Numbered from the stretch's first letter, positions 1 to 64,000 are shown. The stretch is 64,000 nucleotides of DNA from Deltaproteobacteria bacterium (GCA_016936575.1 JAFGXQ010000133.1:3843-67842); one strand, 5' to 3'. Notes: generated by a model not told the origin, from the sequence alone. Numbers and translations: made by a program.

Positions 1-218
1 AAAAACGATATGTCGAGCGCCGGCCCGCCTTTGGTTCCCGCGGGGGTGGCCACGCACATGCGAACGTCATCATATCGGCCCCCGGCACTCACTTTGAACC
101 CGAGAATGAGCGAGTTGTTTGTTACCTGATCGGTCGCTTCCTGCGCGGAAACCGTAGGTGCCGCGAGCCACAGGGAGAATGCTGCAACGGCGAATATTTT
201 AAATGCTCTTAATTTCAT
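1..218 (-). CDS. 5' part of a secreted protein (signal peptide MKLRAFKIFAVAAFSLWLAAPTVSAQE); gene runs off the window edge
   Basis: Reverse-strand translation from an ATG at 218 gives a typical signal peptide; no stop before the window start. Function unknown. Confidence 0.35.
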   Translation of the reverse strand, partial: MKLRAFKIFAVAAFSLWLAAPTVSAQEATDQVTNNSLILGFKVSAGGRYDDVRMCVATPAGTKGGPALDISF

Positions 219-532
219 GACTGTACCTCACAGTGGATTGCTGTATGAAAAACCGCCATTGAACGGCTTCATCCCGATTTTGTCTGTCTGGTGAAAGGAA
301 CCGCGGAAATGTTGTTCCGTGGCGATGGAAAAGGCAATTTATTTATTTTTTTTTTGGATGGACGGGTTGAATGGTTTCATTGAGTGTCTCAGTGGGGCCG
401 ATAAAAAAATGTCTCATGATCGGCGTGTGAAACAAAATTGTTTTCAAAATGTGGTTATGCTTGATGCACCGAAGGGGTTTTGCTATGTAGAAAGCGCCGA
501 TATTTCAGCCATTTGAAGAAAGCGGAGCAAGT

Positions 533-548
533 TGGCACATGGATTGCC
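533..548 (+). promoter_or_regulatory. Candidate sigma-54 (-24/-12) promoter, TGGCAC-N5-TTGC
   Basis: ttGGCACatggaTTGCc at 533-548 matches the RpoN consensus exactly. It sits about 20-50 nt upstream of the rubredoxin start, and a sigma-54 activator gene is present elsewhere in the window (53336-54373). Confidence 0.55.
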
Positions 549-599
549 ATAACCCGAGGCAACTGAATGGCTCATCAACGAGTGACAAGGAGAATACCG

Positions 600-761
600 A
601 TGAAGAAACAAGAATGTATTGCATGTGGTTGGATTTACGATCCTGAAATGGGCGCACCGGACCAGGGAATTGATCCCGGTACCGCATGGGAAGATGTTCC
701 CGACGATTTTACCTGCCCCCTGTGTGGTGTAGGCAAAGATCAATTTGAAGAACTAGACTAA
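600..761 (+). CDS. rub: Rubredoxin
   Basis: About 53 aa with two CxxCG knuckles (CIACGW...CPLCGVGK) and the conserved WIYDPEMG...GIDPGT..W.DVPDDF.CP pattern. The ORF also opens at 567; the shorter MKKQE start is chosen because rubredoxins are normally about 53 aa. Confidence 0.85.
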   Translation: MKKQECIACGWIYDPEMGAPDQGIDPGTAWEDVPDDFTCPLCGVGKDQFEELD

Positions 762-788
762 GACACATTTTATCCGGGGGAGGGTAAC

Positions 789-1310
789 ATGATTAAACAA
801 ACAGTTCAGGACGCGTTGAATGAACAGATTAACGCCGAGATATATTCCTCGTACATGTATTATGCGATGGCGTCGTATTTTGACTCCATCTCGCTGGACG
901 GGTTTTCCCATTGGCTTCGGGTGCAGGCGCTCGAAGAGCTGACGCATGTGCAGAAAATCGCAGGGTATCTGAATGAGAGAGGCGGTCGCGTGAACATGAA
1001 AGCGGTGGAAGCGCCTCCGAATGAGTGGGATTCTCCCCTGGCATGTTTCGAAGCGGTGTACGCGCACGAGTGCAAAGTGACGGAACTGATCAATAGCCTG
1101 ATGGATTTGGCGCTGGCGGAGCGCGACCACGCCACCGTGAGTTTTTTGAACTGGTTTGTGGACGAACAGACCGAGGAAGAATCCAACACCGATGCGGTGG
1201 TGCAGAAGCTGAAGCTGGTCGATGGCAACAAGGGTGGGCTGTTTATGCTGGATCGCGAGATGGACGCCCGCACATTTGTTCTTCCTGCGGAACTGACCGG
1301 CGTTTTTTAG
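789..1310 (+). CDS. ftn: Non-haem ferritin (ferritin-like diiron protein)
   Basis: 173 aa with ferroxidase-centre residues in ferritin order (EQINAEIYSSYMYY...ALEELTHVQKI...YAHECKVTELI); the size fits a bacterial Ftn. Confidence 0.8.
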   Translation: MIKQTVQDALNEQINAEIYSSYMYYAMASYFDSISLDGFSHWLRVQALEELTHVQKIAGYLNERGGRVNMKAVEAPPNEWDSPLACFEAVYAHECKVTELINSLMDLALAERDHATVSFLNWFVDEQTEEESNTDAVVQKLKLVDGNKGGLFMLDREMDARTFVLPAELTGVF

Positions 1311-1324
1311 AACGGAGACTTTTT

Positions 1325-2518
1325 ATGAGCGATGCGTTTACAGCGCTGAAAATTTCTGAACGTGTATATTGGGTGGGCGCCATTGATTGGGGACTGCGCA
1401 ATTTTCACGGGTACAAAACATCTAGAGGGTCTACGTACAACGCGTTTTTGATTCTGACCGACAAGGTGACGTTAATCGACACCGTAAAGCCGCAATTTTA
1501 CGACGAGATGATGAGCCGCATTCGTTCGGTGATTGAGCCGTCCAAAATTGATTACGTGGTATCCAATCACGCCGAGATGGATCACTCCGGTGCGTTGCCC
1601 CGCCTGGCCAAAGAGCTGAATCTGAAAAAAATCGTGGCTTCTCCCAAAGGCGTTGAAGCGTTGAACGATCACTTCGGTATGGGCGATGCGCTCGAAGTGG
1701 TGAAAACCGGTGATAAACTGGACCTGGGCAACGCAACGTTGAGTTTTATCGAAACCCGAATGCTCCATTGGCCCGACAGCATGTTCGCGTTTCTGGAAGA
1801 AGAAGGCATTCTGTTTTCGAACGATGCGTTCGGCATGCACCTGGCCACAGCCGAGCGCTACGCCGATGAACTGGACCCCTGGATTATCAAACGGGAAGCG
1901 GCAAAGTACTACGCCAACATTTTGTTGCATTTATCCCCCATCGTATTGAGACTGTTAGATAAATTTCCATCTTACAATTTGGATGTCAAGATGATTGCCC
2001 CGGATCACGGCCCCATCTGGCGCCAGGATGTGGGTACCGTGCTGCAATGGTATCGCGACTGGGCGGAACAGAAATCAACCAATAAAGCGGTGGTGATTTA
2101 CGACACTATGTGGCAGAGCACGGCGCGCATGGCGGCGGCTGTGGGCGGTGGATTGACGGACGGCGGCGCGCGAGTCGAGTTGATGCCGCTGGAGGGTGCC
2201 CATCGCAGTGACGTGGTTACGGAGCTGCTGGACGCGGGGGCGCTGATTGTAGGGTCTCCCACCATGAATAATCAGATTTATCCGACGGTGGCCGACGTGA
2301 TGAACTACATTACCGGTCTGAAGCCGAAAAATCTGGTGGGTGCCAGTTTCGGGTCCTACGGCTGGAGCGGCGAAGCCACCAAACACCTGGACGCCATGAT
2401 GGACGCCATCAAAGTGGATCTGGTTCAACCCGGACTCAACGTGAAATACGTTCCCTCCGAAGCCGACCTGGCCGCCGGCCGAGAACTCGGACTCGCCGTA
2501 GCCAAACGCATCGTCTGA
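1325..2518 (+). CDS. fprA: Flavodiiron protein / rubredoxin:oxygen oxidoreductase (metallo-beta-lactamase + flavodoxin domains)
   Basis: 397 aa. The N-terminal beta-lactamase fold carries the diiron motif HAEMDHSG; the C-terminal half is a flavodoxin-like fold. It sits directly downstream of rubredoxin and ferritin, the classic anaerobe O2/NO-detoxification cluster. Confidence 0.85.
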   Translation: MSDAFTALKISERVYWVGAIDWGLRNFHGYKTSRGSTYNAFLILTDKVTLIDTVKPQFYDEMMSRIRSVIEPSKIDYVVSNHAEMDHSGALPRLAKELNLKKIVASPKGVEALNDHFGMGDALEVVKTGDKLDLGNATLSFIETRMLHWPDSMFAFLEEEGILFSNDAFGMHLATAERYADELDPWIIKREAAKYYANILLHLSPIVLRLLDKFPSYNLDVKMIAPDHGPIWRQDVGTVLQWYRDWAEQKSTNKAVVIYDTMWQSTARMAAAVGGGLTDGGARVELMPLEGAHRSDVVTELLDAGALIVGSPTMNNQIYPTVADVMNYITGLKPKNLVGASFGSYGWSGEATKHLDAMMDAIKVDLVQPGLNVKYVPSEADLAAGRELGLAVAKRIV

Positions 2519-2767
2519 TTTATTTTCCGTCTCGCGATTCGCGAAATCACAGAACGCGGTCACTCCCAGAATGCGTGGGAATAATTCGCCTGGACAACCA
2601 AGTCTTTGGTTTCCATGTACAGCCATCACGCCGCGTGGGTGTCAATATAAATCGGCATTCCACTCTTTTGACCATTCGATTCCGGCGATGTCGTCCCCCT
2701 CGTCGCCCTGCTGATTAGTACTAGCAGAAAACGGACGTTGAATTTTACCGCTACCGCTGAATCGAAA

Positions 2768-3928
2768 CTATACCCATATTCGCGGGGCGCCGGGGGCGGC
2801 GCGGGTGACGATTTCGTAGTTGATGGTGTCGGCAAGTGTTGCAAGCTGTTCTGCACTGACGGTTTCATCGCCGTCGGTTCCAAGCAGGGTGACCACGTCC
2901 CCCTCCTGGGCGCCCGGAACATCGGTCACATCAATCATGGAGAGATTCATGCACACCCGGCCGACAACCCTGGCTCGGGTGCCGCGAACCAGGGTGTTGG
3001 CAGCGTTTGAAAATCGACGACTGTACCCGTCGGCGTATCCGACCGGGACAATAGCCAGTGTGGTTTTTCGGGTGGTGCGGAAGGTTCGTCCGTAGCCGAC
3101 AAATTCACCCGCCGGAACCTGTTTGATTTGGGTGATGCGGGTTTTCCACTGCATCACCGGCTGAAGTTCAATCTGAGCACGCCCCAGGGTGTGCGCCGAC
3201 ACGTTGGTTTCCTTGGACGGCCACAACCCGTACATTCCGATGCCTACCCGAACCAACTGAAAATAGGTTTTGGGAAATAAAATGGTCGCTGCGGTACAAG
3301 CGGTGTGCGGAAACGGAATATTTATCCCCAAACTATTCAATTTTTCAATAGAATTCTCGAATTGAAGTCGTTGAGAAGTCGCGAAATCGTGATCTGTGGT
3401 GTCTTCTATGTCGGCGTAATGGGTGTACGCGCCCTGGACGGAAAGCTGGTTCGAAAGTATGATTTTTGATACATCTTCCAGTTCTTCGAAGCGAATGCCC
3501 TGCCGATTGGTGCCGGTTTCCAATTTCAGATGGATAGGAACGTTCGTGCTCGGAAGGTTTGATGTATAATTATTGATACTTTCCAGCGATGGAATCGTGA
3601 GCTGCAACTCATACTTTGCTGCGATTTGGAACTGCTCTCCAAAAGATGGCCCCAGCACCAGGATGGGGGCGCGAAGCCCGGCTTTGCGAAGTAGAACGCC
3701 TTCTTCTACTTGAAACACCCCGAGCCAATCGGCCCCGAATTCCATTGCCGCTTCCGCTATCATCTGTGCATCGTGTCCGTATGCGTTTGCCTTCACTACG
3801 CAGAGAAGCTGCTGATTGGGCTGCAGCAATTGTTTGAAGGCGACAAGGTTGTTGTGCAGAGCGCTTTTAGAAATTTCTATCCAGCAGTTTCTGGGGGTTG
3901 TGGCTGTGCTGTGTGTCATGACATTCAC
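2768..3928 (-). CDS. alr: Alanine racemase
   Basis: 386 aa with the PLP-lysine motif VVKANAYGHD near the N-terminus; overall length and layout fit Alr. Confidence 0.85.
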   Translation of the reverse strand: MNVMTHSTATTPRNCWIEISKSALHNNLVAFKQLLQPNQQLLCVVKANAYGHDAQMIAEAAMEFGADWLGVFQVEEGVLLRKAGLRAPILVLGPSFGEQFQIAAKYELQLTIPSLESINNYTSNLPSTNVPIHLKLETGTNRQGIRFEELEDVSKIILSNQLSVQGAYTHYADIEDTTDHDFATSQRLQFENSIEKLNSLGINIPFPHTACTAATILFPKTYFQLVRVGIGMYGLWPSKETNVSAHTLGRAQIELQPVMQWKTRITQIKQVPAGEFVGYGRTFRTTRKTTLAIVPVGYADGYSRRFSNAANTLVRGTRARVVGRVCMNLSMIDVTDVPGAQEGDVVTLLGTDGDETVSAEQLATLADTINYEIVTRAAPGAPRIWV

Positions 3929-4022
3929 CTTTGGCTACACCGCATGGGTTGTCAATGTGTTTTCGAATATTTGTTGAGACAATCATTGAGGCCGTCAGCG
4001 TATTCCTGTAATACGAATTTTC

Positions 4023-5354
4023 ATGAGAATTGTTGTTTATTATTTATCAATGTGTTTCATTTTAGCCGGGTGTGGTCAGACGAAAAGCGGAAAGAATACA
4101 GATACGGCATCTGAGACATCAGAATCCTTGTCTCGTCACGATGCACAGAAGCGGTCGGGAAAGGACAGCAGAACCCTTTCCAATGCGGCCAGTACCGAAA
4201 ATCAGAACACCGTGGATCGCGGAATTCGTCCTCCCCGCGCGGAACCGGTTGTGGAAACATTGGAAGCACCGGTGTTTCCGCCGCCGCAGGCGGGGGCTAT
4301 GGTGGATATTCCCGGCGGTATGTTTTTGCGCGGCAGCGCCGTCGATGACGAGTTGCGCGAGCAGTTTGCCGAAAATGACCACATTTCAACCAAAATGAAC
4401 GCGTTTCAGATGGATGTGCTTCCATGGCCCAATGACCCGGCGATGCCGTTTACAACCGGCGTGAGCCGTTTGGAAGCGGAACAGCAATGCGCGTCGGTTG
4501 GTAAACGGCTGTGTACGGAACTGGAATACGAGTATGCGTGCAAGTCTACCGACAACCGGCGATATATCTCAGGAATGTTGTATAACCCCGGGTCTTTTCG
4601 AGATGTTCTCGGTGCACCGTCACCTTTCGGCGTGTGGGCCATGGGAAAACAACTGGAATGGACGTCGAGTGCTTGGGGGAAAGACCCGGATCAACAGGTT
4701 CGAACCGCCGTGCGGGGCTTTGCGCCGGGTCAGACCTTTTTGGATAAACCCATCGACGAGCCCCATGGCGCCCGCTGTGCCAAACGTTGGCGCTTCAGTC
4801 CCGATGAACAATCGGACGTGCTGGGGTTCCGGTGCTGCAAAGGGGAAGTGAACAAGGCGGCGTGTTTTATTGAACGACCGAGGCCGGCGCATAGCATGTA
4901 CAAAACCATGAAGCCCGAGGAATTCGCCAAAATCATTCGCAGCATTCCCCAGCTTGAAGCGGTGCACGATAACCCGCATATGTTCAGCAACGCCGATGTT
5001 CGCGCCGTACTTGCCAAACGGGGCAGCGATCGTGAACAGTTGGCCAAAGAGGGAATTCATTTTGTGTGGAAGCCGCTGCGTTGGATTCCGCGCCAGGGAA
5101 TGGAGTTGTGGTTGGCGGTGGGACGCTCTAATCGACATTCATTTGTTGTGGCGTTGCACGAGGTGAAAGACAATGAAGAGTACGTGCATGAATCGAGTAT
5201 GATTATTTGGGACAATCCCATTCCGCTGGCGCTGGTGTATCGCGAAGGGCATCGGGACGAAGTGTATTGGGCGCCCTGCTGGCGCTGCCGCGACGGCGGC
5301 GGTTTTGAATACGACGAAGAGAATAATCAGGTGATCATCACCAGTCGGTGGTGA
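4023..5354 (+). CDS. Lipoprotein with a C-terminal formylglycine-generating-enzyme (SUMF1/EgtB/PvdO) family domain
   Basis: Lipobox (FILAGCGQ), a low-complexity linker, then FGE-family hallmarks (DIPGGMFLRGS ... WTSSAWGK ... GFRCCKG). Confidence 0.5.
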   Translation: MRIVVYYLSMCFILAGCGQTKSGKNTDTASETSESLSRHDAQKRSGKDSRTLSNAASTENQNTVDRGIRPPRAEPVVETLEAPVFPPPQAGAMVDIPGGMFLRGSAVDDELREQFAENDHISTKMNAFQMDVLPWPNDPAMPFTTGVSRLEAEQQCASVGKRLCTELEYEYACKSTDNRRYISGMLYNPGSFRDVLGAPSPFGVWAMGKQLEWTSSAWGKDPDQQVRTAVRGFAPGQTFLDKPIDEPHGARCAKRWRFSPDEQSDVLGFRCCKGEVNKAACFIERPRPAHSMYKTMKPEEFAKIIRSIPQLEAVHDNPHMFSNADVRAVLAKRGSDREQLAKEGIHFVWKPLRWIPRQGMELWLAVGRSNRHSFVVALHEVKDNEEYVHESSMIIWDNPIPLALVYREGHRDEVYWAPCWRCRDGGGFEYDEENNQVIITSRW

Positions 5355-5388
5355 TGGCGAAAGACGCTTTTCGAAAAAGAGGTGTGAC

Positions 5389-5571
5389 ATGCCGACATGT
5401 CGAATCTGCAAAGACGAATTTGAAAAAGAAGACATGGTGACAATCAAATGGGGCGGACGCAAGGTCAAGGTATGTGAGGATTGCGCCGAGCGGGCCGAAG
5501 AAGAAGAACTGATCGCCGAAGAGAGCGAATCGGTGGTTCAGAATATGATGGGGTTCAAAGGGCGGCGGTAG
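5389..5571 (+). CDS. Small zinc-ribbon protein with an acidic tail
   Basis: 60 aa with CRIC...CEDC (a four-Cys ribbon) and an RBS-like AAGAGGTG upstream. Confidence 0.4.
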   Translation: MPTCRICKDEFEKEDMVTIKWGGRKVKVCEDCAERAEEEELIAEESESVVQNMMGFKGRR

Positions 5572-5580
5572 CGATAGCCT

Positions 5581-5820
5581 TTATTCTGCCCACGCGGGCA
5601 TGGCGCGTAGATAATGATCGGCGCGAATCATGGCCGTGTCCATGGTGACATCCGGCGAAAAGCTGAGCAGCCAGTGGGCGATGCCGGTTTGGACCGCTTC
5701 TCTCGGGTTCAATGTTCCGTCAGCCGTTGCGCAGTTACCGCAGAAATTTCCGTGAATCTGACCGGCCATCGGGGATTGCAGCGGCATACCGCAAGAATGA
5801 CAAAATTGCATGGTTTCCAT
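5581..5820 (-). CDS. Putative zinc-ribbon domain protein
   Basis: 79 aa, CHSCGMPL...CGNC. It resembles the short putative zinc-ribbon family often annotated as hypothetical. Confidence 0.45.
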   Translation of the reverse strand: METMQFCHSCGMPLQSPMAGQIHGNFCGNCATADGTLNPREAVQTGIAHWLLSFSPDVTMDTAMIRADHYLRAMPAWAE

Positions 5821-5939
5821 TTGATACCTCCTCGAAAACGCATCATCGCTGCCGGCGACCGATGCGGGTTGGGTTGTATCGCCACCTTACAACCCGCTGT
5901 TGACAACAGTATGTCAGGTTTCAGACGGTAAAACGGAGT

Positions 5940-6866
5940 CTATGCATTTTTTTTGACCAGCGCGGCGGCGTGATCATGAAGGGTTTGACGCACTGTCTTG
6001 GGAGACAATACTTCTACATAGCCACCGAAACTGAGGAGCCAACTGTAAATCCACTCACCTTCGGGCAAAGAAACCGCAACGTGAATGTGGTGTTTGCTTC
6101 TGCGGGTAATCTGATTGGGAAAAAAGGTATCCTCCACCCAGAAACGTGCTGCTGAATCGAATTGCAGCGCCAGGTGCACAAGCGATTGTTCGGCGCGCCG
6201 GTCGCTCTCTGCAGCAAACTCATCGTAGGATTTCTGGCGTCGTGCAAAATGTCTGGGCTGGGGAACGCAATTGCGGATGCGCGAAATTTTGAATAATCGG
6301 TAGTCGTTTTTCAGGGTGCAGAATGCGAAAAGGTACCAGGCCGATCCCTTGAACACCAAGGTCATCGGTTCTACCTCCCGGTCGCTGGTCTGCCGTTCGC
6401 TGTTCAGATAGGTGAAGCGAACGCAGCGTCTTTCTGACAGAGCCTTCTGAATACGTTCTAATGTTTTCTGGGTGGCGCCGGTATCCCCGAATGGTTTCAG
6501 CTCGATACGCAGTTCGTTGCTGAGGGCGTTCGCCTGAACCTTCGGCAGCAGGGTTGCCACTTTCTGCGTGGTACGCTGTATGTTCGCCTGCCCCAATGCG
6601 TTGCCGACACCTTTCAGCGTGCTGAGTATGGACAACAAGTCATCTACAGAGAACAGCTGACGCTCCAGAGAGTAAGTGTCCATGATTTCGAAGCCCCCGC
6701 CGACGCCGTTCGACGAAACGATTGGAATCCCGGCCGCATCAATCGCGTCTATATCGCGATATATGGTGCGCACGGAAACACCGAAGGTTTCGGCCAACTC
6801 CGGTGCGGTTATTTTTTTACGTTTGAGCAGCAGCAACACGATGCTCAGGAGACGATCAATCTTCAT
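5940..6866 (-). CDS. WYL-domain transcriptional regulator (YafY/PafBC-like: N-terminal HTH + WYL + WCX)
   Basis: The N-terminus MKIDRLLSIVLLLLKRKKITAPELAETFGVSVRTIYRDIDAI is a near-canonical HTH_11 / DeoR-N. The central region has the WYL-type signature (GSAWYLFAFC); 308 aa is typical length. Confidence 0.8.
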   Translation of the reverse strand: MKIDRLLSIVLLLLKRKKITAPELAETFGVSVRTIYRDIDAIDAAGIPIVSSNGVGGGFEIMDTYSLERQLFSVDDLLSILSTLKGVGNALGQANIQRTTQKVATLLPKVQANALSNELRIELKPFGDTGATQKTLERIQKALSERRCVRFTYLNSERQTSDREVEPMTLVFKGSAWYLFAFCTLKNDYRLFKISRIRNCVPQPRHFARRQKSYDEFAAESDRRAEQSLVHLALQFDSAARFWVEDTFFPNQITRRSKHHIHVAVSLPEGEWIYSWLLSFGGYVEVLSPKTVRQTLHDHAAALVKKNA

Positions 6867-6931
6867 GGCAACAGGTTGTACCGGCCCGGGCGCGGTTTGT
6901 ACAAAAAAAACCGTAATTGTTGACGCTACCG

Positions 6932-7465
6932 CTATTCGGGAAATTCGGTTGTCCCGAATGTATTGAAAAAGACGCTGCTTTTATCGAATTCGACCGGATC
7001 GTCAGGGGGGCGCACATTACTGTGACCGAGCAGCACCATGGAAAACGGTATCACCGATTTGGGCACGTTCAGCATGCGGCTGAACTTTTCGACCCGTTGT
7101 TTGATCGGATAGATTCCGGTCCAGAGGGCGCCGAGCCCCATGCCGTGGGCGGCCAGCAGCATGGTGTTGGTACAGGCCGCGCAATCCTGAACCCAGAACC
7201 CGCTTTGGGTTTCTTTGAACAGATCTCCGGCAACCACAACGGCGCATGGCGCTTTATCGGCCATGGCCGCCTGGGGGTGAATGGCCGCGGCCTGCTTCAG
7301 TATGTCGGGAGTGCACAAGACGATAAAGCGCCAGGGTCGGGCGTTGCCGGCCGATGGTGCGAGGTTTGCGTACTTTAGAATGTTAAACAGGGTGTCTTCA
7401 TCAATGGGTTCATTGCTGAATCGTCGGCTGCTTTTTCGAGTTTCGATGGCGGTAAACAAATTCAT
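6932..7465 (-). CDS. Nitroreductase family protein (FMN-dependent NAD(P)H oxidoreductase)
   Basis: 177 aa with the nitroreductase N-terminal signature IETRKSSRRF...PSAGNARPWRFIVL. Confidence 0.8.
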   Translation of the reverse strand: MNLFTAIETRKSSRRFSNEPIDEDTLFNILKYANLAPSAGNARPWRFIVLCTPDILKQAAAIHPQAAMADKAPCAVVVAGDLFKETQSGFWVQDCAACTNTMLLAAHGMGLGALWTGIYPIKQRVEKFSRMLNVPKSVIPFSMVLLGHSNVRPPDDPVEFDKSSVFFNTFGTTEFPE

Positions 7466-7752
7466 ATCAACAGGGTGTCCACCGGATTTCCGTTGTCAAC
7501 GTGGAATTTTGTTGAGTGTTTTTCGTTTGCGTGCACGATTCCAAGCAAATCCCTTCGATTGCCCGATTTGCACCGGCCATTTTTCTTCTCTGGCCACTCC
7601 CTTGAATTGCTGGAAAAAGCGAATTGTTATGCAATTCTTTATGGTTACGATTTTTGCAAAACTGGGCATGGGGCTTGCGTAGCGCTTTGGGGTGTGCGGC
7701 TGTGCATCGCGTTTCGTGTTTCAGATGCGCCCGTGTTTACCGAGGAGAGGGT

Positions 7753-9276
7753 ATGCTAACAACGATTACGTGCGGGTCGCTCAGCGGCATTAGTGCTGAG
7801 GCAGTGAAGGTTGAAGTGGACCTGGCGTTGGGTCTGCCGGCGTTCTCAATAGTTGGGTTGCCGGAAGGTGCGGTCAAAGAATCGAAGGTGCGGGTGCAGG
7901 CGGCACTTGGCAATGTTGGGTACGCGATTCCGCCGCGAAAAATTACGGTAAATCTCGCGCCTGCGGACTTGAAGAAAAGCGGCGCTGCATTCGATTTGGC
8001 GATTGCGCTGGGGGTCATCGCCGCCGCCGGGATGATTGATGGAAATTCGCTGAATCGAACGATGATTATCGGAGAACTGGGTCTGGACGGCAGTATTCGA
8101 CCGGTACCGGGCGCGCTACCGTATGTATTGCTGGCCAGGGAGCTGAATTGCAGCGCGTTGATGATATCGGCTGAGAACGCGAAGGAGGCGGCCGTTATCG
8201 GAGAGGTGAAGGTGTTGCCGGTGCGAAATTTAAGCGACGCAGTGATGCATTTTACCGGCGAACAACAAGTCACTCCCCATGCGGTGACAAAGTATCGTGA
8301 AACCATTGTCGCCCTTGATGTGGATTTATGCGAGGTAAAGGGGCAGGAACATGCGAAACGGGCGCTGGAAGTGGCGGCAGCGGGTGCGCATAATATCTTG
8401 ATGCTCGGTCCGCCCGGCTCCGGAAAAACCATGCTGGCCAGGCGTTTGGCCACCATTATGCCGCCTTTGGCATTTGAGGAAATGCTTGAAGTGTCGAAAG
8501 CCCATTCCGTACTCGGCCTGACAGATGCGTCCCGGCCATTGATAACGGTGCGTCCATTTCGCGCGCCGCACCATACCGTTTCGGACGCGGGGCTGGTGGG
8601 AGGATCGAATCCGCCGAAACCGGGAGAGGTGTCTCTGGCGCACAACGGAATTTTGTTTTTGGATGAGTTGCCCGAGTTCAAGCGAAATGTTCTGGAGGTA
8701 CTGCGGGAACCATTGGAGGAAGGCGAAATCACCATTTCCCGGGCTGCGGGCAGAAGTACCTTTCCCGCGTCGTTCAATCTGGTGGCCAGCATGAATCCGT
8801 GTCCGTGCGGATACTTCGGATCCGGGGATCGCGCGTGCATCTGTTCTGCGGCGAATGTGGAACGATATCGCGGAAAAATATCAGGGCCCCTGCTCGACCG
8901 CATCGACATCCATGTGGAAGTTCCGTCTGTGAAAGTGAAAGAGCTTACGGTGGACTCTGCGGCGGAATCGTCGCAAACGGTTCGGGAACGTGTACTAGAA
9001 GCGAGAGAGCGCCAACGACAGCGCTTCAAAAATACGCGCATTTCATCAAATGGAAAAATGTCCCTCTCCGCAATTAACGAACATTGCCGACTCGATGCGA
9101 CGTCGAAACAGCTAATAGAACGTGCCATCGAGCGGTTGGGTCTGTCCGCACGGGCGTATTCCAGAATACTGAAAGTGGCTCGGACCATCGCCGATTTGGA
9201 TAACCAGATCCATATCAAAGCGGCGCATGTGGCAGAAGCCATCGGGTATAGAAGTCTGGACCGAAAGGGTCCGTAA
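7753..9276 (+). CDS. comM: YifB/ComM family Mg-chelatase-like AAA+ ATPase
   Basis: An N-terminal Lon-protease-like ChlI domain ([10 protein letters not shown]...[18 protein letters not shown]), then Walker A GPPGSGKT, Walker [10 protein letters not shown] and a C-terminal Mg-chelatase domain. ATG at 7753 chosen within the longer ORF 7624-9276. Confidence 0.85.
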
Positions 9277-9314
9277 CTGCTGTAAAAAGCCATGCCATAG
9301 GAAAAGGAGAAGCA

Positions 9315-10358
9315 ATGACGATAAAAAGAACGCTGAAAGATATTGCAGCTACCATCAAGAACATCGAACAGCAGTTCGGTGAAGGTACGGTGATGCGTAT
9401 GGGAGATACGAAGGGGATCAGCAATGTGCCCTGTGTATCATCCGGATCGCTTTCCATTGATTTGGCCCTGAAAGTGGGTGGGTATCCCAAGGGGCGGCTG
9501 GTGGAAATTTACGGGCCGGAATCATCTGGAAAAACAACGCTGACATTGCATGCTATTGCAAAAGCGCAGCAGGCCGGCGGAACATGTGCATTTATCGATG
9601 CGGAGCATGCGCTCGATCCCACGTATGCGAAGAAGTTAGGGGTGCATGTGGACGAACTGCTGATTTCACAACCGGATCATGGGGAGCAGGCGCTGGCCAT
9701 CACCCAGGCCCTGCTAAATTCAGGAAATATCGATTTGGTGGTGGTGGATTCGGTGGCGGCACTGGTTCCCAAAGCGGAACTGGAAGGAAATATCGGTGAT
9801 CATCACGTGGGGGTTCAAGCGCGTATGATGTCTCAGGCGATGCGTATGCTGACCGGTGCTGCGAATAAAAACAGCGCTACAGTCATTTTCATCAATCAGA
9901 CACGCCAGAAAATCGGCGTGATGTTCGGTAGCCCCGAAACCACAACCGGTGGGACCGCGCTTAAATTTTTTGCGTCGGTTCGTTTGGATGTTCGTCGTAT
10001 CGGCACCATCAAAGGTAGTGGGGAGGGCGACCCCATCGGTGCAAGAACAAAAGTGAAGATTATCAAAAATAAACTGGCGCCGCCTTTTAGAACCGCCGAA
10101 TTCGACATTATTTACGGAGAGGGCATCAGTCGTGTTCATGAGTTGGTGGAGTTGGGCGAGCAGGCGGAGTTGGTCACCAAGTCAGGCACCTGGTATTCGT
10201 ATGGGAAAGTGCGGCTGGGTCAGGGAAAGGAAAAAGCGTGCGCCTACCTGCGAGACAATCCGAATATTGCCGATGAGATTGAGGCGCAACTGAAAAGTGC
10301 CGAGAACGTGAAAGAGGAAGTGACAGAAAAGACATCTGACAAGCAAACTGCTGCATGA
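9315..10358 (+). CDS. recA: Recombinase RecA
   Basis: 347 aa. Canonical RecA throughout ([36 protein letters not shown]...[10 protein letters not shown]...IFINQ.R.KIGVMFG). Confidence 0.95.
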
Positions 10359-10392
10359 CTGGAGCGCGATGCCTGGATTCGGTATCGGAAGA

Positions 10393-11430
10393 TCAGGTTT
10401 GGATGCGGAAAAGCTGGGCGCCCATCAGAATGAAGTCGCCGTTGTTCAGCGAGGTTTCGCCGGTGAGCTTGAGATAGCTGCCGTTGGAACTTCCCAGATC
10501 GGTGAGGAAGAATTTCCCGCTCTCGGAATGGATGCGCATGTGAACGCCCGAAATGTAGCCGTCTTCGGGGAACAGTATGTTTCCACGTTCGCGCCCGCAG
10601 ATCACGCCTTCTCCACCGATGGGAAACGCATTGCCGAGTCGTCCTTTGCCAACGATAAGCGAGATTCTTCCCCACAGGCCCTCAATGGGAGACCCCATGC
10701 GTTTGGTTCCGTCGGGACCGTTTGCGCCTTTGTCGATGGCTTCAAAAAGAATCAGCTCTTGGCCCATGCGGAATACATTACCGGATTTGATTTCGACCGG
10801 TTCATTGGGCATGATTTTTTTGAACACACCATTTAAACTACCCTCGTCGCGACAGACAATTTGAGCGCCTTGCGCACGAAACACCGCATGTCGAGGCGAA
10901 AGATAGGCATCGGTTTCAAAGAAGCCGCCGGCATCTCGGCCGACAGCCACATCCGTATCGGGAATTTCTACAATACCGCCTTCGCTGCCGTCCGGTTGAA
11001 TCAGAATCAACGATGCCGGTTGGCCGGAGCTGACCGGGGCAGAAGACTGAGGCGCCGGTGCCGCACCCCCGATGGGGGTTCCGCATGCGCCGCAAAAGGC
11101 GAATCCGGGTGGAATGTTGGCGCCGCAATTGGCACAGGCGGACCCAGTGTTGACGGGCGCCGAAGCACGTGCGGGCGATGGATCGACAGCCGCAGGCGTC
11201 AGATCTTCGGTCGGGGGAGGAGACGGCGTGGTCGCCATATTGGCGTTGGCCGAAACATTGGCCTGACCGGTGTCTGCCGCCGAGGCGGGGGCAACGGGTT
11301 CAGCGGCGGCAATGCCGGCCGGCGGAGTTGCCGAAGAGGGAGCCTCGGCGCGCGGCAGATCAGAACCGCATCCCAGACAGAACTTGTAATGGTCCTGGTT
11401 TTCTTTTGAGCATTTCGGACAAACAATCAC
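10393..11430 (-). CDS. Zinc-ribbon + tandem-FHA domain protein
   Basis: N-terminal CPKC...CLGC ribbon, a Pro/Ala-rich linker, a second Cys cluster (CANCG...CGACG), then two FHA domains (GR..x..SxxHA and SGxH.RI....F.TDLGSSNGSYL). Confidence 0.7.
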   Translation of the reverse strand: MIVCPKCSKENQDHYKFCLGCGSDLPRAEAPSSATPPAGIAAAEPVAPASAADTGQANVSANANMATTPSPPPTEDLTPAAVDPSPARASAPVNTGSACANCGANIPPGFAFCGACGTPIGGAAPAPQSSAPVSSGQPASLILIQPDGSEGGIVEIPDTDVAVGRDAGGFFETDAYLSPRHAVFRAQGAQIVCRDEGSLNGVFKKIMPNEPVEIKSGNVFRMGQELILFEAIDKGANGPDGTKRMGSPIEGLWGRISLIVGKGRLGNAFPIGGEGVICGRERGNILFPEDGYISGVHMRIHSESGKFFLTDLGSSNGSYLKLTGETSLNNGDFILMGAQLFRIQT

Positions 11431-11441
11431 CTTCGGACCTC

Positions 11442-12410
11442 CTATTGGGTTATCTCAACTCTAAGAAGTTGACGACCGAGGAACAGATAGTCGCCGTGGA
11501 CCAGTTCTGTTTCTTTGTTTACTTTCAGAAATGTACCATTTTTACTGTTTAAATCGGTCACCGCAATTCCATCTGCTGTGGATTCGATTTGAACGTGTTT
11601 ACCGGAGATAAACGGATCTGCCGGGAAGTTCATATCGCAATCTTCGCGACCGATGGTAATCTTGGTTTCTTTGGGATTAACGATCATCCCATCGCCGCCC
11701 CCTTCCAGAATCTGCACCACCCGGAACGAACCGGCGGTGAACGGACTCGAGAAAAAGTAGGTGCCGTCGGGCTCCGCGCCTTGATCGACCGGCGCCACTT
11801 CTTCAACGCGGAACACCTGCTCGCCCACCATGAAAACGGAGCCCGGCGCTACCACTTTGGGCTGAGTGATGGCGATGAAAATTCCGTTCAGGCTGTTCTG
11901 GTCCTGAACGAAGATTTTGTCGTCCTGATATACAAAGTTGGCGTGGGCGGGAGACAGCCATTGATCGTCCTGAAATACGATTTCGCCCTGGGTGCGTCCG
12001 GCCAGGTGTTCGGTGGAGTTGAGGTGATAACTCATTCCATCCACACCTTCTCCCTTGATGAGGATTAATTTCGCTTTGCCAGGGGATTGCAGATCGCCAA
12101 AATAATTGGGATCTTTGATGACGTTGCTTTCGAGCGAATTACCACATTTTCCGCAGAATTTGTGTCCCGCAGGAACCGGGGTGTAGCACTCGCCGCAAAC
12201 TAGATGCCGTGCCTGCTCCATAGATTCATCCTCTTTCCCGTCTTGGGCTGCGTCTTGCGGCCCTGATTTTTCATTTGATTGCGCAGAAGTCGCTGTATCA
12301 GTAGTTGCGGCGGAAAGCTCAAGACGACTGCCGCATTCGCTGCACTCCCGGCTCTCAACCGTGTTCAACTGGTCACAATTTCCGCAAACAATGCCCGCTT
12401 TAACGGTCAT
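11442..12410 (-). CDS. Zinc-ribbon + tandem-FHA domain protein (paralogue of the upstream gene)
   Basis: Same architecture as 10393-11430: CGNC...CSEC and CGEC...CGKC ribbons, then two FHA domains (SPAHANF..., ISGKHVQIE..VTDLNSKNGTFL). Start set at ATG 12410, where a membrane-free N-terminus (MTVKAGIVCGNC) begins. Confidence 0.65.
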   Translation of the reverse strand: MTVKAGIVCGNCDQLNTVESRECSECGSRLELSAATTDTATSAQSNEKSGPQDAAQDGKEDESMEQARHLVCGECYTPVPAGHKFCGKCGNSLESNVIKDPNYFGDLQSPGKAKLILIKGEGVDGMSYHLNSTEHLAGRTQGEIVFQDDQWLSPAHANFVYQDDKIFVQDQNSLNGIFIAITQPKVVAPGSVFMVGEQVFRVEEVAPVDQGAEPDGTYFFSSPFTAGSFRVVQILEGGGDGMIVNPKETKITIGREDCDMNFPADPFISGKHVQIESTADGIAVTDLNSKNGTFLKVNKETELVHGDYLFLGRQLLRVEITQ

Positions 12411-12591
12411 AAATAATACTCGTACTCCAAAAAAGTGTGAGGCTGATATTTTTAGCCCAATCGTTTTTATTATCAACTATTTTGTATGAAAACGCAGCGC
12501 GGTCAATATGGACGCATGATCAGTAGTCGGTGAAAAATGTGACATATTTTCCATTGATTATGAGAAATGGGAACGATACTGTTTTTTCATC

Positions 12592-13614
12592 ATGAGGGGA
12601 AATAGTTCATTTGTTGAAATTTTGTCCGAAAACAGACTCCAGTGTCTTCTGTGTCCTCATAGATGTGTGCTGAAAGAGGGAGATGTCGGTCGATGCGGCA
12701 CGCGGAAGCATCATAAACAGCGTCTGCAGGTATTGACCCACGGAAGATTCAGTGCGGTGGCAGTGGATCCGGTTGAAAAAAAGCCCCTCAGCCATTATCG
12801 GCCCGGTACGTTGACCTATTCGCTGGGAACCGCCGGGTGCAACATGATTTGTCCGTTCTGCCAGAATGCATCGCTGTCTCAGTGCCCTGCGACCGGCGGA
12901 TTTGACGCGACGGAAATTCCGTATACACCGCCGGAACATGTGGTGCGCGATGCGCTGAATCGGCGATGTCAGTCGATTTCGTTCACATATTCAGAGCCTA
13001 TACTCGCCCTTGAATACGCGCTTGAAATCGCGCCGCTGGCGCAGGCGGCGCAGTTGGATTTGATATTTGTTACAAACGGTCAGGTGACAGAGGCGCCGCT
13101 GCATGACCTTTGCCGTATTCTCCGTGCGGCCAACGTGGATTTGAAAAGTTTTCAGCCAACGATCTATAAACGGACGCTGGGGGGAGAGTTGGACACCACG
13201 TTGAACACGATTCGGCAGCTACATCAGGCAGGGGTATGGGTGGAGGTGACTACGCTGATTGTGCCCGGAATGAATGATTCGGATGAGGAATTGACAAATA
13301 TTGCTGAATTTATCGCAGGGGTAGCTCCGAGTATTCCCTGGCATGTATCGCGATTTCATCCGGCGTACAAATCGCGAAATACGGGGCCCACAGCGGCTGA
13401 CGTGATTTATCGCGCGCTGGAAATCGGTGCGTCGGCCGGGCTTGAATACGTGTATGCGGGGAATCTGCCCGGGCAAAGAGGCGAAAATACCTATTGCCCA
13501 AATTGTAAAGACGTGGTTGTGGATAGAACTGGATATCGGGTTCGCGCTGTGCGAACCCAACATGGAGCCTGTGCTCGTTGTGGGTACGGCATTGCCGGAG
13601 TTGGATTTTCCTGA
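12592..13614 (+). CDS. amrS: AmmeMemoRadiSam-system radical SAM enzyme (PFL-activase-like)
   Basis: N-terminus matches AmrS (LQCLLCPHRCVLKEGDVGRCGTR...), with a CxxxCxxC radical-SAM cluster (CNMICPFCQN) and a C-terminal Cys pair. Confidence 0.75.
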   Translation: MRGNSSFVEILSENRLQCLLCPHRCVLKEGDVGRCGTRKHHKQRLQVLTHGRFSAVAVDPVEKKPLSHYRPGTLTYSLGTAGCNMICPFCQNASLSQCPATGGFDATEIPYTPPEHVVRDALNRRCQSISFTYSEPILALEYALEIAPLAQAAQLDLIFVTNGQVTEAPLHDLCRILRAANVDLKSFQPTIYKRTLGGELDTTLNTIRQLHQAGVWVEVTTLIVPGMNDSDEELTNIAEFIAGVAPSIPWHVSRFHPAYKSRNTGPTAADVIYRALEIGASAGLEYVYAGNLPGQRGENTYCPNCKDVVVDRTGYRVRAVRTQHGACARCGYGIAGVGFS

Positions 13615-13616
13615 AG

Positions 13617-14393
13617 ATGACAGAAAAAATTACCATTGGAACGGTGGGGTATCCCATCAAAAAAAATAAAATGCTGCATGATGTGGATGTGGTTGAGCTG
13701 ACGGAATCCCGCCATATTCCACCGGGGAAAAAGGCGGCCCGTCACATTCGGGATGAGTTGCCCGCCGCCCTGGACTGCACGGTTCAGATTTCGCGATACT
13801 TTGTATCTACGCCGCCGCAGGGCGCCACCCTGAAGGGCGACATTGCCAATTACGGACAATTTCAGATAACCGACGAAAGCATGAGTCTGTGGAAGCGGCA
13901 GGTGGAGTTTGCCGGTGCGCTCAATGCGAGAGCGCTGGTGCTGGTGACACCGTCGTCGATTACGCCTTCCGGCGCGAACGTAAAAGCGATGGCCGAATTT
14001 TTTGATGCGGTGGATCGCGGCGGGCTGCCGATTGTATGGGAAGCGCACGGCCCCTGGGAATCCAGTCAGGTGCATCAGTTCGCGGCGGCACATCAGTTGA
14101 TTCCGGCGGTCGATCCGTTGCGCGATGCGGTTCCTGAGGGCTCCCTGGCGTATTTTCGGTTCGGGGCGTTCGCGGCCACCGGCTCCCGCATGGGGGTTTA
14201 CGAGTTGGAACAGATTGTGGCGGCTGCGCTGGATTCGTCTGCAGATGAAGTGTTCTGTCTGTTTGAGACCCACCGCGCCCTTGACGACGCGCGCAATCTG
14301 AAAAAAGTGCTGGCCGAATTCGGCAGCGATGATTTCGGTGATTTCGAGTACGATTTTGATGACGGCGACGATGAAGATGAGGAGTTTGTATGA
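13617..14393 (+). CDS. DUF72 (YecE-like) family protein with an acidic C-terminal tail
   Basis: Starts MTEKITIGTVGYP, which resembles the DUF72 IRIGTSGW opening; about 258 aa; C-terminus DFGDFEYDFDDGDDEDEEFV. Start chosen at ATG 13617 within ORF 13578-14393. Confidence 0.5.
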   Translation: MTEKITIGTVGYPIKKNKMLHDVDVVELTESRHIPPGKKAARHIRDELPAALDCTVQISRYFVSTPPQGATLKGDIANYGQFQITDESMSLWKRQVEFAGALNARALVLVTPSSITPSGANVKAMAEFFDAVDRGGLPIVWEAHGPWESSQVHQFAAAHQLIPAVDPLRDAVPEGSLAYFRFGAFAATGSRMGVYELEQIVAAALDSSADEVFCLFETHRALDDARNLKKVLAEFGSDDFGDFEYDFDDGDDEDEEFV

Positions 14394-15330
14394 ATTTCGA
14401 ATCGGGGGGGACGCTTTGAATAGTGACACTTCATATTCGATTGAGCCGGAAACCCCTGTTCATTTAGCGCCTTCTCTCGTAATCATCACCGGTTTGTCGG
14501 GCGCAGGAAAATCGACGGCCATGAGGGTGTTCGACGATTTGGGATATTATTGTCTCGATAATTTGCCGCCGGCGTTGATTCTCGATTTTTTTCGATTGTA
14601 CATGCAGGGGACCGGCACCAAAAAGGGCGTTGCCATTGCCAGTGATATGCGGTCCGGCGACTTGTTTGACGATTTTCAGAGCACGGTGATGCGGCTGGAA
14701 GCGGAAGCCATCCATTTTGCCATTGTGTATCTCGACTGCGATACCGAAGTGCTGATGAAGCGGTTCAAGGAAGTTCGCCGCTCTCATCCATTGGAGACTC
14801 AGTATTCACTTCGGCGTGCAATTGTGGAAGAGCGAAAGCAATTGGCTGCCACATTGGCGTTGGCAACAGATGTTATCGACACCACGCACATGGCAGCCGC
14901 CCAACTTCGTCAGACCGTGCTGCAGACGGTGGTTCAGCGTGATGCGGCCGATGTATCAATGATAAAAGTGTTGAGTTTCGGGTTCAAATACGGCGCACCG
15001 CGGGATGCGGATTTTGTGTTTGATGTTCGGTTTTTGCCGAATCCGTTTTACAAAGAGGAGCTGCGCCCCCTGAGCGGTGAGGATGATCCGGTGTACACAT
15101 ATGTGATGAATCAGGACGCGGCCAACCGTTTTTTTGATTCTATCATTCAGCTGCTCGACCCAACGTTTGATGCGTTTGTGAATGTGGGAAAGTTTTCTAT
15201 TAATATCGCGTTCGGTTGCACCGGGGGCCGTCATCGTTCGGTTGCATTTGCAAAACGGTTGTCCATGTATTATCGCAAGCGGGGAAAAGATGTCCAAACC
15301 TATCATCGCGACATAACGCATCCTTTGTAA
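14377..15330 (+). CDS. rapZ: RNase adapter protein RapZ (P-loop NTPase YhbJ family)
   Basis: Walker A LVIITGLSGAGKSTA near the N-terminus, and the RapZ C-terminal region (CTGGRHRSVAFAKRL). The start is uncertain: it overlaps the DUF72 gene end, and the ATG at 14377 or a TTG near 14418 are both possible. Confidence 0.75.
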   Translation: MRSLYEFRIGGDALNSDTSYSIEPETPVHLAPSLVIITGLSGAGKSTAMRVFDDLGYYCLDNLPPALILDFFRLYMQGTGTKKGVAIASDMRSGDLFDDFQSTVMRLEAEAIHFAIVYLDCDTEVLMKRFKEVRRSHPLETQYSLRRAIVEERKQLAATLALATDVIDTTHMAAAQLRQTVLQTVVQRDAADVSMIKVLSFGFKYGAPRDADFVFDVRFLPNPFYKEELRPLSGEDDPVYTYVMNQDAANRFFDSIIQLLDPTFDAFVNVGKFSINIAFGCTGGRHRSVAFAKRLSMYYRKRGKDVQTYHRDITHPL

Positions 15331-15370
15331 CTGACGATGGCAGCGAACCCGCGCGGTAGTAAAATGAGCT

Positions 15371-17260
15371 ATGCTTCAAATTAACGAGATAAATTATTTT
15401 ATAGGTGGTCGTGAAATTTTCGCGAAAGCGTCTGCGAGAGTCCCCAAGGGGAAACGGGTCGGATTGGTGGGCGAGAACGGATGCGGCAAAACCACATTGT
15501 TGCGCCTGATCACCGGGGAGCTGGAGCTGGACAGCGGGCGAATCGACGTGCAGAAAAAGTGTGTGGTGGGCACGGTGGCGCAGGATGCGCCGGCCGGAAA
15601 CGCGACTCCGCTGGAAACGGTTCTGGCTGCGGACGTCGAACGGATGGGATTGTTGCAGGCCTCTGCCACTGAAACCGACCATGAAAAAATAGCATATATT
15701 CATGAGCGACTTACTGATATTGACGCCCACAGCGCGCCGTCGCGGGCGGCGACGATTCTTGCGGGTCTGGGTTTCAGCGAAGAGATGCAGCAGCGTCCTC
15801 TTTCGCAATTTTCGGGCGGATGGCGAATGCGTGTGGCATTGGCCGGAGCGCTGTTTGCCGAGCCGGATTTATTGTTGCTCGATGAGCCCACCAACCACCT
15901 CGATTTGGAATCCATCATGTGGCTGGAGAACTATCTGCGACAGTATCCGCATACGTTACTGGTGGTCAGTCACGATCGCGATATGCTGAACGCCATTGTG
16001 GATAACATTCTGTTGGTCAAACAGGGAACGCTCACCATGTACAGCGGCAATTTTGATGCGTATGTGAAAGCGGAAGCCGAAAAAGAAGCATTGGAAAAAG
16101 CGACAGCGGCCAAACAGGAAGCGGCACGGGCGCATTTGCAGTCGTTTGTGGATCGGTTCAAAGCCAAAGCCACCAAGGCGAAACAGGCGCAGAGCCGAAT
16201 GAAAGCCCTCGAAAAAATGGGTCCCGTCACCCGGACTACATCCTCGGGGATGCACATTCATTTTCGGTTTCCCGCTCCCGTCGACCATCCGTCTCCGCTG
16301 ATTAAGCTCGATGCGGTGCATGCGGGATATGTACCCGGGCAGCCGGTTTTGTCGGATTTGAATTTAAGTGTCTATAAAGACGATCGGATTGCACTTCTGG
16401 GTGCCAACGGAAATGGAAAAAGTACGTTGGCCAAATTGTTGTCCAACAATCTTTCGCCCATGAGCGGAGCATTGGTTCCGGCGCAGAAACTGGTGGTCGG
16501 GTACTTTGCTCAGGATCATCTGGATCAGCTCGATGCGGGCATTACTGCGCTGGAACAGGTGGATAGGGCCATGCCGCTGGCGTCACCGAATGAAGTGCGC
16601 AGCTGGCTGGGGCGATTCGGTTTCGGACAGGAGCGAGCTGAAGTGCAGGTGCAGAATTTGTCCGGCGGTGAAAAAACGCGGTTGGCATTGTCGCTGGTAG
16701 CGCTGCAGCGCCCCAATTTAATGATATTGGACGAGCCCACCAACCATCTCGATATGGATTCGAGAAGCGCGTTGGTGGAGGGGTTGAACGAGTTTGACGG
16801 CGCGATCATTCTGATTTCTCATGACCGGCGATTGATTGAAACCACGTGTGAACAATTGTGGCTGGTGGAAAACGGCGCATGCACGCAGTATTTCGGTGAT
16901 ATTGATGATTATCGGAAGTTATTGCTTTCCAACCGAGGCGGCGGTTCAAAGTCGGAAGAACTGGAAGATAACAAAGAGAAGGTCAGCAAAAAAGATGCTC
17001 GGCGGGATGCGGCACAGAATCGGGCCCGGCTGGCACCGCTGAAAAAAGCGGCCCAGGTCGCGGAGAATCAGGTAGAAACATTGACCGCAGAAAAAGCGGA
17101 TTTACAGGAACAATTGGCGGATCCGTCCATTTACGAGGGGCCGCCGGAAACTATCGCATCGCTCAATGCACGGTTGAAGGAAGTGACAGAGGCGTTGGAC
17201 ATCGCAGAAGAAGAATGGCTTGTCACGCTGGATGAACTCGAATCCGCGATGGTGGAATAA
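15371..17260 (+). CDS. ABC-F family ATPase (two ABC domains, no transmembrane domain; EttA/Uup/YheS-like translation factor)
   Basis: Two Walker A motifs (GENGCGKTTLL, GANGNGKSTL), two ABC signatures (LSGGWRMRVAL, LSGGEKTRLAL), an inter-domain linker, and a C-terminal coiled-coil/K-rich tail. Confidence 0.85.
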   Translation: MLQINEINYFIGGREIFAKASARVPKGKRVGLVGENGCGKTTLLRLITGELELDSGRIDVQKKCVVGTVAQDAPAGNATPLETVLAADVERMGLLQASATETDHEKIAYIHERLTDIDAHSAPSRAATILAGLGFSEEMQQRPLSQFSGGWRMRVALAGALFAEPDLLLLDEPTNHLDLESIMWLENYLRQYPHTLLVVSHDRDMLNAIVDNILLVKQGTLTMYSGNFDAYVKAEAEKEALEKATAAKQEAARAHLQSFVDRFKAKATKAKQAQSRMKALEKMGPVTRTTSSGMHIHFRFPAPVDHPSPLIKLDAVHAGYVPGQPVLSDLNLSVYKDDRIALLGANGNGKSTLAKLLSNNLSPMSGALVPAQKLVVGYFAQDHLDQLDAGITALEQVDRAMPLASPNEVRSWLGRFGFGQERAEVQVQNLSGGEKTRLALSLVALQRPNLMILDEPTNHLDMDSRSALVEGLNEFDGAIILISHDRRLIETTCEQLWLVENGACTQYFGDIDDYRKLLLSNRGGGSKSEELEDNKEKVSKKDARRDAAQNRARLAPLKKAAQVAENQVETLTAEKADLQEQLADPSIYEGPPETIASLNARLKEVTEALDIAEEEWLVTLDELESAMVE

Positions 17261-17277
17261 CAAAGGTTGGGCACGTA

Positions 17278-20211
17278 GTGGATTTTTCGGATTTTCGTTC
17301 CAGAGCAATCTCAGAAGGAAAGCGTTACGGAAAAGACGAATACGTGTTTGTGCGTGAGTTTGCTCAGAATGCGCGGGATGCAGGTGCCTCGCGGATTGTA
17401 GTGAACACAGAGTACAAAGGCGGTGAGCTGCTGGTCGCATTTGTGGATAACGGCGAGGGTATGAGCTTTGTACACGCCAGGGAATATCTGTTCACGTTGT
17501 ACGCCTCAAGCAAAGAGGAGGAAATGGCCAGTGCCGGTCAATTCGGTGTGGGCTTCTGGTCCATTCTGTTGTTTTCTCCCGATCGCATCGTCATTCATTC
17601 CAACACAACGCTGGAGAGCTGGGGCGTGGAGTTCAATCAGGCGCTGGATGGAGAACGCCGAGTAGCGCCGAGTCTTTCGGGGCGGGGAACCAGCGTGATG
17701 GCGTATAAAATTATCGCTCCCAAAGCGGCGGCGGCGGCTGTAGCCGAAATCGAAACGGCGTTGATGCGGTATTGCCGATTTTTGCGCCGAAATGATCGAT
17801 CGGCGAGCCCGTTGGAAGTGCGGTTCAACGGCCGGCGGATAGATGGTCCGCTGACGCTGGACGGAGAGTGTGCATCGACCTTTGAATTTGCCGATGTGCA
17901 GGGCGCAGTGGCACTTGGAAAAAGCCCCAAAGTGAATCTATATGTGCGCGGACTGCCGGTGTGGATGGGTACGTCGCTTTCGGAACTGCAGTACGGAGCA
18001 TCTCCGGAGGTGCAGGTTTCATATCCGCAGGGGCTGGCCCCCATGTACCTGCTGAACGGAAATAAATTAAGCGTTACGCTGGACAGACGGTCGGTGTTTG
18101 ATGACACGGCACTGCAACGGGTACGCCGCATTGCAAACCGGGAAATGCGAAAACTGGTGGCCGGGTATCTGGACCGTATCGCACCGGGAACCTGGCGCAG
18201 CCGCCTGGAATTCGCGTTTTCAATGTTTGTTGAAGATTTCGGTCTGTATTTTTTGCGTCGGTTTATTCCGGTGTGGATCACGCTGCTGTTGATAACCGGT
18301 ATCGGCGCGGCATTCTGGTTGGTTTTTCCCGACGTGGTCGATCACGTTTTTCACGGTGCCGATGGGGATGAAGACGGCCCGCTGGAGGTCATCGCATTCG
18401 GCGGACGCGGGTTGGGATCGTCCGGGGAATACGAGCAGGCAACCACTCAGGTAGGCGAAGGCCGCGCGGTGGAACTTACGTATCGCCCTGCAAATGAAGC
18501 ACACTATTTTCGAACCCAGGTGGCGGAAATTCTGGATACCCGAAGCGGCGCGCGATCGGGAATACTGACACCGTATCGAATTCCGGCCGACTATCGGTGT
18601 AAAAAAAATTGTGTGCATATTGAAGTGGGATTGGACGACAAACCGGGTGTGTATCATTTGCCGGTCCCCACCGGGTACTATATTGAAAATCGCAGTTTAG
18701 CTTTGGCATCGGGCCAGCAAGGTGAACTGGTGCGGTCCGTGAAAGATGATTGGCTGTTCATTCAGAAGCAGGCGCCGGCGGGGGGCGGAAAGCTGTCGTA
18801 CACGACCGGTCGCGCAACGACTTCGGTACATAATGCGACGGCATTGTTGCAGGTACCGGATGTTCATTTGCCATCTTCATATGCGGAGGCGGTGAAACAG
18901 GCCGAAAAATTCAAACGCAAACAGAAACAGGTTGACCAACTGTCGTTGTTTGTGGAGGCCTCTATCGCATATGATACATCGGAAAGCACTGCGGCTGCGT
19001 ACCAGCGCTTCTTCGGCGCTTCGGTGCCGGGAAACTGGTTTGAATTTGTGTTTCAATTGGGGAAGGGCGACTGTGATGTGAAAAACATTGTACTGATGGT
19101 GTTGCTCCGGCGTATGGGAATTCCCGCCCGGTTGGCCGTCGGCTATGTGGGAGAAGACGGGGAAACGCGGGCGGGCAAACATGCGTGGGTAGAATATTAC
19201 GATAACGGATGGCAGATTTCAGACGCTACCGGGCAGGAAATTGAAGAAACGCAAACCGTTTCTGCAACATCGTCGGCGTCATCCGAAGCGCAGACGGATG
19301 TGCAACCGGATACATCTGCCGACGCGTCGGAATCGGCTCCTTCCAGTGATCACACCGCCGCAGCTACAGCTGCGTCCACGCCAATCGACATTCAAACTGC
19401 GTCGTCTGTGCAATCAATTGTTCGCCGATGGTGGCCGGGATTTGCTACGTTGCTATTTTTGCCGTTTTTGGTTTGGCTGGTGGTTCGTCGTCGAAAGTGT
19501 AAGCCGATGCAATCGCCGTCGCGCAAGCAGGAGACCCTGGCAGCGCAGATGCTGCAGGCGGCACTCGAAGACAAAAAAATGCATCTGCGCGGTAGTGGAT
19601 TATTTTCGCGACAGCTGATTCCCACCTGGCGGGAAAATTGTCGAATATCGATGAATTATGCACTGTCTTTGAGCAAGCGTAAAAAATTGTTTTATGCGCG
19701 GCATTACAGTCCATTGGTGGCGCGAATCGTGTCGGCGGGAACACCGGTGGTGGACGTTTCGAACGCCGCGTTTGTCGCGGTGGTCGGACGCCTTGCAGGA
19801 AGTGTAGGCATTGACGAGTTGGATGTTTTGTCTCCGGTGCAGATTACAGCGATGCGCGATGAATCGTCTGCGGCAAGTCGTGTGATTACGGAGGTACTGG
19901 AGATTTCAAAGCGGTTGGGTATGCCGGACAATGGAATAGTGCCTTGCCGCGGAGATATGGGCGCATTGTTTAAAGAAATGGATATTTCCGGGTTGCCGGT
20001 TTCGTGGAAAAAGGGCATTCCGCAGCGTTTTATTGCGCTTTCGACAACAGATAAAGATGCCTGGAATCGGTTGGAACGGCTCGGCGGTGATGCGCGCGGC
20101 GCCGCAGTGTTGGTGCTGGACCGAATGGCGGTTCATTGCGCCGTATTTCGCACCAGTCGAAATGCGCTGCGCGAGATGCTGGCCTCGTACGAACAGGAGA
20201 GTCGGGATTGA
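17278..20211 (+). CDS. Two-pass membrane protein: N-terminal GHKL (Bergerat-fold) ATPase fused to a transglutaminase-like Cys-His-Asp domain, plus an uncharacterised C-terminal cytoplasmic domain
   Basis: GTG start directly after an in-frame TAG. GHKL motifs: N-box EFAQNARDAGA (E-x3-NA-x-DA), G1 VDNGEGM, G2 GQFGVGFWS. Hydrophobic helices at about aa 336-358 (FIPVWITLLLITGIGAAFWLVF) and about aa 720-742 (FATLLFLPFLVWLVV). Between them lies a transglutaminase core: GKGDCDVKNIVLMVLLRRMGIPARLAVGY ... GKHAWVEYY ... GWQISDATG (C, H and D in canonical spacing). Only 18 nt separate it from the ABC-F gene stop. Confidence 0.7.
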   Translation: MDFSDFRSRAISEGKRYGKDEYVFVREFAQNARDAGASRIVVNTEYKGGELLVAFVDNGEGMSFVHAREYLFTLYASSKEEEMASAGQFGVGFWSILLFSPDRIVIHSNTTLESWGVEFNQALDGERRVAPSLSGRGTSVMAYKIIAPKAAAAAVAEIETALMRYCRFLRRNDRSASPLEVRFNGRRIDGPLTLDGECASTFEFADVQGAVALGKSPKVNLYVRGLPVWMGTSLSELQYGASPEVQVSYPQGLAPMYLLNGNKLSVTLDRRSVFDDTALQRVRRIANREMRKLVAGYLDRIAPGTWRSRLEFAFSMFVEDFGLYFLRRFIPVWITLLLITGIGAAFWLVFPDVVDHVFHGADGDEDGPLEVIAFGGRGLGSSGEYEQATTQVGEGRAVELTYRPANEAHYFRTQVAEILDTRSGARSGILTPYRIPADYRCKKNCVHIEVGLDDKPGVYHLPVPTGYYIENRSLALASGQQGELVRSVKDDWLFIQKQAPAGGGKLSYTTGRATTSVHNATALLQVPDVHLPSSYAEAVKQAEKFKRKQKQVDQLSLFVEASIAYDTSESTAAAYQRFFGASVPGNWFEFVFQLGKGDCDVKNIVLMVLLRRMGIPARLAVGYVGEDGETRAGKHAWVEYYDNGWQISDATGQEIEETQTVSATSSASSEAQTDVQPDTSADASESAPSSDHTAAATAASTPIDIQTASSVQSIVRRWWPGFATLLFLPFLVWLVVRRRKCKPMQSPSRKQETLAAQMLQAALEDKKMHLRGSGLFSRQLIPTWRENCRISMNYALSLSKRKKLFYARHYSPLVARIVSAGTPVVDVSNAAFVAVVGRLAGSVGIDELDVLSPVQITAMRDESSAASRVITEVLEISKRLGMPDNGIVPCRGDMGALFKEMDISGLPVSWKKGIPQRFIALSTTDKDAWNRLERLGGDARGAAVLVLDRMAVHCAVFRTSRNALREMLASYEQESRD

Positions 20212-21416
20212 CTCAGTCGCTGTTGAAAATCGATGTGGATCGCGAGATTCAAAAATTAACCCGGAATCGGTTCAAATCGTCGACGGAATGGGCGGTGGCG
20301 TTGTGTCAATACGCAATGGGACGTGACTGCACGTCGCTTTCATTGCAATTGGATGCGCGCAGTTTTGAGTTGCGTTATCGTGGAACATCGGTCGGTATCA
20401 CTGACCTGGAGCGGCTGTGCGTTATTTTTGATGAGCAACAATCGCCGGACGCCAGGCATCGTGCCATTGTTGCATTGGAAGAGGGCGATTCGTTTGATTT
20501 ACTGTGCGCGTTTTATCTGAAGAACGCCAAAGTCACGATTGTGAGTGCGACGGGATCGGCAGTTGTCGCGCCCCGTCGTCGACCGGTGCGCCGAACTGAA
20601 ACGGGTTCATTAAAAACGGTGATTGCCATTCGGTCGGGGAAGCTGAAACGCGGCCCCCTGGAGAAGGCATTGCGCACAGCCTGTCGGTTTTCGCCGGTAC
20701 CGGTCATGTTGAATGACAAGCGAATTTCAAGCGGCCACAAGCTGGAAAACTGTTTTGCCCAGCGTGCGTTTGAATGGCGCGGTGTTCGTGGCGTTGTGGG
20801 AATTCCATTGGAGAGTGATTTTGTCCGTCAGGTAACGCTGAAGCACGGTATTACGGTGAAAGACTCGTTGAGGCAGCCGGGATTCGGGTTGTTGTATCAT
20901 ACAATTATCGATAGTCCGAAAAGTGCGCTGTCAAGTGCCGATTTGGATGAAGTGCGAAATGTCGTGCGCTCGTTATATATGGAGCTTGGCAAATATATTG
21001 AACAGTTGGAATCCGCGCAGCGGCAGCGAGCCTTGGAAGTGCTGTTTATCCGGTATCGGGAAACGCAAGATGTCAGCTATGTGAAGGGCGTGCAGGCATT
21101 TGAGCGGGTGGATGGAAATCGTTTCACGGTTGAAACGCTGCGCCGGTTGGCGTCGGACGGGCCCGTATACGGCATTCATCGCGGAACATCTACCGAGTCA
21201 TGGAATCTGGCGGGACGTCAGGTTTTCTATTTGGATGCCAGGCAGTGGAATTTTCTGGAGAAGGAATTGGGCATTGAAATCACTTGGCCCTCCCCGCTTT
21301 CGCGAAGCGGCAACTGGCGGCTGAAAAAAAAGGCCACCAATCAGAACGGCGCGAAAAAAGACAAACCGTTTTCAAAAGAGATTCGCACGGCTGCGGAGCA
21401 GCTGATTTTATTTTGA
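20208..21416 (+). CDS. Hypothetical protein translationally coupled to the GHKL-transglutaminase gene
   Basis: A TTG start overlaps the upstream TGA as aTTGA (a 4-nt overlap); 402 aa with no motif I can recognise. The ORF is open from 20136. Confidence 0.45.
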   Translation: MTQSLLKIDVDREIQKLTRNRFKSSTEWAVALCQYAMGRDCTSLSLQLDARSFELRYRGTSVGITDLERLCVIFDEQQSPDARHRAIVALEEGDSFDLLCAFYLKNAKVTIVSATGSAVVAPRRRPVRRTETGSLKTVIAIRSGKLKRGPLEKALRTACRFSPVPVMLNDKRISSGHKLENCFAQRAFEWRGVRGVVGIPLESDFVRQVTLKHGITVKDSLRQPGFGLLYHTIIDSPKSALSSADLDEVRNVVRSLYMELGKYIEQLESAQRQRALEVLFIRYRETQDVSYVKGVQAFERVDGNRFTVETLRRLASDGPVYGIHRGTSTESWNLAGRQVFYLDARQWNFLEKELGIEITWPSPLSRSGNWRLKKKATNQNGAKKDKPFSKEIRTAAEQLILF

Positions 21417-21586
21417 AGGTTTCCACTACGCGAAAAGATTGGACAAATTACAGAAGTTTACCCCTCGTGCATTTTTGGCGTTTCACACGCCCAAGTCGGA
21501 TTTGTATCGTTACTAAAAAGTCGTATACTTTATCATTACATACACCATATGCCCTTTTTCCGAGTGAGAACAGGATGTGATTCAGT

Positions 21587-23989
21587 ATGCCGACAAAGTC
21601 ACGCGAAGCTGAATTGGAGCAACGAATCCTTGAGCTGGAACAGGAACTGTCTCGATACAAATCGGCCAAACGGCAGACGGCGGCAGCGGCAGAAGAACCC
21701 AAGGACACTATTCACGTGGGGGGCATCGATATAGCCTGGGACGTACGCCGCGGGTTATGCACATTTGAGGGACTGCCCGTTGCGATGCTGTGGGTGGATA
21801 CCACACTGGCCGGGCTTCTATCCGGTGTGCAGGCGATGGTGGGCACCGAGCGGTTTTCGCTGGCACTTCAAAGCGAAGGACGAAACAGTGTGGATGCAGA
21901 TTGGAGCGTCATATCTCAGTTTTCCACATTTGAGGAAGGGTTCAAAGCGGTTGCGGGAATTGCCGCAATTGCCGGATGGGGGCGTTGGGAGTTGGTTGAA
22001 CTGAACCGGTCCCGGCACCGATGTGTGTTCAGGGTGTATGATTCCTGGGAGGCGATGTTTCAGAAAACCCTGGGAGTCAATTGGGGGTCGAACATGCTCG
22101 CGGGGAAGCTGGCCGGATACGCCGGTCGCTTGTTCGGAACGAACTGTTGGGCAAAACAGATTCAATCCATTGCCGCCGGCGACCTGTATGACGAATTTGA
22201 TGTGCAGCCATCGGAACGGTCTGTTGAGCAGGAAATCGAAAATCTGCTCACTACCGATCAGGCTACGCGGGCCGATATGGCAGTGGCACTGGAAAAACTG
22301 AAAACGGAGAACGACGAGAGACGAAAAATTGAGAATCAGTTGCGGCTGATACAAACCGAGCTCGAAGATCGCGTTTGCGAACGCACCGAGGCATTGGCGA
22401 TTGCCAACGAACAATTGAAAGCAAGTGAACGGCGATTTCGAAGCATTGTGGAATCCTCGCCCATGGGGATATATATGTATGAACTGGTGGATGAGCGAGA
22501 ATTGATTTTCCGCGGCGCCAACCCGGCTGCGGATAGAATCATCGGGGTGACGCATGATGCCTTTATCGGAAAAACGATCGAAGAGGCGTTTCCGGCGCTC
22601 AAAGAAACCGAAATACCCTCTCGCTACCGGCAGGTCTGTCTTACCGGCGAACCGTGGTTCACCGAGCAAGTGGACTACGACGAGAACGACATCCGGGGCT
22701 CCTTCGAGGTCTACTGTTTCCGTACCGCCCAAAGCATGTTGGCGGTGCTTTTTCTGGATGTTACGGAGCGCGTGAAGAATCAGCGAGAACGCGAACAGCT
22801 TCAAGCAGAGCTTCACCGGTCAAAAAAGATGGAAGCACTGGGATTGCTGGCGGGCGGTGTGGCCCATGATCTGAACAATATATTGACAGGTCTGGTGGGA
22901 TACCCGGAACTGCTCTCCAGCAAGCTTCCCACAGACAGTCCCCTGCAAAGGCCCTTGTCCATCATGAATAGAAGCGGCATGCAAGCGGCCGCCGTAGTGC
23001 AGGATTTACTGACGGTTGCGCGCAGTGCCGCCACCACAAAAGATGTTGTCGATGTAAACGACTTGGTACTGGAGTATCTTGAATCACCCGAGTTCAAGCA
23101 TCTTTCCGGGAAACACGCCGGTGTCGAGAACGACAGTCATTTGAGTGATGAGCTGCTGCACATTCAAGGTTCCGCCGTTCATATTCGAAAAGTGTTGATG
23201 AATCTGGTATCCAACGCCGTGGAAGCCCTGCCGGGTAAGGTGGTGGTCGCGACATCAAATTGCTATTTGGACAAGCCGCTTGCCGGATACGACAGCGTCA
23301 ATATCGGTGAGTATGTCATGCTGTCTGTCGCCGATAATGGTCCCGGAATCGCTGCGGAGGATTTGGAGCGTTTTTTCGAGCCTTTTTACACTAAAAAGAA
23401 AATGGGGCGAAGCGGTACTGGGCTGGGTTTGGCGGTGGCGTGGAACTGTATAAAAGATCATGGCGGATACATTGACGTGTTGAGTGATCATCGCGGAACC
23501 ACCTTCAATATTTATCTCAATGCGACCCGCTCCGACACAATTTCCGAAGCGGCTGAACAGGGACCGACTGAATTGGCTGGCTCCGGCCAGAAAATTCTCG
23601 TTGTGGATGATGAACCCCATCAGCGGGAGCTGGTGTCTGAAATACTCAGCCATTTCGGATATGCGCCCCATGCGGTTGAGAGCGGTGAAAACGCGTGCGC
23701 GTACATGTCTGAAAATCAGGTGGATCTGGTTGTGTTGGATATGATTATGCCGAACGGAATGAACGGAAAACAGACATACGAACGGCTGCTGCAAATCCAA
23801 CCTGGGCTCCCGGCGGTTATCGTCAGTGGCTATGCGGAGACCGATGATGTGAAACAAACATTGGAAATGGGCGCCGGCGCGTATATTAAAAAACCGTTCA
23901 ATCTGACAGTCCTTGTCAGGGCCGTCCACAACGAACTGCTGTCCGCCGTCCAACGCAAAAAAAAAATAACTGGGGAGGATTTCGCATGA
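21587..23989 (+). CDS. Hybrid sensor histidine kinase / response regulator with an N-terminal V4R-like sensor region and a PAS domain
   Basis: Coiled-coil N-terminus; an approximately 200-aa region resembling XylR-N/V4R ligand-binding modules; PAS; HisKA (H-box GGVAHDLNNILTGL); HATPase_c (DNGPGI, GTGLGL); C-terminal REC (VLVVDDE...D at DMIMP). Confidence 0.8.
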   Translation: MPTKSREAELEQRILELEQELSRYKSAKRQTAAAAEEPKDTIHVGGIDIAWDVRRGLCTFEGLPVAMLWVDTTLAGLLSGVQAMVGTERFSLALQSEGRNSVDADWSVISQFSTFEEGFKAVAGIAAIAGWGRWELVELNRSRHRCVFRVYDSWEAMFQKTLGVNWGSNMLAGKLAGYAGRLFGTNCWAKQIQSIAAGDLYDEFDVQPSERSVEQEIENLLTTDQATRADMAVALEKLKTENDERRKIENQLRLIQTELEDRVCERTEALAIANEQLKASERRFRSIVESSPMGIYMYELVDERELIFRGANPAADRIIGVTHDAFIGKTIEEAFPALKETEIPSRYRQVCLTGEPWFTEQVDYDENDIRGSFEVYCFRTAQSMLAVLFLDVTERVKNQREREQLQAELHRSKKMEALGLLAGGVAHDLNNILTGLVGYPELLSSKLPTDSPLQRPLSIMNRSGMQAAAVVQDLLTVARSAATTKDVVDVNDLVLEYLESPEFKHLSGKHAGVENDSHLSDELLHIQGSAVHIRKVLMNLVSNAVEALPGKVVVATSNCYLDKPLAGYDSVNIGEYVMLSVADNGPGIAAEDLERFFEPFYTKKKMGRSGTGLGLAVAWNCIKDHGGYIDVLSDHRGTTFNIYLNATRSDTISEAAEQGPTELAGSGQKILVVDDEPHQRELVSEILSHFGYAPHAVESGENACAYMSENQVDLVVLDMIMPNGMNGKQTYERLLQIQPGLPAVIVSGYAETDDVKQTLEMGAGAYIKKPFNLTVLVRAVHNELLSAVQRKKKITGEDFA

Positions 23990-24044
23990 ACGATTGTTCC
24001 AAGCGAATTACCCTGAACAGGTGAACTTCGAATCGGTCTATCTT

Positions 24045-25238
24045 TCAGTCTCTGGATACCGTGAACAGATCGGATTTTCCTTGACCGTAGAGTGAGAGGG
24101 TTGCGGTCACCAAGGGCGGAAAATAAAATCCTTCATTTTGAAAGTGTTCAAAGAAACACGAGTTGCCGGCGTCGGTAAAAGTAAAGGTTTCTTCCGAATG
24201 GGTTTCTGGCGAAACCATTGCCATTCCGTCTTCATCAATAAGGGTGCTGTTATTCGTATAACGGATGGACTCAAGCCGTCCGTCTGCTGTGAAAGCGTAT
24301 TCCGCCAGGGTGGAGTCGTATTCTTTTTCATTAGCGGGGAGGTCGCTGTCATCGCCCCGGTAACTATACGTGTTCAGAATTCGATTATTGCTCCAGGTGT
24401 AGTCGGTGTAGCTGACCTGGTTCCAGGTATAGTCTGTAAATCTGGTGTAGCCCGATTCGTCGATATGGCTTTCCAACACCAGGGGCGTGAAATCGGTTGC
24501 TTTTAGAAGGTGTCCATCCGCGTCATACGTGTACAAATGGCGTTCCTGGGGGAGTTCAATGGCTTCGAGTTCCGCCGCGGACGGCAGGTTGCTGGTCTCT
24601 ATTGTTCCGCTGATATCCGGATTGAAGTCGAATGTGCTTTCTTGCGTCACTCTTCCGTTTTCGTCATAACGAAATTTGGTGATTCGATGTCTTTCGACTT
24701 CGACATCGGAGTCCAGCCGTCCCCGACCATACACGATTGTGTGTAACCGAGTGCCCTCATAGGCATATTCCTGAAACGTAACAACAGAAGTCGTTGGGGA
24801 GTCTTCCACGATGCGTCGAGCGGGGAACGGGAAGTCGTCATTGTACTGGTAAAAAATGGTGTAGTGATACCCATTATCGCTACTGGTAGTGCGATATTCT
24901 GCAAGACGGTATAACGCATCGTACGTGTAGGTGGTCTCGGTCCAATCGTCGGAAGTACCACTGGAAGTGTATGTTTGTTTGGTAGGCAGCCCCAGTTCAT
25001 TGTAGGTAAACTCTTTGCCGTCAAGGCGTGCCGGTGCGTACCCGAACTGACACGGCTTGGAAAGAATGCCCGTTCCTTTCACCGCACTGTCGGTGTCAGG
25101 GTCCGGTTCATTGTTGCCGGCATTGGATGCGCTATTTGTATCCGGCGTGCTGTCGTCGTCTGATTCTCCGCATGCAGCGATTCCAAGCAGCAGCGCGCAA
25201 AGCGTTACCACTTTGTAAAATGTAACCGTATGAATCAT
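24045..25238 (-). CDS. YD/RHS-repeat-containing lipoprotein
   Basis: Lipobox LLGIAACGE, an Asp/Ser-rich linker, and repeated YD-type motifs (YTYDALYRL, YTYDADGHLL, YSYRGDD). Confidence 0.55.
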   Translation of the reverse strand: MIHTVTFYKVVTLCALLLGIAACGESDDDSTPDTNSASNAGNNEPDPDTDSAVKGTGILSKPCQFGYAPARLDGKEFTYNELGLPTKQTYTSSGTSDDWTETTYTYDALYRLAEYRTTSSDNGYHYTIFYQYNDDFPFPARRIVEDSPTTSVVTFQEYAYEGTRLHTIVYGRGRLDSDVEVERHRITKFRYDENGRVTQESTFDFNPDISGTIETSNLPSAAELEAIELPQERHLYTYDADGHLLKATDFTPLVLESHIDESGYTRFTDYTWNQVSYTDYTWSNNRILNTYSYRGDDSDLPANEKEYDSTLAEYAFTADGRLESIRYTNNSTLIDEDGMAMVSPETHSEETFTFTDAGNSCFFEHFQNEGFYFPPLVTATLSLYGQGKSDLFTVSRD

Positions 25239-25483
25239 CGGGAAACCTTTCTGGTCGGCGCATCAATGGCGATTCGTTTTCAAGTAACCATCGACGGTGT
25301 CGCAGCTATTATGCCAAAACCACGACGCGCCACAAAGATGTAATTGTTTTGTATATTGTATAGTTAGCGATCGATTTGGTTCTTCGACGTGTGCCAGGTT
25401 GTGCCAAGCGGGTGTCGTTCGAGCGTTGCGGTGGATATCCGGTGTCGGAAGCAGCGACACGTTCCGCTGCAAATTGAATTGAG

Positions 25484-26410
25484 CTACTCGACAGCCACCG
25501 AAAAGTTTTGCACAACCATGGTACCATTGCCGGACCAGATTTCGTTGCCGAATTCCACTTCGGCGATGTACGCGTCGGCAGGTAGATGCTCGTTTGCCAC
25601 CAGGTAAGAAACAAACGGCATGAGGTCGATTTGTCCACTCCACTCACCGCTGGTCTGTACAAACGCCAGGTAAGGGAAATCGTTCCAGGTGGTGTTTTTG
25701 TAAAAATTGTAGGACTGCGCACCAATTGCAATGTCGTCTTCCATCAGCTGAGCGGACGGAGTTTTTGTTCCATCGAGCCACACCATGATTTCTCCAACGA
25801 TGGTATCAGAATATATTTCGTCCGGCGCGGTGACCCAGACATCGAAGGCGGTGTTGTACAAGCCGTCAGCCTGGAGTTCCTTCTCGAATGAAATCGCCAG
25901 CGACGACAGGGATTGAATTTGGCGGGGCAGCACCTCCGGTCCGGACGATTCCAGGCTCCAGGGGTTCCAGCCGAAGCCCACTCGCGGGTACGACGGGAAT
26001 TGACTCTCTCCTTCGAGATGCCATTCCCAACCGAACACACCCGACTGAACCGTGTCGGAAAACACACATTGCGAATAGCCGGTAAATGATGACGACTCAT
26101 ATCCCCATACATTATTGTGAATCGCGAAACCGTCATCGAGGACGGCAACGGCATAGTCGTCACAAAGTGTTTCGTACGTACTTTCTGCGGTCGCACTATC
26201 TGCAGAGTCAGTATCTGAGGGTTGCGAGTGGTTCGAATCGCTGCTCGTTTCGGTTGATTCATCCGGCACGCCGGAGTCGGAATCGCGGGTCTGGCTGGAG
26301 TTGTTGTTTTCACAGGCGCAAAAAACAACCAGACCGGAGAACAACAACGCAGCCGAAGTGAGTGAACAGAACGTTGAAAGACAGGAGTGAGCGGGAAATG
26401 GACGCTTCAT
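25484..26410 (-). CDS. Secreted glycoside hydrolase family 12 endoglucanase
   Basis: GH12 signatures: HNNVWG (NNxWG), nucleophile region GEIMVWL (compare ELMIWL), and acid/base region EVEFGNEIW (compare FGTEPF). Signal peptide/lipobox and a Ser/Asp-rich linker at the N-terminus. Confidence 0.7.
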   Translation of the reverse strand: MKRPFPAHSCLSTFCSLTSAALLFSGLVVFCACENNNSSQTRDSDSGVPDESTETSSDSNHSQPSDTDSADSATAESTYETLCDDYAVAVLDDGFAIHNNVWGYESSSFTGYSQCVFSDTVQSGVFGWEWHLEGESQFPSYPRVGFGWNPWSLESSGPEVLPRQIQSLSSLAISFEKELQADGLYNTAFDVWVTAPDEIYSDTIVGEIMVWLDGTKTPSAQLMEDDIAIGAQSYNFYKNTTWNDFPYLAFVQTSGEWSGQIDLMPFVSYLVANEHLPADAYIAEVEFGNEIWSGNGTMVVQNFSVAVE

Positions 26411-26511
26411 TTGAGACACCTTTCTTGCAATGACCGCGCAAGTAACGGAATCAGTATACCGTTAAAGTGGGAATTAATTGAAAAAAAGGCGAATCGAAAA
26501 CGCTTCGGTGA

Positions 26512-27267
26512 CTACTTGCTGAATCCGGGAAGTTTGGAAAGGTCGGGCACCAGAACGATGTTGATGCGGCGGTTGTTCCCGCGGCCTTCCTTGGTGTCAT
26601 TGGTGTCGGAGGGCATAAACTCGCCGTAGCTGGCGGCACTGAGAGATTCACCGGGAACGCCGGCTTCGATCATTGCGTCCACAACTCCCTGAGCGCGCGC
26701 GGCGGCGAGTTCCCAGTTGTTTTTGAAATGACGGTTTTTAATGGGGTTGTTGTCGGTATGGCCTTCCACCTGAAATCGTTTTTTCAAGGTGGCCAGAACT
26801 GTCGCCACTTCTTTGATGGCTTCGATACCTTCCTTGGATAGGTTCGCTTTGCCCGGTTTAAACAGAATGTCTGTGGGCAGCTGCAGCACCAGGCGGCCGT
26901 CAATCATCTGTACTTTGAGCTTACCGGCATCAATCAGGCTTTTAAACTGTTTGAGCAGATTGTTCATTTCGGCAGCGCGGGCGTCGGCATCGGCTTTAAG
27001 CGCCGCCAACTCAGCCAGCGCTTTTTTCAGCTCTGCCGAAGACGATTGGCTGAGTCCTTCCAGCGCGGATGCCTGCCGGGTCAACTCTTCGATTTTCATC
27101 TCCAGCTCTGAAATCTTACTGTTCAGGTCATCGATTTGCCCTTGTTTACCTTTGATATCCTGCTGGGCGGCGTCATACTGATCGCTGAGTTCCACATACT
27201 TGCTTTTGGATACGCAGCCGACTGCCGCAATGGACACAACGGCCAGAACGATCATTAATTTGTTCAT
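26512..27267 (-). CDS. OmpA/MotB-domain lipoprotein with a long coiled-coil
   Basis: Start MNKLMIVLAVVSIAAVGCVSK (lipobox), a heptad-rich coiled-coil region, and a C-terminal OmpA-like peptidoglycan-binding domain (FQVEGHTDN...NRRINIVL). The longer listed ORF (to 27744) overlaps the kinase gene and is rejected. Confidence 0.75.
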   Translation of the reverse strand: MNKLMIVLAVVSIAAVGCVSKSKYVELSDQYDAAQQDIKGKQGQIDDLNSKISELEMKIEELTRQASALEGLSQSSSAELKKALAELAALKADADARAAEMNNLLKQFKSLIDAGKLKVQMIDGRLVLQLPTDILFKPGKANLSKEGIEAIKEVATVLATLKKRFQVEGHTDNNPIKNRHFKNNWELAAARAQGVVDAMIEAGVPGESLSAASYGEFMPSDTNDTKEGRGNNRRINIVLVPDLSKLPGFSK

Positions 27268-27424
27268 ATCTTTCCTCTCTTTCGAAGGTTTGTTTTTTGG
27301 GTAACGTACAATATACCTACTGAATTCCATATTTTTGGTCAAGGTGAACAAAGGACTCCAATGCGGGTTGATGAAACCAACGATGCTTCGGAACAGAAAA
27401 GAAATCGTCGCTGAAAACACAATT

Positions 27425-28921
27425 TCAATCGAAAATATTACTGACGTCGCGCTCGATGGTACGTTTTTTGGGTTTGGTGGTGGGCTTCGATAATACTTTG
27501 ATGTCATCGGGATCGGTGTCGATCGCGGCGCTGCCTTCGGCTTCCCGGCCCTTTTTCTTTTTCGGAGTGCTTTTTTTCGATATCGTTTCATCCGAGGGTC
27601 GTGCGGCAACCGGGCTCGCTTCGGGCATCTGTGCCGGCATGGTGAGTGTCGGTGTGTCCGCTTCGGTCGGTTCGGGCTCCTCCATTGCCGCGGGCTCCAC
27701 TTCGGGTTGCGCCGTCGGGGTGATGGCGGGAACAATATTCGCATCGTTGTTCGCCGGTTGATTTTTTTTCAATGCGATGTACGCAATGCCGGCAATCGCG
27801 GCAATGAGCGACAACACAATGACGGCAATGAGCGCCTTGAGCATGGTGCTGCTCGGTGACGGCTCCGATGCATGCTTGGGCGCCCCGGACGACGAAGTGG
27901 ACATTTCTTTCAGTCTGGTCTGGACGCGAACATTTTCGGAGATGGGGGTGGCCGCCTTCAAGTCCATGGTTTTCTGATCAGGTGACGCCTGCATCTGCGA
28001 CGTGGGATATACAAATGACTTTCGATTATTGATATTCGCGCTGGATGCGGCTTTCATGAGCGCCTGTCGCATCAGCACCGCGTTTTCGTAGCGGTCCACC
28101 GGCGCCCTGGACATGGCTTTTAAAATGACCGCTTCAATTTCTTTGGGAACCTCGGGATTGCGCTCACGGGGTTTGGGAAACGGCTTGGATGCGATTTGCA
28201 GCAGCACATCGTTGAAATTGTCACCCTGGTACGGCAGCTGTCCCACAAATCCTTCATAGAGCACCACGCCCACCGCATACAGGTCGGTGGTGTGATCGAT
28301 ATGCTTGGCGCCTTTGGCCTGCTCGGGTGACATATATAGCGGTGTTCCCATGGCGATACCTGTCTTGGTCAGACTGAGTGCCGCGTCGGATTCCAAGTAT
28401 TTGGAGATGCCGAAATCAAGAATTTTTACGAAATTCTCGCGATCGCCGATATTGGTAATGAAGATATTGTCGGGCTTGAGGTCCCGGTGCACAATTCTTT
28501 TGGTGTGGGCCGCATGCAGGCCCAGAAGTGTTTGCGAAATAATATCAATGAAGACCGGCGGACTGGGTTTCACCCATGAATCAAACCACTGACCGAGGGA
28601 TTTCCCGTTGAGCAGCGGCATCACCAGATAGTACACATCAAATTCACAGCCCTCGGGATGATCGGTGCCGAAATCGATCACTTCACAGATGTTGTCGTGC
28701 CCGATGGAAGCGGCGATTTGGGCTTCCTGGTGGAACCGTTGAATGGCGGCATCGTCAATGCCTTTTTGCTTTTGCAGGGTTTTAATGGCGACTTCGCGTT
28801 TCAGTACGATGTTGGTGGCGCGATACACGTATCCCATGCCGCCGCTGCCGATGATATCCTCGATGCGGTACTTTTGGTCGAGAACGAAACCTGATTCAAG
28901 TTTGAATAATGCTTTGCCCAC
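27425..28921 (-). CDS. Hanks-type Ser/Thr protein kinase, one transmembrane helix, Pro/Ala-rich extracytoplasmic tail
   Basis: GSGGMGYVY glycine loop, AIK lysine, HRDLKPDNIF catalytic loop, DFG and SPE motifs; a transmembrane segment LIAVIVLSLIAAIAGIAYIAL; K-rich C-terminus. Confidence 0.9.
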   Translation of the reverse strand: MGKALFKLESGFVLDQKYRIEDIIGSGGMGYVYRATNIVLKREVAIKTLQKQKGIDDAAIQRFHQEAQIAASIGHDNICEVIDFGTDHPEGCEFDVYYLVMPLLNGKSLGQWFDSWVKPSPPVFIDIISQTLLGLHAAHTKRIVHRDLKPDNIFITNIGDRENFVKILDFGISKYLESDAALSLTKTGIAMGTPLYMSPEQAKGAKHIDHTTDLYAVGVVLYEGFVGQLPYQGDNFNDVLLQIASKPFPKPRERNPEVPKEIEAVILKAMSRAPVDRYENAVLMRQALMKAASSANINNRKSFVYPTSQMQASPDQKTMDLKAATPISENVRVQTRLKEMSTSSSGAPKHASEPSPSSTMLKALIAVIVLSLIAAIAGIAYIALKKNQPANNDANIVPAITPTAQPEVEPAAMEEPEPTEADTPTLTMPAQMPEASPVAARPSDETISKKSTPKKKKGREAEGSAAIDTDPDDIKVLSKPTTKPKKRTIERDVSNIFD

Positions 28922-29159
28922 TGATTTATTCCATATCCGGTATCTGTTCTTTCCGGAGAACGCATAGCGATTTTTATCTTAGTAAAACATGGTTATATCC
29001 AGATGATTTGAAAGATGCAATCCGGCGTCTGGGATTTTGCATTTCTGCTGGGAACTGGTGACGATAAAATCGGTTTCAGTATTTGTGAAGTTGTCAAAAA
29101 ATGTCGATGCTCGCTGGCGCCTCCCCCATATTACTGCTAGGATACCCCTTCACTGATAA

Positions 29160-29874
29160 ATGGAGGTAACTATGAAAAAAGTTCTCGGAGGAGTCGGCAC
29201 GGCGGTCGTCGTTGTCGCAATAGTCGCGTTTAAATTTCTGGCACCGTCTGCAGAAGTATCCATTAAAAATGCCACGGGCACCGGTTGGGACGAGGCACAT
29301 GGTGATTTCATGACAGAAATATCGGGGGTGATGGACACGGAATACGCCATTTTTGATTTGTCCGCTGACGACAAAAATAAGATCGCGACGTGTATTGTGG
29401 AAAAATCAATCAAGTTTTTAAACGGCACCGATTGTTCCTATTTGTACAACACCGCGACCACCACGGAATCGGAACATCTGGCCAATCAGGAGAAATGTCT
29501 CGACAAAGTGAAGTTCGAGAAAAATCAGGAAGGCTTCACGCTGGAATGTCTGAAAGCGAACATGCCGGGCAAATGGTCTGTGATGAAGAAGATTTTTGTC
29601 GGTGTGTGTGTATGAGGAAGCTTACACCGGTCAGGGCGTGGCCGGTCCGGAAGCGAAAACCATTGCCGAATGTATCGCGGGGAAGCTTACGGCATTGGCC
29701 GATCAGCGCAAATATAAACTGATCAACGAAAAAGCCACCACTGCTGAAGATTTGTTGTTTGGTATTGATACGTATGTTCCCGACTTTGAAAAAGATGAAG
29801 AAGTGAACGCGATCATGAATGAATGCGCCCCGACCGACGACGCCGGCAGCGAAGAAGCGAAACCTGAAAAATAA
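29160..29874 (+). pseudogene. Small secreted Cys-containing protein split by a frameshift at a (GT)5 tract (ORFs 29160-29615 and 29596-29874)
   Basis: ORF1 has a signal peptide and stops right after gtgtgtgtgt (29602-29611). ORF2 continues in the +1 frame with a similar internal repeat (CIVEKSIKF / AECIAGKLTA). Gaining one GT unit would fuse the two frames. Confidence 0.4.
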
Positions 29875-30106
29875 AAGAAGTTGACTTGGCGAAAAACAGA
29901 CTGTAATTAAGCCGTATGAATTTTTTGGTTAACAATTTCTGGTTTTGGCGTGGCTCAATGAGTCATGGTGGGCCTGGTTTGCGTTAAACCGAATTTATAC
30001 AAGCAGCATTTTAAAGGTCCACCGTAATCGTGGGCCTTTTTTTTTGTTTTTTTACAGAGCACATCACATCGTTTATAGGTTGTGTTCTTATGGTTGGAGG
30101 TTAGTC

Positions 30107-31675
30107 ATGCAAGCGTACACAGTCCTGAAGCAGTGCCGTTTCTCTTCGGACCCGTTCACAATTTTTTCCGCGTTGTGCAAAGACGGGGACAACACCGTGC
30201 TGCTGGAATCAAAGGACGGGAACGGAAAAAACAATGTGGCCAGTATGCTGTTCGTTGAGAACGCACTTTGCGTAGAGGCGAAAGGCACGACGGTAACCAT
30301 CAAAGTATTGACACCGAACGGCGAGAATGCGCTGTCGGCGGTAACCGATGCGCTGGCGTCTCTGGCGCCGATGAAATCGATTGAGGGAGGCATCGAGATG
30401 ACCTTCTCTGGGAAGCGTCCTTCCGGAGACGATCTGACGCGTATCAAAGCGGTGTATCCCTCGGAAGTATTGCGTGTACTGAGCCGAAAGTGGAATCTCG
30501 GAACCGATGACAAGCAGCGCCGATTGAGCCTGCCGGGCATTTTTTCATACGACCATCTGGAACATTTCGAAGCGCTGCCCGCCGCGAAACACGATACCCT
30601 CGGGTTTGCAGATTTTATTTTTTATCTGCCCGAGGTGGCGGTGAAGGTCGACCATGAAAAGAATGCGGCGTATGTGCTCGTGCACGGATACAACGCCACC
30701 AGCTACGATGCGCAGTATTCCGCCGATGTGGCACGGGCGGAAGCCATCGCGCGGCAGGTGGAGGCGGTGACCGAAGGGACCGTGTACAACCTCGATAAAT
30801 TGTCGGGGCACGCGGTGAGCAGCGATGCCGAAACGGATTTGAGCGACGAGGAATATGCGGCCCTGGTGAAGAAACTGCAGCATCACATTGTTATCGGTGA
30901 TGTATTTCAGATTGTGCCGTCTCGAACATTCAGCGCCGATTGCGATGATCCGCTTACCACGTACGGTGTGTTGCGACAGCTGAACCCGAGCCCGTATCTG
31001 TTTTATCTGAAGCACGGCGAGTTCACGCTGTTCGGTTCCTCTCCGGAAACCAGCGTGAAGGTGGAGGGAAATCCGCTGGTGGCGTCGATTCGGCCCATCG
31101 CGGGAACCAGGCGGCGCGGCCGCAAAAAAGATGGAACCATCGACAAAGATATGGACGGTCGGCTGGAGGCGGAACTGAAATTGAATGAAAAAGAGCTGGC
31201 GGAGCACATGATGCTGGTGGACCTGGCGAGAAATGACGTGGCGCGGGTATCGAAGCCGGGAAGTCGATTTGTGTCGCGTCTGCTGGTGGCCGAACGGTAT
31301 TCCCATGTGATGCACCTGGTATCGATAGTGGAAGGCGAGCTGCGCGACGATTTGGATGCGTTGCACGCCTATCTGGCCAGCGCCAATATGGGAACGCTGG
31401 TGGGGTCACCCAAAATCGAAGCGGCCAAACTGCTTCGGTTGAATGAAAACACCAAGCGCGGCCCTTACGGCGGCGCGATCGGGTATCTCACGTCGGACGG
31501 CGAGATGGATACGGCGATTGTGATTCGCTCGGCGCTGGTCAAGGGCCAAACCGCGTATGTACGGGCCGGCGCGGGGGTGGTGTTTGATTCTGATCCCATG
31601 GCGGAGGCGCATGAGACGCGGGCCAAGGCCAGTGCGGTGTTAAAAGCGATTGCGTTGGCGAAGGAGGTGAAGTGA
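30107..31675 (+). CDS. trpE: Anthranilate synthase component I
   Basis: About 522 aa with the chorismate-binding C-terminal domain (LLESKDG...; GAIGY; G.G.VFDS); first gene of the trp cluster. Confidence 0.9.
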   Translation: MQAYTVLKQCRFSSDPFTIFSALCKDGDNTVLLESKDGNGKNNVASMLFVENALCVEAKGTTVTIKVLTPNGENALSAVTDALASLAPMKSIEGGIEMTFSGKRPSGDDLTRIKAVYPSEVLRVLSRKWNLGTDDKQRRLSLPGIFSYDHLEHFEALPAAKHDTLGFADFIFYLPEVAVKVDHEKNAAYVLVHGYNATSYDAQYSADVARAEAIARQVEAVTEGTVYNLDKLSGHAVSSDAETDLSDEEYAALVKKLQHHIVIGDVFQIVPSRTFSADCDDPLTTYGVLRQLNPSPYLFYLKHGEFTLFGSSPETSVKVEGNPLVASIRPIAGTRRRGRKKDGTIDKDMDGRLEAELKLNEKELAEHMMLVDLARNDVARVSKPGSRFVSRLLVAERYSHVMHLVSIVEGELRDDLDALHAYLASANMGTLVGSPKIEAAKLLRLNENTKRGPYGGAIGYLTSDGEMDTAIVIRSALVKGQTAYVRAGAGVVFDSDPMAEAHETRAKASAVLKAIALAKEVK

Positions 31676-32283
31676 TGTCCGGCGAAAAATTGAATGTGTT
31701 GTTTATCGATAATTTCGATTCCTTTGTGTTCAATCTGGTTGATGAATTCGAAAAGCGAGATTGCGCCGTGCAGGTGTGGAGGAATGATATCGGCGTGGAA
31801 AAAGTGCTCGATATTTATGAGAAGATGAACGGACCGAAACTGATCGTGCTGTCGCCCGGACCGGGAACGCCGACCGATGCGGGGTGTTGCGTGGAGCTGG
31901 TGAGGCAAACCACCGATATTCCGATTTTCGGGGTGTGTCTGGGACAGCAGTCGATCACCGAAGCCTGTGACGGTAAAGTGGTTCAGGCCGGTGAAATTGT
32001 TCACGGCAAATCGTCAATGCTTCAGATTGACGCGGATAGTGACATGTTCAAAGGGCTGCCCGATCCGTTGTCGGTGGGTCGCTATCATTCCCTGATTTGC
32101 GAGGTGGACGAAACCCAGTTTGACATCACCGCGAAATTGGGAGACATGGTGATGGCTATCGAACACAAGACGCGGCCGCTGAAAGGGGTGCAGTTTCATC
32201 CGGAGTCGGTGCTGACGCCGGAAGGCGGCACGATTGTCGAAAACATTATGGCATGGGCAACTGCGCTTCACGCAAATAGATAG
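31672..32283 (+). CDS. trpG: Anthranilate synthase component II (glutamine amidotransferase)
   Basis: LFIDNFDSFVFNL N-terminus, catalytic Cys in GVCLGQQ, and a His in the HPES region; ATGA overlap with trpE. Confidence 0.9.
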   Translation: MMSGEKLNVLFIDNFDSFVFNLVDEFEKRDCAVQVWRNDIGVEKVLDIYEKMNGPKLIVLSPGPGTPTDAGCCVELVRQTTDIPIFGVCLGQQSITEACDGKVVQAGEIVHGKSSMLQIDADSDMFKGLPDPLSVGRYHSLICEVDETQFDITAKLGDMVMAIEHKTRPLKGVQFHPESVLTPEGGTIVENIMAWATALHANR

Positions 32284-32296
32284 ACGGGGGACTGAT

Positions 32297-33307
32297 ATGA
32301 AACAGTATATCGAACCGATAACCAATCGACAGGATTTGACCCGAGCAGAGACCGCAGAGGTGTTTAAAAAACTGGTGGCCGGCGAAATGGACCCGGTGGA
32401 AATCGCCGCGCTGCTCATTGCGTTGCGCACTAAGGGAGAAAGCTCGGTGGAAATCGCCGGCGCGGCGGAAGCCTTGCGCGCCTGTGCGGCGCCGTTTGAA
32501 CGTCCGTCGTATTCGTTTGTGGATTCCTGCGGTACCGGCGGCGACGGCGCGCATACGATCAATGTGTCGACCGCGGCGGCATTGGTCACCGCGGGAATGG
32601 GGATTCCGGTAGCCAAGCACGGCAATCGTTCGATTTCATCGAAATGCGGTTCTGCCGATGTATTTGAGCAGCTCGGTGTCAAAATTGACGCGACTGCAGC
32701 GGTGTCGAGAAAATGTCTTGACGAGGTGGGTATCTGCTTTCTGTTCGCCCCACTGTATCATTCCGGGCTTCGTCACGCGGGGCCGGTGAGACAGAAACTC
32801 GCCATGCGCACCATGATGAATCTGCTCGGGCCGCTGGTATCGCCCGCCGCGCCGACACATCAGGTAATGGGGGTGTATGATTCATCTCTGGTGAAAACCC
32901 TGGCTGAAGTGTTTCAGTCTTTGGGTACGGAAGGCGCACTGGTGGTGCACGGCAGCGGACTCGATGAAATTGCGGTGCATGGAAAAACCACCTGCGCCAT
33001 GTTGAAAAACGGGCGCGTCGAAACCTTCGACATTTCGCCGGAAGACGCCGGTCTTGAAACCTATTCACTGGAAGAAATACGCGGGGGAACTCCGGATGAG
33101 AATACCCAAATTGTGCGCAACATTCTGGCCGGAAACGGTCACCCCGCACACAATGCGGCGGTGGCGATAAACGCCGGTGCGCTGGCGTGGGTGTTCGGCA
33201 AGGCGGCAGATTTGAAAGAGGGAACGGCGATGGCCATGGAAGTCATTCGAAGCGGCGCCTGCGTGGCTCGTGCGGAGAAATTCAAGGAGCTGTCGAATGG
33301 TGCTTAA
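32297..33307 (+). CDS. trpD: Anthranilate phosphoribosyltransferase
   Basis: TrpD motifs (AALLIALRTKGES, DSCGTGGDG, KHGNRSISS). Confidence 0.9.
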   Translation: MKQYIEPITNRQDLTRAETAEVFKKLVAGEMDPVEIAALLIALRTKGESSVEIAGAAEALRACAAPFERPSYSFVDSCGTGGDGAHTINVSTAAALVTAGMGIPVAKHGNRSISSKCGSADVFEQLGVKIDATAAVSRKCLDEVGICFLFAPLYHSGLRHAGPVRQKLAMRTMMNLLGPLVSPAAPTHQVMGVYDSSLVKTLAEVFQSLGTEGALVVHGSGLDEIAVHGKTTCAMLKNGRVETFDISPEDAGLETYSLEEIRGGTPDENTQIVRNILAGNGHPAHNAAVAINAGALAWVFGKAADLKEGTAMAMEVIRSGACVARAEKFKELSNGA

Positions 33308-34643
33308 ACGAATTGTGGAAGATAAACGCCTTGAGTTGGACAGAAAGTATCCGGACCGGCGACTTCCCCCCCTGGAGGGCATTGAAAAAAGCGATCGCAG
33401 TTTTGAAGCAGCCCTGCGCGCGCCCCATACGGGATTTGTGTTTGAATGTAAGAAAGCCTCGCCGTCCAAAGGGCTGATTCGGGCGGATTTTGATCCGGTG
33501 CAGATTGCGACCGAGTACGCGCCGTTTGCCGACGCCATTTCGGTGCTGACCGATGAAAAATATTTTCAAGGAAGTCTGTCGTACCTTACGGCGGTGCGAA
33601 ACGCGGTGTCGGTGCCGGTATTGTGCAAGGACTTCATATTAGAACCGTTTCAGGTGGTGGAGGCGCGGAAGGCGGGCGCGGATGCGGTGCTGCTGATGAT
33701 GAGTGTGCTGTCAGATGAGGAGTATCGGCAGTGTTTTGAAACCGCCGAAGCGCTGCAGGTGGATGCGCTCACCGAGGTGCGTGACGAAGCGGAGCTGGCG
33801 CGTGCGGTGAGTTTGGGCGCCCGTGTAATTGGTATCAATAACCGCAATCTCGATAATCTCCAGGTGGATTTGCGTGCTACCGAAAAGTTGGCGCCATCGG
33901 TTCCGAAAGACATAGTACTGATCAGTGAATCAGGGATTGAAACCCATCGGGATGTGCTGCGTCTGGGGCCTCTTGTCAATGGATTTCTGGTGGGCAGCTC
34001 GCTGATGGCACAGCCCGATATTACCCGCGCCTGCGGAGAACTGGTTTACGGAAAAATCAAGGTTTGCGGATTGACTGAAAATAAAGACGCCAAAGCGGTG
34101 AAGGCGGCGGGGGCGGCATACGGCGGACTGATTTTTGCGCCCGGGTCGAAGCGAGTCGTCACGGTGGAGGAGGCGCGTCAGGTAAAGGCCGATGTGTCGC
34201 TGGATTGGGTGGGCGTGTTTGTGGATGCACCCCTCACTGAAGTGGTGGATATTGCGACAGAGCTGCGATTGGCGGCGGTTCAGCTGCACGGACACGAAGA
34301 TCGCCGGTATATCGATGCGCTGCGGGCTGAACTGGGAGACGGGGTCGAAGTGTGGAAGGCGATTTCGGTTGGCGGAGAAATACCCCCCTTGAGTGAGTTT
34401 GACGGCGCACGGATACTTTTTGACGGGAAAGAAGGGGGAAGCGGAAAACCGTTTGACTGGAACCTTCTGCGCACCGTTGACGTACGCGAATGTATTGTCG
34501 CGGGCGGAATCGGTGTGCAGAACGCATATGAGGCGTCATTGCTTGGCGCGTATGCGCTGGATGTGAATTCGAAAATTGAAACCGCGCCGGGAAAAAAAGA
34601 TATGCATCAACTGGCGGCACTTCTGCGCGCGGTGCGAGCCTGA
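33297..34643 (+). CDS. trpCF: Bifunctional indole-3-glycerol-phosphate synthase / phosphoribosylanthranilate isomerase (TrpC-TrpF fusion)
   Basis: N-terminal IGPS domain (FECKKASPSKG, GINNRNL) followed by a PRAI domain (KVCGLT...; ILFDG; VAGGIG). Overlaps trpD by 11 nt. Confidence 0.85.
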   Translation: MVLKRIVEDKRLELDRKYPDRRLPPLEGIEKSDRSFEAALRAPHTGFVFECKKASPSKGLIRADFDPVQIATEYAPFADAISVLTDEKYFQGSLSYLTAVRNAVSVPVLCKDFILEPFQVVEARKAGADAVLLMMSVLSDEEYRQCFETAEALQVDALTEVRDEAELARAVSLGARVIGINNRNLDNLQVDLRATEKLAPSVPKDIVLISESGIETHRDVLRLGPLVNGFLVGSSLMAQPDITRACGELVYGKIKVCGLTENKDAKAVKAAGAAYGGLIFAPGSKRVVTVEEARQVKADVSLDWVGVFVDAPLTEVVDIATELRLAAVQLHGHEDRRYIDALRAELGDGVEVWKAISVGGEIPPLSEFDGARILFDGKEGGSGKPFDWNLLRTVDVRECIVAGGIGVQNAYEASLLGAYALDVNSKIETAPGKKDMHQLAALLRAVRA

Positions 34644-34660
34644 ACTGAAGGAGTTGGCAG

Positions 34661-35845
34661 ATGAAAGAATCAGGGAGATTTGGCGATTTCGGCGGCGCAT
34701 ACGTGCCGCAAATTTTGTATCCGGTGCTGGAGCAGCTGGAATCGCAATTTTTGGCGGCAAAGGAAGATGAATCGTTCCAGCGGGAACTGTCGCAGCTGTT
34801 GGAAGAATATGCCGGTCGACCGACCCCGTTGTACCGGTGTCGAAATCTGTGTGCACACACGAAAACGAAAATTTATCTGAAGCGCGAAGACCTGCTGCAT
34901 GGCGGCGCCCACAAAACCAATCAGGTGCTGGGTCAGGCGCTGCTGGCCAAGCGGGTCGGGAAAACGCGGTTGATTGCTGAAACCGGCGCAGGCCAGCACG
35001 GTGTGGCGACTGCGGTGGTGGGCGCGTTGTTCGGATTTGAGACGCGGGTTTATATGGGGGCCAAAGACGTGGCGCGGCAACAGCCCAATGTGTTTCGAAT
35101 GCGCATGCTGGGCGCGGAAGTGATTCCCGTTACAACCGGGTCGCAGACACTCAAGGACGCCATCAATGAGGCGCTGCGCGACTGGGCTGCAAGTTATGAA
35201 ACCACGCATTATATGCTGGGTACCGCGGCAGGGCCGCATCCGTTTCCAACGATTGTTCGGGAGTTTCAGAAGGTGATCGGAATCGAAGCCAAGGTGCAGA
35301 TTCTGCAGGCGGAGGGTAGGCTGCCGGATGCGGTGATTGCCTGCGTGGGCGGAGGCTCGAATGCCATTGGTGTGTTTCACGATTTTGTGGTTGAAAAAGA
35401 GGTGCGACTGATTGGCGTGGAACCCGAAGGAAAAGGAAGAGATACGGCGGAACACGGACTGACCATTCAGAAAGGCTCGCCCGGTGTGCTGCACGGGGCA
35501 TACACGCATGTCCTGCAGGACGGCGATGGGCAGGTGCTGGAATCGTACTCGGTGTCGGCCGGGTTGGATTATCCCGGTGTGGGACCGGAACATGTGCATT
35601 TGATGAAAACGGGGCGGGCGACGTATGTGGGCGCCACCGACGATATGGCGCTCAACGCGTTTGCCGCGCTGTGCAAAGAGGAAGGGATTATTCCCGCGTT
35701 GGAGTCCTCTCATGCGCTCGCCGTTGCGATGAAAATGGCCGAAGAAACCGATACCGCGCAGGTGCTGGTGGTGAATTTGTCGGGGCGGGGAGACAAAGAT
35801 ATGGAAACCGTGTCGGCGATTTTAGAGGGGAGGAAACAGTCATGA
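34661..35845 (+). CDS. trpB: Tryptophan synthase beta subunit
   Basis: PLP-lysine region ([24 protein letters not shown]) and GSNA motif; 394 aa. Confidence 0.95.
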
Positions 35846-36651
35846 GTAATAGATATGATCTGATGTTCTCAAACTTGGATGCCAAAAACCAGGGTGCGTT
35901 CATTCCGTTTGTAGTGGTGGGCGACCCCGATATGGAAACCAGCTTCGAGATTATTCGAACGCTGGTGGACGCGGGCGCCGACGCATTGGAACTGGGAATT
36001 CCGTTTTCCGACCCGGTGGCGGACGGCCCGGTGATTCAGGCGTCGGTGGTTCGTGCGCTGAAAAACGGTGCCACCCCGAAAAAATGTTATGACATTATCG
36101 CCAGAGTGCGGGCACAGTATCCTGATATTCCCATTGGTATTCTCACCTACTGCAACCCGGTGATTTCCGGCGGCTTGGATGCGTATTTCAAAATGATTGC
36201 CGCTACGGGCATCGATTCGGTACTCACGGCGGATATGCCGGTGAATGAAGCGTCCGCCTATGTTGAAGCGGCAAAGAAATACGAGATAAGTCCCGTTTTT
36301 ATCGCGCCGCCCAACGCGGACGCCGCTACCACTGAACGCATCGCCGAACTCACCCGGGGATACACGTATGTGGTGACCCGAAAAGGGGTGACCGGCACAG
36401 ACGATGAGGTGCAGACCGGGTTTAAAACGGTGATAGACGGACTCAAAGCAGTGGGAGCGCCCAGGCCGGTGGTGGGATTCGGTATTTCAAAGCCGGAGCA
36501 GGTGGCCGCATCTATCGATGCCGGTGCGGCCGGCGCCATCAGCGGTTCAGCGGTGGTGAAACGAATTGAAGCCCATTTGCACAACCTGCCTCATATGACA
36601 AGCGTCCTGGCTGCTTTTGTCTCTGAGATGAAAGCGGCCACAAATCGATAA
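35842..36651 (+). CDS. trpA: Tryptophan synthase alpha subunit
   Basis: [25 protein letters not shown]-terminus, [19 protein letters not shown], and GFGIS near the C-terminus; ATGA overlap with trpB. Confidence 0.9.
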
Positions 36652-36859
36652 TTCTGCTCTGATTAATTTCGCTGCGATTGATTCCTGTTGCGATGCGAGT
36701 GTAACAGGGCTATAAAAAACCTTTCACAATAAAATATGAAAGTCCTCCAGTCGAGGAATTTCGATATGTTGTGTTGAATGGACAAGCAGTGAGTGGACCG
36801 CAAGTGCTCAAATGGGTTGCGTCGATTCGCTGCGTGAACAATGAATGAGGAGAGATGAA

Positions 36860-38041
36860 ATGACGCGAAGTAAACTGTTGGGTGCCGCGGTATTGGGTTG
36901 TCTGCTGCTATTGGGGACCGGATGCCAGAAATATCAGATGATGCCGTCCATGAAGTTGTCGGAGTTCAATACGAATCCGGCGACGACACCGAATGAGCTG
37001 GAATTTCTGAATATCCATCTCGAGATTCACGAGGGATGGTCGTTTTTAACCAAGAATAAGGAAGTTCGCGCCGATACCCCCACGCTGTTTGAGGCGGAGC
37101 TGTTCGAAATCACCGACAATAAAGGCAATGTGTCGGGTCATTTCCGCTATACGGATTTTCCGGATTTGAACGGCAACATCGTTCCGGAGAAACTCGCCAA
37201 GGCATATGTTGAAGATTTTATCAAAGGGGTGGTGAACATTCAGGTGTACCCCACCTATATCAATGCGCAGCTGGCGTATGTGGTAAGCGGTACCGTTGAA
37301 GGCAAGGGGTGGGATTTCATGGCCGCCCTGATTCCGGAAGGCAGCGCCTACAATGAAATCGTGCTGTTTTCAGATCCTGACTATTTCAAATTGAATCCGG
37401 AAGTCGCCTACAATATTTTCAGCTCGTACAAAGTAGTCGAAAATGACAAGTCCATGCGTCGGATTGCGGGATTGCCGGAATTCCTCTGTACAGACGGCAC
37501 CTGGCGATGGGCGCTTGACGACACCGGAAACACGCTGACTTCGTATGCCATCGCTGACGGTGATAAGAGTGACATCATTGCCATCAAAGTGGGAACGTTG
37601 AATCTGAACACGGTTGAAGATTTCAAACAGTGGATGTCTCAGTCTGAAAAAGAAACTTACGTGAGTGAATTTCCCACCCAAATCAATGTGGGCGGTCAGG
37701 ATATTTCCGCGACAGGCCTGATTTACAATTTGAATTCCGGCGGTAAAAAAATCTACTACATTATCAAAGGCACATCCACCATGTACTTGGTCGTGGTGAT
37801 GTACGAGAAAAAACCGGCTGAAATCACCGACGAAAAAGTACATCAGGAATGGCCGGAGTTGCGTCAGGCACTGACCCAATACATTCGATTCACAGAGGGC
37901 CAGCTCGATCCGTCCGGATACGCCGCGCCGCTGGCCGCACCGGCCGCAGCGGAAACAACAGCCCCCGCGCCCGCGCCCCAGGGAACCGAAAGTGCGCCCC
38001 CGGTTATCCCTGCTCCCGCTGCGGGAACTACCACACCCTGA
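36860..38041 (+). CDS. Lipoprotein of unknown function with a Pro/Ala-rich C-terminus
   Basis: Lipobox LLLGTGCQ; no recognisable catalytic motif; C-terminus APLAAPAAAETTAPAPAPQG. Confidence 0.5.
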   Translation: MTRSKLLGAAVLGCLLLLGTGCQKYQMMPSMKLSEFNTNPATTPNELEFLNIHLEIHEGWSFLTKNKEVRADTPTLFEAELFEITDNKGNVSGHFRYTDFPDLNGNIVPEKLAKAYVEDFIKGVVNIQVYPTYINAQLAYVVSGTVEGKGWDFMAALIPEGSAYNEIVLFSDPDYFKLNPEVAYNIFSSYKVVENDKSMRRIAGLPEFLCTDGTWRWALDDTGNTLTSYAIADGDKSDIIAIKVGTLNLNTVEDFKQWMSQSEKETYVSEFPTQINVGGQDISATGLIYNLNSGGKKIYYIIKGTSTMYLVVVMYEKKPAEITDEKVHQEWPELRQALTQYIRFTEGQLDPSGYAAPLAAPAAAETTAPAPAPQGTESAPPVIPAPAAGTTTP

Positions 38042-38054
38042 TTCTGTTCAATAC

Positions 38055-38100
38055 CATTTTGTACATATAATTTCATTCACTTCGTCACCGGTCATAGCCG
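38055..38100 (-). pseudogene. Fragment of the 3' part of a gene paralogous to 44490-45452
   Basis: 38 of 43 nt identical to 44792-44834 (5 mismatches, no gaps; the same 43-nt segment reported in findings as 38058-38100). It encodes QPAMTGDEVNEII, in frame with QPVVTGDEVNEIV of the intact gene, but the ORF is only about 28 codons. Confidence 0.5.
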
Positions 38101-38680
38101 GTTGCCGCGGGAACATCACGAATTCTGTGGTGTTGATTTAGGTGGCGCCCCTGCCCGAGACACCATGACATCCGGCCCCGGCAGATACGACGGCGATTGG
38201 CAATTCGTTTCGTGTGAAGGACACCCCAAAGTATTTGATGGCCCCACATCGCTTTATGTAAAGGACCGCTCCAACGCGTATTGGTCTCTGGTACAAGTTT
38301 GAAACCCCCTTTCGGTCGTCACGCGTCTTTCCTATCAAAAAAGCGGTGTGACCTTGTTCACCCCACTGGAACGGGTCACCGAAGCCGAAAACGTCTTCTC
38401 CGTTCCCCAAGACATCCTACAAGATGAATTTCTGTATTCCCTCAAAATTGAATGCCAATTCAACGAGTCCCAAACAATCACTGTGAAGGGAACGGCTCTT
38501 GCAACCCCGGAAACCCAAATCAAACTATAGTTTTATTCGTAGGGGCGCTGCCCGTCCCGACTCTGATGACTAAAAACAGGTACTGTTTTACTTCCCAAAA
38601 TGGTATATTTGTTCTGTTCACCAATGGTTAAAAGCAACCACCGGAATCCAATGGTGCGATTCGACTTTGTGGGGGGGAAA

Positions 38681-39784
38681 ATGATCAATTCTCGATTTTA
38701 TTGGTTACTTGCACACGTTCAAGAATGTGCAGCAAAAACGATAGTAGGATGTGCTTTGCTGGTTATTGTCGTCGTCGCAATGGGATGCAACGCCAACAGC
38801 CCCGGAGAGAGTTCGGATACAGATTCTGAAATCCAAGGCGACTCGGATACTTACCCAACCGCGGACACAGACGCGGACACAGACACGGACACGGACACGG
38901 ACACAGACACAGACTCGGATACGGACACGGACACAGACACGGACGCAGACACAGACTCGGATACAGACACGGACTCGGATACAGACACGGACTCGGATAC
39001 GGACGCGGATGCGGATGCGGACGCGGACGCAGACACAGACACAGACGCGGACGCAGACACAGACACAGACGCGGACACAGACGCGGACACAGACGCAGAC
39101 ACAGACTCGGATACAGACACGGACTCGGATACGGACGCGGATGCGGATACGGATACAGATTCAGATACGGATACCGACACGGACACAGATACAATGCGCG
39201 ATACAGATACCGACACGGACACGAATACCGACACCAATGAGCAAAAAGGATGCAGCGACGGATGCCAAGATGGGGAGTACTGCAAGACCGTTGTGTGCGG
39301 CGATACGGACGGGGTTTGTACAGAAAAACCCATTGGGTGTTTGACGATATTTGATCCTGTCTGCGGCTGTGATCATCAGACATACGATAATGACTGCACT
39401 GCGGCTGCGGCAGGGGTGTCCATTGACTATAAGGGCGACTGCGCGGCGGAAACCTGTTCGGGCGATGACGATTGCGGTTTGAACGCCAGTCCGTATTGTC
39501 ATTTTTCTTCTTGTGAGGAAGAGACCGGTCATTGTCGAGTAAAACCTACCGATTGCACCGAAGAGTTGGCCCCGGTGTGTGGATGTGATGGCATTACATA
39601 CGATAATCGATGTTTCGCCGAATCGGAAGGTGTGTCTGTGGCGTATTCAGACAGATGTTGGGGCGATTATTGCTGGCGCAATGACATGTGCCGTCCACAA
39701 GAGTATTGTGCAATATATGGGGATGCCGAAAGTGGGGTATGCACAATACGTCCTCCATCACCCGAGGAGAGACACTATAAGTAG
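38681..39784 (+). CDS. Secreted lipoprotein with a long (Thr/Ser-Asp)n repeat and two Kazal-type inhibitor-like domains
   Basis: Signal/lipobox (VVVAMGC); about 125 residues of DTDTDSD repeat; two copies of the Kazal signature ([30 protein letters not shown] and [30 protein letters not shown]). Confidence 0.65.
38862..39232 (+). repeat. Coding hexanucleotide tandem repeat (GACACN/GACKCG)n encoding a (T/S/A-D)n linker
   Basis: About 370 nt of near-perfect 6-nt periodicity (gacacggacacagacgcggac...) inside the Kazal-lipoprotein gene. Confidence 0.85.
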
Positions 39785-39801
39785 CCCAAGCAATATTGTG
39801 T

Positions 39802-40855
39802 GCACGACTGGCACGACTGGGGTCGGCACGACTGGGGTCAGGTGTGGACAGTTGACACTTGACGGGAGAGCTGATAGACATCCACCATGGCGAGAACAGT
39901 AAGAAAAGATTATTCCGGTGCTTGGCATCATGTGATGAATCGTGGTCGAAACCATGAAAATATTTTTGTCGATGACAACGATATGGTTGAGTTCCTTTTT
40001 ACTATTGAAAACACGATTGACAGATATGATATTGAGGTTCACGCGTTTTCACTGATGCCGAATCATTTTCATCTTCTGGTGCGCAGCCGGCATGGCAATT
40101 TGTCGCAGGCGATGAAACATTTGGGTTCGGTATACACGCTGTCCTACAATCGGCGTCACAATAAGGACGGCACGTTGTTTCGCGGCCGATTTAAGAACCA
40201 AGTGGTGAAGGACGACGCATATCTGATGTACCTTTTTGCTTATATTCACCTGAATCCGGTACGAGCGGGCTTGGTGTCACGAGTTGACGCGTTGCTCAGC
40301 CGGACAAGCTATCGGCGATTGCTGGGCAAAGATTCTGAACCGAAGTGGCTATCGACGACGGGAATGCAGCAGGTGTTCGGCAGCGCAGATGAGATGAAAG
40401 AGCTGACCATGCGGCTTCACCGCAAGTCCGAGCCGTGGCCGGAAGGAATGAGGCGCGACGATGGTTGGTTTCTCTGGAATTTGTGTTCGGCGCCGGGCAA
40501 GCCGGTTGATATTGCTCCGACTGGAGGACACGTAGAACTGTCGAAGTTGTTGAATGAACTTTGTGACATTACCGGGGCGCCTAAAAGCCGATTGACAGCA
40601 TCCGTAATGGGCCCCGGCGGCAACCCGGAACGCAGATTTGCCTGCTGGGCATTATTTCACGGTACGTTGATGACACAAGCCGAAATCGCAAAAGCATTAA
40701 AGCAGACAAAAGCACAAGTGGCTCAAAACATTCAAAGATGCAAAACCGGAAACGAACAATTATCCGCTTGGAAGACCCAATGGAAAAAACGCTACCCCGA
40801 AAAAGTGTCAACTGTCAACACTTGACCCCAATTCGATCCGACCCCAATTCGATCG
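39802..40855 (+). mobile_element. IS200/IS605-like (Y1/HuH transposase) element, or a domesticated derivative, with repeat-containing ends
   Basis: Left end has cacgactgg(ggtc) three times (39802-39839). Right end has gaccccaattcgatc twice (40824-40855), which is close to the reverse complement of the left repeat. ACACTTGAC lies immediately on both sides of the ORF. Confidence 0.5.
39887..40825 (+). CDS. IS200-like Y1 (HuH) transposase-domain protein with a C-terminal DnaA-like HTH extension
   Basis: HuH motif MPNHFHLLV and the catalytic-Tyr region (YTLSYNRRHNK...RGRFK), typical of the Y1_Tnp / RAYT family; 312 aa with a C-terminal helix-turn-helix-like tail (QAEIAKALKQTKAQVAQNIQR). Confidence 0.7.
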   Translation: MARTVRKDYSGAWHHVMNRGRNHENIFVDDNDMVEFLFTIENTIDRYDIEVHAFSLMPNHFHLLVRSRHGNLSQAMKHLGSVYTLSYNRRHNKDGTLFRGRFKNQVVKDDAYLMYLFAYIHLNPVRAGLVSRVDALLSRTSYRRLLGKDSEPKWLSTTGMQQVFGSADEMKELTMRLHRKSEPWPEGMRRDDGWFLWNLCSAPGKPVDIAPTGGHVELSKLLNELCDITGAPKSRLTASVMGPGGNPERRFACWALFHGTLMTQAEIAKALKQTKAQVAQNIQRCKTGNEQLSAWKTQWKKRYPEKVSTVNT

Positions 40856-40964
40856 CGACCTCTAAATGCCCGAAGTGCGCTAAGTGCGACAACCATCCTA
40901 ATTATTTTGGTTTTTCCGTTCCGCTGTTGAATCAATGAATTACGGAAAGGAGAACTTGTGGGAT

Positions 40965-42506
40965 TTAGAACTGCGAAATGAATTCCCAACTCTCTGCTGG
41001 AGCCCATGTTTCCCATTGGCCCGGATCCACAGGCATGTCGGTGTGCTGTCCATCGAAGGTGGCCCAGCGCACAGGATAACTACTGGGGCACTCGTAGTCG
41101 TAGGTGACATGGCTGCCGCCGGCAATAGCCTCCAGCACGGTACCCGGTACAACACATCCGTTATTGGAGACAAACCGATCTTTGGATTGCTGCCCGGACC
41201 AGAAAGGACAAGTCGGATCGCTTAGGCCGTGCACGCCCATATATGCCAGGGGTTCACCGGTGTTTTCGGGGAAATAGATGTTGTAGTCGGCAGTGGCATA
41301 AACAACAACCCCGCGCAAAATATTCTGATGCGTCTGCGCCAACCCATTGGTGTACATGGCGCCAAAGCTGAAGCCCACCGAAAAAACCCGTGAGACATCG
41401 ATGCACAGATCTGATTCAATCATTGCGTACAATTCTTCAAAGAAAATGTGGTCTTTATCATCTGATCGCCACGGCCAACTGTCTGTGTATCCCTGAGGAG
41501 CAACCCAAATGGTGTTATTTGCCGAATCATACGGTTTCAGTCGATAATACTCGGAGTCAACAACGCCGTTCATGCTGCTGCCCATACAGTGCATACCGAA
41601 GATCAACCGGTAGGGGTTGTTCGGATTGTAATTGGCGGGAATGTCGATAATGTATTCTCGATCGAGTCCGGCACTTGACATATTATGGGGGCCACTGGTC
41701 AAGGTCGGCGAAGAGTTGCCGCATCCATTACTTTCAACGGGGGTATTCCCCAGTTCATATCCATCAGAATCGGAATCCGTATCGGCATCGGTGTCGCTGT
41801 CGCTGTCCGTGTCGGTATCGGTGTCAGCGTCTCCGCTGCCGATGTCAATCCAGTTGATGTTCACATTGCCGGTTTCCTGCACTACGCGCATGGTGTGGGT
41901 ACCCGCGCCGATGGCCACGTTGCCGACACCGACCACATCTGAATAGACCTGCCATCCGTCAGTGGGTGCAACAATGGAACCGGTCACATCGCTGCCGTCG
42001 ATTTCAATATGTATGCTGCTCGCCGCCACGTCGCTTGCCAGCCGGGTGGAGATACTGAAGTTTCCACCGTCTCCCGCGTCGATGCAGTATTCCAGCCATT
42101 CATCGGCCACGGTCCATCCCACGTTGCACCCACCGCCCGCGTTGTCCTGGGTGGTTTCCAAGTCGACGCCGTCGCCGCGATCGCAACCGGCGCCTTCGTT
42201 GATTGCGTCGCTTTCGGAGTAATTGATGTAATCTTCGGCTTCAATCCGAGCCGGGATACTCACACAATTATCAGAATCACTGTCGGTATCGGTGTCCGTG
42301 TCGGAATCCGCATCCGTATCCGCGTCTGTATCGGAATCGCTGTCTGTGTCTGTATCACTGTCCCCATCACTGTCCCCATCAGAATCGGTATCACTGTCAG
42401 AGTCGGTATCCGCGTCGCCATTGCCGGTTTCGCCGTTATCCGTACAGCCACCCGCGATGAAGAGCCCCAAAATCATCAAACTCCATAATAATATTCCTCT
42501 AATCAT
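40965..42506 (-). CDS. Secreted lipoprotein: (S/T-D)n linkers + CBM6-like carbohydrate-binding module + alpha/beta-hydrolase esterase (PHB-depolymerase/LpqC-like) domain
   Basis: Lipobox FIAGGCT and two Asp-Ser/Thr repeat tracts. The CBM6/35-like region (RIEAEDY...GWTVADEWLEY...THTMRV) sits between the tracts. The C-terminal esterase fold has a GxSxG serine (GFSFGAMY) and the HG region MGVHG. Confidence 0.65.
   Translation of the reverse strand: MIRGILLWSLMILGLFIAGGCTDNGETGNGDADTDSDSDTDSDGDSDGDSDTDTDSDSDTDADTDADSDTDTDTDSDSDNCVSIPARIEAEDYINYSESDAINEGAGCDRGDGVDLETTQDNAGGGCNVGWTVADEWLEYCIDAGDGGNFSISTRLASDVAASSIHIEIDGSDVTGSIVAPTDGWQVYSDVVGVGNVAIGAGTHTMRVVQETGNVNINWIDIGSGDADTDTDTDSDSDTDADTDSDSDGYELGNTPVESNGCGNSSPTLTSGPHNMSSAGLDREYIIDIPANYNPNNPYRLIFGMHCMGSSMNGVVDSEYYRLKPYDSANNTIWVAPQGYTDSWPWRSDDKDHIFFEELYAMIESDLCIDVSRVFSVGFSFGAMYTNGLAQTHQNILRGVVVYATADYNIYFPENTGEPLAYMGVHGLSDPTCPFWSGQQSKDRFVSNNGCVVPGTVLEAIAGGSHVTYDYECPSSYPVRWATFDGQHTDMPVDPGQWETWAPAESWEFISQF
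42262..42425 (-). repeat. Coding (GAYWCN)n tandem repeat encoding an Asp-Ser/Thr linker
   Basis: gtatcggtgtccgtgtcggaatccgcatccgtatc... with 6-nt periodicity; a second, shorter tract lies at 41757-41835. Confidence 0.8.
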
Positions 42507-42690
42507 ACAAAACGCTCCTTCCTGGAATGGTTGTAGCTAATCACGGGCATCCCAAAGCCCTTTTACCATCCATATTACGTTGTGGGGAATCTGAACCAAG
42601 AATGGGTGGAACTGTAAAATCAATACAAACAAGATATATAATCATTACCCGCATGTTTAATTTTTACGGTCACCTGAAAACATCGTTACA

Positions 42691-43029
42691 TTGGTTGAAT
42701 CCCTTGTGGTCAGCGCGGGAAAACTCGTCGCGAAAGCGTTTGCCAAGACGGTTCTTACCGAAACCGGTGAGCAAATGGCCCCAAAGGAAATCATTGAGGA
42801 GGCCACGAAGAGAACGATCAGCCAAGCAGAAAAAATGGCAACGGTAAGAGCAACGGGTAAAGCCGGCGAAGCAGGTGCAAATATAGTAAAAAATACTGCA
42901 ATAATTACGTCCCTCACGAAAACAGACAAGTACCGTGTTCCTGATGTACTAGATCATGCAAGCCGAATAATTGGCGAGGTTAAAAATGTTAAAAGCCTTT
43001 CATACAATTCAATTGTGCGACTTTCTTGA
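42691..43029 (+). CDS. Small protein with a C-terminal PD-(D/E)xK-like motif (possible orphan nuclease toxin module)
   Basis: 112 aa with a non-ATG (TTG) start. C-terminal YRVPDVLDHASRIIGEVKNVKS fits a PD...(E)xK restriction-endonuclease-fold active site. It lies in an AT-rich stretch upstream of a HEAT-like repeat protein. Confidence 0.3.
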   Translation: MVESLVVSAGKLVAKAFAKTVLTETGEQMAPKEIIEEATKRTISQAEKMATVRATGKAGEAGANIVKNTAIITSLTKTDKYRVPDVLDHASRIIGEVKNVKSLSYNSIVRLS

Positions 43030-43143
43030 ATATGCAAAGCAAAAAGGATATATATTCGAATTGTATGTCAGACCGACAACGACTTTGTCCGGACCTCCTC
43101 AGGACGCAATTAAAGCAGGCGATATAGTGTTAAAATTTTTGCA

Positions 43144-43848
43144 ATGAAAAAAAGAATAGACACAAATTCCAAGACCGCTGCCGAGCTACTTGCGGAGCTC
43201 CAGAACGACGAGAGTTTCGTTCAAAAGACGGCGATCAAAAAAGCGCAAAAAGAGCAGAATTCAAGAGAATATCGCCAAAATGCGATGCCGGTTCTGGATG
43301 ATTTGAAATCAGCAGGCTTTCATGTGAGCAACATCCGGGAATTGAGAACAAAGAAGTTTAAATCAGCGATTCCCGTGCTGATCAAGTGGCTGCCCAATAT
43401 CTCTGATGTATTTGTCAAAGAAGACATTATTCGAACCCTATCTGTACCATGGGCCGGCGCCGCCGTTCCCGTTCTGCTTCGAGAATTCTCTTCCACGATA
43501 GATGAGACCAATACCGGAGTACGTTGGGCAATTGCCAACGCGTTGGAAGTACTCGCAGACGATGAAATATTTGATGAGCTCGTCCTATTAATAAAAAACA
43601 AGTCATTGGGACGATCGAGAGAAATGCTTGTATTGGCTTTGGCAAAAATGAAGCGTCGTCGAGAAGACAGTATTCAGCTTCTAATTGATCTTCTTGCCGA
43701 TAAAGAAGTATCGGGATACGCGCTCAGCGCGCTGCTGAAATACAGGGCGAAAATACCGGCCAGCTATATATCGCCTTTTTTGAACAGCCCTCAGACCTGG
43801 ATCAAGAAAGACGCCGAGCGCTATCTGGAAATTTTGGAAGCCGACTGA
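43144..43848 (+). CDS. HEAT/ARM-like repeat protein (candidate immunity protein)
   Basis: 234 aa, all-helical with repeated about 30-aa units (AIPVLIKWLPNISDVFVKEDIIRTL / AVPVLLREFSS... / ALSALLKY), low GC, and no catalytic motifs. Confidence 0.4.
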   Translation: MKKRIDTNSKTAAELLAELQNDESFVQKTAIKKAQKEQNSREYRQNAMPVLDDLKSAGFHVSNIRELRTKKFKSAIPVLIKWLPNISDVFVKEDIIRTLSVPWAGAAVPVLLREFSSTIDETNTGVRWAIANALEVLADDEIFDELVLLIKNKSLGRSREMLVLALAKMKRRREDSIQLLIDLLADKEVSGYALSALLKYRAKIPASYISPFLNSPQTWIKKDAERYLEILEAD

Positions 43849-44167
43849 GTCTGGTGGTTTGGGGAAGATGAATGAAGAGAATCCTCATAACGGGTGCCCT
43901 CATAACGGGCGCCGGAGTCACTGAAAATTGCGTCACTGAAAATTGCACCTAAAATCTTCTTGTCGAGGTGAACATTTAGGAAGTACAAAAGCCATTTCGC
44001 TTCTACCTTCCATTCAGCAAAATGGCCGATTTTTCGTCCAAACTTAAGTTCATGTCCGTAAAAGTAGTATTCATCTGCCTTCGTGTGTCGTTTGTCCTCC
44101 TTCACTCCTGCGGCGTTTCGGCGGATTTTCGACTTCGGCGGATCGACAAATTCGAATATGGGTTGAA

Positions 44168-44467
44168 ATGTTTGTATATTTATTGAGAAGCCGAGATTGG
44201 CCGGACCGGAAATATGTTGGTGTGACGTCGAATTTTGAACGCCGATTTGAGGACCACAACCAAGGGAAAAATTACGCAACGTACAAGTTTCGTCCGTGGC
44301 GATGTGAGGTGAAAATATGGTTTGAACGCTCGCATATGGCAGAGCAATTTAAACAATATTTAAAATCTGGAAGTGGCGCACAACATCGCCCATGTTTCGG
44401 CCATTCAGCCGAAGTGTTGCGCTGTTCTGTCGAGGTGTGCTTATGTTCAGTTGACGGGCGACGTTGA
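44168..44467 (+). CDS. GIY-YIG nuclease superfamily protein (small stand-alone URI domain)
   Basis: MFVYLLRS...RKYVGVTSNFERRFEDHNQGK matches GIY...YIG...R...EHN, with the typical C-terminal KIW.ER...AEQFKQYLKSGSG. Confidence 0.65.
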   Translation: MFVYLLRSRDWPDRKYVGVTSNFERRFEDHNQGKNYATYKFRPWRCEVKIWFERSHMAEQFKQYLKSGSGAQHRPCFGHSAEVLRCSVEVCLCSVDGRR

Positions 44468-44489
44468 TGCACGCGCATAACCTGCTCTG

Positions 44490-45452
44490 TTAGAATGGCC
44501 CCACGTGAAGGCGGTAGGTGTTCCAGCTGACGCCGCCGCGGCCGTCGTTGGCTACTGCCCAGAGGGTGTAGTCGCCGGCTTCGTCGGGGTTCCACTTGAT
44601 TATATCGAGGGTGCCGTCGTCGTTGGTCATGGTGTAGGGCATTTCAAATTCACCGCCGGTGGCGTACCACGAAATGTACGGCCGTTCGGTTTTCACCAGC
44701 GGTTCATCAAATCGCACCACTGTGTAACTCTGCGTGCTTTCGGGGGTGAAGGCCGCGTCCACGCTGAGACCGCGGTCGCACTTGTTATCCACACATACAA
44801 TTTCATTCACTTCATCACCGGTCACAACCGGTTGCAGCGCGCTGTTGTTAATCGTGACCGTTTGGATGGCCGGTGCGGTGTTGACATCGTCGTTGAAGGT
44901 GCTTCCGTTGGCAACAGTGATGTTTTTGTACATCGATACGGCGTCGCCGTTTCGGCAGAGCGAATCAATATTGGGTTCCGTAGACGCCAGCAGCGCATCG
45001 GCGTCGGGCAACGTACCCCCGGCACACATCAGAACGATGGCGGTGAACACCGCTGATTCCCCTTCGGGAATCATTGAAAACAATGAAGGCGGCAGCGCGG
45101 GAATCGTGAACGAATCGCCCCCGTCCGCGGCGTCGACAATCGTCGGCGGCAGCAGCGTTGCGTCCACCGGTTCGCAGTATTCATATCCGGTTGCCGCAGG
45201 AACATCTCCGAGACAGAATACCCAGGCGAACTGCGTATTGCGGGTGGCGATTTCGGGGTCATGCCACAGCACCTCAACGGTCACCGCCCCGGTGTGTTCG
45301 GGGCGAATTTCAGGCGGATTCACAGCAACTCCCAGGACCCGCAGTTTGTCCACTGTCGTTACTTCCGATAACTCATCGGCGCAGGACGAAAGCCCCATCA
45401 TTGCTGAAATCAACAAGCTGAAAATGAGAGTATTCTTTGTATAAGCGTTCAT
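44490..45452 (-). CDS. Surface lipoprotein of unknown function, cotranscribed downstream of a TonB-dependent receptor
   Basis: Lipobox MMGLSSCADE; 320 aa with no enzymatic motif. Its start lies 2 nt after the receptor gene stop on the same strand. Confidence 0.6.
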   Translation of the reverse strand: MNAYTKNTLIFSLLISAMMGLSSCADELSEVTTVDKLRVLGVAVNPPEIRPEHTGAVTVEVLWHDPEIATRNTQFAWVFCLGDVPAATGYEYCEPVDATLLPPTIVDAADGGDSFTIPALPPSLFSMIPEGESAVFTAIVLMCAGGTLPDADALLASTEPNIDSLCRNGDAVSMYKNITVANGSTFNDDVNTAPAIQTVTINNSALQPVVTGDEVNEIVCVDNKCDRGLSVDAAFTPESTQSYTVVRFDEPLVKTERPYISWYATGGEFEMPYTMTNDDGTLDIIKWNPDEAGDYTLWAVANDGRGGVSWNTYRLHVGPF

Positions 45453-45453
45453 G

Positions 45454-48123
45454 TCAGTACTCCAATTTCATACCCAGGCTGGGCAGGAAGGGCAAGTCGT
45501 AGAAATGCCCCTGCTCGCTGTAGTCGTAGTTGTACATAGTACCGGCTACGTTTTTGTGGTTGTACACGTTCTGAATGTCCATATAGACGGTGAACGCCAG
45601 CGGGTTACCCTGCCATTTCTTTTCGAAGCGCAAATCGAGTTGATGGAAGGTGGGGGTTCGACCCGCGTTGTTGCCATCGTAAATCGGAAAATACTCGTTG
45701 CGATCGGCATCGTAGCCGGCACCCACAATGCGGTCGGTGGGTGTGCCGCTGACCAGCCGGAAGCGCAGTCCGGCCGTGAAGCCGCGCCCGAACTTCAGGC
45801 TGCCCACGGCGGTCAGTATGTGTCGCTGGTCGTAGTCAAACGGTCGCCAGTCGCCGCCCGCTTCATCTCGCCGTTCACTTTTCATGAGGGTATAGGAAAC
45901 CCAGCCGAAGAAGCGTTCGGTTTCCTTGTGTTTGAGCATCATTTCCATTCCGTACACCCTTCCGACACCGTCACTATCGAATCGTTCGGGAACGGTCTCT
46001 CCGTCGCGCACGATCATGTCGTTGGAGGCGGTCATCACGTTGTCGAGGTCTTTGTAGAATCCCTCTACGCTCAGGTTGAGGTTGGGGGTGAAATCCTGTT
46101 CCACACCCAGGCTGTAATGAACGGCGCGAATGAGGTCCAAATCGGGGTTGCCGTAATCGCGGTCGATGTATTCCACTGAGGGCGCCTGATGAAACAGACC
46201 GACGCCGCCTTTGAGGGTGGTTTTTTCAAAGAGGTGATACCGTGCGGTGAGTCGCGGGTCCACGCCCCAGGCATCCACCGAGCTGAAGTAGTCGGAACGC
46301 AATCCGAGAATCACTTCGGTTTTCGGAATCATCTGCAGGTCCGCTTCCGCATACAGCGACGGGCTGTAGTAAAAACGGTTACCGGTCAGTTCGTACCACT
46401 GGTCCACCCGTTCCGCGTCGTATGTATCTCCTTCCACATCAATATCACCGGGCACATACGCGTCGAGTTTCGCCCAGTTGAACTCCGAATCTGTACCCAG
46501 GCGCAAGGTGAATTTTTCGTTGGGGGTCCAGGTGACTTCATCGCGAAGTATCAGCGGGTAAATGTTCCAGGTGAGGGACATTTCGCCTTCCACATCAGAG
46601 ACGCCGTTGGTGCCGAATCCCAGGTTGAAGGTGTTTTGCCATTGTTCGGAAAATCGGTGCATCCATTCCACCTGTGCCTGGTATACCCAAATATGCAGGT
46701 CGAGGCCGCCTTCCCAGTTGGGAGAGTCGTCCCAGTTCATTTCCCAGCGGTCGTCCGACGCAAAGAAGAACAGTTTCAGGTTGTTGTTTTTACTGGGGTG
46801 GTAATCGGCGAGTACTTGAAAATCATAGTATCTGGGGGCAACCGTCATCTGCACGCTGTCACCGAACATGTCCACGTTGTTCATGATCACATCAATCCAG
46901 CTGCGCCTGCCCGAAACCGCGATAGACCAGTTTTTTCCGATGGGCCCTTCAAACAGCAGACCGCCGTCAAAGGCATCCACATCGATATACCCGTGGTAGC
47001 GTTCGGTGTTCGGCGTCTTGGTGTTCACGTCGATGGCGCCGCCGGTGGCGCGTCCGTAGCGAACCGAGAAGTTGCCGGGATAGTAATCAATCGATTCGAT
47101 GAGGTCGGAATTGACAATCGATGTGAGGCCGCCGAAGTGATACAGCAGGGGAGAGCGCAGGGAATCAAAAAAGAATCCGGAGTCTGCGTGAGAGCTGCCG
47201 CGAATCACCAGTTCACCTCCCATAAAGTTGGCGAGTGCCATGCCGGGCAGGTTCTGAACCGCGCGCAGGGCGTCGCCGCCGGTGCCGGGAATCTGCGTGA
47301 TCACTTCGCGACTGACCGTGCGACGGGTAACCTCCCGTGCGGGTTTTTCGCGTTTTGCGCGCACGACCACTTCATATTCGGCGTTGATGGTTTCCAGCCG
47401 ATAGGTCACATCCCGCTGTTCATCGGCGGTAAGAGTTTCCTCGACTTCGTACTTTTTATACCCCACGGCCGCCAGAGAAAGTCGGTAAGTACCTGCGGGA
47501 ATTCCCTGGGCGATGAAATTGCCGGCGTCATCGGTTTCGGTTTCAATCACTTCGGGTTTCCCCTCGGGCCACTGGTCGCCCACGGGAATCAACGCCACGT
47601 ATGCCCCCACCAGGGGGGCGTCATCAAAGTCTTTCAGAGTTCCCTGCAGGGTCGCGGCGGTGGCGGCCGGTTCAGCGTCGGCATCGGCGTCTGTGTCCGC
47701 GGGAGTTTCTTTCTGAATAAAGAATTTATACCGGTACATAAGAATACAGGGGGTCGCCACACCGTTCTGGGTGGCCGGCGAAAACACGAACTGCTTCATG
47801 GCCGCAGCCGCCGGGGTGTCAAATACCTCGCCCGCTGATTCAACAACGGTTACATTTGTTACGTGACCTTCCGCGTCGATTTCCAGTTCTGCCAGAACCG
47901 CTGCTTCAATCCCCTGTTCGAATTCCGCTTCGGGATACGGAGCATCCACATAGGTCACCAGCGTGGGCGGTACCAGACCGGAATCTGCAGATGCGGTGTC
48001 TGTGTCGGAGGCGACGCTGTCGGCGGAAGGAGACGCGGCGGATTCGTTGCCGGGGGACTGCGCCCGCGCCGGCTGAACCAGCAGTATTCCGCAAAGAAGA
48101 ATAAAATTTGGCATTCGGGTCAT
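45454..48123 (-). CDS. TonB-dependent outer-membrane receptor with N-terminal TonB-C-like and carboxypeptidase-regulatory-like (CarbopepD_reg) domains (Oar-like)
   Basis: Signal peptide MTRMPNFILLCGILLVQPARAQS. A TonB_C-like segment (YVDAPYPEAEFEQGIEAAVLAELEIDAEGHV...FDTPAAAAMKQFVFSPA). CarbopepD_reg (LQGTLKDFDDAPLVGAYVALIP). A plug region and a long beta-barrel ending in the terminal aromatic residue (...SLGMKLEY). Confidence 0.8.
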   Translation of the reverse strand: MTRMPNFILLCGILLVQPARAQSPGNESAASPSADSVASDTDTASADSGLVPPTLVTYVDAPYPEAEFEQGIEAAVLAELEIDAEGHVTNVTVVESAGEVFDTPAAAAMKQFVFSPATQNGVATPCILMYRYKFFIQKETPADTDADADAEPAATAATLQGTLKDFDDAPLVGAYVALIPVGDQWPEGKPEVIETETDDAGNFIAQGIPAGTYRLSLAAVGYKKYEVEETLTADEQRDVTYRLETINAEYEVVVRAKREKPAREVTRRTVSREVITQIPGTGGDALRAVQNLPGMALANFMGGELVIRGSSHADSGFFFDSLRSPLLYHFGGLTSIVNSDLIESIDYYPGNFSVRYGRATGGAIDVNTKTPNTERYHGYIDVDAFDGGLLFEGPIGKNWSIAVSGRRSWIDVIMNNVDMFGDSVQMTVAPRYYDFQVLADYHPSKNNNLKLFFFASDDRWEMNWDDSPNWEGGLDLHIWVYQAQVEWMHRFSEQWQNTFNLGFGTNGVSDVEGEMSLTWNIYPLILRDEVTWTPNEKFTLRLGTDSEFNWAKLDAYVPGDIDVEGDTYDAERVDQWYELTGNRFYYSPSLYAEADLQMIPKTEVILGLRSDYFSSVDAWGVDPRLTARYHLFEKTTLKGGVGLFHQAPSVEYIDRDYGNPDLDLIRAVHYSLGVEQDFTPNLNLSVEGFYKDLDNVMTASNDMIVRDGETVPERFDSDGVGRVYGMEMMLKHKETERFFGWVSYTLMKSERRDEAGGDWRPFDYDQRHILTAVGSLKFGRGFTAGLRFRLVSGTPTDRIVGAGYDADRNEYFPIYDGNNAGRTPTFHQLDLRFEKKWQGNPLAFTVYMDIQNVYNHKNVAGTMYNYDYSEQGHFYDLPFLPSLGMKLEY

Positions 48124-48407
48124 AGTTTTGCTCCAAAAGAGTGATGAACAACGCAATGTACGAGCGGTTCGTACATGGAACACTCTGCAGGAAAAAAAGT
48201 GTTCCTTTTATTTTCAATGCACGGAAAAAGTGTTGTGGGGGGCGCGCTTTTCCCGGCGCGCATGTGATATATGTGCTACTAATACAGACTGCGGTGTATT
48301 TTTTATGCGACGCGTGTGTTTTGGATGAGCCCAATCGGGGGGTGCGGCTCACCATATGGTAGAGCCGATGTTCGGCAACCACATTATCTGACTTAAAAAG
48401 GAAAATC

Positions 48408-50324
48408 ATGACAACACCACCCTCCCTTCTGCGACAATTTGCATTCATGACCGTATTTAGTTTGTTTTTCATCCAATGTGCTGAAAAGATTGAACCCGGC
48501 GCCGGTGAAGACGACAGCGCACCGGCATACCTGGACAGCGACTCAGACCGCATCACCGGTGATACTGACTCGCAAACGGATTCCGGCACGGACAGTGGCA
48601 CCGATACGGATGGAAACGACTCCGAAACGAATCCGTCACAGACGCTGGCACTGCTGGTGGACGATTTTGAAGACGGTGACAACCTCTCGTTATTGGGTGG
48701 GTTTTGGTACACGTACAGTGACGGTGGAAACGGCGGCGCCTCCTCGCTGAGCATTGAACGCGACACCGACGGGAACGTGGCGATGACCGGTGAGGGATAC
48801 GAATCGACGACCTCGCTGTATTTATCCTTCAATCTGGATCAGGGAGATTACCAATGGGCGCCCTACGTGGGATGGGGCATGACCTTTTTTGAAGGCGACA
48901 CTGCGTTTGACGCCACGCCGTACGCGGGCATTTCGTACTGGTACAAGGGCGCCGCCCATGCCATGCGCATTGAAACCAGCGATGTGACCGATTGGGATTA
49001 TTACCGAATCGAAGTCGATGCGGCGTCGGACTGGACCCTGGTGGCGGTGCCGTTCAGCTTCTTTACCCAGGCAGGGTGGGGAGAATCGGTGGATATGGTG
49101 CTCGATCATGTGACCCAGCTCAGTTGGGAGGCCAGCGGTGTGACCGGGCAGGAGGGGGAGATGTATATCGACAACCTCGGGTTCATCGACGCCGAAACAC
49201 TCAATATCGAGCCGGATTTGGTGATTCGCGACGCCGACGTGCCGGAACGGGACATTCTTTCTTCGGTGACCATCGACAGTGAGCTGCAAGCGTTGGCGAT
49301 GACCTATCTGAACCAGGGGTACAACCTCACCAACTGGCTGGAGCAGGGAAAATTCGAGTCGTATAAGTTCGACCAGGCATATGTGAATCAGCTGGCGGCC
49401 GCCGGATTTAAAGCGCTCAGGCTTCCGGTGGATCTCGATTTGTACATTGAGAATCGCGACGAATACTTTGCCGGGGAAGCCGCATTCGCAGTGGAGCCGC
49501 TGCTGTTTGAAATTCTCGACAACTTTGAACAGTGGACGGCGGAGGCTGGGCTTTCGCTCACCATCGACTTTCATCAGTACGACAGTTCCCTCGACATTAC
49601 CGACCCGGTTTATGTGGATGCGGCGGTAGCGCTGTGGACTGCGGTGGCGGAACATTTTGCCGCCAATACGCGGGAAGACATTTTTTACGAACTGGTGAAC
49701 GAACCCGAACTGTCGGCAGGGGTGTCGTCGGTCGATGCGGAGCCCTATGGGGAGTTTGCGCAGCAACTGATAGACGGCATTCGTTCAGTGGATACCACAC
49801 ATGTGATTCTGTTCGGAGATGTGCAGTGGAACTCGATTGGTTTACTGACGCTGCGCACTCCGTTCACGGATGATCGCATGGTGTACGTATTCCATTTTTA
49901 CGAACCGTTTGTCTTCACCCATCAGGGCGCCAGCTGGTCTGATATGGGCAATACCCGCAATATTCCGTATCCGTATGATCCGGCGCGCTGGTCGGAATAC
50001 TCATCGGATTTCGGATTCATGCCCACGCAGCCCGACTGGCACTTCATGGCGTTGAACGATTACTATCGCAAGGGAAACGCCAACTGGATGTACAATCAAA
50101 TCGTGAAAGCCAAACGGTGGGGCGTGGAAAACGGGGTTCCGGTAATTTGCAACGAATTCGGGGTGTATGATCGAACCGTGCAGCGGGAAGACTACATCAA
50201 CTACTATACCGATGTCATCGGGTTGTTCGAAGAACTCGAAATTCCCTGGCAGACCTGGTTCATGATCATGGATTCCACCACCGGAGAAGTTCCCGCCGAC
50301 CTGGCCGCTGCATTCGGTTTATAA
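48408..50324 (+). CDS. Secreted glycoside hydrolase family 5 (cellulase/mannanase-type) with an N-terminal Asp-Ser/Thr linker and a carbohydrate-binding-like module
   Basis: Signal peptide / lipobox-like N-terminus, then a DSDSDRITGDTDSQTDSGTDSGTDTDGNDSE linker. GH5 catalytic-acid motif (YELVNEP) and nucleophile region (VICNEFGV). Confidence 0.75.
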   Translation: MTTPPSLLRQFAFMTVFSLFFIQCAEKIEPGAGEDDSAPAYLDSDSDRITGDTDSQTDSGTDSGTDTDGNDSETNPSQTLALLVDDFEDGDNLSLLGGFWYTYSDGGNGGASSLSIERDTDGNVAMTGEGYESTTSLYLSFNLDQGDYQWAPYVGWGMTFFEGDTAFDATPYAGISYWYKGAAHAMRIETSDVTDWDYYRIEVDAASDWTLVAVPFSFFTQAGWGESVDMVLDHVTQLSWEASGVTGQEGEMYIDNLGFIDAETLNIEPDLVIRDADVPERDILSSVTIDSELQALAMTYLNQGYNLTNWLEQGKFESYKFDQAYVNQLAAAGFKALRLPVDLDLYIENRDEYFAGEAAFAVEPLLFEILDNFEQWTAEAGLSLTIDFHQYDSSLDITDPVYVDAAVALWTAVAEHFAANTREDIFYELVNEPELSAGVSSVDAEPYGEFAQQLIDGIRSVDTTHVILFGDVQWNSIGLLTLRTPFTDDRMVYVFHFYEPFVFTHQGASWSDMGNTRNIPYPYDPARWSEYSSDFGFMPTQPDWHFMALNDYYRKGNANWMYNQIVKAKRWGVENGVPVICNEFGVYDRTVQREDYINYYTDVIGLFEELEIPWQTWFMIMDSTTGEVPADLAAAFGL

Positions 50325-50366
50325 TTTGACGGGGACGGGGTGACGGGGCTTCCCTTCGCGCGGCAT

Positions 50367-51635
50367 CTATGCAGATTGCTGTGTCGCAGTGCTTCTGGTG
50401 GTTCGGCGGCGCCGTTTAAACCGATCAGTCGTATTTTTTTTTGACCGATGTTTCCGGTGATGAAACGGGATCGGATCTGACGGGGGCACGGTTGTTTGAG
50501 ATTCATCACTGGGTATGGGTTCTGCGGAATTGTTTCGGTCGATACTGTTGCCCAACAGTTTCTCCACCTGGCGAAGCAGATGTATGTCGTCCGGTGTCAC
50601 TAGAGATACCGCTCTACCTGTTTCGCCGGCGCGACCGGTTCGACCGATTCGGTGGACGTAGTCTTCAGGCACATTGGGCAGATCGAAATTGATGACCCAG
50701 GGCAGTTTTTCGATATCGATGCCTCGTGCTGCGATGTCGGTTGCCACCAGTACCTGAATATGGTTGTTTTTAAACCGGTTAAGTGAATTGGTGCGCGCAG
50801 ACTGACTTTTATTGCTGTGGAATGCATCGGCATCAATACCCTGTTTATCCAAATGTTGTGCCAGCTTGTTCGCTCCGTGTTTGGTCCGGGTGAACACCAG
50901 CGCCTGAGCTCGATGCTCCGACCGTATCAGTTTGATCAGCATATTTTTTTTCTGGTCCGCTGCGACGTGACAAACGGATTGGGCTACCTGATGAGCGGCT
51001 TCGTTCTTTTTCGACACTTCCACTAGAATAGGCTGTTTCAGTATATTGCAGGCAAACTTCCGAATGCTGTCTGAGTATGTGGCAGAAAACAGCAGGTTTT
51101 GTCTTTGGGAAGGCAGAAGCGAAATCAGCTTGCGGATATCATGTAAAAATCCCATATCAAGCATTCTGTCCGCCTCGTCGAGTATGAGAAATTTAATCCG
51201 GGACAAATCCAAGTGTCCGCGATTAACCAGATCAAGAAGACGCCCGGGGCAGGCGACAAGCACATCGACTCCGTGACCGATTTGTTGAATCTGCGGGTTG
51301 ATATTCACTCCACCATATAGCGCCGCACAACGCTGATGCAGCTGGCTTCCAAAATCAATGAAGCTGCGGTGAACCTGTTCTGCCAGTTCGCGGGTTGGTG
51401 TCAGAACAAGCGCTCGGGGATAGTGCTCGCGATTGTTCTGCTTTTCCAGAAGCTGCAGTACCGGCAACGCAAACGCAGCTGTTTTTCCGGTGCCGGTTTG
51501 CGCGCCGCCCAACAGATCTTTCCCCTCCAGGATAAACGGAATTGCTTTTTGCTGAATAGGGGACGGCTGACTGAAGCCTTTTTCTGAAACGGATTTCAGA
51601 AGGCTCGGCATTAAACCGAGGTCTCTAAATGTCAT
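50367..51635 (-). CDS. DEAD-box ATP-dependent RNA helicase
   Basis: Q-motif, Walker A AQTGTGKT, PTRELAEQ, DEAD (ILDEADRMLDMGF), SAT, and HRIGRTGRAG; basic C-terminal tail. Confidence 0.9.
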   Translation of the reverse strand: MTFRDLGLMPSLLKSVSEKGFSQPSPIQQKAIPFILEGKDLLGGAQTGTGKTAAFALPVLQLLEKQNNREHYPRALVLTPTRELAEQVHRSFIDFGSQLHQRCAALYGGVNINPQIQQIGHGVDVLVACPGRLLDLVNRGHLDLSRIKFLILDEADRMLDMGFLHDIRKLISLLPSQRQNLLFSATYSDSIRKFACNILKQPILVEVSKKNEAAHQVAQSVCHVAADQKKNMLIKLIRSEHRAQALVFTRTKHGANKLAQHLDKQGIDADAFHSNKSQSARTNSLNRFKNNHIQVLVATDIAARGIDIEKLPWVINFDLPNVPEDYVHRIGRTGRAGETGRAVSLVTPDDIHLLRQVEKLLGNSIDRNNSAEPIPSDESQTTVPPSDPIPFHHRKHRSKKNTTDRFKRRRRTTRSTATQQSA

Positions 51636-53335
51636 TATATGTATTCTCCGAAGTTACACCTGCTGCAATGGGCAGCGCCGATCAATGGTAACTTTTTTTG
51701 TTATGCCAGGTGAGGAAGGAAACGGTTTGGATTCTTTACTAGACTTGGCGGGACGCCGACCGGCGACGCCCGTTGATTTGTTGTCGGAATCTAACACACA
51801 TTTGCTGAAACACAACCGAAAATGCTGAAAACGTCATTATTCGCTGATTCAAAATCACATGTTTCGTCAATACGTGGGCGTGAATTCCACTCTTAATCAG
51901 GAGGTGAAACTGAGCGAATAAAGCATTCAATTCGTTTGATAATTAACGCAGCTCGTCGTTTAAGACCAAACGAAGCAGCACTTAGCACAGACAGGAATAC
52001 GGCTACCGCGATGGTTCCCCAAAAAATGAATATAATCGTCTGATACTGCATTTTGACACCTGTTTACGGACATTTACGAGTCATCTTTGGCCGGAAGCCT
52101 GATAACAGCAATCCCACTCAGAAAAGCGGTTCACACTGTGGAACAACTCATTCAAAATTGAATACACCATGCATCTGGCTGAGAAGTTATTGTCCGCAAT
52201 CGCTGTAGAAATTGTCATTGTTGGATATTTTTCGAACATGAATTGCTGCATTGCATGTGTTCTCAGGGGTCGTGAAAATTAGAACATCCCAGCACATTGA
52301 ACAAATCCGAAACGCCGGATAAGCAAAGCCATGGTTCATTTTGGGACCCATTGTTGGGTTTCTCCTGTTGCGGACCCAAATCGGGGCACGTTCTTTAAGA
52401 AAGGTTGAACGCGACCTCCGGACTTAGTGGGGTTATTTGTAATGGCTCATTGTATTTAATTTTACCAACGGCTGCGAAGAGGCAACCGATGCAAAGAGGT
52501 TTGCCTCTCATATCTGCCAATGCCGGTATGTTGCACTCATTACAGATAATCGGAAAAAATGGGATTTTCACTGTTTTCGGTTTCATTTTTTTGTTCAATC
52601 TGATTCCGCAGAATCGGCTGTTACGTGTTGTTTGCTCCATCATGTGCAGTTGGTATCAATTCGTGCGAAGACAATAGTATTTGGTTCGTTGATGGACCAC
52701 ATGTTTCAGAGAGTGGAATAAACGGTCGACATAAATTCACATAAATCAGGTCGGTCCATTTACTAAATCGTGTCCGGCAAAGATGCGGTCGGTGTTCGAG
52801 CTTTTGCTGCTGCAGTTCGTCACTGATTTGGATATCCATATTTTTTGCTGCTTTCTGAATTTATGAAGTGAAAATAAACTGATGAAAAACAATCGACTTT
52901 TTTCAATGGTCTATTTGCAATTTCACCGGTAACCACAAATACGACAGGCCAAACTACATTCGTAGCGCTTGTACCAAGTCACCGATTTGCATGTGTAATT
53001 CTATATGCACATTCGGCGCCACCCTGGTACAAATATTATCAGTCTGTTTTTCATAAGACTTTCCGGATGATTGCATTGGTTGCTGCTATAAATTTGCGTG
53101 CTGCGATCAATCAAAATGAATGCATGTTGCCATCAAAATGATGCAGTGGTCGATTATGTGGTTACGTTTACTGCTGGTAAGAGAATCCAGTGATTTTACT
53201 GTTCGTCCATCGTGTCGTGTTTCGCAACAAATTCAACACACAGTAAGATGATTGTTTTTAATGACGTCCGGCTTTTGGAATGATCGCTGAAAGCTGTGTA
53301 TTTATATATAAGATGAAAGCCCCATGGAGCGCTAT

Positions 53336-54373
53336 ATGATTGTAGACAATAACGCTGAAAAAGAAGTGAATAGCTATTTGAGTGGGGGGACGGATGTTGA
53401 ACAGTGGCCTGGCATCGTTGCACACAGTGGCGAAATGAAGACGCTGATACAAATGGCCAGACGTGTGGCAAACGTGGACGCCACCGTGTTAATCACTGGA
53501 GAAAGTGGTGTGGGGAAGGAACGCATTGCTACATTGCTTCATGCGGCGTCTTTTCGGGCACGACGTTCTTTTGTATCACTGAATTGCGCCGCAATCGCCG
53601 AACCGTTGCTGGAGAGTGAGCTGTTTGGTCATGTCCGCGGTGCATTCACAGGAGCGGTTTCTACCCGCCCGGGATTGTTTGAAACAGCAGACCGGGGAAC
53701 CATTTTACTTGATGAAATCGGTGAAGTGTCGGCGGAAATGCAAGTGAAACTCTTGAGAGTGCTGCAGGAAAGAGAAGTGCGCAGAGTCGGTGAAAATATC
53801 ATTCGACCAATTGATGTGCGTATTGTCGCAGCAACGAATCGCGATTTGGCGGCGGCGGTGGTCGATGGATTTTTTCGGGAAGACTTGTATTATCGACTAA
53901 ACGTAATAGAATTGCAGGTACCGCCATTGCGACGACGGACAGACGATATTTTGCCATTGGCCCATCTGTTTCTTTCGGCAGCTTCAAAAAAAAATAAACG
54001 TGACATCATTGGTTTTCATCATGACGCGATGAGCCTTCTGCTTCGTTATCAATGGCCTGGAAATGTTCGTGAACTTGAAAACTCGATAGAGCGGGCGGTG
54101 TTGTTCTCTCAGCATCAATGCGTGGTCGCAACAGATCTACCCGCAGCAATACAAAGACACTCAACATCTGATAGCGCGGAGCATGAGGATGTAACAGAAG
54201 GAGCTTGTGTCGATACACCGGTTGAGACACTGGACGAAGTGGAGCGCAAACACATTCTTTCTGTCCTGGACATGAATGGCGGCAATCAGGCTCGCACGGC
54301 GCTTCAGCTTGGCATTGGAACCGCGACGCTGTATCGAAAATTAAAAAAATATAAACGCATATCCGAGAGGTAG
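53336..54373 (+). CDS. Sigma-54-dependent transcriptional activator (AAA+ + Fis-type HTH; no receiver domain)
   Basis: Walker A GESGVGKE, GAFTGA motif, ESELFGH, and a C-terminal HTH (LQLGIGTATLYRKLKKY). The N-terminal region is only about 30 aa. It is preceded by 1.7 kb of AT-rich non-coding DNA. Confidence 0.85.
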   Translation: MIVDNNAEKEVNSYLSGGTDVEQWPGIVAHSGEMKTLIQMARRVANVDATVLITGESGVGKERIATLLHAASFRARRSFVSLNCAAIAEPLLESELFGHVRGAFTGAVSTRPGLFETADRGTILLDEIGEVSAEMQVKLLRVLQEREVRRVGENIIRPIDVRIVAATNRDLAAAVVDGFFREDLYYRLNVIELQVPPLRRRTDDILPLAHLFLSAASKKNKRDIIGFHHDAMSLLLRYQWPGNVRELENSIERAVLFSQHQCVVATDLPAAIQRHSTSDSAEHEDVTEGACVDTPVETLDEVERKHILSVLDMNGGNQARTALQLGIGTATLYRKLKKYKRISER

Positions 54374-54509
54374 AAGTGACAGTCAAACCAACGAGCGCCG
54401 CTGCAGTTCTCTACCTCTAATGATTTGCGAAACGTTATTCTGTACAGGTCTTACTGAAGGGCGTAATTATTTTTACATCTTTAATTCAGGGATTGTGTTA
54501 AGGCGGGGC

Positions 54510-54977
54510 ATGAGTAGAAATAATTATTCACAAGAAAAAAAACAGCGAGCGTCAGAAAAGGCGCAAAAGAAAAAGGCCAAAGCGGAACGCCGGAAACAGC
54601 GGCAACAGGAAGGACCGGAAGAATTTCAAATCGTTTCAGCAGAAGACATTGTCGGCCGATTGCCGTCGAGCGCAGATGCCATGCGAATGATTGAGGAACG
54701 CGCATCAGCGCCTAAAGCAGCGGCAACCGTGCCCTGCAAGTTATTCGTCGGCAGTCTCACTGATATAGTGACAGAGGAGGTATTGAGGGACATTTTCTCC
54801 CAATTTGGAAAAATCTCTGAAGCGGCAGTCATTCGAGATAGAAACACGAATCAGTCGCGAGGATTTGCTTTTGTTACGTTTGAAAACCGTCATGATGGGG
54901 CAAAAGCAGTTGAAGAAATGGATGGTTATGAGCTGGATGGACACAACATCAGTGTAAAAGTGGCCACCGGCCGTTAA
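54510..54977 (+). CDS. RRM-type RNA-binding protein with a Lys-rich N-terminal extension
   Basis: RNP2 (LFVGSL) and RNP1 (RGFAFVTF) motifs; N-terminal KKQRASEKAQKKKAKAERRKQRQQ. Confidence 0.8.
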   Translation: MSRNNYSQEKKQRASEKAQKKKAKAERRKQRQQEGPEEFQIVSAEDIVGRLPSSADAMRMIEERASAPKAAATVPCKLFVGSLTDIVTEEVLRDIFSQFGKISEAAVIRDRNTNQSRGFAFVTFENRHDGAKAVEEMDGYELDGHNISVKVATGR

Positions 54978-55144
54978 TTCGAAAAATGAAACGAATTGCC
55001 AGGCCGTACACACATGTCGAATTATAAATACAACTTATTATAAATCCTGTATAGTTTGATTCGTCGCATCTCCTGCGTCCCTTTTCAATGGTTGAAAAGC
55101 AGCGCCGCCTTTTGCTCTACATAAATGTCAGGAAGGATTCCATC

Positions 55145-57364
55145 ATGTACCAGTCTGTGAATATTCAGCGCAATCGCGGTATTGCGTTTGTAGGGAATTA
55201 TTTGCCTCGCGAGTGCGGTATCGCTACATTCACTTTCGACCTGGCGGAGGCGGTTGCAAAGCAGGCGGGAGATGAACAGTCTGTTGTTGTGACGGCTGTC
55301 AACGATAACGCGACAGGATACGCGTATCCCGACAGGGTAAAATTTGAAATCAGACAGAACAATTCAATAGATTATACCAAAGCGGCCGATTTTTTGAATT
55401 TCAGCAATATTGACGTTGTGTGTCTTCAACACGAGTATGGAATTTTCGGTGGAAAAAAGGGTTCGAATATTTTAGGTTTTTTAAAACAGTTGAATCGCCC
55501 TGTTGTGACGACCTGCCATACTATTTTGGAACACCCAACGGCTGATGAACGTGAAATTTTAATTCAGATTGCAGCATATTCGTACAAACTTGTCGTGATG
55601 AGTAGGCGTGCATTTCAATTCCTGGAGGAAAGTTACGGCATTTCGGCTGAGAAGATTGCATTTATTCCACACGGAATCCACAACGTACCATTTATTGATC
55701 CCAATTTTTTCAAGGACAAGTTCGGCGTTGAAGGACAGAAAGTCATTTTGACCTTCGGATTGCTGACGCGAAACAAGGGCATTGAATATATGATCAACGC
55801 GATGCCCCAAATTATCAAAAAGCACCCCAATACAACGTACGTTATTCTTGGCGCAACACACCCCGCCGTTGTTCGTGAAGAGGGGGAATCCTATCGCTTG
55901 GGGCTACAGCGAATCGTTCGAAAACTGGGGCTGGAACGCAATGTATTGTTTTATCCCGAGTTCGTCGAATTGAATGAATTGCTTGAATATCTCGGTGCGT
56001 CCGATATTTTTGTCACCCCCTATCTTTTCATGGAACAGATCACCAGCGGCGCTCTTGCCTATGCCATGGGTACGGGGAAAGCAGTAGTGTCCACGCCATA
56101 CTGGCATGCGGAAGAGCTGCTTGATGAAGGGCGGGGATTGTTGGTGCCTCCCCAGGACTCGGGTGCGCTGGCAAGTGCCATTGTCAGCCTGCTGGATGAC
56201 AATATTTCGCTCAGTGCGATGCGCAAGCAGGCGTACCTCTACTGTCAGAATATGGTATGGTCTAAAGTTGCGAGTGCGTATCTGAATTTGTTTGACGAAG
56301 CGCGTCAGAGAGTGAATTCTCATCAAATCGCGGTCAACAATATACCCACCGGTACAACCGCCATCCAGGTGCCGACTCCGAAGCTGAATCATCTGTTGCG
56401 GTTGTCTGACGATACAGGTCCCGCGACGCATGCGATTCATTCTATTCCTGACTGGTTTCATGGATACAGTTTGAATATTGCGGCTTCGACGCTGATAACC
56501 AGCTGCAAATTTCATGAAATTCACAAGACATCAGAATCGTTGCAGCTATGCGAACGTTGCCTTGCACTGATTCAAACCTTGATCGGTCATGGTGATTTCT
56601 ATTCGGCAGCAGCGAAACTCGACTATTCCCGACAGCCACAGGGGCATGCCTCGGAAGTGGACTTGGGTAAAGTCATGTGGTCCCTGGGATATCTGATATG
56701 GCGGGGACCGGCGTATCTGAGTTCTATTGCCAGCGATTTGATCTGTCGAATCATGCCGGAGAAACCTCTGACATCTGAAAGAGCTGCCGCCTATGCCATT
56801 TTGGGAGCGGCCAACTATCTGGAACGCTTTCCCGGTGCTGCCGCGATGAAGCGATTTCTTGTCGCCCAGTTGCCCTGTTTCGAAAAAGGAATTGTTTCAA
56901 AGGACTGGGTTCGAACGTGGGGCGCGGCCGATTGGCCTATGGCAGTGCAGGTATTATATGTGGCGGCAATGATATTGAATGAGGATTCTCTCCTTTCTAA
57001 ATGCGCGGACGTGATAGAGCAGTCGAACCTGATCACCGGCAACGGCAGCCTGTTTGAAAAGCAAGGAGAGAATCTCAACGGAGAAGAATTGCCGGTTACA
57101 GCAGCCATGTACATCGAGGCGATGGCTGCATTGTTTAACAAAACGGATGACCGGAAACTGCTGGTTGGTATTCGAAGTGCACTGGATTGGTTTCTTGGAG
57201 AAAATCGGGTGGGAGAATCGCTTTACAATTTTTCAACAGGCGGTTGTCATGATGCGTTGACGCTCTCGGGACTGAACCGAAATCAGGGAACAGAAGCCAC
57301 GGGATACTGTCAGTTAGCATTTTTGACCCTGAATCAGATTAGTTGGGCAAAAGGGAATGCCTGA
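55145..57364 (+). CDS. Family 4 glycosyltransferase with a C-terminal extension of about 350 aa and unknown function
   Basis: GT-B/GT4 layout (N-terminal domain; C-terminal EFVTPYLFMEQITSGALAYAMGTGKAVVST..EEL with the E-x7-E-like region), then a long helical extension lacking known motifs. Confidence 0.7.
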   Translation: MYQSVNIQRNRGIAFVGNYLPRECGIATFTFDLAEAVAKQAGDEQSVVVTAVNDNATGYAYPDRVKFEIRQNNSIDYTKAADFLNFSNIDVVCLQHEYGIFGGKKGSNILGFLKQLNRPVVTTCHTILEHPTADEREILIQIAAYSYKLVVMSRRAFQFLEESYGISAEKIAFIPHGIHNVPFIDPNFFKDKFGVEGQKVILTFGLLTRNKGIEYMINAMPQIIKKHPNTTYVILGATHPAVVREEGESYRLGLQRIVRKLGLERNVLFYPEFVELNELLEYLGASDIFVTPYLFMEQITSGALAYAMGTGKAVVSTPYWHAEELLDEGRGLLVPPQDSGALASAIVSLLDDNISLSAMRKQAYLYCQNMVWSKVASAYLNLFDEARQRVNSHQIAVNNIPTGTTAIQVPTPKLNHLLRLSDDTGPATHAIHSIPDWFHGYSLNIAASTLITSCKFHEIHKTSESLQLCERCLALIQTLIGHGDFYSAAAKLDYSRQPQGHASEVDLGKVMWSLGYLIWRGPAYLSSIASDLICRIMPEKPLTSERAAAYAILGAANYLERFPGAAAMKRFLVAQLPCFEKGIVSKDWVRTWGAADWPMAVQVLYVAAMILNEDSLLSKCADVIEQSNLITGNGSLFEKQGENLNGEELPVTAAMYIEAMAALFNKTDDRKLLVGIRSALDWFLGENRVGESLYNFSTGGCHDALTLSGLNRNQGTEATGYCQLAFLTLNQISWAKGNA

Positions 57365-57384
57365 TTTCAAGTCGAATTCTGTGA

Positions 57385-58881
57385 ATGCCCTTCACGGAAA
57401 TTTCGAAACGAAAGGCGTATATCATGTGTTTTCCTGAGATTGTTCGAACAAACATCAGAATTCAACCCGATGCGTCACGGGTTTTAATTCGTCCGTTTAT
57501 TCCGTCAGAACATCGTATCACTAAAATTTTGGCGCGTATTGCGGCGCAAAGCGACGATGACGTTGAAGAGCATCTGCAAAAAATTCTAGTCGATTTTGCC
57601 GGACGACATATTCAGGTTGAAAAAACATTTCTGGATAGATACGAAAGCATTTCGCGACATCAATTTACAGATACCGCTCCCAGTGTAACTCGGAAAATGT
57701 TGATTGGCGCATACTTTACGAGCGAGTATTCCCTTGAATCGGCAGCGCTGTTCAACCCTTCTATGGCGCCGCATCCAGATCAATCCGGATTGAAGAAAGG
57801 GTCGGTTCGGTTTGTTATGAGTCTGCGCGCAGTGGGAGAGGGACATCTTTCCTCTATCACATTTCGCGAGGGCGTAATTGACGCGCAGCACCAGATAACA
57901 GTGACTTCCCCCACCCGATTTGTAAACAGTCCGGTGACGGTGACCAACAGTCGGTTTTCCAATCAAGTGCTGCGACAGAAATGCATGGATATGTCATTTC
58001 GAAATGAATATACCGACGCTGTGTTTGATAAGCTGCCGGATACATTCACGATGACCGACGTGAAAAAAGCAATAAAAGACGTTCACAACAGTCGACCGGC
58101 GTTTTCCCACGCGCACGTGAATACCCAGCAGAATCTGAAATGGATAATTGAGGCAAACTATGATGTTGCTTTTGCCTCGGACATTCCCATCGATGGAAGA
58201 TGCCTGTTTCCCAATGCTTCGGCTGAAAAGCACGGTATCGAAGACGCGCGCTTCGTTCGTTTTGTTGATGACAACCAATCGATCAGCTATTATGCGACCG
58301 CCACAGCATGGGACGGGAAAAATATGCTGTCCCAAATTATTGAAACCGACGATTTCCAGCTATTTAAAATTCGAACGCTGAACGGAGAAGCCGTTCAAAA
58401 TAAGGGAATGGCCCTGTTTCCACGCAAAATTGACGGGCAATACGCTATGCTCGGCAGGCAGGATAACGAATATATTTATTTAATGTATTCGTTGTCTCCT
58501 CAGTTTTGGCGCGAAAGCGAGTGCATTGTGAAGCCAGCCTGGCCTTGGGAATTCTATCAGATTGGCAACTGCGGTTCACCAATTGAAACAAAAGAGGGTT
58601 GGTTGGTCGTTACTCACGGTGTAGGCGCCATGCGAAGATATGCCATTGGTGCGTTATTGTTGGATCTTGATGATCCGTCAAAAATCATTGGGCGAAGCAA
58701 CTCACCATTATTGGTTCCCAATGAAAACGAACGAGAAGGGTATGTACCCAATGTCGTGTACTCATGCGGGTCCATGATTCACAACGGCAAGCTGATTCTT
58801 CCATACGCAATGAGCGACTATGCAACGCGAATTGCATTGGTTGATGTACAGCAGTTGCTGTCCTGGCTGAAACGAGGTTGA
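57385..58881 (+). CDS. GH130-family glycoside phosphorylase-like protein with an N-terminal extension of about 170 aa
   Basis: GH130/DUF377 blocks (GIEDARFVRF..., ALFPRKIDGQYAML.R, GWLVVTHGVGA...YAIGALLLDLDDPSKII, VPNVVYSCG). ATG 57424 is an alternative start. Confidence 0.7.
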   Translation: MPFTEISKRKAYIMCFPEIVRTNIRIQPDASRVLIRPFIPSEHRITKILARIAAQSDDDVEEHLQKILVDFAGRHIQVEKTFLDRYESISRHQFTDTAPSVTRKMLIGAYFTSEYSLESAALFNPSMAPHPDQSGLKKGSVRFVMSLRAVGEGHLSSITFREGVIDAQHQITVTSPTRFVNSPVTVTNSRFSNQVLRQKCMDMSFRNEYTDAVFDKLPDTFTMTDVKKAIKDVHNSRPAFSHAHVNTQQNLKWIIEANYDVAFASDIPIDGRCLFPNASAEKHGIEDARFVRFVDDNQSISYYATATAWDGKNMLSQIIETDDFQLFKIRTLNGEAVQNKGMALFPRKIDGQYAMLGRQDNEYIYLMYSLSPQFWRESECIVKPAWPWEFYQIGNCGSPIETKEGWLVVTHGVGAMRRYAIGALLLDLDDPSKIIGRSNSPLLVPNENEREGYVPNVVYSCGSMIHNGKLILPYAMSDYATRIALVDVQQLLSWLKRG

Positions 58882-59936
58882 ACGACATGCATAAATATCA
58901 TGGAAACCCCATCATTACACCTGATATGATCCCCCCGTCGGATAAGCGCCTGATGGTTAAAGGTGCATTAAATCCCGGCGCAGTGCAATTGGGAAAAGAA
59001 ACCCTGTTGTTGCTTAGAGTCGCTGAGGGTTGCATTCAGACCCCTGGCACTGTATCGATTCCGACATATGAATTTACATCATCACAGCCGTCTCTTCGCG
59101 TTCTTCATCTGAGTCGGAGCGATCCGCGTGTTCAGATAAAAGATAGTCGCGCTGTCCTGGTTGGAGACAAAGAATATGTTTCAACAATAAGTCATTTGCG
59201 GCTTGCGCGAAGTTCCAATGGCATTGATTTTAAAATAGATGCCAAACCATTCTGGATGCCGGTCAACCCGTCGGAGGAATTTGGAGTGGAAGATGCGCGA
59301 ATTACCAAAATTGATGATACCTATTTTATCAACTACACCGCAGTTTCCGGGGATAGTTACGGTACTTCTCTACTGCGAACAACTGATTTTAAGAATGTTG
59401 AATATCTAGGTATGATTTTTTCCGCTCCCAATAAGGATGTTTGCATCTTTCCGGAGAAAATCAGCGGTAGCTATGTGGCGCTCCACAGACCGTTTAACCA
59501 TGGATTTGGAAAAAGTTCCATCTGGATAGCCAAATCTCCAGACTTAATTCACTGGGGGCAGCATCAGTGTCTGCTCCGCCCTGGGGCGACCCTATGGGAG
59601 AGTGAAAAAATTGGCGGCGGTGCGCCTCCGATCAAAACAGAACGAGGGTGGCTGGTCATTTATCATGGTAAATCACTTCAAGGTCGGGCTGACTATTATT
59701 GTTTGATGGTTATGCTGCTGGATATAAATGACCCGTCGAAAATTATATATCAGGGAGAGCAACCGATTCTTTTTCCTTCCGCATCGTATGAAACCAAAGG
59801 TTTTGTGCCGAATGTGGTTTTTTTAAATGGTGTTGTGCAAACCAGCGATGATTCGCTATTGCTTTATTACAGTGCATGCGATGAAGTGACCTGTCTTGCG
59901 CAGTGCACAATTGATGACCTGATTCCACAATCGTAG
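58878..59936 (+). CDS. GH130-family glycoside phosphorylase (beta-mannoside phosphorylase-like)
   Basis: GNPIITP..., GALNPGAVQ, FGVEDARITKIDDTYFINYTA, CIFPEKISGSYVALHRP, GWLVIYHG, VPNVVFLNG. ATGA overlap with the upstream GH130 gene. Confidence 0.75.
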   Translation: MNDMHKYHGNPIITPDMIPPSDKRLMVKGALNPGAVQLGKETLLLLRVAEGCIQTPGTVSIPTYEFTSSQPSLRVLHLSRSDPRVQIKDSRAVLVGDKEYVSTISHLRLARSSNGIDFKIDAKPFWMPVNPSEEFGVEDARITKIDDTYFINYTAVSGDSYGTSLLRTTDFKNVEYLGMIFSAPNKDVCIFPEKISGSYVALHRPFNHGFGKSSIWIAKSPDLIHWGQHQCLLRPGATLWESEKIGGGAPPIKTERGWLVIYHGKSLQGRADYYCLMVMLLDINDPSKIIYQGEQPILFPSASYETKGFVPNVVFLNGVVQTSDDSLLLYYSACDEVTCLAQCTIDDLIPQS

Positions 59937-60269
59937 CGTACTGCGTCGTTTGACAACGGGAAATACTTAATAATGAAGGCGAATGGTTGTCAGAAGACCT
60001 GTGAAATTTCTCTATGATAATTGTTATGCTTATACCTTTGAAACATAGCTTAAATTAAATACGTCGCATTGAGGATAACAACGAAATAGGCCGGCAAAGA
60101 AGAATGGCCGCTTTAATACTCATGTCGAACCGCTTTTTACATGACCGGCGAAATGTACGTGAATCGTGAGTTCAATATGCGACGTCTACACCCCATTGGT
60201 ACATTTTTCTTTTTGTCGTTGCAGTATGATGAATGAGCAGTGTGCCGGAAAGCGAAAAGAACAGACTCA

Positions 60270-60902
60270 ATGAAAAATAAACCCACTGTAAGAATGACTT
60301 GTTCGGACTGCAAAAAGAAAGAACCTCATCAAATAGTGTTTTCCCGTCACGGGATAGCACATTTGCGGTGCCCGGCAAGTGGTGCTGTCAATCCGTTTTC
60401 AACCGAAACCTCAGACAATGAAACTGACGATGGCGCCGGAGCTGGAGCCGCGAAAATAAGCATACAGATGGACCACGCTGCCGTCATGGAGAAACGGGAA
60501 AAGAAATGCACTCCGTATGCCTACTCCAATGATTACGCACCCGGTGACTATTTTCACCACAAGACGTTTGGAGACGGTTATGTTCTTTTTGTGCTGCCCT
60601 CCGATAAAATGACGGTTTTGTTCTCTGATCAGAAACGATTGCTTCGTTGCGGCCCCAATTCAAAAAAAGAAGAAGTTATTCAGTTCGGCTCAGCATCTTC
60701 GCCGTACAACAATCCTCCGGCATTGGTGGAATCAGAGAAGCAGACCGAAAAAAAGAAGCGAACGGCAAGGAAGGTGGGCAATTCCGGTGCGGATGACGCT
60801 CCCAGAGAATGCCCCAAATGCGGGAAAACGGTTCACCCGTATAATCTCACCAAAAATCCTTCCGGCAAAGTCGTCGCCTGCATGAACTGCAAGGGTCGAT
60901 AG
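60270..60902 (+). CDS. Hypothetical protein with N- and C-terminal zinc-ribbon-like Cys pairs
   Basis: CSDCKKK...HLRC at the N-terminus and CPKCGK...CMNC at the C-terminus; no other recognisable motif. The ORF opens at 60240; MKNKP is chosen as the start. Confidence 0.4.
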   Translation: MKNKPTVRMTCSDCKKKEPHQIVFSRHGIAHLRCPASGAVNPFSTETSDNETDDGAGAGAAKISIQMDHAAVMEKREKKCTPYAYSNDYAPGDYFHHKTFGDGYVLFVLPSDKMTVLFSDQKRLLRCGPNSKKEEVIQFGSASSPYNNPPALVESEKQTEKKKRTARKVGNSGADDAPRECPKCGKTVHPYNLTKNPSGKVVACMNCKGR

Positions 60903-61031
60903 CATCAGGTTCAACCAGGCTGTGAATCGAAGAACACAACTTCTTTACACCGCAATTGAATGCTCAACCCACGGCGTGGTTTAAATGATTGGTTTACATG
61001 AGGAGACCCTGTTGTTCACAGGTTGGGAATA

Positions 61032-61325
61032 CTAATATCGTCCTCGGTCACCGCCGTATCCCCCGCGTCCGCCGCCGCCGCGATTCTGACGTTCCTGCGC
61101 TTCATTGACTTTCAACCGGCGTCCATCCACTTCTTTATCGTGAAGTGCTGACAGCGCCTGCTTCGCGTCTTCATCCTGCATTTCCACAAATGCGAATCCG
61201 CGAGGTCGACCGGTTGCGCGATCGGTAATAACGTTTATGGATTCCAGTTCGCCAAATTCTCCAAAAAGAGATCTGATCTGTTCTTCGTCCATGCTGAAGG
61301 GCATATTGCCTACGTACAGTTTCAT
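61032..61325 (-). CDS. Glycine-rich RRM RNA-binding protein
   Basis: RNP2 (LYVGNM), RNP1 (RGFAFVEM), and a C-terminal RGGGGRGGYGGDRGRY tail. Confidence 0.9.
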   Translation of the reverse strand: MKLYVGNMPFSMDEEQIRSLFGEFGELESINVITDRATGRPRGFAFVEMQDEDAKQALSALHDKEVDGRRLKVNEAQERQNRGGGGRGGYGGDRGRY

Positions 61326-61557
61326 TTTTTTTTGTCCTAGTTTTCCAAGCTATAAAAACAATTGCCGTAAACGCTCGGAAAGTTCAGGTGGCAATTGCGG
61401 CTATTTTCCAGAACACCCGGAAAATGAAGTCACACACTACCCTCTCTACAATAATAAAGCACGCTTAAAATAGCTGTCTGCGACATAAATATTCCGCTTC
61501 GGAAGTTTTGCTGTGAATCGAGGACGGCGCTGCCCGGACAATGACCAGCGTATGACA

Positions 61558-61735
61558 CGACCATCGAATTCGGGGTGTATCATCAAACCTTGCAGCGGGA
61601 AGACTGCATCAACTATTATACCGATGTCATTGGGTTGTTCGAAACACTAAAATTTCATGCCGGACCGGGTTCATGATCATGGATTCCACCACCGGAGAAG
61701 TTCCCGTCGATCTGGCCGTCGCATTCGGACTGCAA
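61558..61735 (+). pseudogene. Degraded copy of the 3' end of the GH5 gene (remnant of a paralogue)
   Basis: About 170 nt with roughly 85% identity to 50160-50324 (GVYDRTVQREDYINYYTDVIGLFEE...FMIMDSTTGEVPADLAAAFGL), with indels and no upstream GH5 body. Confidence 0.7.
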
Positions 61736-61838
61736 TCCAACCGTAATGTACCGCATGTCGTTGCTTGTTCCATTGAACAGGCGCTACAGATGCAACAAAA
61801 ATTCAAACGGAGAAGAGACGGCAATTTTGTTCGTAAAA

Positions 61839-63245
61839 CTACGGATGCCGATCGACTATACGCACCAGCATGGGAGGCGATTTTGCAAGCAGGTTGTAAA
61901 ACCGTTTTCGAAAAAAGGGAAGATGCGAAAAGAGCATTGCCAGGAATCCTGCGAATCGGAACAGCCTCTTTCGGTGTGGAAAATCGAACATTCCATGACG
62001 TTTGTAAAAGCGATAGTCAGCCTGCCATATAGCCCGGAGTCTACCCCAGATTTCATCGCGGAATATCTTTTGACCGCCTACCGCTAAAAAGTTTTGAGGC
62101 GCTACAAAATGCATGCTTGATAACGTCGCTGCCTTGTGCGCGAAATCGTCAATCAGTTTGTCCAAATGGGCAGAGTCATGATCTTCATCGGTTACAATGC
62201 CGACAAAATTCGCGTTCTGTCGGGCAGTCACCGTCACCTCTAATGTTTCTACCAAATGTGGATTTTGCCGCAGAGGACCTGAAATAAGATACCCAATCTG
62301 TTTACCCGCCAGGGATGGTGTGTGATTCCAAAAAAAAGCTCTATCAAAAAACATTTTCCATCTGGGTGACAGATATCGTCCTCGCACCGTGCCGCAAAAA
62401 ATGAGAATGTCTGCCTCCATAGCGGTGCCGTTGTAAAACTCGGTAAATCCGTCTTGATAGACACAGGAGTAGTCGTACCCACAACGCATGCAGCCGCGAC
62501 ATCCCTGCGTCATCGGTATGTCACTCAAATGATAAACAGAAATGGTCCCACCTTTAAAAACAGACCTTAAACGCAACACCATGGCGGTTTCATTTTGACA
62601 ATGGGAATCGGCATCAGTCAAAATTAAAACACGATTGCTTTGACCAATCTTAATACTCCGAGTGATGTGACCGGACTGATATGTGAATGTTGACCTGGGC
62701 AATTCAGCAAACTGCTTCGGACTCTCATATCCGTTGTTAATCGAATCAGCGAAATTTTGAGCGAACTGACGCATTATCTTACGAATATCGCTATTGTGAA
62801 GGTCTGCAATATCAAGAGACAGCCCGTCGATAAACCGCATGTGTAAGTCTTCACATACCGCCCGCATGTACTGATGTGCCAAATGATCGTAATAGTGAAT
62901 GGAAGTGCTTATCACTGCAACGGGTTTGTTTTTTAAGCATGCTGCATAAGGCCCATGGGTTACGGTTTCAATGAATGACATCAACTGAGAGGAAACCCCA
63001 ATAACCCACACACCGAAACCAAATAGAACGGCGTCCGCATTTTGGAACTTTTGCATGAGTGAGTTAAATTCGTTCCGATCTTTTTTCAGCAATTCAATAT
63101 TTTTGGCCACGTGAACGGTTTCAAAGTGATGCTTCGGCAGTTGTTTCGAAATATACCGGACATATTGCATTGTACTGCTGTTGCTACCTTTGGGACTGCC
63201 GTTGATTACCAGCACCGAAAAACGCGCTGCTTTCTTACTCTCCAT
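61839..63245 (-). CDS. Tandem flavodoxin-like-fold NAD(P)H-dependent oxidoreductase (two NADPH-FMN-reductase-like domains)
   Basis: N-terminus VLVINGSPKGSNSST (FMN-reductase P-loop-like) and a second VLILTDADSHCQNE region; 468 aa. Confidence 0.55.
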   Translation of the reverse strand: MESKKAARFSVLVINGSPKGSNSSTMQYVRYISKQLPKHHFETVHVAKNIELLKKDRNEFNSLMQKFQNADAVLFGFGVWVIGVSSQLMSFIETVTHGPYAACLKNKPVAVISTSIHYYDHLAHQYMRAVCEDLHMRFIDGLSLDIADLHNSDIRKIMRQFAQNFADSINNGYESPKQFAELPRSTFTYQSGHITRSIKIGQSNRVLILTDADSHCQNETAMVLRLRSVFKGGTISVYHLSDIPMTQGCRGCMRCGYDYSCVYQDGFTEFYNGTAMEADILIFCGTVRGRYLSPRWKMFFDRAFFWNHTPSLAGKQIGYLISGPLRQNPHLVETLEVTVTARQNANFVGIVTDEDHDSAHLDKLIDDFAHKAATLSSMHFVAPQNFLAVGGQKIFRDEIWGRLRAIWQADYRFYKRHGMFDFPHRKRLFRFAGFLAMLFSHLPFFRKRFYNLLAKSPPMLVRIVDRHP

Positions 63246-63256
63246 AGCACGACCTT

Positions 63257-63724
63257 CTATTCCACGGAAATACGAACACTGCGTGTACCGCCTTTTAATT
63301 CAAACGAGATTTGTTCAAAGTGAGGCCGACCGATCGAACGTTTATTTTTAAAAGACATGCCCCATGGCTCGCTTGGACCAAACAGACTACGATCCAATCT
63401 TCCGTTATCGTTTTGATCTAAAAAACAACGAATGCCGTAAATGCCTTTGGGAATATTATTGAACCTGAATTTTGCTGTACTCGCTTTTTGTTCTTGACCG
63501 GTTGGACGGACCGTTATTTTGCGAACTCCCTTCATGGGAACTTTGAAAGTGCTTTCATCCACCAAGTAAATGTGGAATGTACCTTCCTCTTCAAAGATTA
63601 ATGTTCCAACGATTGTGGAGTTATCCGGCTGAGAAGCACCAAAGGCATCTGGGGAACGAATCAGATTGAACAATGCAAATGCGGTTAGCAACAATGTCGC
63701 CCCAACGAATGATTGTCGTTTCAT
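63257..63724 (-). CDS. DUF2141 family secreted protein
   Basis: Signal peptide MKRQSFVGATLLLTAFALF, then the DUF2141 core (GIYGIRCFLDQNDNGRLDRSLFGPSEPWGMS). Confidence 0.6.
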   Translation of the reverse strand: MKRQSFVGATLLLTAFALFNLIRSPDAFGASQPDNSTIVGTLIFEEEGTFHIYLVDESTFKVPMKGVRKITVRPTGQEQKASTAKFRFNNIPKGIYGIRCFLDQNDNGRLDRSLFGPSEPWGMSFKNKRSIGRPHFEQISFELKGGTRSVRISVE

Positions 63725-63820
63725 TTTTATACCCTTTCTTGCAAATATAAACGATTGCTCACATTGATAATGTGAGTTATTGCTCATTTTGTCTACTCGC
63801 AATAATCAGGAGCAAAAAGT

Positions 63821-64000
63821 CATGACCCAAAACAAGGAAACCCCCCGAAATTATGTAATAAATAGAAAGAACGCCCCGTCTCACAGCAAAAAATCCAAAC
63901 CGGTTGCTCATATTTCTAAGAAGGTCGCGCCGCAAAAACTGCAAGCCAAAACTACCCGAAAAAAACCTTCCCAGGAACGGTCAAAGGAGACTGTCGAGAT
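63821..64000 (+). CDS. 5' part of a Lys-rich hypothetical protein; gene runs off the window edge
   Basis: RBS-like AGGAGC 8 nt upstream of ATG 63821; MTQNKETPRNYVINRKNAPSHSKKSK...; no stop before the window end. Confidence 0.3.

What the first reader, a model, noticed from the sequence alone, without database searches (positions are those of the whole stretch)
17278..21416. Coupled two-gene module: membrane GHKL ATPase-transglutaminase fusion plus a 402-aa unknown partner
This is my strongest candidate for an undescribed system. The 977-aa product has a complete Bergerat ATP-binding fold at its N-terminus (E-x3-NAxDA N-box, DNGEGM G1, GQFGVGFWS G2), as in Hsp90/MutL/MORC/histidine kinases. 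It then has two predicted transmembrane helices. Between them, and therefore predicted to face the periplasm, is a transglutaminase-like papain-fold domain with an intact Cys-His-Asp triad (GDCDVKNIV...GKHAWVEYY...WQISDATG). A C-terminal cytoplasmic region of about 230 aa has no motif I recognise. The stop codon overlaps the TTG start of a second ORF (aTTGA) encoding 402 aa with no family I can place. The pair sits 18 nt after an ABC-F ATPase and directly upstream of a hybrid histidine kinase. I do not know of a described family combining a cytoplasmic GHKL ATPase with an extracytoplasmic transglutaminase-like protease across the membrane. The layout suggests ATP-driven control of a periplasmic protein-modifying or cleaving activity, which could serve signalling, envelope remodelling or a conflict/defence role.
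Basis: partly seen in the sequence, partly recalled or inferred. Interest (0 to 1): 0.85.

Follow-up and report, generated by a model that had tools for sequence, protein, structure and literature searches.

The report
Membrane GHKL ATPase-transglutaminase with pseudo-ATPase partner
This is a real, strictly conserved but uncharacterised two-gene unit in which an Hsp90/MutL-type ATPase inside the cell is joined through the membrane to a TgpA-like transglutaminase outside it and is paired with a catalytically dead copy of its own cytoplasmic part, suggesting a previously undescribed way of using ATP to control an enzyme in the periplasm.

Summary
ORF1 (17278-20211, 977 aa) has an intact GHKL ATPase, two transmembrane helices, a periplasmic transglutaminase domain with a Cys-His-Asp triad, and a roughly 240-aa cytoplasmic C-terminal domain. 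ORF2 (20208-21416, 402 aa) starts inside ORF1's stop codon.

New findings:
1. At least 379 species genomes encode a relative of ORF1. Among the 80 best-matching loci, most are Myxococcota and Acidobacteriota.
2. A homologue of ORF2 lies immediately downstream in 74 of 74 testable loci, with a 4-nt overlap in 58. No other neighbouring gene is conserved.
5. The setting is a core chromosomal region. Adjacency to the hybrid kinase is not conserved, and there are no plasmid or phage homologues and no full-length PADLOC match.

Best reading, which is inferred and untested: an Hsp90/MutL-like heterodimeric ATP clamp whose movement passes through the two helices and gates the periplasmic enzyme. It would be analogous to FtsEX-hydrolase and MoxR-DUF58-TgpA systems. 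I found no published description. I rate it a new variant of a known kind.

The parts
17278..20211 (+). ORF1: 977-aa membrane protein. Order of parts: GHKL ATPase and middle domain, TM1, periplasmic TgpA-like transglutaminase, TM2, cytoplasmic C-terminal domain.
   Evidence: The same architecture is present in the 120 listed of 254 database relatives.
17278..18192 (+). Cytoplasmic GHKL ATPase with transducer/middle domain (aa 1-305). N-box E27/N31/D34, G1 D57/G59/G61, G2 G87/G90/G92, and an invariant R270.
18271..18327 (+). TM1 (aa 332-350). In the model it is part of one continuous helix spanning 306-349.
   Evidence: Hydropathy conserved across the family. AF2 secondary structure. K+R count is 3.1 before the helix and 1.6 after.
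18403..19236 (+). Periplasmic domain (aa ~376-653): a beta-rich subdomain with the conserved Cys pair C441/C445, followed by the transglutaminase core (aa 546-649, nt 18913-19224) with triad C599/H635/D649.
19237..19416 (+). Ser/Thr/Ala-rich disordered linker (aa 654-713) between the transglutaminase domain and TM2.
   Evidence: pLDDT below 50. Composition, and length varying from 6 to 200 aa across the family.
19429..19485 (+). TM2 (aa 718-736), followed by RRRKCK on the cytoplasmic side.
   Evidence: K+R count is 2.0 before the helix and 3.9 after.
19495..20208 (+). Cytoplasmic C-terminal alpha/beta domain (aa 740-977). It belongs to no known sequence family and is homologous to the C-terminal domain of long partner proteins.
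   Evidence: No Pfam or PDB hit. hhalign against the partner C-terminal domain: probability 83-90%, E 8.7e-6 and 1.5e-6. Controls gave E 0.15-0.53.
20208..20211 (+). 4-nt start/stop overlap (TTGA) that couples translation of ORF2 to ORF1.
   Evidence: An NTGA overlap occurs in 58 of 74 related loci.
20208..21416 (+). ORF2: 402-aa soluble partner. It consists of a pseudo-GHKL and middle domain (aa ~1-290, nt 20208-21077) plus a truncated C-terminal domain (aa 291-402). Best-conserved positions are in the N-terminal segment (L6, I8, D9, E13, L17) and at R83/A86.
21388..21414 (+). Terminator-like hairpin and T-run at the end of ORF2. It may mark the end of the transcription unit, before the hybrid kinase.
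   Evidence: Pattern scan only. The number of sites found across the region is no higher than chance.

Best explanation
The two genes encode the subunits of a membrane-embedded GHKL clamp.

Shown by computation:
- ORF1 is an active Hsp90/MORC/MutL-class ATPase (GHKL plus middle domain). A long helix leads from it into TM1. A TgpA-type transglutaminase or cysteine-peptidase domain is displayed in the periplasm. TM2 then returns the chain to a cytoplasmic C-terminal domain.
- ORF2 is a soluble paralogue of ORF1's cytoplasmic parts only. It has lost the Mg-binding Asn and the ATP-lid glycines.

Inferred:
- The two proteins form a 1:1 heterodimer, as MutL-alpha and Hsp90-type dimers do. The homologous C-terminal domains hold the dimer together permanently.
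- ATP binding to ORF1 drives association of the N-terminal domains with the pseudo-GHKL. The partner's conserved N-terminal segment and Arg83 motif may contact ORF1's ATP site in trans.
- This closing and opening moves TM1 relative to TM2 and so switches the periplasmic enzyme on or off, or repositions it. The compartment outside the membrane has no ATP of its own.
- The substrate is unknown. Chromosomal core context and wide conservation across many species (copy number per genome not checked) favour a housekeeping role in the cell envelope, such as protein or cell-wall cross-linking, trimming or deamidation.
For: - Both active sites are invariant in 83 of 83 family members.
- Fold assignments rest on confident models, with pLDDT 83.7 and 87.4.
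- The partner is homologous to ORF1's N-terminal module (E 6.8e-12) and to its C-terminal domain (E 1.5e-6, with clean controls).
- Four of 36 partner proteins still hit HATPase_c_3 directly, yet Asn did not appear at the Mg-binding position among the eight residue types tallied for 69 partners.
- The partner lies immediately downstream in 74 of 74 loci, with a 4-nt overlap in 58. No third gene is conserved.
- TM helices, the positive-inside pattern and a conserved Cys pair place the transglutaminase domain outside the cytoplasm. The homologous TgpA domain has been shown experimentally to be periplasmic and to have transglutaminase activity in vitro (PMC3507681).
- One continuous helix, 306-349, joins the middle domain to TM1.
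- Precedents for ATPases controlling extracytoplasmic papain-fold enzymes: FtsEX-PcsB (PMC3735124 and PMC11627006) and MoxR-DUF58-transglutaminase clusters (PMC12067865).
Against: - Nothing here tests a physical interaction, ATPase activity, or coupling across the membrane. No complex was modelled.
- ORF1 could form homodimers, with the partner acting only as a regulator.
- The C-terminal domain fold is unassigned, so its role in dimerisation rests on analogy with Hsp90 and MutL.
- The disordered linker before TM2, 6-200 aa long across the family, would transmit force poorly through TM2. Any coupling may therefore run mainly through TM1.
- The window's clade has lost the last ~110 aa of the partner's C-terminal domain, so that subdomain is dispensable.
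- Substrate and physiological role are unknown.
Confidence: 0.5

Rival explanations
1. Independent functions on one polypeptide. The GHKL/pseudo-GHKL pair would act as a membrane-tethered Hsp90- or MORC-like clamp on a cytoplasmic client (protein or DNA). The periplasmic transglutaminase would work constitutively, with the fusion serving only to co-localise the two.
For: All characterised GHKL clamps of this class act on cytoplasmic or nuclear clients; the top structural matches are TRAP1, GRP94, MORC2, topoisomerase II and MutL. The long flexible linker before TM2 argues against tight mechanical coupling.
Against: The fusion and its two-TM topology are invariant in every family member examined, across at least two phyla. 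This is hard to explain without functional coupling. No DNA-binding or client-binding domain was detected.
Confidence: 0.17
2. Outside-in signalling. The periplasmic domain would sense or covalently capture an envelope ligand, and that event would modulate the cytoplasmic GHKL clamp, which would pass the signal to cytoplasmic targets.
For: The membrane topology resembles that of sensor kinases. A hybrid histidine kinase lies 170 nt downstream in the window.
Against: There is no HisKA/DHp phospho-acceptor domain, and the fold belongs to the Hsp90/MutL class with a middle domain rather than to kinases. The neighbouring kinase is not conserved even in the closest relatives. The catalytic triad is invariant, which indicates an enzyme rather than a binding module.
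Confidence: 0.13
3. Anti-phage or conflict system. The GHKL module would be the sensor or motor, as in Tiamat TmtA or paraMORC systems, and the transglutaminase-like peptidase would be the effector.
For: The GHKL region gives weak PADLOC hits to TmtA models (best E 1.6e-8, residues 13-96 only). Transglutaminase-like peptidases are effectors in some conflict systems (PMC3710099; PMC8195603).
Against: The hits cover only the shared ATP-binding motifs of 1400-1650-aa proteins. The partner has no PADLOC hit. The flanks are housekeeping genes such as recA, rapZ, ABC-F, alaS and lon. Composition does not differ from the surroundings. No homologue was found in 72,556 plasmids or 50,697 phage records. 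The effector would face the periplasm, away from phage replication.
Confidence: 0.07
4. The partner is a negative regulator rather than an obligate subunit. ORF1 would form homodimers as the active clamp, and the pseudo-GHKL would compete for the dimer interface to keep it off until released.
For: Pseudo-enzyme paralogues often act as decoys. The partner keeps its interface-type conservation, in the N-terminal segment and the R83 motif, while losing its catalytic residues.
Against: The 4-nt overlap in 58 of 74 loci and the shared C-terminal domain point to equimolar co-assembly. Current data cannot separate this from the main model.
Confidence: 0.13

Closest known systems
TgpA (PA2873) of Pseudomonas aeruginosa and the MoxR-DUF58-transglutaminase gene clusters
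   Different: TgpA has a five- to six-helix DUF3488 membrane domain. Its associated ATPase is a separate AAA+ protein (MoxR) that works with a DUF58 adaptor. Here the ATPase is a GHKL fused directly to the enzyme, there are only two TM helices, and neither DUF3488 nor DUF4129 was detected.
Hsp90/TRAP1/HtpG, MutL (including the MutL-alpha heterodimer), MORC and sacsin: GHKL clamps with a middle or transducer domain
   Different: Whole-protein scores lie far below family cut-offs: HSP90 family 31.7 bits against 455, and MutL 25.4 against 180. No MutL endonuclease domain or Hsp90 C-terminal domain was detected. A TM-periplasmic-TM insert sits between the middle and C-terminal domains. I know of no member of these families with such an insert.
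FtsEX with PcsB, RipC or EnvC-amidases
   Same: The logic is the same: a cytoplasmic ATPase drives a conformational change through membrane helices to control an extracytoplasmic papain-fold (CHAP or NlpC/P60) hydrolase (PMC3735124 and PMC11627006).
   Different: The ATPase class is unrelated (ABC rather than GHKL). In FtsEX systems the hydrolase is a separate protein, whereas here it is fused. The similarity is functional only, with no homology.
Tiamat TmtA (PADLOC)
   Same: A sacsin/HATPase_c_3-type ATP-binding region (best E 1.6e-8).
   Different: Only about 85 residues match in proteins of 1400-1650 aa. TmtA has no transglutaminase domain and no comparable partner, and the genomic context here is not defence-like.

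Membership tests
GHKL (Bergerat-fold) ATPase superfamily - ORF1 | N-box (E-x3-N-x2-D), G1 box (DxGxG), G2 box (GxxGxG), and the Bergerat alpha/beta sandwich fold | tested here: met
GHKL superfamily, catalytically competent - ORF2 partner | Mg-coordinating Asn and glycine-rich ATP lid | tested here: not met
Hsp90/HtpG family | Whole-protein match to the family model, covering N-terminal, middle and C-terminal dimerisation domains | tested here: not met
   NCBIfam HSP90 family protein scores 31.7 bits against a cut-off of 455, and HtpG scores 19.1 against 371. Only the N-terminal and middle domain folds are shared.
MutL | Whole-protein match including the C-terminal dimerisation/endonuclease domain | tested here: not met
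   TIGR00585 scores 25.4 bits against a cut-off of 180. The C-terminal domain has no Pfam or PDB sequence match.
Sacsin N-terminal ATP-binding-like domain (NF047352) | Score above the curated cut-off | tested here: inconclusive
Transglutaminase-like (papain-fold) superfamily | Cys-His-Asp triad on the Transglut_core fold | tested here: met
TgpA family (DUF3488-Transglut_core-DUF4129) | N-terminal multi-helix DUF3488 membrane domain, with a MoxR/DUF58 operon context | tested here: not met
   Pfam finds no DUF3488 or DUF4129 in ORF1 or in its C-terminal domain. There are two TM helices only. No MoxR or DUF58 gene is conserved nearby. Only the periplasmic domain is homologous.
Sensor histidine kinase | HisKA/DHp phospho-acceptor domain next to the HATPase domain | tested here: not met
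Known anti-phage defence systems (PADLOC) | Full-length match to a system protein, with the system's other genes nearby | tested here: not met
   Only residues 13-96 match TmtA models. The partner has no hit. No defence genes are conserved nearby.
Heterodimeric clamp (physical ORF1-ORF2 complex) | Direct interaction between the two proteins, with ATP-dependent closure of the N-terminal domains | not testable with these tools
   Only indirect support is available: paralogy, strict co-occurrence, and the start/stop overlap. No multimer prediction was available.

The most novel reading that the evidence does not exclude
This would be the first Hsp90/MutL-class GHKL clamp that works across a membrane. 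An active subunit and its pseudo-ATPase paralogue would convert cytoplasmic ATP binding and hydrolysis into movement of two transmembrane helices, and that movement would gate a periplasmic TgpA-like transglutaminase. It would constitute a new class of inside-out mechanotransmission machine for envelope protein or cell-wall modification in Myxococcota and Acidobacteriota.
Probability: 0.4. Interest if true: 0.78.

Novelty: new variant of a known kind. Interest (0 to 1): 0.62.

Why it matters
GHKL clamps such as Hsp90, MutL, gyrase B and MORC are textbook ATP-driven machines. As far as I know, all of them act on clients in the cytoplasm or nucleus. A membrane-spanning version with an enzymatic head in the periplasm would extend that mechanism to control across the membrane. 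It would also add a second, unrelated solution, besides ABC-type FtsEX, to the problem of regulating enzymes in a compartment that has no ATP.

The module also bears on TgpA. TgpA is critical for Pseudomonas viability, yet its physiological substrate and its link to ATPases remain unclear. An independent fusion of the same periplasmic domain to a different ATPase argues that ATP-dependent control is intrinsic to this class of enzyme.

The family has cultured hosts suitable for experiments: Nannocystis exedens, Enhygromyxa salina and Paraliomyxa miuraensis. It also offers a clean natural example of a pseudo-enzyme paralogue kept as an obligate neighbour.

Tried and rejected
- **Literature searches.** I searched GHKL + transglutaminase, HATPase + transglutaminase-like + Myxococc*, sacsin + transglutaminase, and the 2008 paraMORC/MutL survey. 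None describes this architecture.
- **PADLOC.** The only hits are at GHKL-motif level, to TmtA. I rejected these as evidence of membership.
- **C-terminal domain.** A profile search against PDB and per-member Pfam scans found nothing, so the fold stays unassigned.
- **Hybrid kinase or ABC-F as part of the system.** Rejected. Clustering ORFs from 83 loci shows only the two genes are shared, and the kinase is absent beside the pair in the closest relatives.
- **Word-indexed search with ORF2 alone.** It found only 8 relatives and would have suggested a clade-specific orphan. Synteny-guided searching of downstream frames and an exhaustive profile search (548 clusters) corrected this.
- **Antisense ORF clusters.** Apparent conserved clusters inside the two genes are shadow frames of GC-rich coding sequence, not genes.
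- **Timed-out alignment.** One MAFFT run timed out and was repeated with a faster setting.
- **Promoter and terminator scan.** The counts are no higher than chance. Only the position of the best hairpin, at the end of ORF2, is noted.


Full report
**1. The observation**

The ORF list gives a 977-aa frame at 17278..20211 (+, GTG start) and a downstream frame that ends at 21416. The DNA at 20205-20211 reads GATTGA. A TTG start at 20208 therefore overlaps the TGA stop of ORF1 by four bases and yields a 402-aa product beginning MTQSLLKIDV. That N-terminus matches the homologues.

Pfam places HATPase_c_3 at residues 25-104 and Transglut_core at 546-649. Both score above their curated cut-offs. NCBIfam adds a near-threshold match to the sacsin N-terminal ATP-binding-like domain, plus weak Hsp90 and MutL matches. 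The upstream gene is an ABC-F ATPase separated by a 17-nt gap, and the downstream gene is a PAS/HisKA/HATPase/receiver hybrid kinase.

Two hydrophobic segments lie at about 332-350 and 718-736. They are present throughout the family. The flanking Lys/Arg counts fit N-in/C-in: 3.1 inside against 1.6 outside at TM1, and 2.0 outside against 3.9 inside at TM2. ORF2 has codon usage typical of its neighbours.

**2. A widespread and strictly paired family**

A database search with ORF1 returned 254 relatives. All of the 120 listed are about 900-1100 aa when complete and carry the same two Pfam domains. An identical protein comes from a Deltaproteobacteria MAG.

A scan of one genome per species found at least 379 genomes that encode a relative. 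The 80 best come mostly from Myxococcota, including Polyangia, Nannocystis, Enhygromyxa and Paraliomyxa. About 19 come from Acidobacteriota (Aminicenantes, Holophagae, Thermoanaerobaculia and Vicinamibacteria), and a few carry Chrysiogenales or other labels.

All 83 recovered ORF1 homologues keep E27, N31, D34, D57, G59, G61, G87, G90, G92, R270, C599, H635 and D649. Both catalytic centres are therefore under selection.

A word-indexed search with ORF2 alone found only eight relatives. Profile searching of the frames downstream of ORF1 homologues told a different story. A homologue of ORF2 lies directly downstream in 74 of the 74 loci that have enough sequence. The overlap is 4 nt (NTGA) in 58 of them. 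An exhaustive profile search found 548 clusters at 50% identity, typically 500-540 aa long.

Clustering all ORFs from 83 loci plus the window showed that only these two genes are shared. The next real cluster occurs in 13 loci or fewer.

**3. What the partner is**

A profile-profile comparison aligns partner residues 25-291 with ORF1 residues 21-325, at 97.5% probability and E 6.8e-12. Four of 36 partner proteins hit Pfam HATPase_c_3 on their own, with a best E of 3.8e-9. The partner profile weakly matches MutL N-terminal domains in the PDB.

The position equivalent to the Mg-binding Asn tells against catalysis. Among the eight residue types tallied for 69 partners it is R, L, A, F, M, Y, W or S, with no Asn. 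The equivalent of the catalytic Glu survives in 53 of 69. The glycine-rich lid is replaced by a conserved R-H-x-A-L-x-x-L-E helix.

ORF1's cytoplasmic C-terminal domain is also homologous to the C-terminal region of the long partners. The shared tool gave probability 83% and E 8.7e-6. A local run gave probability 90% and E 1.5e-6 over 177 columns. Three controls found nothing: the reversed query gave E 0.52, ORF1's N-terminal module 0.15, and its periplasmic region 0.53.

The partner is thus a catalytically degenerate paralogue of the whole cytoplasmic part of ORF1. Put the other way, ORF1 is a partner-like protein with a TM-periplasmic-TM cassette inserted between the middle and C-terminal domains. 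In the window's clade the partner is about 110 aa shorter and lacks the second half of the C-terminal domain.

**4. What the periplasmic part is**

The TgpA domain has been shown to be exposed outside the cytoplasm and to have transglutaminase activity in vitro. TgpA is also critical for viability (PMC3507681). A conserved Cys pair, C441/C445, in the beta subdomain fits an oxidising compartment.

**5. Context**

The window around the pair carries, in order: recA, two tandem FHA/zinc-ribbon genes, a radical-SAM gene, DUF72, rapZ, ABC-F, the pair itself, the hybrid kinase, an RHS-repeat protein, a GH12 glycosidase, an OmpA-family protein and a Ser/Thr kinase. Base composition does not change across the pair.

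In the closest relatives (L004-L006) the upstream run from radical SAM through DUF72, RapZ and ABC-F to the pair is kept. What lies downstream differs. Other clades have unrelated flanks such as alaS, lon, SLT and sigma factors.

No homologue exists in the plasmid or phage collections. PADLOC matches only about 85 residues of the ATP-binding region, to Tiamat TmtA models. A terminator-like hairpin sits at the very end of ORF2, but this is a pattern match only. The kinase and ABC-F are therefore neighbours rather than components, and nothing suggests a defence island.

**6. How it most likely works (inference)**

GHKL ATPases with a middle domain act as dimeric clamps. A C-terminal domain holds the dimer together, and ATP binding closes the N-terminal domains, often with exchange of N-terminal segments. 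This is established for Hsp90, MutL and GyrB, and I state it from general knowledge. The GHKL reviews found summarise the family.

Three features here point to a 1:1 heterodimer of ORF1 with its pseudo-GHKL. The active and dead paralogues share N-terminal, middle and C-terminal domains. They are strictly co-encoded. Their translation is coupled.

The partner's best-conserved positions are not catalytic. They lie in its N-terminal segment (L6, I8, D9, E13, L17) and at R83/A86 in the former lid. That pattern is what a surface contacting ORF1's ATP site in trans would show.

Because the periplasmic cassette is inserted between the middle and C-terminal domains, closing and opening the clamp should change the relative position of TM1 and TM2. 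That in turn would alter the access or geometry of the transglutaminase head. The rigid helix into TM1 is the likeliest path for the movement, since the floppy linker before TM2 would carry force poorly.

The chemistry could be cross-linking, proteolysis or deamidation. Neither it nor the substrate can be deduced from these data.

**7. Comparison with known systems**

The periplasmic head is homologous to TgpA. However, the protein lacks TgpA's DUF3488 membrane domain and its MoxR/DUF58 partners (PMC12067865). The ATPase belongs to the GHKL superfamily but fails the whole-protein tests for Hsp90 and MutL by a wide margin.

In function, the closest analogue is FtsEX, which controls extracytoplasmic CHAP and NlpC/P60 hydrolases. 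That system uses an unrelated ATPase and a separate hydrolase protein. I found no paper describing a GHKL-transglutaminase fusion or its partner. Public annotations are generic: "ATP-binding protein", "transglutaminase domain-containing protein", [quoted passage not shown] and "hypothetical protein".

**8. Verdict**

The feature is real and the pair is a true conserved unit. Its anatomy is now largely resolved, and it appears to be undescribed. It combines known parts in a way that suggests a new use of the GHKL clamp, so I rate it a new variant of a known kind.

The structural and evolutionary statements are well supported. The mechanism is inferred, with about 0.5 confidence. Substrate and physiological role remain open. 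A defence role is unlikely.

Noticed in passing
window 20208-21416, compared with L007-L083 partner genes: The partner in the window's clade (399-419 aa: the window, P0121-P0128, L004-L006) lacks the last ~110 aa found in nearly all other partners (500-540 aa). The missing part is the second half of the C-terminal domain, which carries the R-x-H-P-x-V...D-P-x3-Y-P motif. ORF1 in the same clade keeps its full C-terminal domain.
   Followed up: partly
window 10393-11430 (-) and 11442-12476 (-): Two adjacent paralogous genes each encode zinc-ribbon and C-terminal FHA domains, next to recA (9315-10358). The same MTVKAGIVCGKCDQLN-type gene recurs at the edge of the related loci L004-L006.
   Followed up: no
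window 12592-17260; L004-L006: The upstream run of radical-SAM, DUF72, RapZ and ABC-F is syntenic with the pair in the window's closest relatives but not in other clades. The ABC-F stop lies only 17 nt before ORF1's start, so the genes may be co-transcribed in this clade.
   Followed up: partly
L026 (labelled Patescibacteria group), L060 (labelled Clostridia): These MAG contigs carry the module. In the partner-region alignment the L026 sequence is nearly the same as those of the Chrysiogenia/Chrysiogenales loci L028 and L037. The taxonomic labels probably reflect binning or labelling errors rather than true hosts.
   Followed up: no
window 17637-18281 (-) and equivalent positions in 36 loci: Long antisense ORFs inside the two genes cluster across loci. 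They are shadow frames of GC-rich coding sequence, not separate genes.
   Followed up: yes
window 24045-26419 (-): An RHS-repeat putative lipoprotein and a secreted GH12 glycoside hydrolase sit just downstream of the hybrid kinase, followed by an OmpA-family protein (26512-27744) and a Ser/Thr kinase (27425-28921).
   Followed up: no
window 1-64000: GC skew is positive from position 1 to about 40 kb, so cumulative skew rises steadily. It then flattens and turns slightly negative towards the 3' end. GC content also drops, from about 0.54 to about 0.44-0.47, after roughly 52 kb.
   Followed up: no
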